Assembly: GCA_964534375.1 (NCBI GenBank)
Contig: CAZHPN010000020.1
Span: forward strand, 1 to 48,814
From: an uncultured bacterium
GTDB taxonomy: Bacteria > Lernaellota > Lernaellaia > Lernaellales > Lernaellaceae
Length of the DNA stretch: 48,814 nucleotides
Reading direction: 5' to 3'
The notes beneath the pieces are model-generated. The model did no database searches. It worked only from the letters and a program-made list of their open reading frames with translations, and had not been told where the DNA came from. This document shows positions 1 to 48,814 of this stretch, piece after piece (the first letter of the stretch is position 1; each line of letters starts with the position of its first letter). Made by a program: the position numbers and the translations under genes.

Positions 1-177
1 GGCCCCGACCGACTCGCCGTCACCGGGAAAATCGACAGTCTCTATAGGTCCTATGAAATGCCTCGAACCCTCCAAAGAATGCCCGCCGTTGGCCGATTCG
101 ATCGCACCCGAACGTAACTTGACAGAAAACTCCGGCTGCGCAACTGTCGTGACGACCGTTCACACCGAGGTGACGCC

Positions 178-1569
178 ATGAAATGCGAGCGTTGGTTCCT
201 CATGCTTCTCCTGACAGTCGCCTTGCTTGCCGGCGCGACCGCCTGCGGCAGTTCCAGCAGCAGTTCGAGCAGCCATCAACCGGCGGTCGACGACGACGGG
301 TCGCCCGACGACGACGACAACGACGACGCGTCGCCCGACGACGATGACGACAATGACAGCGCCGTCTCCGGGGCGTGCTGCGATCGCTATGACGCCTGTT
401 ACAACGCCACGGGCGCGGATTGCAGCAATATCTACGACGGCTCGTGGCACACCGGCGATTGCGCCAGCTACAACTGCGGAACCGAAACGGGCGCGTGCTG
501 CCTGCCGGGCGGCAATTGCAACGACATGATCACGCAAAGTTCCTGCACGGCGGCGGCCGGCGTCTGGACCGGCGACAACGCGTGCCAATACGTGACCTGC
601 CCGTCGTGGTCGGTGCAAACGGATACGGCCGCGGTATTATTCAGCGTGTGGGGAAGCTCGGCGTCGGACGTCTGGGCCGTCGGCGGGACGCAATCCTCGG
701 GCGATCCGACCGCCGGTTATTGGTATCACAACGACGGTTCCGGCTCGTGGACCTCGACGAAGACGCTCGATGCGGAAATGTTGTACGGCGTTTGGGGAAG
801 TTCTTTCTCGGACGTGTACGCCGTGGGCGCGCAATACACGTCCGGCGCGGCGACGGCCGGCGTTCTTTGGCATTACAACGGGTCGGCGTGGTCCGATGAA
901 GGTCCGACGACGGATGCGGACCTCCTGTACGGCGTGTGGGGAAGTTCCGCCAGCGATGTGTTCGTGGTCGGCTGGGACACGACGACGAGCGCGAGCGTTA
1001 TCTTGCACGGGAACGGCGCCGGCTGGTCGCCGATGACGAACGCGAGCGGCTTCGAACCGGAGTTGTACAGCGTGTGGGGAACGGCGGCCACGGATGTGTA
1101 CGCCGCCGGCTACGGCGGCGATATCGGTTATCTCCTGCACTATGACGGCACGTCGTGGACGAAGGCCACCAAGACCATCGCCGGATATACGGCGCAAATG
1201 TACGGCGTTTGGGGAAGCTCTGCGTCCGATTTGTTCATCGTCGGCTACTGGTCGTCCATCCCCGAGCCGTTGATAATTCACGGCCTCAGCGATATCTTCG
1301 TCTCAATTCCGGCCGGCACATCCGACAACGTCGCGTTGGAGTCCGTCTGGGGAACCTCTGTCTCGAACATCTACGCCGTGGGCAACGATTACACCACCAG
1401 CGCCGGCGAAATCCTGCACTGCAACGGCACGGCGTGGTCGCCGTTGACGCTGCCCAGCGGAACGAACGGGTTGTACGGCGTGTGGGGAAGCTCCGCCGCC
1501 GACGTGTACGCCGTGGGATATTCCAATTCTTCGGCGTCGCCCGGCGTGATTCTGCATTACGGGAGTTAG
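178..1569 (+). CDS. Lipoprotein with Ser/Asp-rich linker, two GACC Cys-rich modules and a ~7-repeat beta-propeller (VWGSSASDVYAVG repeats)
   Basis: GAGGTG RBS; hydrophobic signal ending GATAC; seven L(Y/F)xVWGxxxxD(V/L)(Y/F/W)xVG-like repeats. Confidence 0.85.
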   Translation: MKCERWFLMLLLTVALLAGATACGSSSSSSSSHQPAVDDDGSPDDDDNDDASPDDDDDNDSAVSGACCDRYDACYNATGADCSNIYDGSWHTGDCASYNCGTETGACCLPGGNCNDMITQSSCTAAAGVWTGDNACQYVTCPSWSVQTDTAAVLFSVWGSSASDVWAVGGTQSSGDPTAGYWYHNDGSGSWTSTKTLDAEMLYGVWGSSFSDVYAVGAQYTSGAATAGVLWHYNGSAWSDEGPTTDADLLYGVWGSSASDVFVVGWDTTTSASVILHGNGAGWSPMTNASGFEPELYSVWGTAATDVYAAGYGGDIGYLLHYDGTSWTKATKTIAGYTAQMYGVWGSSASDLFIVGYWSSIPEPLIIHGLSDIFVSIPAGTSDNVALESVWGTSVSNIYAVGNDYTTSAGEILHCNGTAWSPLTLPSGTNGLYGVWGSSAADVYAVGYSNSSASPGVILHYGS

Positions 1570-2427
1570 ATGAACACAACAGCTCAAATTGGCGGCTCTT
1601 CGTCTCGTCTCACACGCGGGCGCGCGGTCGCGCTGATCGCCGTCGCGGCGCTATGCGCCCTTGGCCTCTGGCTCGGGCCGAAACTGTGGATGTTGGTCCG
1701 CTCGACGGACCGGTTCGTGGTCTGGGCGGCCGAGCCGGGCGTGCGGTTCGAGCCCGGCGCCGAGACGATGGCCGGCGAGGTCGCCGCCACGCTGCGCGGC
1801 GCGGTGCGGATGGTCGAGCAGCGGCTGGGCCAACCGTTTTTGAGCCCGCCGGCGGTCTTTGTCTGCGCCAAACTGGCGACCTACAAATCGTACGTCGGCA
1901 ACGCGACCTCGGGCGGCTGCGTCATCAATCGCCGCCTGTTTTTGTCGCCGAAGCCGCAGAACACGGCCGAGCGCATCCCGCAACTGCTCGCCCACGAGCT
2001 GACGCACCTGCACGTCGCGCAGCGCCTTAGCCTGGCGCGCGCGATGCGGCTGCCGTTCTGGTTCAACGAGGGGCTGGCGGTGTTCGTCTCCGACGGCGGC
2101 GGCGCCGAGAACGTCACCGTGCCGGAGGCGCGGCAGGCGATCGCCGACGGCCGCGTCTTCGTTCCGGAAGGAAACCGCGCCTTCTTCTGGCGCAAAGGCC
2201 CGGCGGCTTATCATCTGCCGGCGCACCTGTTCTATCGCGAGGCGGGGATGTTCGTCTTCGACATCGCCATGCGCGAACGCGAGCGGTTCCCGGCCTTCAT
2301 CAAGCGAATCGAAAAAGGGGAATTGCCGGACGCCGCCTATCGCGCCGAATACGGCGAAACGATGGCCGCCGCCTGGGCGCGGTTCGTCGGCGGCATCAAG
2401 GCCGCGCCCGCGCCGATTGCTCACTGA
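1570..2427 (+). CDS. Membrane-anchored zinc metallopeptidase (peptidase MA-like, HExxH)
   Basis: N-terminal TM helix; LAHELTH and downstream WFNEGLA motifs; starts immediately after the previous stop. Confidence 0.8.
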   Translation: MNTTAQIGGSSSRLTRGRAVALIAVAALCALGLWLGPKLWMLVRSTDRFVVWAAEPGVRFEPGAETMAGEVAATLRGAVRMVEQRLGQPFLSPPAVFVCAKLATYKSYVGNATSGGCVINRRLFLSPKPQNTAERIPQLLAHELTHLHVAQRLSLARAMRLPFWFNEGLAVFVSDGGGAENVTVPEARQAIADGRVFVPEGNRAFFWRKGPAAYHLPAHLFYREAGMFVFDIAMRERERFPAFIKRIEKGELPDAAYRAEYGETMAAAWARFVGGIKAAPAPIAH

Positions 2428-2445
2428 ACAGTGAGCAGTGAACAA
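2425..2445 (+). repeat. Heptamer tandem array TGAACAG-TGAGCAG-TGAACAA
   Basis: Read directly; the first TGA is the stop codon of 1570..2427. Confidence 0.75.
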
Positions 2446-2502
2446 TTGGCTTGCCCGATCGCTCGTGAAATGTTCACGCGAGGTGCGAAACGCGGCCGAG
2501 GC

Positions 2503-2529
2503 AACCTGTTGATCCTGTTGATCCTGTCA
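2503..2529. repeat. Nonamer tandem array AACCTGTTG-ATCCTGTTG-ATCCTGTCA
   Basis: Read directly in a convergent intergenic spacer, followed by an A-run. Confidence 0.7.
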
Positions 2530-2586
2530 AAAAAAATATCATAACAACAGCAATAAAAATGGGCCGGCGGGCCGCCGGCGCGGCGG

Positions 2587-3258
2587 TTACGCGCGCGATT
2601 GTCGCGCCCATTTCGCCCGCAACATCCACGCCGCCGCGCCGCAGGCCAGCAGCGCGCCGCCCGCGGCGACCCAGGGCCAGCGCCGCGCGGGGGCCGGCGG
2701 CGCCGGCGCGGCGGCCGCGCGGAGGCGGGGTTTGCCGCCGATGATCTCTTGCGGGGGCGGCGTCATGCCGACGCCGAATTTGAACAGCACGGGACCATGG
2801 AGCGGTTCATCTTCGATGACCCGCGGCAGCCGCACATCGCCAGCCGTGTGAAACGTGACGGCGCCGGTCGCCTGGTAGGCGAGGTTCATGTCGAAGACCT
2901 CGACCTGATGCAGGCCTTCGGTCAGCGCCAGCGGCGCATCGAAGCGATACTTCTCGAACGTCGGCGTCCGCTCGACGACCGTCGCCTGGAACGTCAGCGC
3001 CTGGCCGTCGACAGCGACGGTCAGCAGCCTCCCGACGCGCAAAGCGCTGCGCGTCTCGAACATCTTGGCCTGGACGTCGGTCATTGTGCGCGAATGGCCG
3101 GGTTGGTTGATGGTGATGTCGTAATCGATGCGCACCGCGTCGCGCGACAGCGTGACATCCAGTACATGGTCTTCGCGCGCGCCGGTGTTGTGCGGCCACG
3201 CCGGCGCGGTCCAGACGAGCAGCACGACGCAAGCGGCGAAAAACGCGCGCCGCGTCAT
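2587..3258 (-). CDS. Exported protein with His near the mature N-terminus and a C-terminal TM anchor plus basic tail
   Basis: The ATG at 3258 overlaps the upstream TGA (ATGA); signal MTRRAFFAACVVLLVWTAPAWP-H; C-terminal WPWVAAGGALLACGAAAWMLRAK. Confidence 0.7.
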   Translation of the reverse strand: MTRRAFFAACVVLLVWTAPAWPHNTGAREDHVLDVTLSRDAVRIDYDITINQPGHSRTMTDVQAKMFETRSALRVGRLLTVAVDGQALTFQATVVERTPTFEKYRFDAPLALTEGLHQVEVFDMNLAYQATGAVTFHTAGDVRLPRVIEDEPLHGPVLFKFGVGMTPPPQEIIGGKPRLRAAAAPAPPAPARRWPWVAAGGALLACGAAAWMLRAKWARQSRA

Positions 3259-5957
3259 TTCGTCGGCGGCAGGCCCGGCGGATTCCACTGGCCGTTGCCG
3301 TCGAAGTCGACGTAAATCGGGTTCGTAATCGCAAACGGCGGCTGGCCGCTGTCCATCGGCCCGAGGTCTTTCGTCGAAGAGCCGGTCTCGATGACGAAGT
3401 ACGCGTCGACGGTCGAGGTCATCGGAATCGAGCCGGTGTACCGGACGACGCTCGTCGAAGTCGGGTCGACCGGAATCGTGGCGACTACTTCGCCGTGGTT
3501 CGAGTAGACCTGCACGTGGTCGATGTTGACCCACGACGGCGCCTGCACGACGACGTCGAGGTTGACGGTGTCGCCGACGCCCGTCACGAAGCTGCCCATG
3601 CCCTGCCCGTTGATCGTAAAGGTGATGAACGGTCCGTTGCAGACCTCATTGCGCTGGTGGAGGATCGAATCGACCATATCGAGCGGATCGGCCGTCGCCG
3701 GATCGGCGCTGGGCATGGCGAACATGTCGCGCGGGCTGCCGAGCATGGCCGACGGGGTGTGCGAATCGGAGTTGCCGGTCATGGTGTAGTTGAGGCCCTG
3801 ATCGAGGAAGCTGAACCAGTCGGCCAGCGTGCCCGGATCGTCGAAACCGCTGTTCCACACTTCGAGCGCGTCGAACTTATCCGACCATTGGTGTTGATTG
3901 GCCGACTTGACGCCGAGCGTGCGATCGTAGCCGATCGAGGTGAGCCAACCCATCGAGTTCGAGCGCGGGTGATTGACCTGGATCACCTTGCCGCCGTAGG
4001 CGCCGCGGGCGATCGCCCACATTTCGGGGAACGTGCGGAAGCTGACGAAATCGCCGTTCTCGTCGATGTCCGCCAACCGAATGCCGAAGAAATCCGGCGC
4101 GTTGGCCGGCGGCGTCAGCGGCCACGAATTGAAGTGCCCCCATGTCGGGCTGATTTCCATGCCGCGCACCGGCTTGATCAGCGCCTGCGCGTTGATCGCC
4201 TCGACGTACGACGAGAAATCCGACACGGTGTCGTGATCGGTGAACACCGGCATTTCGATGTCTTCCGCGAGCAGTTCGAGGATGCGCGTCTCGGCGATCG
4301 ATTGCGAGTCGACCGAAAATTCCGTGTGGATATGGAAGTCGCCGGACATCCAGCCGTTGGTGTTGACCACGTGTTCGAGCACGCCGGAAATGGGCGTAGT
4401 CTGACCCGCCGTAACGGTGACATTCTGCGTCGCGAGCTCGTACTCATAACCGCGCGAAATGGTGATCGTGTAGTCGCCGGGCAGCACGGAATCCGTGCCC
4501 TGCCCGGTCGGCCCGATCCACGCGCGGTAGACGACCGGCGCGTCCCACGCGGCGTTCTTGCCCGACTGGAACGAGAACTTCGCCGGAATCGGCTTGCCGG
4601 TGCTGTCGGTGGCGTTGTAGGTCACGTAGCCCGGCTGGCCGATCGTCAGCGTGACCTCGGTCTGCTCGCCCGCGTTGACGTTGGCGACGACCTGCGCCGA
4701 ATTCGCGCGGCCGGCGCCCGAGGCGACCAGGCCGTACCCGCCGGTCGGAAGCTGCATCGTGAAGTGGCCGCCCGAGTCGAGCCGCGCCATGCCGACGTAA
4801 TTCTCGCCGGTCGGCCGCACGAAGTCGTTGACCACCACGTCGATCGTCGACGGATCGTCGCCGGTCGCCAACTGCACCGTGCCGCGGATCGTGCCGTAGT
4901 TCGTATTGTTGTCGTAGGCGTTGATCATTGCCTGGATCGAAGCCGTGTCGCCTGTGCCGATGAAGAACAGGCGCGCGTAAGTCGCCTCGCCGTACGCGGG
5001 CAACGCCAGTTCGTTTTCGACGACCGCCAGAATTTCGCCCGTGGTCGGCTCATCGCTGCCCGACGGGACGTACGGCGACCACAGCTTGCGGTCCGGGTTG
5101 ATCGTCGCGATCGCGTAGGAAACCGGTTGGCGGCGCCGGGAGACGCCGGCGATCCACCGCAGGTCGGCCATCAGATCCAGTTGCTCCAGACCGTAGCCGA
5201 GGCGCGGCGAGAAGATGCTCATCTCGTCGCCCCACAGCGGCGCGTCGGCGACCAGCATGTGGCGGTCGGTCGGCCAGTTGTTCTTCAACGTGGTCTTGAC
5301 CACGAGGTAGTCCTTGTCGGGATAGAGCACGTAATCGGTGGTGACCGTCAACCCGTAATCCCAGGTCGGCAGAAGGTGATCGATGATGTCGATGCCCGCG
5401 TCTTTGCCGACGACCCGGATCACAGCCGGCGCGTTGTGGCCGTCGCTGATCACCTGGATCGACTTCACCAGGTAGCCGCGCAGCAAGCCGAACAGTTGTT
5501 CGCTGGCCCATAAGCCGTCCATGCCCGGCGTGCCCGCCGGCCGGCAGCGGTCGGCGTCGATCAAGTTGCCCGAGTACGGAATCCAGCCGACGGCGTTGTG
5601 CTGCGGCGCGCGAATCACGAAGCGCACGCGCGAATTGTAAATCTTGTAGTCGCCAAGTTGGCCGGCGCTGCGGATGCCGGAGATCAACTCGTCCGCCGCC
5701 TTGATTTCGCCGGCGCGGACTTCGCCCGTCCCCAGTTGATCGGAGAGGTTCGGCCAACCGGCGTTGTCGTCGTCCGCCGGCGACGCATCGTCATCCGCCG
5801 GGGTCGCATCGTCGTCGTCGTCGACGGGCGTCGCGTCGTCGTCCGCCGCGGCTTTGCTGCTGCTGCTACTGCTGCTTTTGGCGCACGACGCCATCGCGAG
5901 AGCGAGGGCAAGAACGAGAATCAACAGTCCCGTGAAGCCAAAATTTCGGCGGATCAT
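3255..5957 (-). CDS. Lipoprotein, CehA/McbA-like PHP-family metallohydrolase with N-terminal beta-sandwich and carboxypeptidase-regulatory-like domains
   Basis: Lipobox AMASC; PHP motifs GDFHIHT, TDHD, GHFN, VNHP, GNSDSH; AGGAG RBS. Confidence 0.85.
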   Translation of the reverse strand: MIRRNFGFTGLLILVLALALAMASCAKSSSSSSSKAAADDDATPVDDDDDATPADDDASPADDDNAGWPNLSDQLGTGEVRAGEIKAADELISGIRSAGQLGDYKIYNSRVRFVIRAPQHNAVGWIPYSGNLIDADRCRPAGTPGMDGLWASEQLFGLLRGYLVKSIQVISDGHNAPAVIRVVGKDAGIDIIDHLLPTWDYGLTVTTDYVLYPDKDYLVVKTTLKNNWPTDRHMLVADAPLWGDEMSIFSPRLGYGLEQLDLMADLRWIAGVSRRRQPVSYAIATINPDRKLWSPYVPSGSDEPTTGEILAVVENELALPAYGEATYARLFFIGTGDTASIQAMINAYDNNTNYGTIRGTVQLATGDDPSTIDVVVNDFVRPTGENYVGMARLDSGGHFTMQLPTGGYGLVASGAGRANSAQVVANVNAGEQTEVTLTIGQPGYVTYNATDSTGKPIPAKFSFQSGKNAAWDAPVVYRAWIGPTGQGTDSVLPGDYTITISRGYEYELATQNVTVTAGQTTPISGVLEHVVNTNGWMSGDFHIHTEFSVDSQSIAETRILELLAEDIEMPVFTDHDTVSDFSSYVEAINAQALIKPVRGMEISPTWGHFNSWPLTPPANAPDFFGIRLADIDENGDFVSFRTFPEMWAIARGAYGGKVIQVNHPRSNSMGWLTSIGYDRTLGVKSANQHQWSDKFDALEVWNSGFDDPGTLADWFSFLDQGLNYTMTGNSDSHTPSAMLGSPRDMFAMPSADPATADPLDMVDSILHQRNEVCNGPFITFTINGQGMGSFVTGVGDTVNLDVVVQAPSWVNIDHVQVYSNHGEVVATIPVDPTSTSVVRYTGSIPMTSTVDAYFVIETGSSTKDLGPMDSGQPPFAITNPIYVDFDGNGQWNPPGLPPTK

Positions 5958-6029
5958 GACGTCTCTCCTTGTTCTTCAAAAAAACGGGCGCCGCAGCCCT
6001 CGCGCGAAGGCGACGGTTGTTTGGAAGCC

Positions 6030-6058
6030 ATTGTTAGAAATTCGTGAGGCCATGTCAA
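6030..6058 (-). promoter_or_regulatory. Putative sigma70 promoter for the PHP hydrolase operon
   Basis: TTGACA-17 nt-AACAAT on the minus strand. Confidence 0.5.
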
Positions 6059-6098
6059 GGTGGCGTTAGGAATGCATGAGGCCGCCGCGCACGGCAAA

Positions 6099-6113
6099 TT
6101 ACGAGTTACGAAT
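6099..6113. repeat. 15-bp direct repeat copy 1 (TTACGAGTTACGAAT)
   Basis: Identical to 8811..8825. Confidence 0.8.
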
Positions 6114-6141
6114 CCGTCACGCGGCAGTCGCCGCCCAAAGG

Positions 6142-8787
6142 CTACAGACACTCCCCACTCGAAATTAAGGCCTGACAGGTCACGCCGCTGTACCAAGTGC
6201 CGTCCGAGTATTCGCATCCGAATTGCGTCGCGTCGAAGCACGCCTGCCCCCCGGCGCCAGCGGGCAGGCAGCAAGCCCCGAGCGTTAAGTCCGCGCAACT
6301 GAAACTGTCGCAGGCGACGCCGCTCAGCCAGGCGGCGTCGACATGGGCGCCGGCGCATTCGGCTTGTGTCATGTCGATGCATCCGACAGTATCGCCGCCG
6401 CAGCACGCCCCGAAGTTTGCGCCGCAGGGCTGTGCGGAACAGAAATCGCCGGCGAACCAATTCTCGGTGCAACCGGTCTGCGTCGAGTCGAAACACGCGC
6501 CGGCGCTGCAGCACACGCCGTAGGCATCGTTGTCGTCGTTGTCATTGTCGTCGTTGTCGTCATTATCGTCGTTGTCATCGTCGTCGTCGGCGGCGGCCGG
6601 CGAGCGCACGCAGCGCACGTAATAGGCGGACGTGCCGACATCGGCGTTGATGCCGCCGTTGCCGAAACTGACGAACCACGCGTAGCCGGCGTAGTTCCCG
6701 AGGAGGGAGGCCGACCAATACCAGCCGCTATACCCGGTGATTTCGGGCGGCCAGAATTCGCCCCCCGGCCCCGGGCCGGCGCCGTCGCAATCCCAACAAG
6801 CGGGCGACAAACAACTCAAATCCAAGCAACCGTCCGTCACGCCGCAGACGCCGCCCGTGCCGGTGTCGGCGCAGCCGCGGATCAGGCTGCGAAACTTGTC
6901 GACGTCCGGAAATTGCCAATCGCTGTAGCCGCCCCAACTCAGGCCCGCGCAATAATTTTGCGCGTCTGTCCAAGCGTAGTTGGTCGAGCCGACGGCAGGG
7001 CCATTTTGCCACATGTAGCCGGTGACCGGATCGGTCCAGAGGTTGTTGTTGCAGGTCCCGCTGTCGCAATCGCCCTGGCACGCGACGCACGCCGCGCCGT
7101 TCAGACCGCACGTCGCCTCGCCGCTGGGCTGGCAGACGCCGTTTCCGTCGCAGCAGCCGCGCGGACAGCTATTCGCGTCGCACTGGCATGCGCCGGCGGC
7201 GCACCCTTGTCCCGCCGGGCACGCCACGCACCCGGCGCCGTTCACGCCGCACGTCGCATCGCCGCTCGTTTGGCAGACGTTCGACGCGTCGCAGCATCCG
7301 TCCGGACACGTGCCGGCATTGCAGGCGTCGTTGTCGTCATCATCGTCCGCCGAATCATTGTCGTCGTCGTCATCAGCGGGCCGCACGCAACGGTACGCGC
7401 TGCCAGCGCTGTCGCTGTTGTTGAAGATGAAGCCGTACGTGAAATCGAGGTCCCACGAGTCGGCGCCGCCGGAGTCCCCGACCGCCGTGGACGACCAGTA
7501 GGGATAGATCACGCCCAAGATCTCCGGCGGCCAGAAGGCGCCGCCCGGCCCGGGGCCGGCGCCGCCGCAGGTCTCGCACGCCTCGCTCCAGCAAGCGCCA
7601 TCCGCGCAGCCGTCGGTCACGCCGCAGGCGCCGCCGGTTTGCGTGTTGGCGCAGCCGCGAACCAGGCTGCGCAGTTCCGAAATCGTCGGCAGATGCCAGC
7701 CGCCGTAGCCGGCCCAACTCAGGGCGGCGCAGGCGCTCGCCGCCAAGGGCTGGACAACGCCGGCGGTCCCGACCGCCGCGCCGTTCTGCCACATCAAGCC
7801 GCTGGTCGAGTCAACCCACACGCTTTGGCCGGAGTCGTCGTCCGGCGCAGAGTCGTTATCGTCGTTATCGTCATCGTCGTCGTCACTGTCATCGTCATCG
7901 TCCGGCGCAGAGTCGTTATCGTCGTCATCGTCATCGTCGTCGTCATTGTCATCGTCGTCGTCCGCCGGCAGAAGCACGCAACGTGCGGTGTGGGCGTTGG
8001 CGACGGTGACCAGGTCGTTGGTGACGGCGCCTTGAACAAAGTCGACGAGCCACGCGATGTTGTTGTTCTCCGAGTCCAGCGAGGACGACCAATACGACCC
8101 GTCGACGCCGGCGATTTCCGACGGCCAGAATGCGCCGCCCGGCCCGGGACCGGCGTCCGGCGTGCAACTCGTGCAGGCGTCGCCAAAACACGCGGGATCC
8201 AGGCAACCGTCCGTCACGCCGCAGGCGCCGCCGGTTTCCGTGGCCGAGCAACCGCGGATCAGGCTGCGAAGCTGCGAGATGGTCGGCAACTGCCAGCCGC
8301 CGGCGTAGCCGGCCCAATTCAGGCCCGTGCAATAACTCTCCGCATCGGGCTGGTCATACTTGGTTGCTCCCACCGTCGCGCCATTCTGCCACATGTAGCC
8401 CGTGACCGTATCGGTCCAGACCGTTGGCGCCGTGTCATCGTCGTCATCATTGTCGTCGTCATCGTTATCGTCATCATCGTCGTCATCATTGTCGTCGTCA
8501 TCGTTATCGTCGTCATCGTTGTCGTCGTTGTCGTTGTCGTTGTCGTCGTTGTCGTTGTCGTCATCGTCGTCATCGACCGAGGAATCGTCATCGTCATCGA
8601 CGGGCGAGGCGTCGTCATCGTCGTCGTCGCCGGGCGAGGCGTCGTCGTTGTCGTTGTCATTGTCATCGTCGTCGACTGCGGCGTCGTCATCGCCGGCCGA
8701 ACCGCCGCTGCACGACGCCGTCGCGCCGACGAGCACGCCCAACAGAAGCGCCAATAAAAACAAACGACTTATTCTTGCCATCAGCAT
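6142..8787 (-). CDS. Large Asp-rich lipoprotein with three DUF1566 (Lcl/C-type-lectin-like) domains, CPxGCCD repeats and three GxCC modules
   Basis: Lipobox ATASC; three domains matching D-x2-(T/S)GxMWQ ... W(Q/H)(L/F)P ... YWS ... RCV; GAGGAGG RBS. Confidence 0.85.
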   Translation of the reverse strand: MLMARISRLFLLALLLGVLVGATASCSGGSAGDDDAAVDDDDNDNDNDDASPGDDDDDDASPVDDDDDSSVDDDDDDNDNDDNDNDNDDNDDDDNDDDDNDDDDDDDNDDDDNDDDDDTAPTVWTDTVTGYMWQNGATVGATKYDQPDAESYCTGLNWAGYAGGWQLPTISQLRSLIRGCSATETGGACGVTDGCLDPACFGDACTSCTPDAGPGPGGAFWPSEIAGVDGSYWSSSLDSENNNIAWLVDFVQGAVTNDLVTVANAHTARCVLLPADDDDDNDDDDDDDDDNDSAPDDDDDSDDDDDDNDDNDSAPDDDSGQSVWVDSTSGLMWQNGAAVGTAGVVQPLAASACAALSWAGYGGWHLPTISELRSLVRGCANTQTGGACGVTDGCADGACWSEACETCGGAGPGPGGAFWPPEILGVIYPYWSSTAVGDSGGADSWDLDFTYGFIFNNSDSAGSAYRCVRPADDDDDNDSADDDDDNDACNAGTCPDGCCDASNVCQTSGDATCGVNGAGCVACPAGQGCAAGACQCDANSCPRGCCDGNGVCQPSGEATCGLNGAACVACQGDCDSGTCNNNLWTDPVTGYMWQNGPAVGSTNYAWTDAQNYCAGLSWGGYSDWQFPDVDKFRSLIRGCADTGTGGVCGVTDGCLDLSCLSPACWDCDGAGPGPGGEFWPPEITGYSGWYWSASLLGNYAGYAWFVSFGNGGINADVGTSAYYVRCVRSPAAADDDDDNDDNDDNDDNDNDDNDAYGVCCSAGACFDSTQTGCTENWFAGDFCSAQPCGANFGACCGGDTVGCIDMTQAECAGAHVDAAWLSGVACDSFSCADLTLGACCLPAGAGGQACFDATQFGCEYSDGTWYSGVTCQALISSGECL

Positions 8788-8810
8788 ATCCTCCTCGCAC
8801 CAGGCGGCGG

Positions 8811-8825
8811 TTACGAGTTACGAAT
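8811..8825. repeat. 15-bp direct repeat copy 2 (TTACGAGTTACGAAT), extended by a partial third unit
   Basis: Identical to 6099..6113. Confidence 0.8.
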
Positions 8826-8871
8826 TACAATGCGGCGAGAGCCCCGCAAATCGTCACTCGCAAGTCGGCGG

Positions 8872-8887
8872 TGCAAGCTTCGCGCCA
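8872..8887 (-). promoter_or_regulatory. Putative sigma54 (-24/-12) promoter for the DUF1566 lipoprotein
   Basis: Minus strand TGGCGCGAAGCTTGCA fits TGGC-N7-TTGC with GG-N10-GC spacing, ~85 nt upstream of the ATG. Confidence 0.6.
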
Positions 8888-9055
8888 AGCCGCAAGGGAT
8901 TTCGCCGTTTTCGCGAAATGTCGCTAACCGCTTGTCCGCAAACGCTTTTTTCACGGGAAATGGGAATCCCGCAACGGCCAACGGAGGGCGCGACGGGAAG
9001 CGATTCCCGTGGCGCCGCGCCTGTGAGGCGGGCGCCGCCGCCCGGTGGTTCCGCC

Positions 9056-9898
9056 CTACGGAGATATTCCCAGGTGCGCTTCCAGACTGATCCGCAACAG
9101 GCGGGCTTCTTCGTTTTCCGGATCGGCGGCGACGGCTTTCTGCGCCTGCTGATAGGCCGCATCGGGCCGTTCGCCGTTGATGAAGGCGCGGGCGGCGATC
9201 AGGTGCGCCCGCGACAAAAAATAAGGTTGCTTGCCCAGGTGCAGCGCGGCCTTCGTGGCCATTGTCGCGGCCTGCTGCCATTGCTCTTGCGCGTAATGCA
9301 CCTCGGCGAGACCCAGCATTGCCTGCCCGTTCGACGCGTCCACCGACAACGCCTTTTCGAAACGTTTCTGCGCCAAAAAGAAATTGCCCTCGGACAGCAA
9401 CTGCCGGCCTTCGCGGGTCAACGCCAACGCCGCCCGCGATCGCGGGCCGCCGGGTTCGGCCAGCGCCTGGCCCAACAAAGTCGGGTCGGCGCCGCCCAGC
9501 GGCCCCTGATGCGGCAGGGCCTGGCGGACCGGCGGCGCCGCCCGGGTATCGGGCCGCGATTCGATTTCGCGGGTGGGCGCGTCCGTCACCGGCGATTCCT
9601 GGATCGCCGCGGGCGCCGCGGATGGGTCCGGCTTCGCAGGTTTCTCGGCGTGGGCGCCATTCTTGTCGGGCGACTTGCGGCTTTCCCGATTGAGCAGCGC
9701 GGCGAGCGCGGCGTCGTCTTCGGCGGTCGGCGCATCGGTTTCGGGCGACGGCGCCGGTGTGGCTTGCGGCCCTTCGGGCGGCAGATTGCGTTCCGTGATC
9801 ACGGGGCCGCGCGTCGCGCAACCCGACGTCAGGAGCAAAAGCAGGGCGAACCAAAGCGCCGCCCGCGCGATATTTTCGCTCATTTTGGGCGTCTCCAT
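9056..9898 (-). CDS. TPR-domain lipoprotein with Pro/Ala-rich linker (start may be the second Met, 9883)
   Basis: Lipobox LTSGC; C-terminal TPR-like helices (FEKALSVDASN, AVAADPEN). Confidence 0.8.
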   Translation of the reverse strand: METPKMSENIARAALWFALLLLLTSGCATRGPVITERNLPPEGPQATPAPSPETDAPTAEDDAALAALLNRESRKSPDKNGAHAEKPAKPDPSAAPAAIQESPVTDAPTREIESRPDTRAAPPVRQALPHQGPLGGADPTLLGQALAEPGGPRSRAALALTREGRQLLSEGNFFLAQKRFEKALSVDASNGQAMLGLAEVHYAQEQWQQAATMATKAALHLGKQPYFLSRAHLIAARAFINGERPDAAYQQAQKAVAADPENEEARLLRISLEAHLGISP

Positions 9899-10146
9899 GG
9901 GGCTTAATGCGCTTCGGCGGCTGGCGCGTCAAGGGGCAACGAATGTGGGCGAAACGCCGACGACACCGCGCGGCCTTCAGACGCGACCACTCTCACAAAG
10001 GCGAAGGATCTCTCTCGGGCCTGCGAAAATTACTAGATCAGCTTCTCGCCACGTGGACGTCGCGGAATGCCCGGTCGGCCATTTTGCGCCGCTGGGCGCC
10101 GACCACCGTTCGCTGCTTACTGTGCATTGACCGCGGACCCGCGGCG

Positions 10147-12036
10147 TCAGCACCCGCAGCCGCTGACATTGTCATTGAGATTCGGCGTCGGCGATTCGTC
10201 GTCATCGGCGCCCGGCGATTCGTCATCGTCGGCCCCGGGCGAGGCGTCGTCATCCGTCGTGGGCGACGTGTCGTCGTCGTCGTCGGCCGCGGGCGACGTG
10301 TCGTCGTCCGTCGTGTCGTCGTCCGCCGCCGTGTCATCGTCGGCGGCCGTGTCGTTGTCGTCGTTGTCGTCATTATCGTCGTTGTCGTCGTTGTCGTCAT
10401 CGTCGTCCGGCGAGTTGCCGACCTGGATGTAATTTTGCTTGGTCAGCGTGCTCGGGCCGGCGCCGTTGGCGACGAACAAGGTGACCGAGTAGTTGCCGCC
10501 CTCGTTATAGGTGTGCGTCACGACGTTCTTGCTCGAGTAGCTGTACCCGCCGTCGCCGAATTCCCACGTGTACGCCACCGGGTCGCAGTTCGACGGAATC
10601 GTCACATTGCTCGTGAACGTCACGATCAGCGGGTACGTCGGGCTCGTCGTGACGTTGGCGGTGAAGTCATTGACCGTCGGAAACGGGCAGAACGGGCACG
10701 CGGCCAGGCACGTCGCCAGATCGCTGCACGAGGCGCTGGCCGGCACGCAATCGAAAACGCAGATGAACGCCGCCGAATAGGACCAGGTGTTGTTGCAGAG
10801 GGTGACGGCGTCGGTCAATGTGAGCGGGTTCGCCGGGTCGAGCGCGACCTGCTGGCCGCAGTTTTGGTACACGTACGACAAGTCCATCGAACACCATTGG
10901 TCGGCGCAGAAACCCTCGCAGCCGGCGAGCAGGTCGCACGCCGTGTGCTCCTGCGCGCAATTGAAGACGCCTTGCGGCAGGCCGCCGCCGGCGCACAGGG
11001 TCAGGAAGTCGTTTTTCGCGAGCGGCTGCCCGTTGTTGTTGTAGGTGAGATTGCAGTTGTCGTACATCGCGGTCGCCGTCGCATTGCAGTCGCCGCCGGG
11101 CGTCGCGCCCGGCGCGTAGGCCTGTGTGCCGACGCTCACGCTGGTGACGCCCTCGTTGATGCTGCAGTTCCAGTAAACGATGCGAAAATAACCGTCTTCG
11201 CCGAAGTTGGTCGACCACGAATTCTTGACGATCCAGGCGCCGTCCGTGTCGTCCCAACCCACGATCAGAATCTGGTGACCGCCGAGATAATTGCCCCAGG
11301 TGTATTGGTAGACGCCGTCCACGTAGTATTGAAAATCTTGATAGACGTCCATTGTCGCGGTCAGCGGACCGTTGTCGACGAGGGCCTGTTTGATCGTGTC
11401 GGTGCGAATGCCGATCGACTGAAACCCGGCGATCTGAAACGTGCGGGTGGCCGCGTCGCTGCATACGTCGGAGCAGTTGTAGTCATACAGCGTGCCGCCG
11501 GACATGTACGGAAAGCACGGCTGGTCGACCACGCCGACGGAGACGATATTCGACAACAGTGTGCCGGCGTCGCTGCCGCCCGCGCAGGTGCCGCCGACGC
11601 AGTCGAACGCTTGTTGCTCGGACAGATCGATGTTGAGATTCGGATTCTTGTCACGAATGCGGACGCCCGCTTCCACCGCAGCGACACAGCCAAAGGCGAC
11701 GCATGAGCCGCATTGGCCCTGGTCCTTCACCGGCGTGACGAAATTCTGGCCGTTCTGATTCCGCCAATCAAACTGCGCGGGCAGCGAACGCCCGCCCGCC
11801 GGCTCCCACCGTTTCATCTTCTGCAACAGCGGCGACGGATGCGCGCCCAGCATCCGTTGAAAATCTTTTTCCGGCAACGTGCTGATCGCCGTGCGGCCCG
11901 CCCGCCACGCGGCGCCTTTTTGCTGAATGGCGCTATTGATCTGGTCGATGGTCGCGTCAGTCTCGTCCGCGGCGGCCAGCGCGGGCAGCGACAACAACAA
12001 CGCGCACAAAATCCACAACGAGATGCGGCGAATCAT
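10147..12036 (-). CDS. Secreted papain-family (C1A) cysteine protease with Cys-rich region, PKD domain, Asp-rich tail and terminal GCGC
   Basis: Signal peptide; LPAQFDWR, VKDQGQCGSC, GGHQILIVGW, KNSW catalytic motifs; PKD motif WEFGDG...HTY...YSVTL. Confidence 0.9.
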   Translation of the reverse strand: MIRRISLWILCALLLSLPALAAADETDATIDQINSAIQQKGAAWRAGRTAISTLPEKDFQRMLGAHPSPLLQKMKRWEPAGGRSLPAQFDWRNQNGQNFVTPVKDQGQCGSCVAFGCVAAVEAGVRIRDKNPNLNIDLSEQQAFDCVGGTCAGGSDAGTLLSNIVSVGVVDQPCFPYMSGGTLYDYNCSDVCSDAATRTFQIAGFQSIGIRTDTIKQALVDNGPLTATMDVYQDFQYYVDGVYQYTWGNYLGGHQILIVGWDDTDGAWIVKNSWSTNFGEDGYFRIVYWNCSINEGVTSVSVGTQAYAPGATPGGDCNATATAMYDNCNLTYNNNGQPLAKNDFLTLCAGGGLPQGVFNCAQEHTACDLLAGCEGFCADQWCSMDLSYVYQNCGQQVALDPANPLTLTDAVTLCNNTWSYSAAFICVFDCVPASASCSDLATCLAACPFCPFPTVNDFTANVTTSPTYPLIVTFTSNVTIPSNCDPVAYTWEFGDGGYSYSSKNVVTHTYNEGGNYSVTLFVANGAGPSTLTKQNYIQVGNSPDDDDDNDDNDDNDDNDDNDTAADDDTAADDDTTDDDTSPAADDDDDTSPTTDDDASPGADDDESPGADDDESPTPNLNDNVSGCGC

Positions 12037-12166
12037 CGGCGGCGCCTTTCCTGATAATAAACAGCAAAGTTGCGGCGGGCGCACGGCCGACCGCGGAGGT
12101 CGGCGAATACTGGCACAAAACCGCGCGCTTGCCTAGGCGGCGAAAACGGCTAGAAAACCCGGCGCG

Positions 12167-13273
12167 TCAGCCGCGCAGCAGCCGGTGCGTCAGCGCCAGC
12201 ACGAAATCGCGGTGATCGGACTGCACGTAGCGAAATGCGCCGCCCAGGCGGGAAAAGGTCTTGTTGAAACGCAGGTAGTAATCCGGGTTGTCCTCGGGCG
12301 GCTCGCCGCGCGACCAATCCCAGCGCGATGGCGTCAGATCGACCGCGAGCACGAAGTGATCCGTCAAACCGCCGCCGCTCTGCCGGGCGACATTCTGCGT
12401 CATCGCCATCGCCTTTTCGAAAATCATCGGGCTCATCACCGCGCTGCCGAGCGACAGGTACACGCCGCCGTCGAGCCGGCTGACGCCCTCGGCGAACGTC
12501 AGAAAATCCCGCAACGCCGCGCGGCCGAGCGCGCCGCCGTGATTCGCCGGATGCTCGTAAATAATATCGCAGCCGATCATCGGGTGGCCGGTGAACGGCA
12601 CGCCGGCCGCCCACGCGCCGGCCTGCGCGCTGTATTGCTTGAATGGGTGCGGAATCGCCAGTTCGCCCGGCGGCAACGACATGCGGCGCAGGACCGCCAG
12701 CAAATCGAGCGCCGCCGCCGCGCGCTCCGGGTCGTCGCGGAGACAAGCGCGCGCCGTGTTTTCCAATTCGTCAGGCGGCGGCAGCGCCAGCCGTTCGCAC
12801 GCGATCATCGCGCCGATCGACTCGCCGTAGCCCTTGCCCTCGTACGCGCCGACCGCCAGCGCCAGGTTGAGGTAAAGGCCGGTCTCGCGCCACGCGCCGA
12901 ACTCGCCGCGGGCCATGTTGGCGCGCACGTCCTCGCTCGTCGCGCCCTGGAACGCGAACTCCCAATCGTGAATGACGCCGGCGCCGTTCGTGGCCAGGTG
13001 CGTCGCCCAACCCCGTTGCGCCAGCGCGATCAACGCCGGGGCGAGGCCGTTCTTGATCGCGTGCGCGCCGAACGCGAGCATGACCGGCCGGGACGTCTCG
13101 CGGGCGCGACGGATGCGCGCCACAGTTTCAGCCAGCGCAGCTTCCGTCGCCGGCGACAAAGGGGCCGGTTCGATACGCAGGTCGATCATGTGGCGGGCGA
13201 CGGTTCGTTTATTCGCCCGCGCCGCGAGCGGCTTCATCACGAGGCGCGAGCGATCGAACTGCGGGTGCGGCAT
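12167..13273 (-). CDS. Deoxyhypusine-synthase-like fold protein (GSU2086-like), function unknown
   Basis: GAHAIKNGL, ATNGAGVIHD, TSEDV, GSAVMSP motifs. Confidence 0.7.
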   Translation of the reverse strand: MPHPQFDRSRLVMKPLAARANKRTVARHMIDLRIEPAPLSPATEAALAETVARIRRARETSRPVMLAFGAHAIKNGLAPALIALAQRGWATHLATNGAGVIHDWEFAFQGATSEDVRANMARGEFGAWRETGLYLNLALAVGAYEGKGYGESIGAMIACERLALPPPDELENTARACLRDDPERAAAALDLLAVLRRMSLPPGELAIPHPFKQYSAQAGAWAAGVPFTGHPMIGCDIIYEHPANHGGALGRAALRDFLTFAEGVSRLDGGVYLSLGSAVMSPMIFEKAMAMTQNVARQSGGGLTDHFVLAVDLTPSRWDWSRGEPPEDNPDYYLRFNKTFSRLGGAFRYVQSDHRDFVLALTHRLLRG

Positions 13274-13282
13274 TCCGGCGCC

Positions 13283-15208
13283 TCAGGCGTTGACGTGCAG
13301 CCAGTGCAGCAGCGCACCGAGTTGCGAAAAATCGGGGACGACCAGATCGGCCCCGGCGCGGATCAGCCGGCTGCGTTTGACGGGGTTGAGGCCGAAGCGC
13401 CGCAACTCGTCGCTCGCGACGCCGATCGCGTAGCCGCCGCGTTTGTGCGTCTCGCGAATCTCCACCGGCCCGTCGCCGAAGGTCACCAGGCCCGTGGCGT
13501 CGCCAATTTCGCCGAGCAGCCGGTCGAGCACGATCCGTTTGGCGTCGTGGGCGACATCGCCGACGGCGCCGTAGATGCGGCCTTCGAACAACTCGGCGTA
13601 ACCCATGCCGCGCGCTTCGGCGGCAACGTCCTGCTGATCGGTGCCGCTGGCGAGGTACAGTTTCACGCCGGCGCCGTGCAACGCGCGCAACAGGAGAAAC
13701 GCGTTTTTGATCAGGAAATCGTCGACGGCCAATTCGCCGCGTTCGAGCTTGGCGATGCGCCCGCGGACCATCCGCAGCAATTCGTCGTTGTAAATCCGCT
13801 TGTAGCCGAACTCGTCGCAGATTTCGTCGGGCGGCACGCAGGCGAACTCGCGGACCATCTTCACCAGGCCCTGCATCTGGGTCAGCGTCTGCACGCCGGT
13901 GGATTTGTCGATATAATCGCGCACGCGATCGACGACGCGGTGGTAGAGCGAATCGTCGGCGGAGTCGTAGCAAGGGCCGAGGATGGCGCGGATCATCATC
14001 GGCTCCATGATCGCTTCCCAGCCCTCGCGCAACGTCGACAGCGTGCCGTCGTGGTCGAAGACCGCGTGCGTCAGCCGCTGCGGCGGCTGCAGGTCGGAGA
14101 CGCGCTCGAACTCGGTGTCGTCGACGAGGCGGACCTGCCGCGCGTCCTCGGCCAACTCCGGCCGGTAGACGTAATCCGGCGCGGCGCCTGCGGCCAGTAT
14201 TTCGGCCGGCGAGGCCGTGCCCGTCTGGTGCAGCTTCTGCACCGTGACCGAGGCGGCGATGTTGCCGAACATCGCCGCGATCGCCGGCGAGGCCCCGGCG
14301 GCCAGCGCCGCGGCGGCGCCCGCGAGCGTCGTGTCGCCCGCGCCCACCGGGTCGATCTTGCCGAGAATCTGAATGCCCGGCGCCTCGTGCAGGCCGTGCT
14401 CGTCGCAAACCACGAGGCCGCGCGCCGCGCGGGTGACGAACGTCGGCCGACCGATGCGCGCGAACACCTGGCGCGCGGCGTCGTGCGCGTGTTCCTTGAG
14501 CACCAGCGCGCCCGGCGGGTACTCGACGCCGATCAGGCGCGCCGCCTCGCGATCGTTGATCTTCAGGAACGCGCCCGGATACGCGTCGCTGTAATGGCGG
14601 CTGTCGACGATGAACTTCTTTTCCGGATGTTCGCGAATCATCGCCGCCAGGCCGTGGCGCAGGCGGTCGGCGCGGTGAATGCCCTGTTTCACCTGCTCGT
14701 TGACGACCACCAGATCGAGGTCCGGCAGGCGCGCGGCGAGCGCCGCCAGGAGGCGATCCGCCGTATCGTCGGGCAGACGGTTGTAGTTGCCGAAGTCGAA
14801 CCGCTGGTGCTCCTCGTTGGCGAAATGCGGCTTGACGAACGTCGGCGTCGCCCAGTCGCGCGTCTCGCGCAGCAGGCCCTCGAGATGCACGTCGAGCGCG
14901 GCGAAAATGCGCGACATCTCGCGCCCCCACGGGTCGTCGCCGATCACGCCGAACACCTCGACCCGGCCGCAGCCGAGCGCGACCAGATTGTCCACCACGT
15001 TGGTGGCCCCGCCTGGGGCGCATCGCGATTCGGCGACGGGCTGCGTCGGCAGGCCGGTCTCCTGCGAAATCTCGCTTTCGCGCGGATCGACGAACCAGTA
15101 GACATCCAGGGCGAAATCGCCGATTACGCCGACGCGCACGCGCCGAATTGCCGACAGCAACTTTTGCAATTCCGGCAACCGCAGCCGCTGAAGATCCTGG
15201 TCGCTCAT
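13283..15208 (-). CDS. PfkB/RfaE-like sugar kinase fused to a HAD-family phosphatase
   Basis: VIGDFALD, PGGATNV and DPVGAGD (PfkB); FDHDGTL and FGDGPVE (HAD). Confidence 0.85.
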   Translation of the reverse strand: MSDQDLQRLRLPELQKLLSAIRRVRVGVIGDFALDVYWFVDPRESEISQETGLPTQPVAESRCAPGGATNVVDNLVALGCGRVEVFGVIGDDPWGREMSRIFAALDVHLEGLLRETRDWATPTFVKPHFANEEHQRFDFGNYNRLPDDTADRLLAALAARLPDLDLVVVNEQVKQGIHRADRLRHGLAAMIREHPEKKFIVDSRHYSDAYPGAFLKINDREAARLIGVEYPPGALVLKEHAHDAARQVFARIGRPTFVTRAARGLVVCDEHGLHEAPGIQILGKIDPVGAGDTTLAGAAAALAAGASPAIAAMFGNIAASVTVQKLHQTGTASPAEILAAGAAPDYVYRPELAEDARQVRLVDDTEFERVSDLQPPQRLTHAVFDHDGTLSTLREGWEAIMEPMMIRAILGPCYDSADDSLYHRVVDRVRDYIDKSTGVQTLTQMQGLVKMVREFACVPPDEICDEFGYKRIYNDELLRMVRGRIAKLERGELAVDDFLIKNAFLLLRALHGAGVKLYLASGTDQQDVAAEARGMGYAELFEGRIYGAVGDVAHDAKRIVLDRLLGEIGDATGLVTFGDGPVEIRETHKRGGYAIGVASDELRRFGLNPVKRSRLIRAGADLVVPDFSQLGALLHWLHVNA

Positions 15209-15274
15209 CGTTTCCCGCCTGTCGTGCGAAAGCGCATGGTGTTTGCCGCCGTACTTTTACGGCAGAAAGCGATG

Positions 15275-15307
15275 AAAAAAAAGCCGGCCACGAAATGACC
15301 GGCTTTT
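15275..15307 (-). terminator. Rho-independent terminator after the tRNA
   Basis: AAGCCGGTCA-TTTCG-TGGCCGGCTT hairpin with a T8 run on the minus strand. Confidence 0.85.
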
Positions 15308-15311
15308 CCCT

Positions 15312-15388
15312 TGGTGGTAGAGGAGGGACTCGAACCCTCGACCTAGCGGTTATGAGCCGCTTGCTCTAACCAACTGGGCTACTCTACC
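15312..15388 (-). tRNA. tRNA with CAT anticodon (tRNA-Ile2 or elongator tRNA-Met), encoded CCA
   Basis: GGTAGAG/CTCTACC acceptor stem, D-arm, AGCGG-CTCATAA-CCGCT anticodon arm, GGTTCGAGTCC T-arm, ACCA end; 77 nt. Confidence 0.95.
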
Positions 15389-15401
15389 AAACAGGCGAAT
15401 G

Positions 15402-15429
15402 ATTCTATGGAGAGGGGTCGGCTTGTCAA
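15402..15429 (-). promoter_or_regulatory. sigma70 promoter of the tRNA
   Basis: TTGACA-16 nt-TAGAAT, 13 nt upstream of the tRNA. Confidence 0.8.
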
Positions 15430-15446
15430 GGCGTGCGCGCCGAAAA

Positions 15447-15737
15447 TCAGCCGGCGGCGCTCGGCGGTTTCGGCGGCGTCGGCGGCCTCTTGGCGCTGAA
15501 TTTCGTGAAGAGCCAGATGATGCCCATCGAGGCGAAACCGAGGCCCGCGGCCTGGCTGAGGCCGACGGGGCAGCCGACCTGGCCGCAATACGGACACGTC
15601 GTCGACGAGGCGATCAAACCGGAAAGGCCGAACCAGCCGAGAAGGTAGGTCCAACTGCGCGCGACGAACCCCCGCATCTTCCCCGGTCGGTGATCGTGGA
15701 TGGGTTCGCCGGAGCGATGGAATTGGATTTCAGTCAT
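15447..15737 (-). CDS. Small two-TM protein with a CPYCGxxGCP motif (96 aa)
   Basis: AAGGGAG RBS; hydrophobic segments flank TTCPYCGQVGCPVG; follows the metal ABC permease. Confidence 0.7.
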   Translation of the reverse strand: MTEIQFHRSGEPIHDHRPGKMRGFVARSWTYLLGWFGLSGLIASSTTCPYCGQVGCPVGLSQAAGLGFASMGIIWLFTKFSAKRPPTPPKPPSAAG

Positions 15738-15814
15738 GGCTCCCTTTTCGCGACTTTCGTTCGCATCCAATATGTAAACACTGTTCGACGCCGCGTTAAG
15801 ACCGCACGCGCGAT

Positions 15815-16669
15815 TTACGCCCGCGCCACGTCGCGGTAGACCCAGGCGCCGGCGACGACGGTCGCCAGCAGAGCGACGGTCATCTGCGCCGGCGGGAAAT
15901 CGTAGTAGTTCGCGATGACGAATCCGGCCGTCCCGGTAAGCAGCGCCACCAGCGGCGCCACGAGCCACATCGGTTCGACTTCCCGGCAGATGTTTTTCGC
16001 CGCGAGGGCCGGCAAAGTCAGGCAACCGAACGTGTACAACATGCCCGAGGTGCGAATCGCGAGGCCCACCGCGAGGCCCAGAATTACGGACGTCGTCGTG
16101 TTCCAGGCGGAGGTATTCATGCCGACGGCTCCGGCCATCGGCGCGTCCATCGTCAACAGAATCAACCGCCGCCGAAAGACGCCGATGAAGATCGCCGTGG
16201 CGGCCGCCGCGCCCGCATACAACGCCACGTCGAAATTCGAGGCGCCGATGATGCTCGACGACAGCAACCGTTGGATTTCTTCCAGACCGTGCGGGCTATG
16301 GGCGACGAACAACACCGAAACGCTGGCGGAAACCAGAAACACCCAACCGGTGATCGCCTCGCGGCTCTCGCGGTTGATTTCGCCGCCGCGGCCGGTGACC
16401 AGCGCCGCCGCCACCGAAAAAATCACGGCCATCGTGGACAGAAAACCGTCCGATTCGACCCAGGTGTTTTCCGCGCCGGCCAACCTGACGCCGAGGCCCA
16501 GCGCCAGGGCGATGCCCAACGTCGACGCTTCCGAGACGGCTGCGCCGAGAAAAAGCTGGTCGCGCGCGACGACGAGGACGCCGACCAACGACAATAACAA
16601 GGCGACCAGCCAGCCGACGAGATAGGTCGTGTGAAACAAATGCCAGGACGAAAGAAACGCGCCGATCAT
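15815..16669 (-). CDS. znuB: Zn/Mn ABC transporter permease (ABC-3, ZnuB/MntB-like)
   Basis: Multi-TM; LVGVLVV..FLGAAVSEASTLGIAL, LTLPALAA and D(F)PPA motifs; ATGA overlap with the ATPase. Confidence 0.85.
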   Translation of the reverse strand: MIGAFLSSWHLFHTTYLVGWLVALLLSLVGVLVVARDQLFLGAAVSEASTLGIALALGLGVRLAGAENTWVESDGFLSTMAVIFSVAAALVTGRGGEINRESREAITGWVFLVSASVSVLFVAHSPHGLEEIQRLLSSSIIGASNFDVALYAGAAAATAIFIGVFRRRLILLTMDAPMAGAVGMNTSAWNTTTSVILGLAVGLAIRTSGMLYTFGCLTLPALAAKNICREVEPMWLVAPLVALLTGTAGFVIANYYDFPPAQMTVALLATVVAGAWVYRDVARA

Positions 16670-17433
16670 AAGCACGCCTCCCCATCGGCCAGTCGAATGC
16701 CGACGCCGCCGCCGTCATCTTGCACGAGCGACACGGCGACGCCGTAGGTCTTCTCGAGCTCTGCGGGAATCAGCACGTCGTCGCCCGTCCCGGACTTTAC
16801 GTGCTGCTCCCGGAACAGCGCCACGTGCGTGGCGTGGCGCGCGACGATCGTCAAATCGTGCGTGACGAACAGCACCGTCAGGCCGTCGTCGCGGTGAAGT
16901 TTTGCCACCGACCGCAACAGGGCGCTTTCCGCCGCGAGATCGAGGCCGTTGGTCGGTTCGTCGACAATCAGAAATCCCGGCCGCCGCACGAGCGCCCGCG
17001 CGACCAGCGCGCGTTGCCGCTGGCCGCCGGAGAGCGCCCAATAGTCTTTATCCGCCAGGCCGGACATCTGCACTTTCTGCAGCGCCCACTCCAAACGGTC
17101 GGCGTATTCCGCGCGCGGGACGGACAGGTTGACCAGGCCCAACAGCACAAATTCGCGCACCGTCGTCGGCAGCGTCGGATTGAGATCGCAGCGTTGCGGC
17201 ACAAAACCGATGCGCTCCGGACAGGCGAATTGCGGATCGAGATTCAACGCGCCGCGACGGGGCGAAAGAGAGCCGAGGATCGCCTTGAGCAGGGTCGACT
17301 TGCCCTCGCCGTTCGGACCGACGAAAAACCAGAACTCGCCTTCGCGGATTTCGAGATTCACGTCACGCAGCACAACCCGCCTTCCATAGCCGAGTTCGAG
17401 GTTCTTCGCTTCGACAATCACCTTGCGGTCCAC
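16666..17433 (-). CDS. znuC: Metal ABC transporter ATP-binding protein (ZnuC-like)
   Basis: GTG start with GAGGAGG RBS; Walker A GPNGEGKST, LSGGQ signature, IVDEPT, VTHD. Confidence 0.9.
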   Translation of the reverse strand: MDRKVIVEAKNLELGYGRRVVLRDVNLEIREGEFWFFVGPNGEGKSTLLKAILGSLSPRRGALNLDPQFACPERIGFVPQRCDLNPTLPTTVREFVLLGLVNLSVPRAEYADRLEWALQKVQMSGLADKDYWALSGGQRQRALVARALVRRPGFLIVDEPTNGLDLAAESALLRSVAKLHRDDGLTVLFVTHDLTIVARHATHVALFREQHVKSGTGDDVLIPAELEKTYGVAVSLVQDDGGGVGIRLADGEACL

Positions 17434-17621
17434 AAATTCCTCCTCACGTACCACCGGCAGGCTCCCGCGCCTGCCGCCCGAAATCTCGGGCGGGGATGGA
17501 ACCCCGCCCGTATACATGCAAGCGTGTCTTTTTAGGCGCGATTCGCGGGCGAGGCAAGCCCTGCTGATGCGCGGATGTGCGAACCGCCGCACGGGGCGGC
17601 GGTCCGCCATCGCCGCGCTGG

Positions 17622-18677
17622 TTATTTGCCAGCGCTCAGCGCGGTCACGATTTGCCGGATGTTGTAATCCGCCATGGAGAGATAGTCGTCCGTTCCCGGA
17701 CGCGCGCCGACCATATTCGCCATCGTCGCCACGTGCGCGCCGGCGTTGCGGGCCACGAAATCCGCATGACGCGGATCGTAGTACGCCGAGGCGAGAATTA
17801 GTTTCGCGCCGTCCGCCTTCATCGTCGCAATGAGTTCCTGCAAGTGATGTGTCGTCGGCGCCAGGCCGGGTTTCGGCTCGAGGTATCCGACCATCACCAA
17901 CCCAAAGCGCTTTGCGAAATACGGCCACAGGCTGTGATCGCCGACGGCTTTGGCGCCGTAGAACGGCTTCATCGCGCCGAGCCAGCCGCCGAGCGCCTGA
18001 TCGTCGCCCTGCTGTTTCAAGAAGGCGTCGAGTTTGCCGACCTCATACAGCGCGGCCAGTTTGGTGGCGTCGTATTTGGCGGCCAGGGTCGGACCGACCA
18101 AAGCCGCGCACATCTGTTGGCGGAACGCGGCGTAATTCGCCTGGAAATACGCCGCCTGCTCCGGCCGCAATTCGGACATCTTTTGGGTGATCAACGCGGC
18201 GACCTTCAGCCCGGCGAGCGGATCCAGCAGAAAATGCGGATTCCCGGCCGGATGCACGTCGCCCAGCGCCCGGTCCAAGCCGCCGGTCGGCACTTCCATC
18301 GGGGCAATCACCCGCGACGAGTCGAGATAACCGGGCGAGCCGGGTTGCACGACGTCGTTGCGGCAGTTCTTGAGCAGGACCGCGCTCCACGCGGCCTCCA
18401 GCTCCATGCCGGTCTCGATGAACAAATCCGCTTCGCTCAGCGCCTTGATGAAGCTCGGCTTCGCTTCGATGAAGTGCGCGTTTTCGGTCCCTTTCGAGAA
18501 CACGGTCAGTTTGATTTCCTTGCCGCCGATCACCCGGGCGAGGCTGCCGACATCGGGCGTCGTGGCGCACACGATCAGCGGGCCCGCCGCGGCGTGGGTC
18601 GCGACGCCGGTGAGGACGACAAGCGCGAGCGCCAGCAGGGCCGCGCTCGCCGCCATGAGTTTTTTCTGCATGTTCAT
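17622..18677 (-). CDS. znuA: Metal ABC transporter substrate-binding protein (cluster A-I, ZnuA-like)
   Basis: Signal peptide; ENAHF, GDVHPAGNPHFLLDP, GDHSL, EPKPG motifs. Confidence 0.9.
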   Translation of the reverse strand: MNMQKKLMAASAALLALALVVLTGVATHAAAGPLIVCATTPDVGSLARVIGGKEIKLTVFSKGTENAHFIEAKPSFIKALSEADLFIETGMELEAAWSAVLLKNCRNDVVQPGSPGYLDSSRVIAPMEVPTGGLDRALGDVHPAGNPHFLLDPLAGLKVAALITQKMSELRPEQAAYFQANYAAFRQQMCAALVGPTLAAKYDATKLAALYEVGKLDAFLKQQGDDQALGGWLGAMKPFYGAKAVGDHSLWPYFAKRFGLVMVGYLEPKPGLAPTTHHLQELIATMKADGAKLILASAYYDPRHADFVARNAGAHVATMANMVGARPGTDDYLSMADYNIRQIVTALSAGK

Positions 18678-18690
18678 TCTCCTTCTTCGC

Positions 18691-20301
18691 CTAGAAGTTA
18701 TGCGCCGGATGGGCGCCGTAAAGTATTTCCAAGCTCAACCATACGGAGTTCGCCTCCCCCGTTTTCAGGTGCGTGGCGATGTCGTGGTCGTATTCCAACC
18801 GCAACCGCGAAAAGTGCGTCGGGTTGAAGATGAAAGCCGCCGCCAGGCGCGTGCGGTCGTCGCGCAACGGATCGAGTTTCCGCGCCAGCCGATCGGCGCT
18901 GTCCGTATCGATCGCCGTCGCGTATTCGCCGCGCAACGTCAGCGCCCAATCGCGCACGAAGCCCCAGGTCAAAATCGAGAACACGCCCCAGTCGTTGAAA
19001 TCGCGCGCCGGCAAGTTGACGTTCGTCGTCAGCGGCGTCCCTTTCGCGGTTCCGGTCGGGATCCCGTTCGCCGTAAACTCCTGGGCGTGATAGTCGCGAC
19101 CGATGAACTCGGTCTGCCAGGAGATGAACGGCCAGCCGTATTCGTTGACGGCCGGCCGCCAGCGAACCAGAAAATCGGCGCCGTAAATCCACGCATATCC
19201 TTGCAGCCCGGTTTCGTTCGGGCCGCGCTCGCCGGAGAACCCGAGCAGAACCGAGGAGTCGCCCGGCGACCACGAATTTTCCCAGCGCCCTGAATAAACG
19301 AAGTCGCCTGCCTTGTCCACTCCCCGGTCGAAAATCGGCCGGCCCGCGATGCCGATTTTATAACCGGCGGTGGACAGCGCCCCCGCGTCCTGATAAGCGG
19401 CCACCGCGCCGTTCGGAGTGCCGAGGAAGCTCGGCATTTGTTCGCCGGTGGCGTTTTGCATGTTGACGAGCAGTTGGGAGTACCATGGCGTCGGCATCAG
19501 CCAGCCGATGCGCACGCCGCACCCTCGTTGACCGTCGCCGCCGAACATGCGCGTGATGGGCACGGGTTGAGTGATGTAATCCCACGTGTGCGGGTGCGTC
19601 GCGTTGGTGCGCCCGAACTCGGTAAGGTAATATCCGGCTTTAAATTGGACGGCCGGAATGTTCAGCGTCGTGGCGAAGGCCTCTTCAATCTCCACGCCGT
19701 CTTCTTTAAACACGATGTGCGATTCGCCGTAGAAATACGGATCGACCGCGCCGGAGGCCGAGATTTCCGCCTGCTGCAACGAGAAGCCGTTGCGGCTCGG
19801 ATCGTGGTCGCCGCCCTGCAGAATCGGTATTTGACTCGGCGGCGCCGACGACGCGCCCCCGGCCACCAGGATGTCCATCGAGATGTCGATCAATTTGATT
19901 TCGGCTTTGCCCGCCTTGACCGAGGCCAGGTCCGAACTGGCCGCTTTGGTTGTCGGCGTCGCCGGAACATTGATGTCTTCGACCGCGCGGTCCAGCGCCG
20001 ATTCCGGGCTTTCCGGCGCTTTTGGCGCCGGCGTGGCCTCGGCGGCCGGCTTTTTGGCTTCCAAGTCGGCCACTCGTTTTTTCAATTCTTCGATCAGTTG
20101 TTGATTTTGTTGACCCTGCTGTTGCAGCGCCTCGATTTGTTTGCGCAGCGTGGAAATGGTCGCGCTGGAGTCGTCGGCGGCCCGCGCCGCAGACGCGGCG
20201 GCGATGACGACGATCACCGCGGCCAACCCGATCGCCAAGACGCGCATGCTGCCCCGCAGGTCAAGACGCCCGAATAGCCTTGCTCTCACCTTGTCCTTCA
20301 T
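18691..20301 (-). CDS. Outer-membrane beta-barrel metal receptor (zinc-regulated OM receptor-like) with N-terminal coiled coil
   Basis: GGAGG RBS; signal plus coiled coil; GGDHDP, GAVDPYF, EEAF, NATHPHTW motifs; C-terminus YGAHPAHNF; directly upstream of znuA. Confidence 0.8.
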   Translation of the reverse strand: MKDKVRARLFGRLDLRGSMRVLAIGLAAVIVVIAAASAARAADDSSATISTLRKQIEALQQQGQQNQQLIEELKKRVADLEAKKPAAEATPAPKAPESPESALDRAVEDINVPATPTTKAASSDLASVKAGKAEIKLIDISMDILVAGGASSAPPSQIPILQGGDHDPSRNGFSLQQAEISASGAVDPYFYGESHIVFKEDGVEIEEAFATTLNIPAVQFKAGYYLTEFGRTNATHPHTWDYITQPVPITRMFGGDGQRGCGVRIGWLMPTPWYSQLLVNMQNATGEQMPSFLGTPNGAVAAYQDAGALSTAGYKIGIAGRPIFDRGVDKAGDFVYSGRWENSWSPGDSSVLLGFSGERGPNETGLQGYAWIYGADFLVRWRPAVNEYGWPFISWQTEFIGRDYHAQEFTANGIPTGTAKGTPLTTNVNLPARDFNDWGVFSILTWGFVRDWALTLRGEYATAIDTDSADRLARKLDPLRDDRTRLAAAFIFNPTHFSRLRLEYDHDIATHLKTGEANSVWLSLEILYGAHPAHNF

Positions 20302-20758
20302 GAAACCTCCGTTGCCGCGTAATTCGCGGCGCAATGATCGGCGCGGATTTCGCGTCGATCGTGCCGAACGTTGATTGCCGATCGTTAAAGACGTCACGCC
20401 GAAACGGCGGCGAATGTTTCGGCGCGACGGCCAGGATCGACCTGTGATCCAGCGCGGCGCTCGGTTTCACTTGCGGCGCGAGCGCCCGCAGCACGACCCG
20501 GAGAACCACGACCGCGAACGCGATCGGCCACAATTGGTTCTGGTTCAAGAAAAGCGGAACGATCTGACAGACTTCCGTGGAGTCTTCCGAAATGGCCGGC
20601 GACCCGGGCCGGCCAAAAACCACGGGGCGCTCCTTATGCTCCCAATTTCCCGTAACCGCGTTGAAGAAATGCGGCTCGCTGGCCAGGTGGGCCAGCGCCA
20701 ACAGCGGCCCCGCGAACAACAGCAAGGCCACAAGTTTGGCAACCGCGTTTCTCAACAT
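20261..20758 (-). CDS. Putative metal-sensing leader protein, copy 1 (APKHSPP); read-through extension overlaps the receptor start
   Basis: GGGAG RBS; clear paralogue of 20959..21321 and 28298..28660. Confidence 0.75.
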   Translation of the reverse strand: MLRNAVAKLVALLLFAGPLLALAHLASEPHFFNAVTGNWEHKERPVVFGRPGSPAISEDSTEVCQIVPLFLNQNQLWPIAFAVVVLRVVLRALAPQVKPSAALDHRSILAVAPKHSPPFRRDVFNDRQSTFGTIDAKSAPIIAPRITRQRRFHEGQGESKAIRAS

Positions 20759-20958
20759 TAACTCCCGCGCCACGTCGCGACGCTGCCGCCGGGCACGCTT
20801 CGCCCGCAACTGGCAGCGCCGGGCCGTTGTCGCCCTTCGCTTGGTGAAAATTGCCGGCTCGGGCATTTCCACGCTGCGTCCCACTGAGTGCTTGCCGCGC
20901 ACGAAACGGCGTGCTGCGGCGTTAGTTCAGCAACTTTCGACGAAGACGAATGAATTGA

Positions 20959-21321
20959 TCAAAGGGAAACGGGCGGGGAATTTTTCGGCGCCAACGCCAA
21001 CGTCAATTTGTGGTCGAATGGCTCCGATGCAGGTCGTTGAGAGCGGACTGCCAAGATAACAGCGGCCACGGCAACCATGGCCGCGGCGAGCAACCACATG
21101 CGGTTTTGACTCAAAAACGCGGAATAAATGCGGCAGGTCTCGCGGTCGATCGGCCGCAGGCCCTGCGCTCCAGCGGGCAGTTTCGCCGCGCCGGGCCGCG
21201 CGTGTTCCCACTCGCCGTCCGCGTCGTTGTAGAAATGCGGGACGAGCGCCATGTGCAGCAACGCAAATAACGGCCCCGCGAACAGGAGGAATACGATGAT
21301 TCTCGCGACGCGTTGCTTCAT
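20959..21321 (-). CDS. Putative metal-sensing leader protein, copy 2 (120 aa, ends APKNSPPVSL)
   Basis: GAGAGG RBS; two hydrophobic segments; conserved His/Cys; paralogous to copies 1 and 3. Confidence 0.85.
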   Translation of the reverse strand: MKQRVARIIVFLLFAGPLFALLHMALVPHFYNDADGEWEHARPGAAKLPAGAQGLRPIDRETCRIYSAFLSQNRMWLLAAAMVAVAAVILAVRSQRPASEPFDHKLTLALAPKNSPPVSL

Positions 21322-21347
21322 GGCCTCTCGCTCAAGTTATGGGGCGG

Positions 21348-21376
21348 AATTTATGCTATCGCGGCCCGGTTGTCAA
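21348..21376 (-). promoter_or_regulatory. sigma70 promoter of leader copy 2 and the uptake operon
   Basis: TTGACA-17 nt-TAAATT; same GGTTTTGACA context as the copy 3 promoter. Confidence 0.7.
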
Positions 21377-21470
21377 AACCCGGTCGGCGGCGAGTGCGGC
21401 GACGCGGAAACCCAGGGAGCGATGAACGGCGGGAGAATCAGAAGCGCCGATGACCGCCCGCGTCGAGCGT

Positions 21471-22367
21471 TCACGGTGCATTGCCTTTCACAAGGGCTTG
21501 CGCCAGATCGTGCGTCATTTGCGCGAGCGTGTCGACATAGGCGTGCGGGCCGGTCGGGCCGGACATGCCGGTCTCGACCGTGATCGCCGGCATTCGGACT
21601 TCATCGGCGAACAAATTCCATGTGCGCGGATCGACTTGGCGGTCGGCGAAAATGATCACCGGTCTTTCCTTCTTGAGCTGCTTCATGATCGCCGCGACCT
21701 CGCCCGCGCTGAGGCTGTGGTGCTCGTCGTCCGTCAACGGCGGCCCCGTCTCCAGGCCGGCGTCGCGCGCCAAATAGCTGAACATCGTCGTCGCCAGCGC
21801 GACGCGCTTGTTCGGCAGCGCCTGCACGACCTTCGCGAATTCTTCATGAAGAGCCCGCAAACGCCGCGAGACGGCAATGCCGTTTTCCGCATAGCGCGCC
21901 GCGTTTGGCGGATCGAGTTGCGCCAGCGCCTCGGCCAGCGTCAGCGCCATCGCGGCGCCTTGTTTCGGGCTGACAAACGGGTGCGGTTCGGCGTCGCCGG
22001 GGATTCGTTCGACGTTTTTGTCGAGGCGGATGATCGTCAACTTGGCGCGATAGTTCTCAGCCAACTTATCGAGCCACGGTTCGTAACCCGCCCCGACGGC
22101 AATCAACGCCTTGGCCTTTTCGATTGCCTTCATGTCGCCCGGCTGCAATTGGTAATCGTGCGCGCACCCGGCGGCGATCGGCACGAGTTGGCGCACGTAG
22201 ACGCCGGGCGCGCCGTCGGCGACCGCCAGCGTCAGATTCTGCAACGGCAGGATCGTCGCCACCAAATTCAACGGTTTCCGCGGCCGGACAGCGCCCCGGC
22301 CGAAGGCCGGCGAAGCCAGCGTGGCGCACGCCAGCAACGCGACCGCCAACAGCCATTCGGTTTTCAT
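21471..22367 (-). CDS. Second metal ABC substrate-binding protein (ZnuA/TroA-like)
   Basis: Signal peptide; LVATILPL, GCAHDYQL, EPHPFVSP, LDPPNAARY motifs; GAAGGAG RBS. Confidence 0.85.
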   Translation of the reverse strand: MKTEWLLAVALLACATLASPAFGRGAVRPRKPLNLVATILPLQNLTLAVADGAPGVYVRQLVPIAAGCAHDYQLQPGDMKAIEKAKALIAVGAGYEPWLDKLAENYRAKLTIIRLDKNVERIPGDAEPHPFVSPKQGAAMALTLAEALAQLDPPNAARYAENGIAVSRRLRALHEEFAKVVQALPNKRVALATTMFSYLARDAGLETGPPLTDDEHHSLSAGEVAAIMKQLKKERPVIIFADRQVDPRTWNLFADEVRMPAITVETGMSGPTGPHAYVDTLAQMTHDLAQALVKGNAP

Positions 22368-22441
22368 GATGCGTTCTCTCCTTCAGCGCCGACGCGCACG
22401 CTGCCGTCAAGCAGTCGATTGTCGATGCCCGAGGGGCGTGT

Positions 22442-25400
22442 TCAGTCGGTTGTCTCCACAGTCTTTTCCTTCTCCACCATCGGGTAGAGGATCGGCAAGA
22501 TCAGCAACGTCAATATCGTCGCCGTGACCAGCCCGCCGATAATGACCACCGCGAACGGTTGCGCGGTTTCGGCGCCGACCCTGTCCGACAGGGCGACTGG
22601 CAGCAGGCCGAGGATCGCCATCGAACTGATCATCGTGTCGACGCGGGCGCGGGAAACGGCGCCTTCGACGACCGCTTCCAGCATCGGTTTTCCTTCCAGC
22701 CGCAATTGCCGGATGCGCTCGACCAGGATGACGCCGCTTTGGATCGCGACGCCGAAGAGCGCAATGAAGCCGACCATCGAGGACACCGACAAGTTCAAGT
22801 GCGCGATCGGCAGCGCCAGAATGCCGCCCACTGCGGCGAACGGCACGCACAGCAGGATCAAGCCCGCCAGGCGGCCGGATGAGCCGAACGCCGAAAACAG
22901 CAGGAAGAACATGGCGAGCAGCGTCAGCGGAATCACGACCATCAGGCGTTTCGTGGCCCGTTGCTGGTTTTCGAACGCGCCCGCCCACGTGACCCGATAG
23001 CCTCGCGGCATTTTTTTGAGTTCCGGATCGGCCGCTTTCCGGGCGTCGGCGACCACGGAACCCAAAGCGCGGTCGCGCACGCCGAACTTGACGGCGATGC
23101 CGCGCGCGTTCTCCTCGCGATACAACTTGACGAAGCCCGAGGCCACCTTGACGGTCGTCACGGCGCCGAGCGTCAATCGTTCGCCGTTCGCGCCGAAAAT
23201 GGGAATATTGCGAATCGAATCCAGGTCGGACACCGCGCGGGGCGCCAGTTTCACCGTCAGGTCGAACGTCCGCTCGCCTTCCAACACCTGCGTCGCCACG
23301 CCGCCGCCCATCGCTGTTTCGACCACCGTTTGGACGTCCGAAACGCTCAGCCCGTACCGGGCGATCGCGTCGCGATCGACGGCGATTTGAATTTGCGGCT
23401 GCCCCATCAGTTGTTCGGCGCTGACATCCACGGCGCCCGGAATATTTTTGATCGCCACCGTCAAATTGTCGGCCGTTTTTTGCAGGATGGCCGGGTCTTC
23501 GCCGAAGATTTTGATGCTCAGTTCGCTTTTGATTCCGGAGACGGCCTCGTTGATCATATCTTCCATATATTGACTGAATTGCGGGTCGATTCCGGGGATG
23601 GTCTTCAGCTTGGCCCCCATCGCGTCGCACAACTTCTCGCGCGTCTTTGCGGTCGTCCACTCCGACCGCGGCGTCAATCCGACGCCGAATTCGCAAATGT
23701 CGAACCCGTTGTTGTCGGTGCCGTCATCCGGGCGGCCGATGTTGCTGAATACATCGATCACCTCGGGAAACGACATCAAGATTTCGCGCATTTTTCTCAC
23801 CACGCGCGCCGATTCGGACGGCGAAATCGTCGGCGGCATGAACACGCGGACCCACAGCGTGCCCTCGTCGAGCTTCGGCAAAAACTCGGTGCCCATCAGC
23901 GCCAAACAGACGCCGGCCGCGAACAACAAGGCCGCGACCCCTGCGAGAGCTTTCTTCCGGTGGCGGATCACGCCCAGCAGCAGGGGGCGATACCAACGGA
24001 GCAGCGCATGGACAAGGCGGGAATGCTTCAGCACGACTTTCTTCCGCAACGCAAAACTCGCCATCACCGGCACGATCGTCAGCGCAAGCAGCGTTCCGGC
24101 GATCACCGCGAAGGTCAGCGTCAGCGCCATCGGCTTAAAGATGCGGCCTTCGACGCGTTGCAGCGAATACAGCGGGATGAACGCCGTCAGCAGAATCGCC
24201 TTAGCGAACAGGATCGGCCGGCCCATTTGCGACACGGCATCGATAATGGTCGTTGTGAGCGGGGTGGGGTGGTCTTTTCGCTCTTCCATCAACCGCAGGA
24301 TGTTCTCGATAATCACGACCGAGGAATCGACAATGATGCCAAAATCGATGGCGCCCATCGAAATCAAGTTCGCTGGAATGTGGCGCAGATCGAGCAGAAA
24401 AAACGCCCCGAGCAGCGACATCGGCACGACCGAGCCAACGACCAACGCCGAGCGGTAATTCCCCAGCCCCAGAAACAGCATCAGCACGCCCAACACCAGG
24501 AGGATGCCGGTGATCATGTTGTGGCGCACGGTATAAAGCGTCAGGTCAAGCAACGGCTCCCGATCGTAGTGCAAGGCGACTTTGACCCCGGGGGGCAGCA
24601 AGCGCTCGTTGATTTCGTCGACCTTCGCGTGGATCCGTTTCAATACTTCGCGCGCGTTCTCCCCGCGCTTCATCCAGGGGTTGCCTTGCGGGATGTCGTC
24701 GTTGTCCACCCAGTTTTGCGCCGTCGCGGCGACCGGCTGCCCGGCGCTCCGCTCCGGGCCCCGGCCAATGAACCACCCGTTCCGGAGAGACAACCCGACC
24801 TGATTCAAACGCACCTTCTCACCGATCACGACCGCGCCGACGTCGCGAATGCGGATCGGCACGCCGTTACGCGTATCCACGGCGATCGCCCCGATGTCTT
24901 CCGTGTTCTGGACGAACCCCAGGCCGCGCACAATGTACAGTTCTGAGCCGTGTTCCACGTAGGAGCCGCCGGCGTTGCGGTTGCCGTTCGACAGGGCGTC
25001 GAACACCTGTTTCACGGACACGTTGTAGGAGCGCAATTTTTGCGGATCGACCAGCACTTGATATTCTTTGATCGGTCCGCCGAAGCCGCTCGCGTCGACG
25101 ACGCCCGGGACGGTTTTCAACTGCCGTTCGACGACCCAGGTCATCAGCGCTTTCAATTCCACGCCGGAGAAACCGGGCGGCGCCGTCATCATGTACCGGC
25201 AAACGTCGCCGATGGGGGTCGTGTCCGGCGACAGCGAGGCCTGCGCGCCCGCCGGCAAAGTCACTTCCGTCATGTGCTGGAAGGCCAGGTTGCGGACCAA
25301 GTCGCTGTTGGCGTCGTCGGCAAAAACCATCGTCACCACGGACAGCCCGAACAGCGAAAACGACCGCATGGACACCCGCTTGGGAATGCCGTTCATTTCG

Positions 25401-25615
25401 CTTTCGATCGGAATTGTGACGAGCTTTTCCACTTCCTCGGCGGCATGGCCCGGAAACAGCGTGATGATTTGCAATTCCAGGTTCGTCACGTCGGGATAGG
25501 CGTCGACCGGCAACGTGATGCAGGAGTGCACGCCAAAAAAAACGAACACCACCGTCAAGAACAGCAAGACGGCGCGGTGTTTCAGGGCGTAGGCGGTGAG
25601 TTTGCCCATCGTCAT
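22442..25615 (-). CDS. czcA: CusA/CzcA family heavy-metal efflux RND permease
   Basis: LPVDAYPDVT, EEVEKLVTIPIE, PANLISMGAIDFGIIVD, GTEFLPKLDEG, FAVVIIGGL motifs; ATGA overlap with the MFP gene. Confidence 0.92.
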   Translation of the reverse strand: MTMGKLTAYALKHRAVLLFLTVVFVFFGVHSCITLPVDAYPDVTNLELQIITLFPGHAAEEVEKLVTIPIESEMNGIPKRVSMRSFSLFGLSVVTMVFADDANSDLVRNLAFQHMTEVTLPAGAQASLSPDTTPIGDVCRYMMTAPPGFSGVELKALMTWVVERQLKTVPGVVDASGFGGPIKEYQVLVDPQKLRSYNVSVKQVFDALSNGNRNAGGSYVEHGSELYIVRGLGFVQNTEDIGAIAVDTRNGVPIRIRDVGAVVIGEKVRLNQVGLSLRNGWFIGRGPERSAGQPVAATAQNWVDNDDIPQGNPWMKRGENAREVLKRIHAKVDEINERLLPPGVKVALHYDREPLLDLTLYTVRHNMITGILLVLGVLMLFLGLGNYRSALVVGSVVPMSLLGAFFLLDLRHIPANLISMGAIDFGIIVDSSVVIIENILRLMEERKDHPTPLTTTIIDAVSQMGRPILFAKAILLTAFIPLYSLQRVEGRIFKPMALTLTFAVIAGTLLALTIVPVMASFALRKKVVLKHSRLVHALLRWYRPLLLGVIRHRKKALAGVAALLFAAGVCLALMGTEFLPKLDEGTLWVRVFMPPTISPSESARVVRKMREILMSFPEVIDVFSNIGRPDDGTDNNGFDICEFGVGLTPRSEWTTAKTREKLCDAMGAKLKTIPGIDPQFSQYMEDMINEAVSGIKSELSIKIFGEDPAILQKTADNLTVAIKNIPGAVDVSAEQLMGQPQIQIAVDRDAIARYGLSVSDVQTVVETAMGGGVATQVLEGERTFDLTVKLAPRAVSDLDSIRNIPIFGANGERLTLGAVTTVKVASGFVKLYREENARGIAVKFGVRDRALGSVVADARKAADPELKKMPRGYRVTWAGAFENQQRATKRLMVVIPLTLLAMFFLLFSAFGSSGRLAGLILLCVPFAAVGGILALPIAHLNLSVSSMVGFIALFGVAIQSGVILVERIRQLRLEGKPMLEAVVEGAVSRARVDTMISSMAILGLLPVALSDRVGAETAQPFAVVIIGGLVTATILTLLILPILYPMVEKEKTVETTD

Positions 25616-26742
25616 TTCCCCGCGTATTCGAGCAATTGCTGCAGGAGCAGGCTGCCGTCCGTCACGAGGCGGTGGCCGGCCATTAAACCGCCGGTCACAT
25701 TGATTTTGCCGGCGTGTTCGCCGGCGATCTGGACCTCGTGCCGCGCGAACCGGCCCTTGCCCTCGTCGACGAACACGAAGTATTTGCCCTCTTTCACAAA
25801 AACGGCGCGCTTCGAGATCGCCATTTCCGGCGCGGCGCTTTTTTCCACATCCACCGTGACGTACATCTCGGCCTTCAGCGCCCGCGTCGGGTTGTCGACG
25901 CTGCCGCGCGCTTTGACCGTCCGGGTGCTCGGATCGAGCGCATCGGTGATAACGTTCAACGTCCCGGGGAACAGGTCCGTGGGATAAGCCTGCGTATAAA
26001 CTTTGAAGATTTGTCCGGGGTGCAGCGACGACAAATCTTTTTCCGCGACGTCCATCTGCAACCACAGTTTCGTCGGGTCGGTCACGACAAACATCGGCGG
26101 CATGGCCGAAATCAGTTCATCGGGCCGGACTTCGCGCCCGATGCTCAGATTCCGTTCGACGACCACGCCGGCGACCGGGCTGCGCAAAGTGAAGGCGCCC
26201 GCCGTTTCCGCGCCGATCGAGCCGACGTTCGCCAGCCTCGTCAACGCCCGCTCTTTCTCGGCGCGCGCCCGGCCGAAATCGGCCTCCGCCCCCTCTACAT
26301 CTTTTTTCGCGGCGGCCCCGTGATCGAACAAGTCGCGCATCCGCGACAAGGCGCGGTCGGTTTGCACGAAGTCGCTCTCCGCCTTGCGCGCATCCGCCTT
26401 CGCCTGGCCGAAATCCGGCGAATCGATCAGCGCCAGCGCCTGGCCTTTGGCCACGGGCTTGCCGATATCGACGAAGATTTCGCGCACGCGGCCGGCGAGC
26501 GGCGCAAAAACGCGCGCGGTGACGTCGTCGTTCCACATCAACCGGCCGGTCATCTGAATGAACGAGCCTTGCCGTATTTCGACCGGCTCGATCGTCAGCG
26601 ACGCGAGTTGCGCGGGGTCGTTCAGGGTCAGGCGGTCCCCGACGACTTCATAAGGCCGATTTCCGTCCGCGGCCCCGGCCCGGGCGCAGCCGGTGAACGC
26701 GGCCGAAAAAATGACCATCGCAATTACGAAGAAGGTTTTCAT
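25612..26742 (-). CDS. czcB: RND efflux periplasmic adaptor (CzcB-like lipoprotein)
   Basis: Lipobox FTGC; APLAGRV, SPDFGQA, LRSPVAGVV, LDPSTRTVK motifs. Confidence 0.9.
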   Translation of the reverse strand: MKTFFVIAMVIFSAAFTGCARAGAADGNRPYEVVGDRLTLNDPAQLASLTIEPVEIRQGSFIQMTGRLMWNDDVTARVFAPLAGRVREIFVDIGKPVAKGQALALIDSPDFGQAKADARKAESDFVQTDRALSRMRDLFDHGAAAKKDVEGAEADFGRARAEKERALTRLANVGSIGAETAGAFTLRSPVAGVVVERNLSIGREVRPDELISAMPPMFVVTDPTKLWLQMDVAEKDLSSLHPGQIFKVYTQAYPTDLFPGTLNVITDALDPSTRTVKARGSVDNPTRALKAEMYVTVDVEKSAAPEMAISKRAVFVKEGKYFVFVDEGKGRFARHEVQIAGEHAGKINVTGGLMAGHRLVTDGSLLLQQLLEYAGK

Positions 26743-26778
26743 GGCTTGCCTCTTCCCAGGGTTCAAACCCCGGGTAAA

Positions 26779-26820
26779 TTGTGCATTGTTCATTGTTCAT
26801 CGTTCATTGCTCACTGTTCA
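26779..26820 (-). repeat. Six-unit heptamer array TGAACAG TGAGCAA TGAACGA TGAACAA TGAACAA TGCACAA
   Basis: Read directly; starts at the czcC stop codon. Confidence 0.8.
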
Positions 26821-28116
26821 CTGTTTTCCGAGCGCCGCTTTCAGCGACGCCGCCGCGGCGGCGGTGTCGCTCGCCGCTTGGGCCGCGCCCAGGCGGACAT
26901 CGTTGTCGTTGCGTTCCGCCGACAGCAGATCGAGCAGCGAGGCGTTGCCCTTTTCATAGGCGTACGCCACGGCGAGCCGGACCTGCGCCGACCGTTGTCG
27001 AATTGAATCGCGATAGGCCCGCCAACGTAATTTGGCCGCCCGATACGCCGCCCGCGCCGTCAGCACGTCGGCGGCGATTTGCGCTTGCGTCTTCTCGACG
27101 GCGAGGCGCGCCTGCTCACTCGCGGCGGCGGCGGTGTGGACCGCGCCGAGGTTGAAATTCCAAAAAGGCAACGGCAGGCTCAGGCCGAAGCCGACCGTGT
27201 TCGGCTGCGCGGGCGGCTCGCGTTCGTACTGCGCGCTGATCGTCAAATCGGGAATCGCCATCGCCTTTTGCGAGCGGACATCCGCTTCGGCTTTTCGTTG
27301 CGCCGTTTGGGCCGCGACCAGGTCCGGACGCGGCCCCGCCGGCTCCTGCCCCTCGCCCGCCTCGACCTCCGCCAAGGCGTCCAGAGTTTCGACCGCCTTC
27401 CATTGGCCCGTCGGTTGCGAAATGCCTAGCAACGTCTCCAAGGCGATCCGCGCCGAAACGGCGGCCACCGCGGCAGTGTCCGCGTCGAGGTCGAAGCGTT
27501 CCGCCGCGATTTCAATCTGAATTTTGTCGGTGACCGAAATGTCGCCGGCCTTCAGCCGAACCGCCGCGATCTCGGCCTCTTTGCGCAAGGTCGCAGCCGA
27601 CGCTTTCAGAATCCGCACGTTCTCCTCGGCCTGCACCGCCGCAACGTAACCGTTGGCGACGTTCAGATTGAGCAGCCGTTTGGCGTCGAGAAAGCGCGCG
27701 CGGGCGCTTTGCAGCCCCGCCGCCGCAGAATCCTGCCGGTGGCCGCGCTTGCCCAATTCGAAAAACTCGCTCACCCCGGCGGTAGTGTCGTAATTGCGCT
27801 CGAAAAAGCCGTTCCCCATCGTGGTCCGGCTCGTTCGATCGACATTAATCAGGGTTTCCGAGAGATTCAGCGTCGGATTCGGAAACTCGCGGGAGGTTTC
27901 GTCGACGCCCTTCGCCGCGTCCACATCGCCGCCGGCGGTGAGCAAATCCCAGTTGTTCTGCACGGCGAGGCGCTGCGCCTCGGCCAGCGACAGCGTCGCC
28001 GGCGCAGCGGTCGAGTCTGCAGCGCCGGTGACAGCCGGAACCGCGACGCCCCACAACGCCGCAATTAATCCGGACAACGCCCAAGCAAAGGTTGGCCCAA
28101 GCCAAAGCTTCTGCAT
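26818..28116 (-). CDS. czcC: TolC-family outer-membrane efflux protein (CzcC-like)
   Basis: AAGGAG RBS; LSLAEA..AVQNN, PNPTL, RPDL, LSLPLPFWNFNLG, AYEKGNASLLDLL OEP motifs. Confidence 0.9.
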   Translation of the reverse strand: MQKLWLGPTFAWALSGLIAALWGVAVPAVTGAADSTAAPATLSLAEAQRLAVQNNWDLLTAGGDVDAAKGVDETSREFPNPTLNLSETLINVDRTSRTTMGNGFFERNYDTTAGVSEFFELGKRGHRQDSAAAGLQSARARFLDAKRLLNLNVANGYVAAVQAEENVRILKASAATLRKEAEIAAVRLKAGDISVTDKIQIEIAAERFDLDADTAAVAAVSARIALETLLGISQPTGQWKAVETLDALAEVEAGEGQEPAGPRPDLVAAQTAQRKAEADVRSQKAMAIPDLTISAQYEREPPAQPNTVGFGLSLPLPFWNFNLGAVHTAAAASEQARLAVEKTQAQIAADVLTARAAYRAAKLRWRAYRDSIRQRSAQVRLAVAYAYEKGNASLLDLLSAERNDNDVRLGAAQAASDTAAAAASLKAALGKQ

Positions 28117-28297
28117 CGAAGGCTCCTTTACGCAACCCGATCGGCGGCAACTTACGCCGCGCACAAGCCGTTCGTTTATGATTTCGCTCGCCGCGAACAT
28201 TCGCGGGCCGCTTTGTCAGTCTTGTCGGGACTGCAATCTGGACGCCGCGCCGCGACAGGATCGTTGGCGAATGTTGACGACGGCGACGGTAAGGAGG

Positions 28298-28660
28298 CTA
28301 GGCAGACGTCGGTGGGGAGTTCTTCGGGGCCAGAGCCAAGGTCAGTTTGTGATCGAATGGTGCAGATGCAGGTTGCGGCGAATTCACCGTCAAGAGGACG
28401 GCAACCAGGGCCGCGATTGCCGCCGCCAGCACCCACATGCGGGTTTGATTCAAAAATGTCGCGTATATCTCGCAGGTCTCGCGGTCGACTGCTCGGAGGC
28501 CGCGCGACCCATCAGGAATCGGCGCCGCGCCTGGTCGCGGGTGTTCCCACTCGCCCGTGGCGCCGTTGTAGAAATGCGGAATGAGGGCCATGTGCAGCAA
28601 CGCGAGCAACGGCCCGGCAATCAGGAGGAATACGATAATTTTCGCGATACGTTGCTTCAT
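28298..28660 (-). CDS. Putative metal-sensing leader protein, copy 3 (120 aa, ends APKNSPPTSA)
   Basis: GAGG RBS; same length (363 nt) and colinear with copy 2. Confidence 0.85.
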   Translation of the reverse strand: MKQRIAKIIVFLLIAGPLLALLHMALIPHFYNGATGEWEHPRPGAAPIPDGSRGLRAVDRETCEIYATFLNQTRMWVLAAAIAALVAVLLTVNSPQPASAPFDHKLTLALAPKNSPPTSA

Positions 28661-28685
28661 TGCCTCAATTCCAACGCTTAATTTC

Positions 28686-28714
28686 AACCTACACCTGCGC
28701 GGCTCCGATGTCAA
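28686..28714 (-). promoter_or_regulatory. sigma70 promoter of leader copy 3 and the czcCBA operon
   Basis: TTGACA-17 nt-TAGGTT. Confidence 0.6.
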
Positions 28715-28802
28715 AACCGATTTTTTGTCCGGCGCATGGCGACGCGGCGAACCCGCGCAGCGCCGCTGCCTGCTGCGTCCCGCTCGTCGCCCCGCCGCGC
28801 TT

Positions 28803-29282
28803 TCAACGGCCCTCGGCGTCGCCGAATCGCCGCCGCAATTGGCGGTGGCGGTTGGCAAACACCTTGCCGATGAACCACTTCACGACCGGGCCGAACCCGG
28901 ACAGGCGCGGCCGGAAACGCACGCGGTCGCTCAGCCGGCAACCGCCGGCGAGCGTCGGTTCGAGCGAGCGCTCGTGCCGCCAATAAGCTTGGGACCATGA
29001 CGTCGATTCTTCGAGAAAACCGCGGCCCGGGTCGATGCGCGTCAACTGCAAGCTGTGGCGATCGATGGGCAGCCACCGCAGAAGCAGCACCCAACTGCGA
29101 AACAAGACGACGCCCGTTTCCGCGTCGGCCACGCTTTTGTCGTCTGCCTCGGCCGGGCAGGTCATCCGCATCAGCGGCGACAGTTCGTCATTCACGCCGC
29201 GCCACGTCGTGATGACGCGCCACACGTCGGCCGGCGCCGCCGTGAGCGTCGAATCGAACGCCAACGACCATTCCTTATTCAT
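28803..29282 (-). CDS. SRPBCC/START-like domain protein
   Basis: STLTAAPADVW N-terminus; YWRHERSLEP..GGCRLSDRV; C-terminal helix VFANRHRQL. Confidence 0.7.
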   Translation of the reverse strand: MNKEWSLAFDSTLTAAPADVWRVITTWRGVNDELSPLMRMTCPAEADDKSVADAETGVVLFRSWVLLLRWLPIDRHSLQLTRIDPGRGFLEESTSWSQAYWRHERSLEPTLAGGCRLSDRVRFRPRLSGFGPVVKWFIGKVFANRHRQLRRRFGDAEGR

Positions 29283-29321
29283 CGAAATTACCCAGCCGAT
29301 CGCGCGGTCAAAGCCGGTGCG

Positions 29322-30164
29322 TCAGAAGACATACGTAAAAGCGAGACCGCCGGTGGCCTGGACGCGATTCTGCGGCACGGACACGTTGGCGAGGCTCGTC
29401 GGTTGGCTTACCGTCAAGGGCAGAACCGCGCCGACGTTGAGCCGCGTGGAAAAACCCTTCGTGATCACGAAACGCACGGTCGGACCAATATCCAGCTTGG
29501 CGCCGCCGTCGGCTTCGTCCGTTTCCCAGAAGCCTTCCATGTCGTCGAGTTCCGCCTCGCCGCCCAGCCGCACCCAATCGGTGAGGGCGTAGGACGCGGC
29601 GACGGTCATAATCCAATCGACATCGTCGTAGCGCAACGCCGGCTGCCCGTTCGGCGTGGCCCTGCTCACGCTCACCGGTATTTGGGCCAACGCCGTGAAC
29701 GCCGCGTTGAAGCCGCCCCACGAACGGTCGAGGGTCACGTGCACGCGCGGGATCGAGGTCTGATTGTAATCTTGCAAATACCCCAGGCCCAAAGAGAGAT
29801 TCACGGCCTGGCCGTCCTGATTCAGCAGGCGCGCATACACGTCGCCCGCGAAGGAGTAATTTTGCTTGATGGAGCTTTCGGCGGCGTTCTTGTTCGACGT
29901 GGGAATCGCCGCGGCGCCCCAGAGATCGACCGAAAGCCAACTGGTCCCGGCGACGCGAAACGCCAGGGCCTGTTCCATCGCATTATTGCCGAGCAATCTC
30001 GTATCGCGCGTGCCGTAGTCGGTTTCGGTTTCGAAATTGAGATCGCCGCGCACGGCGAACCAGTTGCCGGTCTGGAAAAGATAGTAGGCGTCGTCGGCGG
30101 CGCCGGCCAACAGGGGAAAACAAAGGCAAAGTCCGGCCCATAGCAGGCCGCGGAAATATCTCAT
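29322..30164 (-). CDS. Putative outer-membrane beta-barrel protein
   Basis: AAGGAG RBS; signal peptide; alternating amphipathic strands; ends LAFTYVF. Confidence 0.7.
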   Translation of the reverse strand: MRYFRGLLWAGLCLCFPLLAGAADDAYYLFQTGNWFAVRGDLNFETETDYGTRDTRLLGNNAMEQALAFRVAGTSWLSVDLWGAAAIPTSNKNAAESSIKQNYSFAGDVYARLLNQDGQAVNLSLGLGYLQDYNQTSIPRVHVTLDRSWGGFNAAFTALAQIPVSVSRATPNGQPALRYDDVDWIMTVAASYALTDWVRLGGEAELDDMEGFWETDEADGGAKLDIGPTVRFVITKGFSTRLNVGAVLPLTVSQPTSLANVSVPQNRVQATGGLAFTYVF

Positions 30165-30365
30165 GTTTCGCGCTCCTTGTCGGTGTCGAGCCTGGTCGCC
30201 GCCAAACCGGCTCGGCGTGTCGATGATGACAGAAGCCGGGCGAAAGTCAACGATGCCGCCTTTATTAGCGCAAAACTCACGCGGTGGCTGATCAAAACTG
30301 ACGCGCGGAAATGCGTCGTGTTTCGCGCTCGGCCAAGAGAAGGCTGCGGGAGCGGCGGCGGCGTC

Positions 30366-30956
30366 TTACGCGTCCGGCGAGGCGTCGTCATCCGTCGGCG
30401 ACGCGTCGTCGTCGGTCGGCGAAACGTCGTCGTCGTCATCCGTCGGCTGGCATGCCTTGGCTTGCGCGCGCTGCGCGTAGGGATAGAAATTGTAGCTCGG
30501 CCACAGGGCCGCAATGCGATTGTACTGAGCCTCGGGAATCGGCTCGACGCCTTCCGGCGGACACGGTCCCTGGTGATCGTTCACATCCATGGTAATCGTC
30601 TCGACCTGACCGGGATCGATTTCCTGAGGGTCGGCGCTGGCAATGGGCACGCAATTCACAGGGTTGCACGTCGGATCGGCCCACGCCGCGACCATGAGGA
30701 CGTAATCGGAACCGGCGTCCACCGTCTTCTTGGCGCTGGTCGCGCCGAGCGCGATTTCGCCAAACTGCGTGCCCAGGTAATACGATTGGCAGATCGTCCA
30801 CGGCGGCGAGAAGTCGAAAGCCGTGCTGTTGAAGTCGTTGAAGATTGCGGCGGTCGCTTTGTCGCTGCTGATCGAGCTGTTCCCGCAGGCGAAAAAGAGA
30901 AACGCCAATGGCGTCATCAACGCCAACGCCGCAATTCCGGTCGCCCAGTGCTTCAT
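30366..30956 (-). CDS. Cys-containing lipoprotein with Asp-rich (DDDASPT) tail
   Basis: AAGGGAG RBS; lipobox-like FFAC; tail repeats. Confidence 0.75.
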   Translation of the reverse strand: MKHWATGIAALALMTPLAFLFFACGNSSISSDKATAAIFNDFNSTAFDFSPPWTICQSYYLGTQFGEIALGATSAKKTVDAGSDYVLMVAAWADPTCNPVNCVPIASADPQEIDPGQVETITMDVNDHQGPCPPEGVEPIPEAQYNRIAALWPSYNFYPYAQRAQAKACQPTDDDDDVSPTDDDASPTDDDASPDA

Positions 30957-31273
30957 TTCGGAAACTCCCTTCGACCATGCGTGGTAACACGATTGCAAAA
31001 CGCATAACACGGATGACTCGCTGACGCAAGCGGAAAACAACGGGCCATGGCGAATTCGTCAGCCAAACGATGGGTGGATGGGGCAAATAATAGGACGCGC
31101 CATCCGCCGCTGCGAGATCATCCGGGAATCGTCAGGCGTGCGACCGTCGAAGGACTGCTTGCGCCTGGCGGGTGGCGTGGCCAAAATGAGCGCGCCGAAC
31201 GCTGAGATGCAGATACGTTGTTTTGACCGTGGTAAGAAAGGCCGCGCCCGATGATGAAACGCGTTGAGCCGAA

Positions 31274-32197
31274 ATGAGAGCCGACCAGGCAAGCCGCACC
31301 GCCGAGTACGCCGCCGCTTTTCGGGCGCTGGAAAACGCTCGGCGTCCGGCAGGGGCGCGATTGTTCGAAGACCCTTTTGCCGTGCAATTTCTCGGGCCGT
31401 CATTGCAGCGCATCGCCCGCTGGGCGGCCCTGCCGTTCGCCGGCGCGCTGGTGCGCGGGTACGTGGACCGTCGCTGGCCGGGCGCGATGACTTCGGGCAT
31501 CGCGCGCACCCGCCTGATCGACGAGCTCCTGCTCGCGGGCGTCCGCGATGGCATCCGGCAGGTGGTCATCCTGGGCGCGGGCTTCGACTGCCGGGCTTAC
31601 CGTCTGCCGGAACTCGCCGGCTGCCGGGTCGTCGAGGTGGATCATCCGGCCACGCAGGCGCGAAAACGGGAACGGTTGGCGACGCTTCTGGACACGACGC
31701 CCGATCATGTTTCCTTCGTCGCCGCCGATCTGACGCGGCAGGACCTGCGTAGCGTCCTGCATATGGCTCGCCTCGAACGCGACGAGCGCGCGTTCGTCCT
31801 GTGGGAGGGCGTGACCCACTACCTGGGCGAGACCGCCGTAGACGCCACCCTGCTCGCCCTGGCCGCCGCCACGGCGCCCGGCAGCCGCCTGGTCTTCACG
31901 TATCTCCACGGCGGGCTGTTGGACGGCACGGTGGACTTCGACGGCTCGCGCGCTTCAAAAGAGCAGGTCGCCGGCGATGGCGAGCCGTGGATCTGGGGGA
32001 TGGACCCGGGGCAGATGCCGGCGTTTCTGGCCGCGCGCGGGCATCGCCTGCTGGAAGACACCGGCGCCAACGAGTTTCGCGCGCGCTATTGGGGCGCGCG
32101 CGGCCGGCGGATGCGCGGCTTCGCTTTCTACCGGGTCGCCCTGGCGGAGAACATCGCCGGCGGGCCGGTCGCGCAGAGCACTTCGCCGCCGGCGTAG
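31274..32197 (+). CDS. SAM-dependent methyltransferase (LCM/Ppm1, TIGR00027-like)
   Basis: SRTA..AA.RA, RTRLID, QVVILGAGFDCR, EVDHP, LWEGVTHYL motifs. Confidence 0.9.
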   Translation: MRADQASRTAEYAAAFRALENARRPAGARLFEDPFAVQFLGPSLQRIARWAALPFAGALVRGYVDRRWPGAMTSGIARTRLIDELLLAGVRDGIRQVVILGAGFDCRAYRLPELAGCRVVEVDHPATQARKRERLATLLDTTPDHVSFVAADLTRQDLRSVLHMARLERDERAFVLWEGVTHYLGETAVDATLLALAAATAPGSRLVFTYLHGGLLDGTVDFDGSRASKEQVAGDGEPWIWGMDPGQMPAFLAARGHRLLEDTGANEFRARYWGARGRRMRGFAFYRVALAENIAGGPVAQSTSPPA

Positions 32198-32207
32198 GCG
32201 TTGCGTT

Positions 32208-32813
32208 CTATTCCGCCAGCAACTGATCGACCATCGCGAAAAAGTGGCGGTCGTTGTAGTCGCGCGGGCCGACGAACCATTTGCGCACGACGCCTTTTTT
32301 GTCGATCAGGAAGGTCGTGGGGAAGCCGCTGATGTTGTACGCGGTTGCGACTTTGCGGTCGCGGTCGTGGAAGACGGGGAACGCCAGCGGCGTAGCGGCT
32401 GTTTTCCGGTTGTAGTCGGCGAGAAAATCGCGCACCGATTTGTCGTCGGATTCGTCCACCGACACCGCCATGACTTTGAAGTCGGGGTTGCCCTCGTACT
32501 TCCGATACAGTCCCTGGATCGAGGGCAATTCGTCAAGGCACGGGCGGCACCACGTGGCCCAGAAATTCAGGAAGACGACCTTGCCCTTGAGGTCGGCGGT
32601 CGCGATGACGGCGCCGTCGAGGCCGGTCATCTGCACCGCGGGGGCCGGCATGTTGAGCGTGGAAAGGCCCGCACCGCCGCAGCCGGCGCCGTTGCCGAGC
32701 ACCGCGCGGAGCATGAACATGGCGAGCACGAGGAACATCAGGAAGAAGAGGCGGAAGTCCCCGTACCACGGTTTGATTTTCTTCTCGGCGCTTTCGCCAG
32801 CGATTTGATCCAT
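32208..32813 (-). CDS. TlpA/ResA-family thiol-disulfide oxidoreductase
   Basis: TM anchor; [26 protein letters not shown]. Confidence 0.9.
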
Positions 32814-32916
32814 CGAACGATCCCTCAAAAAACGAACGAGGCAGGAAGTCGTTTCTTCCTGCCCCGCCATTCTACTCGATTTGCCGCGGCGCGATAAGAG
32901 CGCAGCGCGCGGCGAG

Positions 32917-33510
32917 CTACGGTTGTTTCGGCTCCTCGGGCGTCGGCTCCTCGGCGGCCGGCGGCGTTTCGACCGGCACGGTCTCGTCCGGCGCCGCGGG
33001 GGCTGGTTCCTCGGCCGGGGCCGGCGCCGCTTTTTCGGCTTCGGCCTTGACCTTGGGCTTGCCGCGTCGTTTGGCGGCCGATTTCTTGCTCTTTTCGGCC
33101 ACTTCTTCGTCGGCGGCGAGGAATTCGATAAAGCTGACGCGGGCGCCGTCGCCGATGCGGTCGCCGACTTTGATGATCCGCGTGTAGCCGCCGGAGCGAT
33201 CGGCGAAACGGGCCGCGAGTTCGTCGAACAATTTGGTCACGGCGTCTTTGTCGCGCACGAAGGCCAACGCCTGGCGCCGCAGATGCAGCTTGCGCGCGGC
33301 GATGGAGGTGTCGGCGGCGTTCTCGCCGAGGGCGCGGGCGCGTTTGGCGATCGTCACCATTTTTTCGACGTAGTGACGGAGTTCTTTCGCCTTTTCGTTC
33401 GTCGTCTTGATCCGCTCGTGGACGATCAGACTGGTGGTCATGTTCCGCCACATGGCGTAGCGGTGCGTCGAGTTGCGGTTGAATTTTCTTCCGGTTTTCA
33501 GATGGCGCAT
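32917..33510 (-). CDS. rplQ: 50S ribosomal protein L17 with C-terminal extension
   Basis: [26 protein letters not shown]. Confidence 0.97.
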
Positions 33511-33551
33511 CGTTCTTCCCTTCTAACTCCCGACTTCGTTCTCCCGGCTGC

Positions 33552-34547
<996 letters not shown>

Positions 34548-34587
34548 CGTTCAACTCCCTTTCCGGTCGGCTCGTTCGGTCGCCGTG

Positions 34588-35217
34588 TTACTTCGAATAC
34601 AACTCGACGATCAACTTCTCGTTGATCGTGCCGCCAATCTCTTCGCGGGTCGGATTGGATTTCACCTCGCCTTCGAGCTTGTCGGGGCGGATTTCCAACC
34701 AGGGCGGCGTCTGGCGGCGGCCCATGGCCTCGACCGCCTCGACAATCAACGGAACTTTCCGGCTCTGCTCGCGCACCGCGACGGTCTGGCCGGGTTTGAC
34801 GATGGCGCTGGGCACGTTGGTCTTGCGGCCATTGATGGCGAAATGGCCGTGTCGCACCATCTGCCGCGCCTGCCGCCGGCTCGCGGCGAAACCCATGCGG
34901 AAGACGACGTTGTCCAGGCGGCGTTCGAGCAACGACAGCAGGTTGTCGCCCGTGACGCCCTGCATGCGCTCGGCCTTGGCGAAGTAGCCGCGGAATTGCC
35001 GCTCCAGAATGCCGTAGTAGCGCTTCGCTTTTTGTTTCGCGCGAAGCTGGGCGCCGTAATCGCTCGACTTGCCGCGCCGCTGCCAATGCTGGCCTGGGAT
35101 TTGTTCCTTGCGGCGTTCAAAGGCGCACTTGTCGGTGAAACAGCGATCGCCCTTCAAAAACAGTTTCTCGCCTTCGCGGCGGCAATATCTGCAAACAGGT
35201 CCGGTATACTTTGCCAA
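34588..35217 (-). CDS. rpsD: 30S ribosomal protein S4 (Zn-binding form)
   Basis: TTG start; CRYCRRE..C....[18 protein letters not shown]. Confidence 0.98.
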
Positions 35218-35229
35218 TGTCCGTCCTCC

Positions 35230-35619
35230 TTAGACGCGCCGCCGCTTCGGCGGCCGGCAACCATTGTGCGGAATCGGGGTCTCGTCGCGGATCATCGTGA
35301 TCTTGAAGCCGCAGGCCAGCAGGCTGCGCAGCGCGGCTTCGCGGCCCGGCCCGGGCCCCTTCACGAGGATCGACAACTGCTGGACGCCATGTTCGCCGGC
35401 TTTGCGCGCGGCGTCTTCGGCGGCGAGCTGGGCGGCGAACGGCGTGCCTTTGCGGCTGCCCTTGAAGCCCTGCGTGCCGCTGCTGGACCAGCACAGGGTG
35501 TTGCCGGACGCATCGCTGATCGTCACGATCGTGTTGTTGAACGTGCTCTTAATATGGGCCACGGCCTGCGGCACGTTCTTCTTGATCTTCTTTTTAGCAC
35601 CGCGCTTGGGGGATGCCAT
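35230..35619 (-). CDS. rpsK: 30S ribosomal protein S11
   Basis: [24 protein letters not shown]. Confidence 0.98.
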
Positions 35620-35637
35620 CGATTACCCTCCCGTTCC

Positions 35638-36003
35638 TTACTTTTTCCGGCCCATCGTCCGGCGCGGCCCTTTGCGCGTCCGAGCGTTGGTGTGGGTGCG
35701 CTGGCCGCGCACGGGCAGACCGCGGCGATGGCGCAGCCCACGATAGGCGCCCAGGTCCATCAGCCGTTTGATGTTCATCTGCGTTTCTTTGCGCAGATCG
35801 CCTTCGACCTTGACCTTCGCGTCGATGATCTGGCGGATGCGCGCGACCTGGCCGTCCGTCAACTTGGCGGCGCGGACCGACTGGTCGATCCCCGCTTCCT
35901 CCAGAATCTTCTGGCTCGTCGTGCGGCCGATTCCGTAGATGTAGGTGAGCGCGATCACGATCCGTTTGTCGTTCGGAATGTCGACGCCTGCTATACGTGG
36001 CAC
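35638..36003 (-). CDS. rpsM: 30S ribosomal protein S13
   Basis: [22 protein letters not shown]. Confidence 0.98.
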
Positions 36004-36016
36004 TGGCTGCCTCCTT

Positions 36017-36130
36017 CTATCCTTGGCGCTGCTTGTGCTTGGGGTTTTCGCAAATGATCCGCACCACGCCCTTGCGCCGGATCACCTTGCACTTGTTGCA
36101 ACGCTTTTTCACCGATGCTTGCACTTTCAT
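36017..36130 (-). CDS. rpmJ: 50S ribosomal protein L36 (Zn ribbon); absent from the ORF track
   Basis: Manual translation [45 protein letters not shown]. Confidence 0.97.
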
Positions 36131-36166
36131 ACTCGCTCCTTAACCCAACGAATCAGATATCAAACG

Positions 36167-36385
36167 TCACTTCGCCCGATAGGTAATCCGGCCGCGCGTC
36201 AAATCGTACGGGGAAAGCTCCACCGTCACCTTGTCGCCCGGCAGGATCTTGATGTAATGCATGCGCATCTTGCCGGAGATGTGCGCCAGCACTTGGTGGC
36301 CGCTGTCCAACTGCACGCGAAACATCGCGTTGGGCAACGGTTCGATCACCCGGCCTTCCACCTCGATCGCCCCTTCTTTCGCCAT
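36167..36385 (-). CDS. infA: Translation initiation factor IF-1
   Basis: [25 protein letters not shown]. Confidence 0.98.
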
Positions 36386-36396
36386 TTGCTTCCTTC

Positions 36397-37161
36397 TCAG
36401 CCCACTTGGGACAAAATTTCGGGCCCGTCTTCGGCGATGAAGATCGAATGCTCAAAGTGGGCCGCGAGACTGCCGTCCGCCGTCACCGCCGTCCACCCGT
36501 CATCCAGAATGTCGATCGCCCAATTCCCGGCGGCGACCATCGGCTCCAGCGCCAGCGCCATGCCCGCCCGCAGCCGCACGCCCTGCCCCGGATTGCCGAA
36601 GTTGGGCACCTGCGGCCCCTCGTGCGGCGCGGCTCCGACGCCGTGCCCCACCAGGTCGCGGATCACCGAAAAACCCGCCGCCTCCGCGTGCCGTTGCACC
36701 GCCGCCGAAATATCGCCGATCCGGTTGCCCGGCCGCGCCTGCGCGATCGCCAAATACAGCGATTCCTCGGTCGTGCGCATCAGCCGTTCCGCGAGTTCGC
36801 TCATCGGGCCGATCCCGAAGCTCAACGCGGCGTCGCCGTACATGCCCTCGTACACGACCCCGAAATCGATGCTCACGAGGTCGCCTTCGCGCAAGAGACG
36901 CCGCGCCGAAGGGATGCCGTGCACCACTTCCTCGTTCAGGGAGATGCACAGGCTTTTCGGAAAGCCGTACAACCCCAGGAACGCCGGCCGCACCTTGCGC
37001 TGCTTGCACAGGTCCTGCGCCATGCGGTCCAGGTCCAGCGTGGACATGCCGACCGCGGCGACCTCGCGCAACGTCGCGAGAATCTCGGCGACGTGGCGAT
37101 TGGCCCGGCGGAGGCGCTCGACTTGCTCGGGCGTCTTCAGATTGATGACACTGCTATTCAA
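36397..37161 (-). CDS. map: Type I methionine aminopeptidase
   Basis: [23 protein letters not shown]; exact start uncertain. Confidence 0.95.
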
Positions 37162-37795
37162 AGACCGCTGCTACGCGCTGGCCGATGTCGGCCGGCGCGC
37201 CCACGCCGTCGATGCGGCGAAGCAGTTTTTTACCGTCGTAATACGCGATCAGCGGCGAGGTCTGGCCGTGATAATTGGCCAGGCGCTTCCGGATCGTTTC
37301 TTCCTTGTCGTCGTCGCGGACGATCAACGCGTTGCCGCAACGGTCGCAGACGCCCGCTTGCTTCGGGGGCATCGTCTTGACGTGGAACATCGCGCTGCAA
37401 TTCGGGCAGGTCAAACGGCCCGTGAGGCGGCCGACGATGTTCGCGTCCGGCACGTCGATGCAGACGACGTGATCGAGCTTTTCGCCGCGTTCGGCCAGCA
37501 TAGCGTCGAGCGCCTGGGCCTGGGCGACCGTCCGCGGGAAACCGTCGAAGAGGTAGCCCTTGCCGCAATCGCTGCACGCGAGCCGTTCGCGGATGATCCC
37601 GATGATGACGTCGTCCGGCACGAGCTGGCCGGCGTCCATGAACGCCTTGGCCTTCCGGCCGAGATCGGCGCCGGCCTTGATCGAGGCGCGGAGAATGTCG
37701 CCGGTCGAGACCTGCGGAATGTCGAACCGCTGAATCAGATTCTGCGCTTGCGTGCCTTTGCCGCTGCCGGGCGGGCCGAGCATAATCAGACGCAT
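37154..37795 (-). CDS. adk: Adenylate kinase (Zn-lid)
   Basis: GPPGSGKGTQ, DGFPRT, lid CPNC...CDRC. Confidence 0.98.
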   Translation of the reverse strand: MRLIMLGPPGSGKGTQAQNLIQRFDIPQVSTGDILRASIKAGADLGRKAKAFMDAGQLVPDDVIIGIIRERLACSDCGKGYLFDGFPRTVAQAQALDAMLAERGEKLDHVVCIDVPDANIVGRLTGRLTCPNCSAMFHVKTMPPKQAGVCDRCGNALIVRDDDKEETIRKRLANYHGQTSPLIAYYDGKKLLRRIDGVGAPADIGQRVAAVFE

Positions 37796-37798
37796 TGG

Positions 37799-39103
37799 TT
37801 ACCTCCGTCCTTTGAATTTGCCTTTGGCGCCCAGGAACCCTTCGTAATGCCGGGTCAGCATGTGCGCTTCGACTTGCTGGATCGTGTCGAGCGCGACGCC
37901 GACGACGATCAACAACGAGGTGCCGCCGAAGTAGAACGGCACCTGGAACTGCGCGATCAGGATCGTCGGCAGCACGCAGATCATCGAAACGTAGATCGCG
38001 CCGCCCAAGGTGATCCGGGTGAGAATCCGGTCGATGTAGTCGGCCGTCGGCTTGCCCGGACGGCGGCCCGGGATATACGCGCCGGATTTCTTCAGGTTCT
38101 CCGCGACGTCGACCGGGTTGAACGTGACCGCGGTGTAGAAGTAGCAGAAGAACACGATCAGGCCGACGTACAGCACGTTGTACAGCACGGCGGTCGGCTG
38201 CAGCCACTCGTTGAACTTCACCAGAATCGGGTTGTCGAAGAACTGCGTGATCGTCGAGGGGAACATCAGCACGGAGCTGGCGAAAATCGGCGGAATAACG
38301 CCGGAGGTGTTGATGCGCAACGGCAGATACGTGCTCGCGCCGCCGTAAATCTTCCGGCCGACGACGCGCTTCGCGTGCTGGATCGGAATCTTCCGCTGGG
38401 CGCGCTCGACCAGGATGATGAACCAGATCACCACGACCATCGCGACCAGGACCGGCAGCATCTTGAAGATGCCGCGCGTTTCCTGCCACGCGGTGTAGCC
38501 GAGTTTGACGATCGCCGCCGGCATGCGGGCAATGATGCCGCTGAAGATGATCAGGCTGATCCCGTTGCCGATGCCGCGCTCGCCGATCTGTTCGCCGAGC
38601 CACATGATGAACGCGGTGCCCGACGTCAGCGTCGCCATCGTCATCAGGCGGAACTTCAGGCCGGGAACCATCACGGCGTTGCCGCCCAGCAGGCCGTTTT
38701 CCAGCGCGTAGGCGATCATGTAGCTCTGGAACGCCGAGAGGATCACCGTGCCGTACCGGGTGTATTGGGTGATCTTGCGGCGGCCGACCTCGCCCTCTTT
38801 GCTCAAGCGCTCGAGGTAGGGGATCACGACCGTCAACAGTTGCAAAATGATCGACGACGACACATACGGCATGATGCCCAGCGAAAAGATCGAGCCGTGC
38901 TCCATCGCGCCGCCGGAAAACATCGAGAACATGCCGAGGATCGTGCCTTGCTTCGAGGCGAACCAATCCGCGATCATCTTCCCGTTGACGCCCGGCGTCG
39001 GCACGACGCAGCCGACGCGATAAATCGCCAGCATAATGAAGCTGAACAGCACCCGCCGTTTCAGCTCGGGAATCTTGAAAATATTGCCAAAAGCGCCGAT
39101 CAC
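37799..39103 (-). CDS. secY: Preprotein translocase SecY
   Basis: LGIMPY, GIGNGISL, GVIPPIFA, FGGTSLLI. Confidence 0.98.
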   Translation of the reverse strand: MIGAFGNIFKIPELKRRVLFSFIMLAIYRVGCVVPTPGVNGKMIADWFASKQGTILGMFSMFSGGAMEHGSIFSLGIMPYVSSSIILQLLTVVIPYLERLSKEGEVGRRKITQYTRYGTVILSAFQSYMIAYALENGLLGGNAVMVPGLKFRLMTMATLTSGTAFIMWLGEQIGERGIGNGISLIIFSGIIARMPAAIVKLGYTAWQETRGIFKMLPVLVAMVVVIWFIILVERAQRKIPIQHAKRVVGRKIYGGASTYLPLRINTSGVIPPIFASSVLMFPSTITQFFDNPILVKFNEWLQPTAVLYNVLYVGLIVFFCYFYTAVTFNPVDVAENLKKSGAYIPGRRPGKPTADYIDRILTRITLGGAIYVSMICVLPTILIAQFQVPFYFGGTSLLIVVGVALDTIQQVEAHMLTRHYEGFLGAKGKFKGRR

Positions 39104-39576
39104 CGCTTTGCCCTCGCCGGCTTTTGAATTTGTTCGAACGCGCCGCCCGCGGCGACGATCTTCTCCACCGCCTGCTTCGAGGCCTTGTGGGCCTTCACCT
39201 TCAGCGGCTGGGTCAATTCGCCGTCGGCCAGGATTTTCAAGCCGTCTTTCGCGAGCTTCCGCACGAGTTTCTTGGCGATCACGGTCTCCGGATCGACCAC
39301 GTCGCCGGCCTGAAAGTGCGTCGCGATTTCGGTCAGATTGAGGATCGAGAATTCCTTGCGGAACAGATTGCGGAACCCGCGTTTCGGCAGGCGCCGCTGC
39401 AGCGGCATCTGGCCGCCCTCGAACCCGGGGCCTTTCGTGCCGCCCGCGCGCGCCCGCTGGCCTTTGTTGCCGTGGCCCGCCGTCCGGCCCAGGCCCGACG
39501 CTTCGCCGCGGCCGCGGCGCTTGGTGTTTTTCCGCTCCCGCTTGGCCGGCGGTTTGAGATTGCCGAGGTGAATCAT
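39100..39576 (-). CDS. rplO: 50S ribosomal protein L15
   Basis: GFEGGQMPLQRRLPKRGF. Confidence 0.97.
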   Translation of the reverse strand: MIHLGNLKPPAKRERKNTKRRGRGEASGLGRTAGHGNKGQRARAGGTKGPGFEGGQMPLQRRLPKRGFRNLFRKEFSILNLTEIATHFQAGDVVDPETVIAKKLVRKLAKDGLKILADGELTQPLKVKAHKASKQAVEKIVAAGGAFEQIQKPARAKR

Positions 39577-39761
39577 GAGGCGACCTCCTCCACCTTCACG
39601 AGGTGGATGACCTTCTTCACCATGCCGCGGACGCAGGGGTTGTCGGGCAATTCGACCGTGCGGTGCAATTTGCCCAGACCCAGCGTGCGCAGGATGACGC
39701 TGTACTTCTTCGGCCGGCCGATGCCGCTGCCGGTTTGCGTGATGCGCAGTTTGCCGTTCAT
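39573..39761 (-). CDS. rpmD: 50S ribosomal protein L30
   Basis: SGIGR, LGL, RGMVKKV; conserved position. Confidence 0.95.
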   Translation of the reverse strand: MNGKLRITQTGSGIGRPKKYSVILRTLGLGKLHRTVELPDNPCVRGMVKKVIHLVKVEEVAS

Positions 39762-39788
39762 CGCTGCTCTCCCGCTTCTCGCCTGGCG

Positions 39789-40316
39789 CTACTCGGCGAC
39801 GACGCCGTCGGTCGGCGTCAAAGCGCGTTGATATTCATGGGGCCAGCGCAGCCGCTTCAGGCCGTCCACCGCCGCCTTGACCACGTTGTGGGCGTTGCGC
39901 GAGCCCAGGCACTTGGTCAGGATGTTGGAGACGCCCGCGGCCTCGAGCACGGCCCGGACCGCGCCGCCGGCGATCACGCCGGTGCCTTCGCCGGCCGGCT
40001 TGAGCATGACCGACGCCGCGCCGAAGCGCCCGGTGATCATGTACGGAATCGTGCCGCCGTCGGCGATCGGGACGCGAAACATGTTCTTTTTCGCGCGTTC
40101 GACGCCTTTGCGGATCGCCTCGGGCACTTCCGCCGCCTTGCCCAGCGCGACGCCCACTTTGCCCTTGCCGTCGCCGACGACGACCAGCGCGGAGAAGTGG
40201 AAACGCCGGCCGCCCTTGACGACCTTCGCGACGCGCGCGATGTGCACGACTTTGTCGATGAACTCCGGTTCGTCTTCGCGAAACGGGCGATTGTGCTCGC
40301 GATGTTGCTCGGCCAT
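39789..40316 (-). CDS. rpsE: 30S ribosomal protein S5
   Basis: [18 protein letters not shown]. Confidence 0.98.
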
Positions 40317-40327
40317 TCGTTAACTCC

Positions 40328-40693
40328 CTAAAAATCCAGCCCGGCTTCGCGGGCCGCGTCGGCCACTGCTTTGATCCGACCGTGGTACAGGAAACCGTTG
40401 CGGTCGAAGACGACCTGTTTCTGATTCATCGCCAGCAGACGCGTCGCGATCAGCTTGCCGACGGCCTTGGCCTTGGCGATTTTCCCTTTGTCCGCGGGCT
40501 TCGGGAACTCTTTATCCAGCGTGCTCGCCGCCGCGATGGCGGACCCGTGCTCGTCGTCGATCACCTGGACGTAGATGTGTTTGGCGCTGCGGAAGACGCA
40601 CAGCCGCGGGCGCTCGGGCGTGCCGCGCACCTTGCGCCGCACGCGCCGCTGACGCCGTTCCCTCGCCGACAGGTTCTCTTTCTTGTACGACAC
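40328..40693 (-). CDS. rplR: 50S ribosomal protein L18
   Basis: [20 protein letters not shown]. Confidence 0.98.
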
Positions 40694-40708
40694 GTCGCGA
40701 CCCTTTCC

Positions 40709-41245
40709 TTAAGCGGAAGTCTTGCCTTCCTTCCGGCGAACCTTCTCCTCGGTGTACTTGATGCCCTTGCCCTTATAGGGTTCCGGCGGACGCAGGCGGC
40801 GCACATTCGCCGCGAACTGCCCGACCAAGCGCTTGTCGATGCCGGTGACGACCAAATGGGTGTTCTTGTCCACCCGCACCTCGATGCCCGGCGGCACCGC
40901 GATCTCGGCCGGCTGCGTGAAGCCGACGGTGACGAAAAGCGTCGGACCCTTCACCTCAGCGCGGAAGCCGACGCCGATGATGTCCAGTTCGCGGACGTAG
41001 CCCTTGGTCACGCCGACGACCATGTTGTTGATCAGCGTGCGCGCCAGACCTTGCTGCGCCGAGGCGCCGGCCTGCGCGTCGTCGCGCGACACCAGCAGGC
41101 GGCCCGGCTCCTGGGCGACGGCCACCTGGGCGTTGTGCTCGTAGGCGAGCTTGCCCTTAGGGCCTTCGACCTGGACCCGGCGGCCCTGGATCTGCACCTT
41201 CACCCCCGCGGGGATCGGAATCGGCAATTTGCCTATGCGGCTCAT
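40709..41245 (-). CDS. rplF: 50S ribosomal protein L6
   Basis: MSRIGK, PEPYKGKGI. Confidence 0.98.
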   Translation of the reverse strand: MSRIGKLPIPIPAGVKVQIQGRRVQVEGPKGKLAYEHNAQVAVAQEPGRLLVSRDDAQAGASAQQGLARTLINNMVVGVTKGYVRELDIIGVGFRAEVKGPTLFVTVGFTQPAEIAVPPGIEVRVDKNTHLVVTGIDKRLVGQFAANVRRLRPPEPYKGKGIKYTEEKVRRKEGKTSA

Positions 41246-41270
41246 CGTTCTCGCTCCTGCGAAGTAATCG

Positions 41271-41669
41271 CTACCAAATTTCGGCCAGCAACTCGCCGCC
41301 GAGGCGTTGTTCCACGGCGCGTTTGCCGGTCATCAATCCCTTGCTGGTGGTCAGGATGGCGACGCCCATCCCGCCCAGCACTTTCGGGATTTCGTCCCAG
41401 CCCACGTACCGGCGCAAACCCGGCCGGCTCAGCCGGCGGATGCCGGTGATCGTCGGTTCGCCGCCATCGCGGTAGCGCAGGTAAATCTTCAAGACGCCCT
41501 GCTTCTCGTCTTCGACGACGCGGTAAGCTTTGATGAACCCTTCTTCGCGCAGGATCTTGGCGACCTCGGCCTTGATCTTCGACGAGGGCATCTCGACTTT
41601 GTCGTGTTTGGCGTGACTGCCGTTGCGAATCCGCGTCAGCATATCGGCCAGGGGATCAGTCATGACCAT
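41271..41669 (-). CDS. rpsH: 30S ribosomal protein S8
   Basis: [20 protein letters not shown]. Confidence 0.98.
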
Positions 41670-41684
41670 GCTCGAACTCCTTGC

Positions 41685-41870
41685 TCACCAGCTCGACTTA
41701 ACGACGCCGGGCAATTCGCCCGACAGCGCCAGTTTCCGCACGCACAGGCGGCACATGTCGAATTTGCGGTGGTAGCCGCGCGACCGGCCGCACAGGGGGC
41801 ACCGGTTGTAGCGGCGCACCTTGAATTTCGGCGTTTGCCGCGCCCGGATGCGAATCGATTTCTTTGCCAC
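41685..41870 (-). CDS. rpsN: 30S ribosomal protein S14, type Z
   Basis: 61 aa; RCPLCGR...CRLC; GVVKSSW. Confidence 0.97.
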
Positions 41871-41882
41871 GGCTTGCTCCTG

Positions 41883-42428
41883 TCAGCGAGTCCGGAAAGG
41901 CACGCCCATTTGCTTGAGCAGCGCGTACCCTTCCTCGTCGGTTTTCGCCGTCGTAACGATCGTCACGTTCAACCCCCGGATCTTGTCGATCTTGTCGTAG
42001 TTGATCTCGGGGAAAATGATCTGCTCGCGCACGCCCATGGTGTAGTTCCCGCGGCCGTCGAAGGCCTTGTCGGAGACGCCGCGAAAGTCGCGCACGCGCG
42101 GCAGGGCGATGCTCACGAGGCGATCGAAGAACTCGTACATGCGCGTCCCGCGCAGCGTGACGCGCGCGCCGATGTTCATGCCTTCGCGCAGCTTGAACGC
42201 GGCGATGCTCTTGCGGGCCTTGGTGATCACGGCCTTCTGGCCGGTGACCGCGGTCAACTCGTCGACCGCAAAGTCGAGCACCTTGACGTTCTGGATCGCT
42301 TCGCCCAGGCCCATGTTCAGGATGATCTTGTCGAGATGGGGCACCTGGTTCGGGTTCTTGTACCCGAACTGCTTAATCAGTTCCGGGACCACCGTCTCGT
42401 CATAGAATTGCTTCATTCTCGGCGCCAT
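41883..42428 (-). CDS. rplE: 50S ribosomal protein L5
   Basis: GGAGG RBS before [22 protein letters not shown]. Confidence 0.97.
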
Positions 42429-42445
42429 CGTACGTCCTCCGCCCT

Positions 42446-42820
42446 TTATTCGATCACATCGTTGCAGCGTTTGCAGACGCGGACTTTGGCGCCGTCGGCG
42501 GTCCGCTCCAACTTGATGCGCGTCGGCTGGTTGCAGCGCCCGCACACGAGCATCACGTTCGAGACGTGAATCGGCGCTTCCTTCTCGACAATGCCGCCCT
42601 GCTGATTGGTCTTGCTGGGGCGCGTGTGCCGTTTGATCATGTTCATGCGCTCGACGACCACGCGGCTCGATTCGAGCAGCACCTTGAGCACCTTGCCGCG
42701 CTTGGCGGCGTTGTCGAGGCGGCCGCGCTCTTTGCCGGCGATCACCGCCACGATGTCGCCCTTCTTAATGTTCATGCGCACGGCGACCTTCGGTTTGCCC
42801 TGGGGTTTCTTTTTGGCCAT
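42446..42820 (-). CDS. rplX: 50S ribosomal protein L24
   Basis: [21 protein letters not shown]. Confidence 0.97.
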
Positions 42821-42829
42821 CGTCGTCTC

Positions 42830-43198
42830 CTACAATACTTCCGGCGCGAGGCTGATGATGCGGTTGAAGCCCTTGGTCCGCAGTTCGCGGGCGACCGGCC
42901 CGAAAATACGGTTGCCGATCGGCTCCTTCTGCTTGTTGATCAGCACGGCGCTGTTTTCGTCGAACCGCAGGTAGGTGCCGTCGGGGCGCGGAATGCGATC
43001 TTTGGTCCGCACGATGACCGCTTGCGCGACTTCGCCCTTTTTCACCTTGGCGGCCGGCGCCGCTTCTTTCACGGACACGACCACAATGTCGCCGACCTTG
43101 GCGTACCGGCGTTTCGAGCCGCCGAGCACTTTGATCGTCATCAACTTGCGCGCGCCCGAGTTGTCGGCGACGTTGAGGATGGTTTGCATCTGGATCAT
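42830..43198 (-). CDS. rplN: 50S ribosomal protein L14
   Basis: [23 protein letters not shown]. Confidence 0.98.
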
Positions 43199-43211
43199 GG
43201 CGTCCTCCGGC

Positions 43212-43478
43212 TCACTCGGCCCGTTTCACGATCTTCACCAGCCGCCAGCGCTTGCGCGCCGACAACGGGCGGCTTTCGACGATCTGCACGGTGTCGCCCA
43301 CATGGGCCTCGTCCTTCTCGTCGTGGGCCATGTATTTCTTGCTGCTGCGAATGTACTTTTTGTAGGTCGCGTGTTGGTAGAAACGCTCGACCGCCACGGT
43401 GACGGTTTTCGTCGCCTTATCCGACACCACCACGCCCTGCAACATCCGCCGCGAGCCGCGTTCTTTCTCGTCAGTCAT
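43212..43478 (-). CDS. rpsQ: 30S ribosomal protein S17
   Basis: GVVVSDK, ESRPLS. Confidence 0.97.
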
Positions 43479-43677
43479 TTTTCTTCCCCAGCAGCGCTTG
43501 TTCGCGGATCACGGTCTTGACACGGGCGATGTCCCGCTTGACTTCGTGCAGGCGCGAGGTGTTTTCCAGTTGCCCGGTGAACATCTGAAAGCGCAGGTTG
43601 AACAATTCCTGGATCAGATCGTGCTCCTTGACCGCCAATTCGTCGGCGTGCAATTCGCGCAGTTCGCTACTCTTCAT
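43471..43677 (-). CDS. rpmC: 50S ribosomal protein L29
   Basis: [17 protein letters not shown]. Confidence 0.97.
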
Positions 43678-44089
43678 GGTGCCCCTCCCGCATCACGAAC
43701 CGGGTCTTGATCGACAGCTTGTGCGAGGCCAGACGGAAGGCTTCCTTGGCGATTTCCTCGGTGACGCCCTCCATTTCGTACAGCATCCGGCCCGGCACGA
43801 TGACCGCGACGTAATACTCCGGCGCGCCTTTGCCCTTGCCCTGGCGCGTTTCGGCCGGCTTCTTGGTCATCGGTTTGTCCGGGAACACCCGGATCCAAAT
43901 GCGGCCGCCGCGTTTGATGTGGCGGGTCATGGCAATACGGGCCGCCTCGATCTGCCGCGACGTCAGCCGGCCGCGGCCGATCGCCTGCAGGCCGTACTCG
44001 CCGAAATTCAACGTGTTGCCCCGATACGATTCGCCCTTGAGCTGGCGCTTCATCTGCTTGCGAAACTTGCTCCGCGCGGGCATTAGCAT
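43667..44089 (-). CDS. rplP: 50S ribosomal protein L16
   Basis: [21 protein letters not shown]. Confidence 0.98.
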
Positions 44090-44106
44090 GACGAACTCTC
44101 CTCAAT

Positions 44107-44739
44107 TCACGACGTGACGACGTCGCCGTGATAGATCCAAACCTTGACCCCGATGATGCCGTACGTCGTCTTCGCCTCCGCGAACCCGTAGTCGATGTCC
44201 GCGCGCAACGTGTGCAACGGCACCCGGCCCTCGCGGTACCACTCGTAGCGGCTCATTTCCGCGCCGCCCAGGCGGCCCGAGGTCGCGATGCGGATGCCTT
44301 TGACGCCCATCTTCATCGCGTTGCCGACCGATTTTTTCATCGCGCGGCGGAAGGCGATGCGGCGCACCAATTGGTTGGCGACGTTCTCGGCGACGAGCTG
44401 CGCGTCGATGTCCGCCCGCCGGATCTCCTGGATCTTGATGTAGATCTCGCGGTTGAACATCGTTTGCAGTTCTTTGCGCAGCACTTCCACCTCGGCGCCC
44501 TTTTTGCCGATGATGATGCCCGGGCGCGCGGTGTGGATCGTCAGGTCCAACTTGCTCGCGCGGCGCTCGATTTCGATCTTGCTGATCGCCGCGTGGCCGA
44601 TCTTCTCTTTGATGAATTTGCGCAGGCGCAGGTCCTCGTGCAGGAAATCCTTGTACGCCCGACCCTCGGCGAACCACCGGCTGTTCCAGTCTTTCGTGAT
44701 CCCGAGGCGGAAACCGATTGGATGTGTTTTCTGTCCCAC
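44107..44739 (-). CDS. rpsC: 30S ribosomal protein S3
   Basis: [26 protein letters not shown]. Confidence 0.98.
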
Positions 44740-44750
44740 GTGGCGCCCCT

Positions 44751-45101
44751 TTACCGCTGATCCAGGATGACGGTGATATGGCTCATCCGTTTGAAATACC
44801 GATCGACGCGACCGCGCGCGCGGAAGCGAATCCGCTTCATGGTCGGGCCGCCGTCGACGATGACGTTCTTCACGTACAACGCGTCCACGTCGATCCCGCC
44901 GCGCTGGTTCGCGTTGGCCAGCGCCGACGACATCACTTTGTAAATGACCGGCGCGCTGCCCTTCTTCCCGGAGAACTTCAGAATCTGCAACGCTTCGGCC
45001 ACCGGCTTGCCCTTGACCTGCTTCGCCACGACGCGGCCTTTGAACGCGGACAGATGCAGGAAGCGTCCCTTGGCGCGAATTTCCGTGCTTTCGTCGTCCA
45101 T
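44751..45101 (-). CDS. rplV: 50S ribosomal protein L22
   Basis: SALANA, GPTMKR, RARGR, SHITV. Confidence 0.97.
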
Positions 45102-45116
45102 TTCCCTTGCTCCGTT

Positions 45117-45389
45117 CTACTTGGCTTTGCGATCGCCGGAGTGCCCGTGAAACGTGCGCGTCGGCGAGAACTCGCCCAGCTTGTGGCCGACCATGTTCTC
45201 CGTGACGTAGACCGGAATGAACTTCTTGCCGTTGTGCACGGCGAAGGTCATGCCGACCATGTCCGGGATGATGGTCGAGCGTCGCGACCAGGTCTTGATC
45301 ACTTGCTTCGAGCCGGCGTCCCGCGACCGCTCCACTTTCGCCAGCAGATGACCGTCAATAAACGGTCCCTTCTTTACGCTGCGGGCCAT
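45117..45389 (-). CDS. rpsS: 30S ribosomal protein S19
   Basis: KKGPF, KTWSRRS, GHKLGEF. Confidence 0.98.
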
Positions 45390-45401
45390 GCACGAGCCTC
45401 C

Positions 45402-46229
45402 TTACTTCTTTCCACGCCGTTTGACGATGTACTTGCTCGTCGATTTTTTCTTGTTGCGGGTCTTGTAACCCTTCGTCGGTATGCCCCACGGCGTCACCGG
45501 GTGGTTGCCCTTCGAACGCCCTTCGCCGCCGCCGTGCGGATGGTCGATCGGGTTCATCGCCGTGCCGCGGACGTTGGGCTTGATGCCCAGCCAGCGGCTG
45601 CGCCCGGCCTTGCCGATGTGCAGGTTGGCGTTGTCGATGTTGCCGAGCTGGCCGATGGTCGCGTAGCAGCGGTGGAAAATTTTGCGCATTTCGCCGCTGG
45701 GCATTTTCAGCAGCACGTAGTCGCCCTCTTTCGAGAGGATCTGCGCGTAATTGCCGGCCGTGCGGACCAATTGCGCGCCGCGGCCGATTTTCAACTCGAC
45801 GTTGTGCACCCAGGCGCCGTCGGGAATGTTGGCCAACGGCATCGCGTTGCCCGCTTTGATGTCGGCGTGCTCGCCGGCGATGATTTTGTCGCCGACTTTC
45901 AGGCCCAGCGGGTGCAGGATGTAGCGCTTTTCGCCGTCCGGATACTGTAGCAGGCAGATGCGGGCCGAGCGGTTCGGGTCGTACTCGATGGTGATGACCT
46001 TCGCCGCGATGTCGCGCTTGTCGCGCTTCCAGTCGATGAGGCGATAGCGCCGCTTGTGGCCGCCGCCGCGATGAAAGCTGGTGATCCGCCCGGTGTTGCC
46101 GCGGCCGCCGGATTTCTTGAGCGGCTTGAGCAGACTGCGTTCCGGCTTGTCCGTCGTGATTTCCTCGAACGTGGACACCGTCATGTAGCGGCGGCCCGCG
46201 CTGGTCGGTTTGAAGCCTTTGATGCCCAT
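45402..46229 (-). CDS. rplB: 50S ribosomal protein L2
   Basis: [21 protein letters not shown]. Confidence 0.98.
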
Positions 46230-46239
46230 CGGTCTCTCC

Positions 46240-46530
46240 TTACATGCCTTCGAAGAAGTCGATCGAATCGCCTTCGCGCAACGTCACGACCGCCTTCTTC
46301 CACCGCGGGGTGTAGCCGGTGTGGCGGCCGGCGCGCTTGCGTTTGCCGGGCGACACCTGCGTGCGAACCTTCTCGACGTGGACGCTGAACAACTCTTCGA
46401 TGGCCTTGGCGATCTCGATCTTGTTCGCATACGGCGCCACCTCGAAGACGAGCTGGTTGTCGCTGTCTTTCTGCAGGTTCGCCTTTTCCGTGATCACCGG
46501 TCGCTTGACGATTTTGTATGCTTCTTTCAT
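46240..46530 (-). CDS. rplW: 50S ribosomal protein L23
   Basis: [20 protein letters not shown]. Confidence 0.97.
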
Positions 46531-47150
46531 TGGCCCAGCGCTCCTTCGATCTTCGCCAGCGCGGCCTTGGTCACGACCAGGTGCTCGAAGTGCAGCAGGT
46601 CGTAGACGTTGAGGCCTTCCACGCGCAGGACCTTGGCCAGCGGAATGTTGCGCGCGCTCTTCTCCACGACCTCGTCCTTCGCCTCGATGACGAACAGCCC
46701 GCTGCGGACGCCCAACTGGTCCATCAATTCGGCGAACCGTTTGGTCTTGATTTCCGGCAGCGACAGCGCGTCGAGGATCAGCAGCTTGCCCTCGGCCAGC
46801 TTCATCGAGATCGCGCCGGCCACCGCCGCCCGCCGGACTTTCTTCGGCACGCGGTACGAGTAATCGCGCGGGCGCGGCCCGAAGATCGTGCCGCCGCCGA
46901 CGCGGGTCGGGCTGCGCTTGCCGCCGGTGCGCGCGCGGCCGGTACCCTTCTGGCGGTACAGTTTGATGCCGCTGTACGCAACTTCGCCGCGGGTCTTGGT
47001 GCAGGCCGTGCCCGACCGCCGGTCGGCCATCTGCTGGCGAACGACCTCCCAGAAGAGGTGTTCTTTCACTTCGCCGGCGAACAGGCCCTCGGGCAGATCG
47101 ACTTGATCGACCTTCTGATTCTGCATATTGAGGACGTCGAATTTTGCCAT
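46527..47150 (-). CDS. rplD: 50S ribosomal protein L4
   Basis: Start [22 protein letters not shown]. Confidence 0.97.
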
Positions 47151-47164
47151 AGGTTCCGCCCCTT

Positions 47165-47806
47165 CTACGCCTTGACGCTCGGTTGAACCGTGACCAAACC
47201 GCGGGTTGCGCCAGGGACGGAGCCCACGATGAAGATCAGATTCTTTTCCGCATCGATCAGGTGCACGCGCAGCTTTTGCGTCGTGACGCGATCGTCGCCC
47301 AGATGGCCGGGCATGCGTTTGCCCTTCATGACGCGGCCGGGATATTCGTTGTGGCCGATCGAGCCCGGTTCGCGCGTATTTTTCGAACCGTGGGTCACGT
47401 CGCCGCGCTGGAAATGATGCCGCTTGATCGTGCCGGCGAAGCCTTTGCCTTTGCTCCGGCCGATCACGTCGACGATGTCGCCGACGGCGAACTGCTCGAC
47501 GGTGATCTTCTGCCCGACCGTAAAGGCGGCGGCGTCGGTCACGCGAAACTCGCGCAGCACGGCGAAGCCGACCTTGGTTTTTTCGCCGAGGATCTTCTTG
47601 AACAAACCCGCTTCGGGTTTGTTGAACTTGCGGAGATCCTTTTCGCCGAAGCCTACGCAAATGGCGTTGTAGCCGTCGTCGCCCTTGGTTTTGACGCGCA
47701 GCACGACGCAGGGGCCGGCTTCGATCACGGTCAAGGGCACGCGCACGCCGGCCTCGGTGTAGGCTTGGGTCATGCCTCGTTTGATCCCCAGGATTCCGGT
47801 AGCCAT
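47165..47806 (-). CDS. rplC: 50S ribosomal protein L3
   Basis: GMTQ, SKGKGFAG, MPGHLG, GSVPG. Confidence 0.98.
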   Translation of the reverse strand: MATGILGIKRGMTQAYTEAGVRVPLTVIEAGPCVVLRVKTKGDDGYNAICVGFGEKDLRKFNKPEAGLFKKILGEKTKVGFAVLREFRVTDAAAFTVGQKITVEQFAVGDIVDVIGRSKGKGFAGTIKRHHFQRGDVTHGSKNTREPGSIGHNEYPGRVMKGKRMPGHLGDDRVTTQKLRVHLIDAEKNLIFIVGSVPGATRGLVTVQPSVKA

Positions 47807-47819
47807 CGGTTCTCTCCCG

Positions 47820-48131
47820 TCAGATCAACTTGATGTCGACGTCCACTCCGGCGGACAGCTCGACCTTGTTCATCGCATCCATCGTCTGCTGATTGGTGTC
47901 GAAGATCTCGATCAGCCGTTTGTGGGTGCGGATTTCGAATTGTTCGCGGCTCTTCTTGTCGACGTGCGGAGAGCGCAGGACGCAGAACTTCTCGATGCGC
48001 GTCGGCAAGGGAATCGGCCCGCTGACCTTGGCGCCGGTGTTCTTCGCCGCCACCGCGATCTCTTTCGCCGATTTGTCGAGCAGCTTGTGATCGTAAGCCT
48101 TCAAGCGAATGCGAATTCTTTGCCCTTCCAC
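47820..48131 (-). CDS. rpsJ: 30S ribosomal protein S10
   Basis: [29 protein letters not shown]. Confidence 0.98.
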
Positions 48132-48152
48132 GACTGGCTCCCTTTCGCGCGA

Positions 48153-48814
48153 TTACGCCAGAATTTTGGTGACGACGCCGGCGCCGACGGTGCGGCCGCC
48201 TTCGCGGATCGCGAAGCGCAGACCGTCTTCCATCGCGATGGGCGTGATCAACTCGACGTCCATCTGCACGTTTTCGCCCGGCATGATCATCTCCACGCCT
48301 TCCGGCAACTTGACGTTCCCGGTCACGTCCGTCGTTCGGAAATAGAACTGCGGCCGATACCCCGGGAAGAACGGCGTATGACGCCCGCCCTCTTCCTTCG
48401 ACAAGATGTAAACGTTGCTCTCGAATTTCGTGTGCGGCGTGATCGACCCGGGCTTCGCCAGCACCTGGCCGCGCTCCACGTCTTCCCGCTTTACGCCGCG
48501 CAGCAGGCAACCGACGTTGTCGCCCGCCTGCCCTTGATCCAGCAGCTTGCGGAACATCTCGACGCCCGTGACCACCGTCTTGAACGTCGGCGTGATGCCC
48601 ACGATTTCCATTTCTTCGCCGACCTTCACCACGCCGCGCTCGACGCGCCCGGTCACCACCGTGCCGCGCCCCGAAATCGTGAACACGTCTTCGATCGGCA
48701 TCAGGAACGGCTTGTCCACTTCGCGCACCGGAATCGGCACGTACGCGTCCAGCGCCTTCATCAACTCGTCGATCGAGCCTTCGCCCTGCGCGTCTTCGAC
48801 GCCCTGCATCGCCT
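48153..48814 (-). CDS. tuf: Elongation factor Tu, 3' part (5' end lies outside the window)
   Basis: [44 protein letters not shown]. Confidence 0.98.

Follow-up and report, generated by a model that had tools for sequence, protein, structure and literature searches.

The closest described systems are metal-responsive leader proteins. CruR (Bp2923) of Bordetella pertussis is the prototype of the DUF2946 family (PF11162); its CXXC motif lies 45 residues from a RAPP motif, a distance kept within 1–2 residues, and RAPP lies three residues from the C-terminus (PMC9426467). CutF-like proteins form a network of 29 sequence clusters, drawn mainly from Pseudomonadota and Bacteroidota with other phyla in the minority. 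Their commonest neighbours are OEP/RND genes, next TonB-like genes, and CutF-like proteins upstream of both, His-only clusters included, make this a kind already published (PMC9973294). Two supplementary text files on that network gave no match to Myxococcota or related names (PMC9973294). [quoted passage not shown] Published arrest motifs also include HAPP, QAPP, RSPP and NSP-stop (PMC10987492).

Three paralogous ORFs and their operons

The window is the whole 48,814-nucleotide stretch of DNA that was analysed, and all features below lie on its minus strand. The ORF list contains all three of the predicted ORFs, starting at 20758, 21321 and 28660. The 120-aa ORF c3 (28298..28660) heads an RND efflux operon, and c2 (20959..21321), also 120 aa, is the first of a tandem pair of candidate leaders. 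The second of the pair, c1 (20261..20758, ATG at 20758), is 165 aa as it stands, with a conserved body of 118 aa and a 47-aa tail. Alignment A1 bears out the common layout: a hydrophobic N-terminus with AGPL, H23-x5-H29-x10-H40, E-x-C63-x-I, a second hydrophobic segment, DH and finally LAxAPK(H/N)SPP, three residues from the stop in c2 and c3. The codons of this proposed pause or arrest motif lie at 28310..28330 in c3 (APKNSPP, residues 111–117), 20971..20991 in c2 (APKNSPP) and 20405..20425 in c1 (APKHSPP, residues 112–118). Both hydrophobic segments reach Kyte-Doolittle values of 2.06–2.59 over 19 residues in c1–c3.

Because c2 and c3 share 73% protein identity, with a dN of 0.17 against a dS of 0.96 (dN/dS about 0.18) and 23, 18 and 52 differences at the three codon positions, the likeness of c1–c3 is judged not to be due to chance, and by the same comparison the ORFs evolve as proteins. 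A search of the genome returned exactly these three copies. Contigs 100% identical to c3 in three RNA-library runs, and to c2 in two, record presence only.

Pfam and NCBIfam assignments uphold the predicted czcCBA order behind c3, with a substrate-binding protein at its end. The order is an outer-membrane efflux protein, czcC-like (26818..28116; PF02321 OEP, E 6e-36, TolC-family matches), an HlyD-type membrane-fusion adaptor, czcB-like (25612..26793; HlyD_D23; TIGR01730, 144 bits), a heavy-metal efflux RND pump of the czcA/cusA family (22442..25615; ACR_tran, 752 bits; TIGR00914 CusA/CzcA, 853 bits, cut-off 701) and a ZnuA-type substrate-binding protein (21471..22367; PF01297, E 2e-44). Behind c2 and c1, the predicted znuACB genes were recovered by Pfam as a ZnuA-type protein (17622..18677; PF01297, E 2.5e-40), a znuC-like ABC ATPase (16666..17454; ABC_tran) and a znuB-like ABC-3 permease (15815..16675; PF00950). 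The outer-membrane "receptor" of the same prediction had to be replaced by a porin-like protein (18691..20301). This product, which has an N-terminal coiled coil and no Pfam or NCBIfam family, was rejected as a receptor for want of a Plug or TonB-receptor domain in Pfam; its AF2 model is a barrel (pLDDT 66.9) with best Foldseek matches to OprP/OprO/DcaP (E 4e-11).

Since c3 precedes OEP-MFP-RND genes, and 32 of 55 genes next downstream of relatives are TonB-dependent-receptor types, the context fits that published for CutF-like proteins. A further 13 of the 55 are homologues of the window porin; ZnuA comes next after eight of these, and genes for an ABC ATPase and a permease after one. One ligand set stands ahead of both uptake and efflux genes; this would need opposite logic, which the leader reading does not explain, and counts against it.

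Among the window ORFs scanned, Pfam found no Fur, MerR or two-component gene, as had been predicted for the cluster (Zur included), but the genome holds two Fur-family genes on other contigs. These could control both promoters in trans, an observation that also weighs against leaders. A promoter-like TTGACA-17-TAAATT lies upstream of c2 (21348..21376; 10/12 matches, one found in the scan against 0.2 expected). The corresponding TTGACA-17-TAGGTT of c3 (28686..28714) was recognised by eye, being below the scan threshold and unreported by it. A GGTTTTGACA block is common to the c3 promoter-like region and the c2 upstream region. With the settings used, no operator-type inverted repeat was found in either promoter region.

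The position of c3 is that of czcI, the gene for a small protein that immediately precedes czcCBA in Cupriavidus metallidurans. CzcI is a member of the CutF-like network (SSN cluster 20), and a metal-sensing regulatory role has been suggested for it (PMC9973294). The window ORFs, with their second hydrophobic helix, might likewise encode regulators that sit in the membrane and influence a signalling partner in trans, as proposed for CzcI; we regard this as very improbable. [quoted passage not shown] CzcI, thought to be a regulator protein, is set apart by this description only.

Relatives, the APKxSPP motif and DUF2946

Profile searches yielded 85 non-redundant relatives, mostly from Myxococcota. 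Persistence of the terminal motif and ties to metal transport in homologues were among the checks proposed with the original prediction, and both were found, the latter in the downstream genes given above. No member departs from H23, the APK triplet or the PP pair (APK and PP in 85/85), and S is kept in 83/85. Of 67 genome-derived leaders, 55 were retrieved by a pattern that itself includes the motif, a point against the leader reading; both APK and PP also occur in the nine retrieved by an N-terminal pattern only and in three extra copies that neither scan pattern retrieved. The distance from PP to the stop is 1–6 residues in 83 of 84 aligned members, the exception being c1, and the near-invariant C63 lies 42–48 residues before APK (45–47 in 73/84). 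A second Cys is found in 80/85 members, at a position where the window type carries Asn. The system was originally described as His-based; the His residues are indeed conserved, but with these cysteines it is not purely so.

Across 63 distinct segments, the motif draws on all four Ala codons, three to four codons for Pro and four for Ser. Such free synonymous variation beneath a near-constant amino acid sequence indicates selection on APKxSPP as a peptide. Codons for S, P and P end in A or T in 45%, 52% and 44% of these segments, against 13–18% in neighbouring genes (p-values ignore relatedness), and the Pro of APK, with 6%, shows no such bias.

Outside the motifs conservation is poor. Distant members share 18–30% identity with c3, and most lack the second hydrophobic segment. 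This bears on the main alternative, in which the ORFs encode metal-binding proteins that act in trans, either exported or anchored in the membrane. As a chaperone, plug or metallophore-like shuttle, they would pass metal to the porin, TonB-dependent receptor or RND pump, with the APKxSPP tail serving as a docking peptide. AF2 gives c3 a fairly confident model (pLDDT 77.8), with a small sheet and a second membrane-type helix, so a stable membrane protein is possible, which counts against a leader. A conserved His/Cys cluster on such a fold, the two membrane-type segments of the window type, partners that are always envelope transport proteins, and the extra N-terminal TonB_C domain of many receptors behind leaders, which could bind a peptide, all suit a metal-binding protein. 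Docking would leave unexplained the terminal position of the motif, the fixed Cys spacing, the rare-codon bias and the codon-SD pairing described below. Moreover, CruR, CutF and CopL are reported to act only in cis, and CutF to be undetectable in vivo (PMC9973294; PMC9426467). With the weak conservation elsewhere, this makes the trans-acting alternative unlikely, though still worth weighing.

The only Pfam family matched repeatedly by the relatives was PF11162, in 3/18 P proteins and 10/65 L leaders, each time co-linear and near full-length. Two relatives, P0018 (26.0 bits) and L071:11559 (24.6 bits), passed its gathering cut-off of 23.7, and 11 further members (2/18 P proteins and 9/65 L leaders, P0021 being counted in both sets) gave weaker matches. 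Against c1–c3 themselves PF11162 gave no match even at E up to 10, which speaks against leaders. The leaders had been called analogous to those of DUF2946; the relatedness in kind stands, and the two matches above the cut-off go beyond analogy, so that the link is probably one of homology. On these comparisons, the relatives appear to form a widespread, divergent and unnamed clade of the CruR/CutF family, defined by the invariant C-terminal APKxSPP, which may already be among the 29 published clusters.

As far as CruR is described, the window ORFs resemble it in an N-terminal export signal, metal ligands some 45 residues ahead of a terminal x-x-P-P motif, itself three residues from the stop, a place at the head of an outer-membrane metal-uptake operon and a long intergenic region. 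They differ in having H-x5-H...H...C instead of CXXC and APKxSPP instead of RAPP, and in preceding a porin with ZnuABC or an RND pump, whereas CruR precedes a TonB-dependent transporter, yet most relatives head such receptors. CutF, in turn, is described as having CxxxC and PPP, requiring EF-P and controlling a multicopper oxidase. The metal of the window leaders is probably not copper.

The x-S-P-P of the family, where x is H or Q, resembles the RAPP-like "RQH" peptides (SecM, ApcA, ApdA, ApdP and the HAPP/QAPP/RSPP uORFs) and uA_NSP-stop. RQH peptides, as described, differ in monitoring Sec/YidC from a place before secA, secDF or yidC (PMC10987492), and share no overall sequence likeness with window-type leaders. 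The majority form here, N-S-P-P behind invariant A-P-K, falls outside the reported assayed set (R/Q/H)(A/G/D)(P/G/S)(P/G), which counts against arrest leaders.

Proposed mechanism and predicted RNA pairing

We consider it fairly probable that c1–c3 are leader peptides of the CruR/CutF (DUF2946-like) kind in a variant form, which sense metal and act in cis through a putative pause or arrest. The data show that the three ORFs belong to the family, that motif and spacing are conserved in the peptide, that the gene neighbourhood is conserved and that RNA pairings are predicted; we infer export, binding of metal, stalling and whether regulation is positive or negative. If so, they would probably switch metal-transporter genes on or off during their own translation. 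The N-terminal hydrophobic segment would direct the nascent chain to the membrane, placing the His/Cys cluster (H23, H29, H40, C63) beyond the ribosome and probably beyond the cytoplasm as well. The cluster would be exposed by the time the ribosome reached Ser-Pro-Pro, about 50 residues later. There the ribosome would dwell on the SPP codons, through slow Pro-Pro bond formation in a RAPP-like x-S-P-P context (x being N, Q or H). The dwell time would change as the exposed part bound metal or folded, and would in turn set expression of the next cistron.

Pairing of SPP codons with the SD of the next gene is predicted for c2 and two Myxococcota clades, so a ribosome at these codons would free the SD. 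In the c2-c1 intergenic region (20759..20958), the c1 SD GGGAG (about 20762–20766) pairs in the predicted fold, at a probability of about 1.0, with UUCCC of c2, which runs from the Asn codon across the Ser codon to the opening base of the first Pro codon. The probability of this SD being unpaired is 0.003 in the free RNA, 0.38 with a modelled ribosome on the second Pro and again 0.003 when a control ribosome is placed 45 nt upstream. In 15 Polyangiales-type loci, UCACCUCCUGCC (Ser-Pro-Pro-Ala) is predicted to pair with GGCAGGAG..GUGA just ahead of the receptor start, with 96% of cells paired against 28–41% in slid controls, and in four porin-ZnuA loci UCGCCUCC is predicted to pair with GGAGGACGA.

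Several results argue the other way. Codons for Pro-Pro are by their nature complementary to GGAGG. Compensatory change was found in 2 of 20 pairs of alignment A5, a count reached by 45 of 500 shuffles, and on synonymous-codon resampling only 8 of 51 loci reached 0.05 (mean z -0.57). Sequestration of the SD was not seen in the modelled fold of c1, and with more 3' context the main partners of the SD behind c3 lie within czcC. In the c3-czcC intergenic region (28117..28297), an anti-SD-like CCUCCUUAC directly follows the c3 stop, the first 60 nt are C-rich and G-poor, and the SD AAGGAG lies 6 nt ahead of the czcC-like ATG at 28116; this C-rich stretch would also permit a CruR-like, Rho-dependent variant.

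The predicted helices between SPP codons and SD would equally serve plain coupling uORFs, whose last codons open the SD-hiding helix without a metal-dependent pause while a Zur/Fur-type repressor acts at the two promoters. With a terminating ribosome in the model, the c2-c1 helix opens to 0.39, much as with a paused one (0.38), and candidate repressors exist in the two Fur-family genes. Coupling would need neither an A-P-K-x-S-P-P peptide kept invariant while its synonymous codons vary freely, nor a His/Cys cluster at a fixed distance, nor an export signal, and the promoter regions yielded no operator-type repeat at the settings used; it is accordingly a doubtful account, less credible than a trans-acting metal-binding protein. 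One feature in its favour is the tail of c1, 47 residues that follow SPP and extend across the porin gene start. This tail looks like the product of a 1-base deletion: in the shifted frame V-S-A-stop directly follows PP, comparable to PPVSL-stop in c2 and PPTSA-stop in c3. GC3 is 0.57 in the tail against 0.80 in the body, and the metagenome contigs L093 and L095 both carry the identical c1 sequence.

Leader genes of the window and the operons behind them

The original prediction of three similarly laid-out open reading frames was confirmed, all of them lying on the minus strand where it had placed them: c1 at 20261-20758 (165 aa counted from the ATG at 20758), c2 at 20959-21321 (120 aa) and c3 at 28298-28660 (120 aa). 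Aligned with one another, the three share 41 invariant columns, which include H23/H24, P-H29, W-E-H40, E-x-C63-x-I, D-H and A-P-K-x-S-P-P (numbering of c3). Each protein has two hydrophobic stretches of the membrane-spanning type (Kyte-Doolittle 2.06-2.59 over 19 residues), and the N-terminal one, 19 residues preceded by basic residues, is a putative signal segment (2.25-2.59). The distance from P-P to the stop is three residues in both c2 and c3. Differences between c2 and c3 number 23, 18 and 52 at codon positions 1, 2 and 3, dN is 0.17 against a dS of 0.96, and GC3 of the leader frames is 0.71-0.80, which together argue that the three are genuine genes and not chance frames. Exactly three copies, c1, c2 and c3, are present in their own genome.

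A Shine-Dalgarno (SD) word stands ahead of the ATG in each of the three. For c2, the promoter-like sequence TTGACA-17-TAAATT was found by a promoter scan (1 site against 0.2 expected); the weaker TTGACA-17-TAGGTT of c3 was read by eye and was not reported by the scan. The upstream regions of c2 and c3 have the block GGTTTTGACA in common, and inverted repeats, sought in both promoter regions, were not found there.

Copy c1 has an altered end. Its conserved body comprises 118 aa, and S-P-P is followed by 47 more residues (20261-20404, minus strand), which overlap the start of the porin gene at 20301 and extend 41 nt beyond its ATG. The tail lacks coding composition (GC1/2/3 of 0.57/0.53/0.57; body GC3 0.80), and the shifted frame directly after P-P reads V-S-A-stop, comparable to PPVSL-stop in c2 and PPTSA-stop in c3. 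On the sequence, a one-base deletion would be the simplest reading. The altered sequence is also present, identical, in two metagenome contigs (L093 and L095), so that the shift is not the error of a single assembly; the records and the window may, however, have a common source. Because the tail spans the porin ATG, ribosomes on c1 would traverse the porin start site.

The genes behind c3, separated from it by a gap of 181 nt, encode an outer-membrane efflux protein (OEP), a HlyD-type adaptor, an RND pump and a ZnuA-type binding protein. The pump passes the NCBIfam cut-off for TIGR00914, CusA/CzcA (853.1 bits against 701.45). The ZnuA-type gene that closes this efflux operon (21471-22367, minus strand) is an odd companion for an exporter. 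Behind c2 come c1, a 536-aa outer-membrane protein, a second ZnuA, an ABC ATPase and an ABC-3 permease. The outer-membrane protein (18691-20301, minus strand) had been described as a receptor, a description that failed for the TonB-dependent kind: it has no Plug or receptor barrel (PF07715, PF00593), and no Pfam or NCBIfam family matches it at E up to 1 beyond coiled-coil noise. Its AF2 model (pLDDT 66.9) is porin-like instead, a coiled coil followed by a porin-type barrel, with OprP, OprO and DcaP as the best Foldseek matches (E 4e-11 to 5e-10).

It had also been claimed that the cluster holds no regulator. This stands for the scanned ORFs of the window but not for the genome, which has two Fur-family genes on other contigs. 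Contigs of three metatranscriptomic libraries match parts of the cluster at 100% identity, covering c3 in three runs, c2 in two, and also the end of c1 with the porin start, the porin gene, ZnuA and the ABC genes; among the contigs listed, none maps to the RND genes. These matches signify presence in RNA libraries only and are uninformative on expression level or attenuation. On the same strand, a large ribosomal-protein/rpoA/secY-type block (window 32917-48809, minus strand), identified from ORF sizes and translations only, precedes the metal cluster by a few genes.

Distribution and conservation of the leader family

A word-index search with c3 alone returned only the window's own proteins. 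A full HMM search with the profile of the three copies, covering 1.8 billion representatives, yielded one close relative (P0004, 120 aa, E 2.7e-34) and seven distant relatives (116-144 aa, E 1e-6 to 8e-4); P0006, from the same search, was rejected as a repeat-protein false positive. A further profile search added eleven proteins (P0013-P0023, of which P0023 is a 69-aa fragment). The contig of P0004 (L096) stops 80 nt past the leader's stop, and a further contig, L097, is a fragment; neither shows a gene behind this leader. Scanning species-representative genomes with a sub-alignment of the wider family gave 64 loci, mostly in Myxococcota assemblies, among them Cystobacter fuscus and Hyalangium, with a few in records labelled Planctomycetota or Gemmatimonadota. 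These loci hold 67 leader copies, three in L071 and two in L079. Several leaders within 10 kb thus occur elsewhere (L071, ends at 3064, 7195 and 11972; L079, ends at 3214 and 7330), and multi-leader clusters are not peculiar to the window.

The wider family profile detected a member at E up to 1e-5 in 42 of 121 genomes, a count that takes in the centre genome, sampled evenly from the phylum of genome G066; this is probably Myxococcota, since it also contains a genome labelled delta-proteobacterium (G064). All copies in the sampled phylum are unannotated or 'hypothetical'. Among 60 relatives of the window's genome, the profile of the three copies found no credible match (best E 0.0095, partial, inside a 688-aa frame), and no member was found in seven same-family and nine same-class relatives (G001-G016). 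Three copies here, none found in these 16 kin genomes and frequent occurrence in another phylum would fit acquisition by transfer.

Conservation was counted over 85 non-redundant members. H23 is present in all 85, H29 in 84, H40 in 70 and C63 in 84; position 32 is Cys in 80 and Asn in the four window-type proteins, and G36 is kept in 79. The gap between C63 and A-P-K is 42-48 residues, and 45-47 in 73 of the 84 aligned members used for spacing. The terminal motif had been expected to persist in homologues, and it does: A-P-K and P-P are found in 85 of 85 and S115 in 83, the residue before S being N in 44, Q in 16, T in 8, A in 8 and H in 5, and P-P lies 1-6 residues from the stop in 83 of 84, with c1 the sole exception. 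These motif counts are in part circular, since the motif itself served as one of two scan patterns, the one matched by 55 of the 67 leaders. The motif is also found in nine leaders recovered via the N-terminal pattern only, with other residues at x, in three extra copies matching neither pattern, and in each of the 18 full-length proteins that the HMM and word searches returned. Outside these features conservation is poor (18-30% identity to c3), and only the window type has the second hydrophobic helix.

The 63 distinct motif segments, taken from L022-L085 and from the window, show four codons for Ala, three or four for each Pro, all four UCN codons for Ser and both for Lys. APKxSPP is selected at the peptide level. 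An AF2 model of c3 (pLDDT 77.8, pTM 0.52) comprises a helix (2-26), sheet strands at 30-32, 37-41 and 60-62, a second helix (64-92) and a low-confidence tail; the predicted three-stranded sheet gathers the ligand positions. Foldseek found no match of this model in the PDB at E up to 0.001, and the best feature scores of c3 in the ESM Atlas (0.79-0.80, unnamed clusters) are below a meaningful level.

Neighbourhoods were compared for 55 leaders with a same-strand downstream gene, as called by a simple ORF caller. The proposed linkage of homologues to metal transport was borne out, 45 of the 55 next genes being TonB-receptor types or porin homologues. TonB-receptor domains, mostly TonB_C with Plug and barrel, are encoded by 32 next genes (four of them short or contig-cut), and 13 encode homologues of the window porin (BLASTP E 3e-51 to 2e-4); the other 10 are other or unknown genes, including an ECF sigma factor, TPR proteins, a kinase and several without a family. 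The porin homologues are followed by a ZnuA gene in 8 of 13 cases and by ABC ATPase and ABC-3 permease genes in one, so that the order leader-porin-ZnuA-ZnuC/B recurs in records labelled Myxococcota, Planctomycetota and Gemmatimonadota.

No Pfam or NCBIfam model covers the porin family (L054:7524-8912, L060:4710-5870, L075:7472-8665, L073:942-2162 and 9 more), in which the N-terminal part is a coiled coil and E-E and H-x-H residues are invariant. Records of several phyla have it placed after the leader and before ZnuA, and it may serve ZnuABC as a dedicated metal channel independent of TonB. The TonB-dependent receptors that follow the Myxococcota leaders have, in front of Plug and barrel, an additional TonB_C domain at the N-terminus (L022:7448-10150, L039:7452-10172 and about 25 further loci); their best NCBIfam match, a partial one, is the myxochelin receptor MxcH.

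Relation to DUF2946 and to known regulatory leaders

The window copies match no Pfam or NCBIfam family. Against PF11162 (DUF2946, the family of CruR; gathering score 23.7 bits), c1, c2 and c3 gave no match at E up to 1 or up to 10. Among the relatives, PF11162 is the sole family matched repeatedly: P0018 (26.0 bits) and the leader at L071:11559 (24.6) score above the cut-off, and P0021 (22.1) and P0005 (18.7) below it. At E up to 0.1 it matches 3 of 18 database proteins and 10 of 65 contig leaders, all co-linearly and over near full length. We read the clade as a putative remote homologue of DUF2946, divergent and mostly missed by the Pfam model, to which the window proteins would belong only transitively, via the clade's own profile. 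No usable canonical DUF2946 sequences came from PF11162 searches of the window's own genome, 60 and 401 relatives, five locus genomes and 61 genomes of G066's phylum, nor from tblastn of P0018 against plasmids.

The principle of a leader peptide that senses metal while it is being translated has precedents in a few proteobacterial copper systems (CruR, CutF and CopL). CruR, an exported DUF2946 protein, heads a TonB-dependent transporter operon and has RAPP three residues from its end; copper relieves the arrest, upon which Rho terminates transcription (PMC9426467). For CutF, periplasmic copper leads to a stall on the proline-rich end, which opens a stem-loop over the cutO SD (10.1101/2025.02.05.636593). 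Ozturk et al. 2023 (PMC9973294) describe 5,334 CutF-like proteins in 29 clusters, with Cys, His or mixed ligands, and with His-only clusters adjoining HupE/UreJ; OEP/RND genes are the commonest neighbours, TonB-like genes come next, and CzcI falls in a cluster without a proline motif. There, such proteins had to be shorter than 150 aa, to begin with a signal peptide or signal anchor, to keep a Cys/His motif and the proline motif at a conserved spacing, and to have a same-strand metal-homeostasis gene within 1000 nt downstream (PMC9973294). The window leaders show the same features: c2 and c3 have 120 aa and the c1 body 118 aa, with a signal segment that is putative by hydropathy; a Cys/His motif with a putative role in metal binding lies at a conserved distance from the proline motif; and a metal-homeostasis gene follows on the same strand within 1000 nt (OEP behind c3, porin-ZnuACB behind c1).

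The window system therefore has the anatomy and context of the CruR/CutF kind, and probably its ancestry too. It differs from that kind in the motif (an invariant A-P-K, then x-S-P-P), in the ligand set and lineage, in a porin-ZnuABC target, and in the tandem c2-c1 and three paralogues spanning uptake and efflux. A text search of the literature for strings of the APKxSPP type retrieved no paper, and the clade may already be contained, unnamed, in the 29-cluster network of PMC9973294. Fujiwara et al. 2024 (PMC10987492) report arrest at (R/Q/H)(A/G/D)(P/G/S)(P/G), the P-site being occupied by the third residue; RSPP was one of their query motifs, an NSP-stop class was found, and in ordinary proteins most sequences of this type are reported not to stall. 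Compared with these RAPP-like peptides, c1 reads H-S-P-P, whereas c2 and c3 have N-S-P-P, and N is not a published first residue; the RAPP-like peptides lie upstream of secA, secDF or yidC, whereas the window leaders lie upstream of metal transporters.

Predicted RNA pairing and proposed mechanism

A cis-acting, metal-responsive translational pause at Ser-Pro-Pro that governs access to the next cistron is, in our judgement, the most likely mechanism, and a reasonably probable one. The original interpretation is partly supported, by the terminal motif and the linkage to metal genes; its purely His-based ligands are not, given C63 in 84 of 85 members.

Partition-function folding pairs the c1 SD (GGGAG) at a probability of about 1.0 with UUCCC, which in c2 reaches from the Asn codon across the Ser codon to the first base of the first Pro codon. 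Mean accessibility of this SD is 0.003 in free RNA and 0.38 with a modelled ribosome footprint on the second Pro; with the ribosome at the stop codon it is 0.39, and with a control ribosome 45 nt upstream 0.003. RNAalifold, run on fifteen loci of the Polyangiales type whose spacers measure 57-61 nt, predicts pairing of UCACCUCCUGCC (Ser-Pro-Pro-Ala) with GGCAGGAG..GUGA; the latter ends at the receptor start codon, and two small hairpins separate the partners. In this helix 96.3% of cells are paired, against 28-41% with slid partners; compensatory change is seen in 2/20 pairs only, a count reached by 45 of 500 shuffles. In four porin-ZnuA loci with a 110-nt spacer, too alike for covariation, UCGCCUCC pairs with GGAGGACGA. 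For c3, the partner of the czcC SD is the post-stop CCUCCUUAC in a short fold, but lies inside czcC when the fold takes in more 3' sequence, and for c1, sequestration of the downstream SD was not seen in the fold. Resampling of synonymous codons gave a weak signal for SD pairing (mean z -0.57, with 8/51 loci at 0.05 or below; c3 +0.40, c2 -0.49), many of the downstream starts coming from a crude ORF caller.

Codons ending in A or T are used for S in 28/62, for the first P in 33/63 and for the second P in 28/63 distinct segments, compared with 13-18% in neighbouring genes and with 4/63 only for the Pro of A-P-K; the p-values of codon choice are inflated, the sequences being related. CCU-CC is the complement of GGAGG, and UCACCUCCU is identical to the 3' end of 16S rRNA, which would explain this bias. 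The motif Ser is AGY in 0/62 and always UCN (36% of Ser codons are AGY in neighbouring genes), and UCA and CCU are the commonest or near-commonest motif choices, though rare in these GC-rich genomes.

A more elaborate scheme, which we think unlikely as a whole, combines a doubly coded S-P-P switch, opposite control of uptake and efflux, a two-stage c2-c1 relay and a new porin class. K-x-S-P-P would pause the ribosome as peptide, and UCN-CCU-CCN would, as RNA, mimic the anti-Shine-Dalgarno end of 16S rRNA and mask the next gene's ribosome-binding site; since the same codons would do both, pause and unmasking would be one event. Three paralogous copies of one sensor would drive zinc-type uptake and heavy-metal efflux oppositely, and the tandem of c2 and c1 would act as a relay of translation in two stages, with a metal-selective porin of a new class behind it.

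Under the pause mechanism, the clade would extend co-translational metal sensing to new ligands and a new terminal motif, APKxSPP, to transport of probable zinc-type or other divalent metals (ZnuABC with a dedicated porin, TonB_C-fused receptors, a CzcA-type pump), and to new lineages (in one large phylum, about one in three sampled genomes has a member). The window offers a natural comparison, with near-identical sensors ahead of an importer and an exporter, and bench testing is feasible because the cultured Cystobacter fuscus and Hyalangium carry members. For annotation, a class of 120-aa genes mostly missed by gene callers and Pfam would predict metal regulation of the operon behind. The first 60 nt past the c3 stop have a C/G of 1.67 (background 95th percentile 1.50, 99th 1.80; c2 1.38), a C-rich stretch that would suit a Rho-loading site as in CruR but gives only a hint in that direction.

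Follow-up and report, generated by a model that had tools for sequence, protein, structure and literature searches.

To our knowledge, control of metal transport by a nascent, exported and self-stalling sensor has been shown for CutF and CruR only, both of which are copper-responsive. Both act in cis by ribosome stalling (PMC9973294, PMC9426467): CutF melts a stem-loop that shields the downstream Shine-Dalgarno (SD) sequence (PMC9973294), and CruR blocks Rho termination, with mutations in its RAPP motif abolishing downstream expression (PMC9426467). The commonest downstream neighbours of CutF-like genes are of the OEP/CzcC type (PMC9973294). In Caulobacter, CC2720, a DUF2946 gene, directly precedes czrCBA (PMC4176598), while CzcI, encoded upstream of czcCBA, is described as CutF-like without a proline motif and has been suggested to be a metal-sensing regulator (PMC9973294). 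DUF2946 operons are said typically to contain long intergenic gaps (PMC9426467, PMC9973294), and cruR is separated from bfrG by 162 nt (PMC9426467). A related layout is found in SecM-secA, MifM-yidC2 and VemP-secDF, where the product of an upstream ORF carries an export or anchor segment at its N-terminus and an arrest motif at its C-terminus, and the stalled ribosome frees the downstream SD; these proteins keep watch over protein secretion or insertion and control components of the machinery responsible.

Here we analyze a small ORF upstream of czcCBA-like genes in DNA from an uncultured Lernaellota bacterium (the whole 48,814-nucleotide stretch is referred to as the window). The initial annotation called it a short leader, "leader 3", and proposed that an anti-SD immediately past its stop codon pairs with the ribosome-binding site of czcC. 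Rather than a short leader, it is a 120-codon ORF followed by TAG, located on the minus strand at positions 28298 to 28660 (copy 1). It encodes a real protein, as judged from the following. There are three paralogues in the window, the others being copy 2 (20959 to 21321, minus strand, 120 residues, 73% identity to copy 1) and copy 3 (P0003; 20261 to 20758, minus strand, 165 residues, 41-42% identity), which carries a 46-residue tail beyond its Ser-Pro-Pro that overlaps the start of the next gene. Comparison of copies 1 and 2 yields a dN/dS of 0.18, indicating purifying selection along the whole protein. An AF2 model of copy 1 has a pLDDT of 86.8 and contains an N-terminal helix (residues 2-26), a second helix (residues 72-92) and a small sheet. 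Finally, contigs from RNA libraries (X1, X2 and X3, from three studies) fall on positions 28252 to 28651 and one extends 46 nt beyond the stop; neither levels nor transcript ends can be read from these contigs, and the absence of czcC cover among them is uninformative. Upstream of copy 1, a possible promoter of the form TTGACA-17 nt-TAGGTT (28686 to 28714, minus strand) was read by eye and was not called by a consensus promoter scan, because its second hexamer fits at only three of six positions. Similar hexamer pairs, likewise read by eye, are present before copy 2 (TTGACA-17-TAAATT) and before a related locus, L009 (TTGACA-17-TAATGT).

From its sequence, the copy 1 product is a 120-residue predicted membrane protein that resembles metal-sensing regulatory genes with a Pro-Pro tail. 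Its N-terminus has basic residues at K2, R4 and K7 and then the hydrophobic helix predicted for residues 2-26, which may be an uncleaved anchor. The putative metal ligands are His23 (codon 28592-28594), His29 (codon 28574-28576) and the invariant Cys63 (codon 28472-28474), all on the minus strand. Cys63 is followed after 53 residues by the first proline of the Pro116-Pro117 pair, which lies three residues before the stop in the 120-residue chain. This pair ends the segment APKNSPP (A111-P112-K113-N114-S115-P116-P117; codons GCC CCG AAG AAC TCC CCA CCG, positions 28310 to 28330, minus strand), and we consider the APKxSPP motif a candidate ribosome-stalling site.

The genes that follow copy 1 are on the same strand. 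The first encodes a czcC-like outer-membrane factor of 432 residues (26818 to 28116; Pfam OEP, E 4.6e-36), whose start at ATG 28116 is credible given an AAGGAG 6 nt upstream, a signal-peptide-like N-terminus and the OEP match. It is followed by genes for a czcB-like membrane-fusion protein (25612 to 26793; HlyD_D23, E 1e-34), a czcA-like RND pump (22442 to 25615; ACR_tran, E 2.2e-225), whose start, taken from the translation, overlaps the czcB stop (ATGA), and, last in the run, a ZnuA-like periplasmic metal-binding protein (21471 to 22367; ZnuA, E 2.2e-44). Further along the minus strand are a porin-like outer-membrane protein (18691 to 20304) and a second ZnuA-like protein (17622 to 18677; ZnuA, E 2.5e-40). 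The porin-like protein represents the usual downstream partner of the small-ORF family, as it matches 28 of 43 downstream proteins of other family loci in blastp searches (E <= 8.5e-5); relatives have weak Porin_O_P or BBP2 matches.

The small ORF matches the hallmarks of the CutF and CruR ORFs at the sequence level, having a hydrophobic N-terminus, invariant His/Cys residues and a Pro-Pro close to the stop; because of this match, the stalling idea is plausible and at the same time already known in kind. CutF of Rhodobacter capsulatus (cutFOG; PMC9973294, bioRxiv 10.1101/2025.02.05.636593) is likewise shorter than 150 residues, has an N-terminal export signal and a Cys/His metal motif some 45-50 residues ahead of a motif at the C-terminus that is rich in prolines, and precedes a metal-homeostasis gene on the same strand. 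Among the traits used to recognize CutF-like genes (PMC9973294), copy 1 shows a length below 150 residues, a C-terminal proline motif and a same-strand neighbour, czcC, across a 181-nt gap. For CutF, the SD of the next gene is hidden by an anti-SD, which stalling of the ribosome opens; this is exactly the logic of the initial annotation. The two differ in that CutF has CxxxC and PPP motifs and partners a copper enzyme, whereas the APKxSPP family has a His...His...Cys arrangement and its partner is usually porin-like. CruR (Bp2923 of Bordetella pertussis; PMC9426467) also carries its PP three residues from the end, with similar metal-ligand spacing, and heads an operon for an outer-membrane transport protein, as does copy 1; its intergenic distance is 162 nt compared to 181 nt here. 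However, CruR has a RAPP motif with an essential arginine and a CXXC motif, whereas the APKxSPP family has K-x-S-P-P with no arginine and a single invariant cysteine with His residues; moreover, CruR relies on Rho termination, and copper turns it off. In the RAPP-like peptides ApdA, ApdP and CruR, R-(A/G)-P-P stands at the arrest point, with arrest demonstrated in vitro (PMC12992588); APKxSPP is not of this RAPP/RxPP type. The small ORFs of CC2720-czrCBA (Caulobacter) and CzcI-czcCBA (Cupriavidus), to judge from their descriptions, similarly lie directly before an RND operon, although CzcI is without the C-terminal proline motif (PMC9973294) that copy 1 has. Like the ORFs of the SecM, MifM and VemP systems, copy 1 lies upstream of other genes and encodes a putative export or anchor segment at its N-terminus and, at its C-terminus, a candidate arrest motif. 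Their arrest sequences are unrelated to APKxSPP, and instead of localization machinery, OEP, HlyD and ACR_tran proteins are encoded downstream of copy 1 and porin-like proteins downstream of its relatives. The conserved His/Cys residues together with a downstream pump or porin point to metal sensing rather than to monitoring of Sec or YidC.

The window's small ORFs have no Pfam (E <= 0.01) or NCBIfam match, and DUF2946 (PF11162) is the sole Pfam family matched by more than one of 47 aligned family members, at sub-threshold scores (5 of 47, best E 0.0031; none of the 47 reaches the 23.7-bit gathering cut-off). A PF11162 search found no DUF2946 gene in the bacterium's own genome or in 400 sampled genomes, and the CXXC of DUF2946 (PMC9426467) is absent, with one invariant cysteine in its place. 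A word-index protein search returned just the window's own two proteins. Ten matches came from a profile search against 1.84 billion representative proteins. Of 400 other sampled genomes, 15 carry the family, and one phylum has it in 165 of the 401 genomes sampled, from which 30 of at least 200 family loci were retrieved; within the bacterium's own phylum it was found in none of 16 other genomes, profile search included. A narrow-alignment locus search recovered L005-L008 (the same organism, with identical DNA), L009, whose contig ends 80 nt past the stop, and a fragment, L010. The search was also widened around G187 and G176, which belong to phyla of just two and five genomes. A match in Leptospira alstonii from a contig scan lies off-frame within a 632-residue gene and was rejected as chance.

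Across the 47 sequences, A111, P112, K113, P116 and P117 are invariant, S115 is present in at least 90%, and both H23 and C63 are kept in every member. The residue before the serine is N, H, Q or other, with lysine two places before the serine. The surroundings of the invariant cysteine usually read H-x-H-C or H-E-x-C. A second cysteine, within H-x2-C-x2-H, occurs in most members but is absent from the window copies. The Pro-Pro is followed by 1-8 residues, copy 3 of the window with its 46 residues being the exception. The spacing from metal motif to proline motif, which in DUF2946 proteins stays within 1-2 residues, is similarly constrained: 44 of the 47 members have 50-53 residues between the cysteine and the first proline (the others have 48, 49 and 55), at a mean column identity of 19%. 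The placement of the small ORF is constant as well: the gene directly downstream is on the same strand and has a strong SD.

The codons used at the Ser-Pro-Pro site suggest that a signal at the RNA or decoding level is present at the candidate stall site. In 40 GC-rich loci the first proline codon is CCT in 18, compared to 6.4% of 1273 background proline codons, and the serine codon is TCT in 12, compared to 2.8% of 1343 background serine codons; in the same loci, CCT encodes the second proline in three and the proline of APK in none. This CCU/UCU usage places (U)CUCCUCC, including CCUCC, at the stall site, where it is complementary to an SD. The bias could also come from slow decoding rather than from an anti-SD. 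When the whole ORF and spacer are searched for the 10-nt stretch that best complements the downstream SD region, the SPP codons come first in 10 of 45 loci, and in copy 2 it is these codons that best complement the next gene's SD region. In 9 of 41 loci, copy 2 included, pairing of the SD with the zone from SPP to 15 nt past the stop has an ensemble probability above 0.5, which is near the chance expectation from the zone's share of the construct; the zone test for copy 1 gives a p_block of 0.73 and a P_zone of 0.13. In the clade with 67-69-nt spacers, single-sequence folding gives P_zone values of 0.0-0.14 (14 of 15 at 0.0), while RNAalifold pairs the SD with the Ser-Pro codons, and covariation is seen at one pair only (UA in 6, GC in 4, other in 5). 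The 15-nt window next to the stop was also considered as a family-wide anti-SD and rejected, as its ranks are scattered from 0 to 0.99 in 17 loci; complementarity of stop+1 to +15 to the SD has a mean rank of 0.43-0.52 in these loci, and none of it is general.

The letters on which the pairing at czcC was proposed are correct. The minus strand reads CCA CCG ACG TCT GCC TAG, with the stop codon at 28300-28298, followed by CCTCCTTAC at 28297-28289. The candidate anti-SD, CCUCCUUAC (28289 to 28297, minus strand), thus lies directly past the stop; alternatively, it is the start of a C-rich stretch. The ribosome-binding region of czcC (28114 to 28131, minus strand) contains GUAAAGGAG at 28131-28123, a 6-nt gap and the ATG at 28116-28114; read along the strand, GTAAAGGAG is followed by CCTTCG and the ATG. 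The complementarity with one bulged A is also as described, consisting of six base pairs (CUCCUU:AAGGAG), the bulge, and AC:GU. Its strength is no better than chance, which speaks against this specific anti-SD being a real switch. RNAduplex assigns the two arms a weak energy of -11.0 kcal/mol, and for about 93% of 1061 strong-SD genes of the same genome an equally good or better upstream partner exists (the best duplexes of their RBS regions with the -260 to -30 upstream segment have a median of -16.7 and a 95th percentile of -10.6). Moreover, the best upstream partner of czcC itself is another segment, ending at 28155, with -19.1 kcal/mol. A CCTCC or CTCCT within 15 nt past the stop is found in 67 of 7566 long ORFs in the genome (0.9%), a rarity of position that was defined post hoc.

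Folding gives a similar picture. In the minimum free energy (MFE) structure of 28340-28100 the anti-SD helix is absent, and the ensemble probability of its core pairs depends on where the construct ends (0.02-0.06, 0.18-0.21, 0.24-0.27, 0.30-0.34 or 0.66-0.75). The SD guanines are paired in all constructs, with or without this helix, and opening the czcC SD costs 6.76 kcal/mol, with at least as much needed in 18% of 324 control genes. The SD is not reliably opened when the anti-SD is masked or covered by a ribosome: the effect amounts to at most 2.2 kcal/mol in one construct and is nil, small or of opposite sign in three longer ones. The two closest relatives, the second paralogue and L009, lack the anti-SD at the corresponding alignment position. 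Geometry bears on the further proposal that a ribosome held at Pro-Pro reaches or melts the anti-SD. The usual ribosome footprint reaches to about +15 nt from the P-site codon. Measured from the first base of each codon, the first anti-SD base (28296) lies 19 nt away from Pro116 and 16 nt away from Pro117, so a ribosome at Pro-Pro would barely touch it, which counts against opening from that position; by the same footprint, a ribosome at the stop codon covers the anti-SD (+7 to +14), and no other position does. In contrast to the CutF stem-loop, the proposed arms are 157 nt apart and their pairing is indistinguishable from chance. The earlier figure of 181 nt for the loop is the distance from stop to start (28297-28117), and the spacer described as GC-rich has 61% G+C compared to 64% in the genome. 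Overall, the observation is partly confirmed, in that the letters and the complementarity hold and an excess over chance is not demonstrable; of its interpretation, the kind of mechanism is supported by the CutF/CruR-like hallmarks and the specific pairing is not supported. Taken on its own, we regard this anti-SD:SD route to czcC as doubtful, and computation alone does not justify annotating the proposed czcC anti-SD hairpin as a feature.

The spacer itself (28117 to 28297, minus strand, 181 nt) can accommodate a different route, a CruR-type attenuation in which a ribosome at SPP or the stop would shield the start of the spacer from Rho and, once it is gone, Rho would load on C-rich RNA next to the stop and terminate transcription before czcC. 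CCUCCUUACC would then belong to a loading site for Rho that is rich in pyrimidines, and its SD complementarity would be incidental. The spacer length resembles the cruR-bfrG gap and the long gaps said to typify DUF2946 operons (PMC9426467, PMC9973294), and the position of the CruR motif, three residues from the C-terminus, and its metal-ligand spacing are of the same kind. The C/G ratio reaches 1.67 over the first 60 nt past the stop (the 95th percentile of genomic 60-mers is about 1.6), and C exceeds G within the small ORFs of 16 of 17 loci; however, the skew is modest and is gone over the whole spacer (C/G 1.06). No Rfam element was matched in the spacer at gathering or E <= 5, and neither a promoter-like site nor an intrinsic terminator with a U-tail was found there, which fits a Rho-dependent end. 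Rho loading sites are usually unstructured, yet a long imperfect hairpin of 103 nt (28184 to 28286, minus strand) is predicted in the spacer; it is retained in the centroid structure and lies inside the loop of the proposed pairing. The fold of 28340-28100 as a whole is no more stable than shuffled sequences (z-score 0.00), and comparison of both spacers and both promoter regions to the whole genome by blastn gave short chance matches only. In addition, metal switches the CruR operon off, which suits an uptake gene; for an efflux pump, as here, the logic would have to be the reverse. We consider Rho-dependent attenuation an unlikely account of the locus.

Less probable still is that the complementarity is coincidental and there is no RNA switch in cis, the product being a stable two-helix metal-binding membrane protein that would act as an accessory or trans regulator of the pump or porin. 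Its role would be that suggested for CzcI, the CutF-like protein encoded before czcCBA that is without a proline motif (PMC9973294), and the APKxSPP tail would serve in sorting or in contacts with other proteins. The confident AF2 model with its two long helices and small sheet, the purifying selection over the entire protein and the chance-level pairing are in line with this. What it leaves unexplained is the position of the motif 1-8 residues from the stop (46 in copy 3), the near-constant Cys-to-PP distance across a region of almost no sequence conservation, the confinement of rare TCT and CCT codons to the serine and first proline, and the constant same-strand placement directly upstream of a strong-SD gene. 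Control of the czcC ribosome-binding site by other partners (a hairpin at 28143-28117 or the -19.1 kcal/mol partner), with translation of the small ORF remodelling the spacer globally, is very improbable: the SD does pair locally with 28143-28132 in the MFE, the best upstream duplex partner does end at 28155 and the SD guanines are paired in every construct, but masking 28143-28132 shifts the opening energy by at most 1.6 kcal/mol, the opening energy is ordinary for the genome, and these partners lie at least 100 nt past the reach of a ribosome on the small ORF.

By analogy with CutF and CruR, we lean modestly toward the reading that 28660-28298 is a cis-acting metal-sensing regulatory upstream ORF of their kind placed before czcCBA, and czcCBA is probably under post-transcriptional control by this ORF. 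In such a mechanism, the nascent chain would be exported or anchored by its N-terminal hydrophobic segment, presenting His23, His29 and Cys63 outside the ribosome while the APKNSPP tail occupies the peptidyl-transferase centre and exit tunnel. Metal occupancy would alter the dwell of the ribosome at Ser-Pro-Pro, three codons before the stop, and its dwell time would set the expression of czcCBA from the same transcript. The signal might be passed to czcC by the CCUCCUUAC:AAGGAG pairing, which a ribosome on the stop codon or close to it, and not one at Pro-Pro, would mainly open; the other main option would be CruR-like Rho-dependent termination in the 181-nt spacer.

A broader reading, which we put forward tentatively and judge possible rather than probable, is that the APKxSPP proteins form a so far undescribed branch among arrest peptides that sense metals, and that in this branch the anti-SD of the next gene is made up of the arrest codons themselves (UCU CCU CC). 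A ribosome on the arrest site would directly uncover the downstream ribosome-binding site, and its departure would close it again. In the copy linked to czcC, the anti-SD would have moved from the Ser-Pro codons (UCC CCA CCG) to the nine bases past the stop, and one gene cluster would hold two copies of a single sensor, one linked to efflux and the other to uptake. Given its His/His/Cys ligands and its ZnuA and porin neighbours, this would be a zinc-type rather than a copper sensor. If true, a separate and widespread family, defined by APKxSPP, His/His/Cys ligands and porin-like, ZnuA-like or CzcCBA partners, would extend the principle to other metals and arrest sequences. It would also provide a new natural arrest motif for ribosome tests, and such switches could be sought by a simple sequence signature, the rare codons used at particular positions of the stall site.

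The small ORF upstream of czcC, which the initial annotation called leader 3, is a 120-codon ORF (copy 1; 28660-28298, minus strand) with two paralogues in the window, copy 2 (21321-20959, minus strand; 73% identical) and copy 3 (20758-20261, minus strand; 41-42% identical), and the whole genome yielded no further paralogues beyond these three. Between copies 1 and 2 we count 49.8 synonymous and 41.2 non-synonymous changes (dN/dS 0.18), so a protein is under selection. Metatranscriptome contigs from three libraries in three studies match 28252-28651 with at most one letter different, one of them extending 46 nt beyond the copy 1 stop; strand, ends and level are not readable from these contigs. 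The window small-ORF proteins had no match in Pfam or NCBIfam, and an AF2 model of copy 1 built from 47 sequences is confident (pLDDT 86.8), running from a helix at residues 2-26 through three short strands to further helices at 64-70, 72-92 and 104-110, and then a tail. Copies 1 and 2 stop three residues after a Ser-Pro-Pro motif (Ser115-Pro116-Pro117 in copy 1) and copy 3 continues for 46 residues, which may reflect loss of the stop found in the other copies; the copy 3 ORF runs 41 nt into the downstream porin-like gene (ATG 20304, SD GGAGG). A perfect TTGACA after GGTTT, located 17 nt before a weak -10-like hexamer, occurs at 28709-28714 for copy 1, in the 21365-21370 region for copy 2 and at 1641-1646 in L009, the locus of a relative, and a consensus promoter scan did not call this site.

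Copy 1 belongs to a family of small ORFs that we refer to as APKxSPP after its C-terminal motif. A word-index search of 5.8 billion proteins returned nothing beyond the window's own proteins, and a profile search of 1.84 billion representatives gave 10 matches, nine of them full-length (116-165 aa). Within the phylum of the window, all 16 other genomes lack the family. The profile detected it in 15 of 400 further genomes sampled across many families, and 165 of 401 sampled genomes of one phylum carry it (113 of 172 within one of its families), a tally that takes in G596, a genome marked unpublished on which no other claim depends. Seven residues are invariant in an alignment of 47 sequences with a mean column identity of 19% (H23, C63, A111, P112, K113, P116 and P117), and H29 and S115 are conserved in at least 90%. 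The spacing between the invariant Cys and the first Pro of the Pro-Pro is 50-53 in 44 of the 47 members (48, 49 and 55 in the remaining three), and one to eight residues follow the Pro-Pro before the stop, the exception being copy 3. The downstream same-strand gene lies 30-396 nt away, and in 28 of 43 loci it is homologous to the porin-like 537-aa ORF of the window (20304-18691, minus strand). A small ORF preceding a CzcC-like OEP was found at only one further locus, L039 of the sampled genome G678 (blastp E 1.3e-18 to the window czcC), so the czcC-linked copy is the unusual one; the L039 small ORF ends in APKHGPPAA, and its 112-nt spacer has no evident anti-Shine-Dalgarno (anti-SD) sequence near the stop. 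The 3.0-Mb genome G279 has two copies, L027 and L017, in loci of 32% and 36% G+C, one followed after 30 nt by an ABC-transporter ATPase gene and the other after 48 nt by a lipoprotein-like gene that has weak EGF-like matches, indicating that the partners are not only porins.

The anatomy of the family closely fits that described for DUF2946-type regulatory ORFs. DUF2946 was the only Pfam family matched by more than one member (5 of 47, best E 0.0031, none at the cut-off), but the APKxSPP proteins lack CXXC and RAPP and do not score above the cut-off, and are thus not formal members. Mutations of RAPP in CruR abolish expression of the downstream TonB-dependent transporter, and copper relieves the arrest, with Rho terminating (PMC9426467); arrest at RAPP was later demonstrated in vitro (PMC12992588). 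CutF of Rhodobacter capsulatus combines a Sec signal and CxxxC with a Pro-rich tail, and the SD of cutO is shielded by a stem-loop anti-SD whose opening needs CutF translation, export and copper; mutating this anti-SD raised CutO about 10-fold (PMC9973294). CutF stalling at PPP overrides EF-P, according to a preprint (10.1101/2025.02.05.636593). The same CutF study lists 5,334 CutF-like proteins, most commonly followed by an OEP of the CusC/CzcC/SilC kind, and some clusters with His-only motifs (PMC9973294), and in Caulobacter the DUF2946 protein CC2720 directly precedes czrCBA (PMC4176598). The mechanism proposed in the initial annotation is therefore a real one, already published for genes arranged in this way. 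Full-text literature on DUF2946, CutF and CruR returned no description of APKxSPP proteins, although motif strings search poorly, and the family may already be catalogued in the supplementary lists or logos of PMC9973294 and PMC9426467.

The letters of the proposed switch are present on the minus strand, where the end of copy 1 reads AAG AAC TCC CCA CCG ACG TCT GCC TAG CCTCCTTACC. The candidate anti-SD CCTCCTTAC (28297-28289) directly follows the TAG (28300-28298) and is complementary, as CUCCUU:AAGGAG with one bulged A and AC:GU, to GTAAAGGAG (28131-28123), which lies within GCGTAAAGGAGCCTTCGATG. The czcC ATG at 28116-28114 is a good start for a 432-aa protein that has a signal-peptide-like N-terminus and matches Pfam OEP (E 4.6e-36). 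The 181 nt given for the GC-rich spacer is the intergenic length; the loop that the pairing would close is 157 nt, and the spacer has a G+C of 61% as compared to 64% for the genome. In the same run, czcC is followed by genes for an HlyD_D23 protein, an ACR_tran pump and a ZnuA-like protein. The stretches 17622-22367 and 22442-28116 (minus strand) together contain two ZnuA-like periplasmic metal-binding genes, one (17622-18677) after the porin-like gene and one (21471-22367) at the end of the czcCBA run, the latter placing an uptake-type binding protein inside an apparent efflux operon. The CzcA pump has DFGIIVDSSVVIIEN (24200-24260, minus strand) at a position where heavy-metal RND pumps presumably have DFG-DGA-VEN. 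Elsewhere in the window, a tRNA gene (15315-15388, minus strand) is the sole Rfam match, and translations alone reveal an rplQ-, rpoA-, rpsD-, rpsK- and rpsM-like run upstream of the metal cluster (32917-36003, minus strand).

The pairing itself does not exceed chance. The duplex of both arms has an energy of -11.0 kcal/mol. When 1061 starts of the same genome (NGGAGN 4-8 nt before ATG, ORFs of 200 codons or more) were each scored for the strongest duplex that their 18-nt RBS region can form with positions -260 to -30 upstream, the median was -16.7 and the 95th percentile -10.6 kcal/mol, so nearly every gene has a partner at least as good, and czcC's own best upstream partner (-19.1 kcal/mol) ends at 28155 and not at the anti-SD. 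When 28340-28100, the stretch suggested in the initial annotation, is folded, the helix is absent from the MFE structure and the fold is as stable as its shuffles (z = 0.00). Partition-function probabilities of the core pairs are 0.30-0.34 in 28340-28100, 0.02-0.06 in 28300-28100, 0.66-0.75 in 28320-28090, 0.18-0.21 in 28400-28060 and 0.24-0.27 in 28660-28060; the helix is an accessible alternative whose weight is set by arbitrary construct ends. Masking, in which the anti-SD was forced unpaired or a ribosome footprint was imposed at Pro116, Pro117 or the stop, did not reliably open the czcC SD: the energy for opening AAGGAG drops by at most 2.2 kcal/mol in one construct, and in three longer constructs it is unchanged, slightly lower (up to 0.9 kcal/mol) or higher. 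This opening energy, 6.76 kcal/mol in a -225 to +30 construct, is ordinary for the genome, as 18% of 324 control genes require at least as much. In favor of the anti-SD, just 67 of 7566 long ORFs of the genome have CCTCC or CTCCT in the 15 nt that follow the stop, a rarity identified post hoc. The geometry is also unfavorable to a ribosome held at Pro-Pro reaching the anti-SD. A ribosome footprint reaches about +15 nt from the P-site codon, and, counted from the first base of each codon, Pro116 is 19 nt and Pro117 16 nt away from the first anti-SD base (28296). With this footprint a ribosome arrested with Pro116 and Pro117 in its P and A sites, respectively, falls short, one with Pro117 in the P site touches the first one or two anti-SD bases, and only a terminating ribosome, which has the Ala120 codon (7-14 nt from the anti-SD) in its P site, covers it fully. 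In CruR, arrest places motif codons 3 and 4, both Pro, in the P and A sites (PMC12992588).

Across the family, a signal at the RNA or decoding level lies at the motif codons. Among the 40 loci whose G+C is 0.57 or higher, CCT encodes the first Pro of Pro-Pro in 18, as compared to 82 of 1273 (6.4%) background Pro codons of the same loci, and TCT encodes the Ser in 12, as compared to 38 of 1343 (2.8%) background Ser codons; CCT occurs at the second Pro in 3 of 40 and at the APK Pro in 0 of 40, and by our count 5 of 13 lineages have CCT. In the RNA, this usage places an anti-SD word, (U)CUCCUCC, right on the presumed stall site; alternatively, these may be rare codons that are decoded slowly. Among 10-nt windows slid over about 330 nt of ORF plus the spacer, the one most complementary to the SD region of the next gene coincided with the Ser-Pro-Pro codons at 10 of 45 loci (eight families; about 10% expected from window counts), among them copy 2 and not copy 1 (p_block 0.73), a signal that is partly a by-product of C-rich codons. 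In 9 of 41 loci (copy 1, 0.13), pairing between the SD core and a zone that starts at the Ser codon and ends 15 nt past the stop has a probability >0.5, which is little above chance because the zone makes up 15-25% of each construct. For one clade, whose spacers are 67-69 nt long, RNAalifold predicts pairing of UCUC in the Ser-Pro codons to GAGG in the SD and of CCGG to CCGG; 92.5% of cells are paired as compared to 36-58% with the partner slid, one pair changes on both sides (UA 6, GC 4, unpaired 5), and the covariation score is reached by 7 of 500 shuffles. Single-sequence folding of these loci gives zone probabilities of 0.0-0.14 (14 of 15 at 0.0), which leaves the clade evidence thin. Six loci of this clade (L031, L045, L053, L054, L055 and L058) have a GC hairpin some 25-45 nt ahead of the GTG start, immediately 5' of CCGGUUCGAGGAG, that by eye seems to keep its pairing via different sequences (GACGUCCGCCC...GGGCGACGUC vs GACGCUCGUG...CGAGCGUC). 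The 15 nt after the stop have no family-wide SD complementarity (ranks 0-0.99 in 17 loci, five at or below 0.12), and CTCC occurs there in 7 of 48 loci by eye as compared to 2.6% of long ORFs in the window's genome. The first ~60 nt after the stop align loosely among copy 1, copy 2 and L009, and the anti-SD is not conserved, as CCTCCTTAC faces TCAATT--C in copy 2, whose downstream gene differs from czcC, and TCGTC---C in L009, whose downstream gene was not seen.

Very probably, copy 1 is a metal-sensing regulatory ORF of the CutF/CruR kind that carries a putative C-terminal stalling motif, and from its His/His/Cys ligands and the two ZnuA-like genes we infer, as a suggestion, that zinc-type metals would be sensed. 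We lean slightly towards czcCBA being under cis control by copy 1. The interpretation initially proposed is right in kind; the particular CCUCCUUAC:AAGGAG switch is unlikely. A CruR-like Rho route to czcC fits the 181-nt spacer and the C/G ratio of 1.67 in the first 60 nt after the stop, and we regard it as similarly doubtful. That copy 1 instead encodes a stable membrane protein acting in trans, with no RNA switch involved, seems improbable. For copy 1 as a CutF/CruR-like regulatory ORF, both arrangement and mechanism are of a kind already known; novelty may lie in the APKxSPP branch, in its partnering with porin and ZnuA genes, and in the anti-SD word that rare codons form at the stall site.
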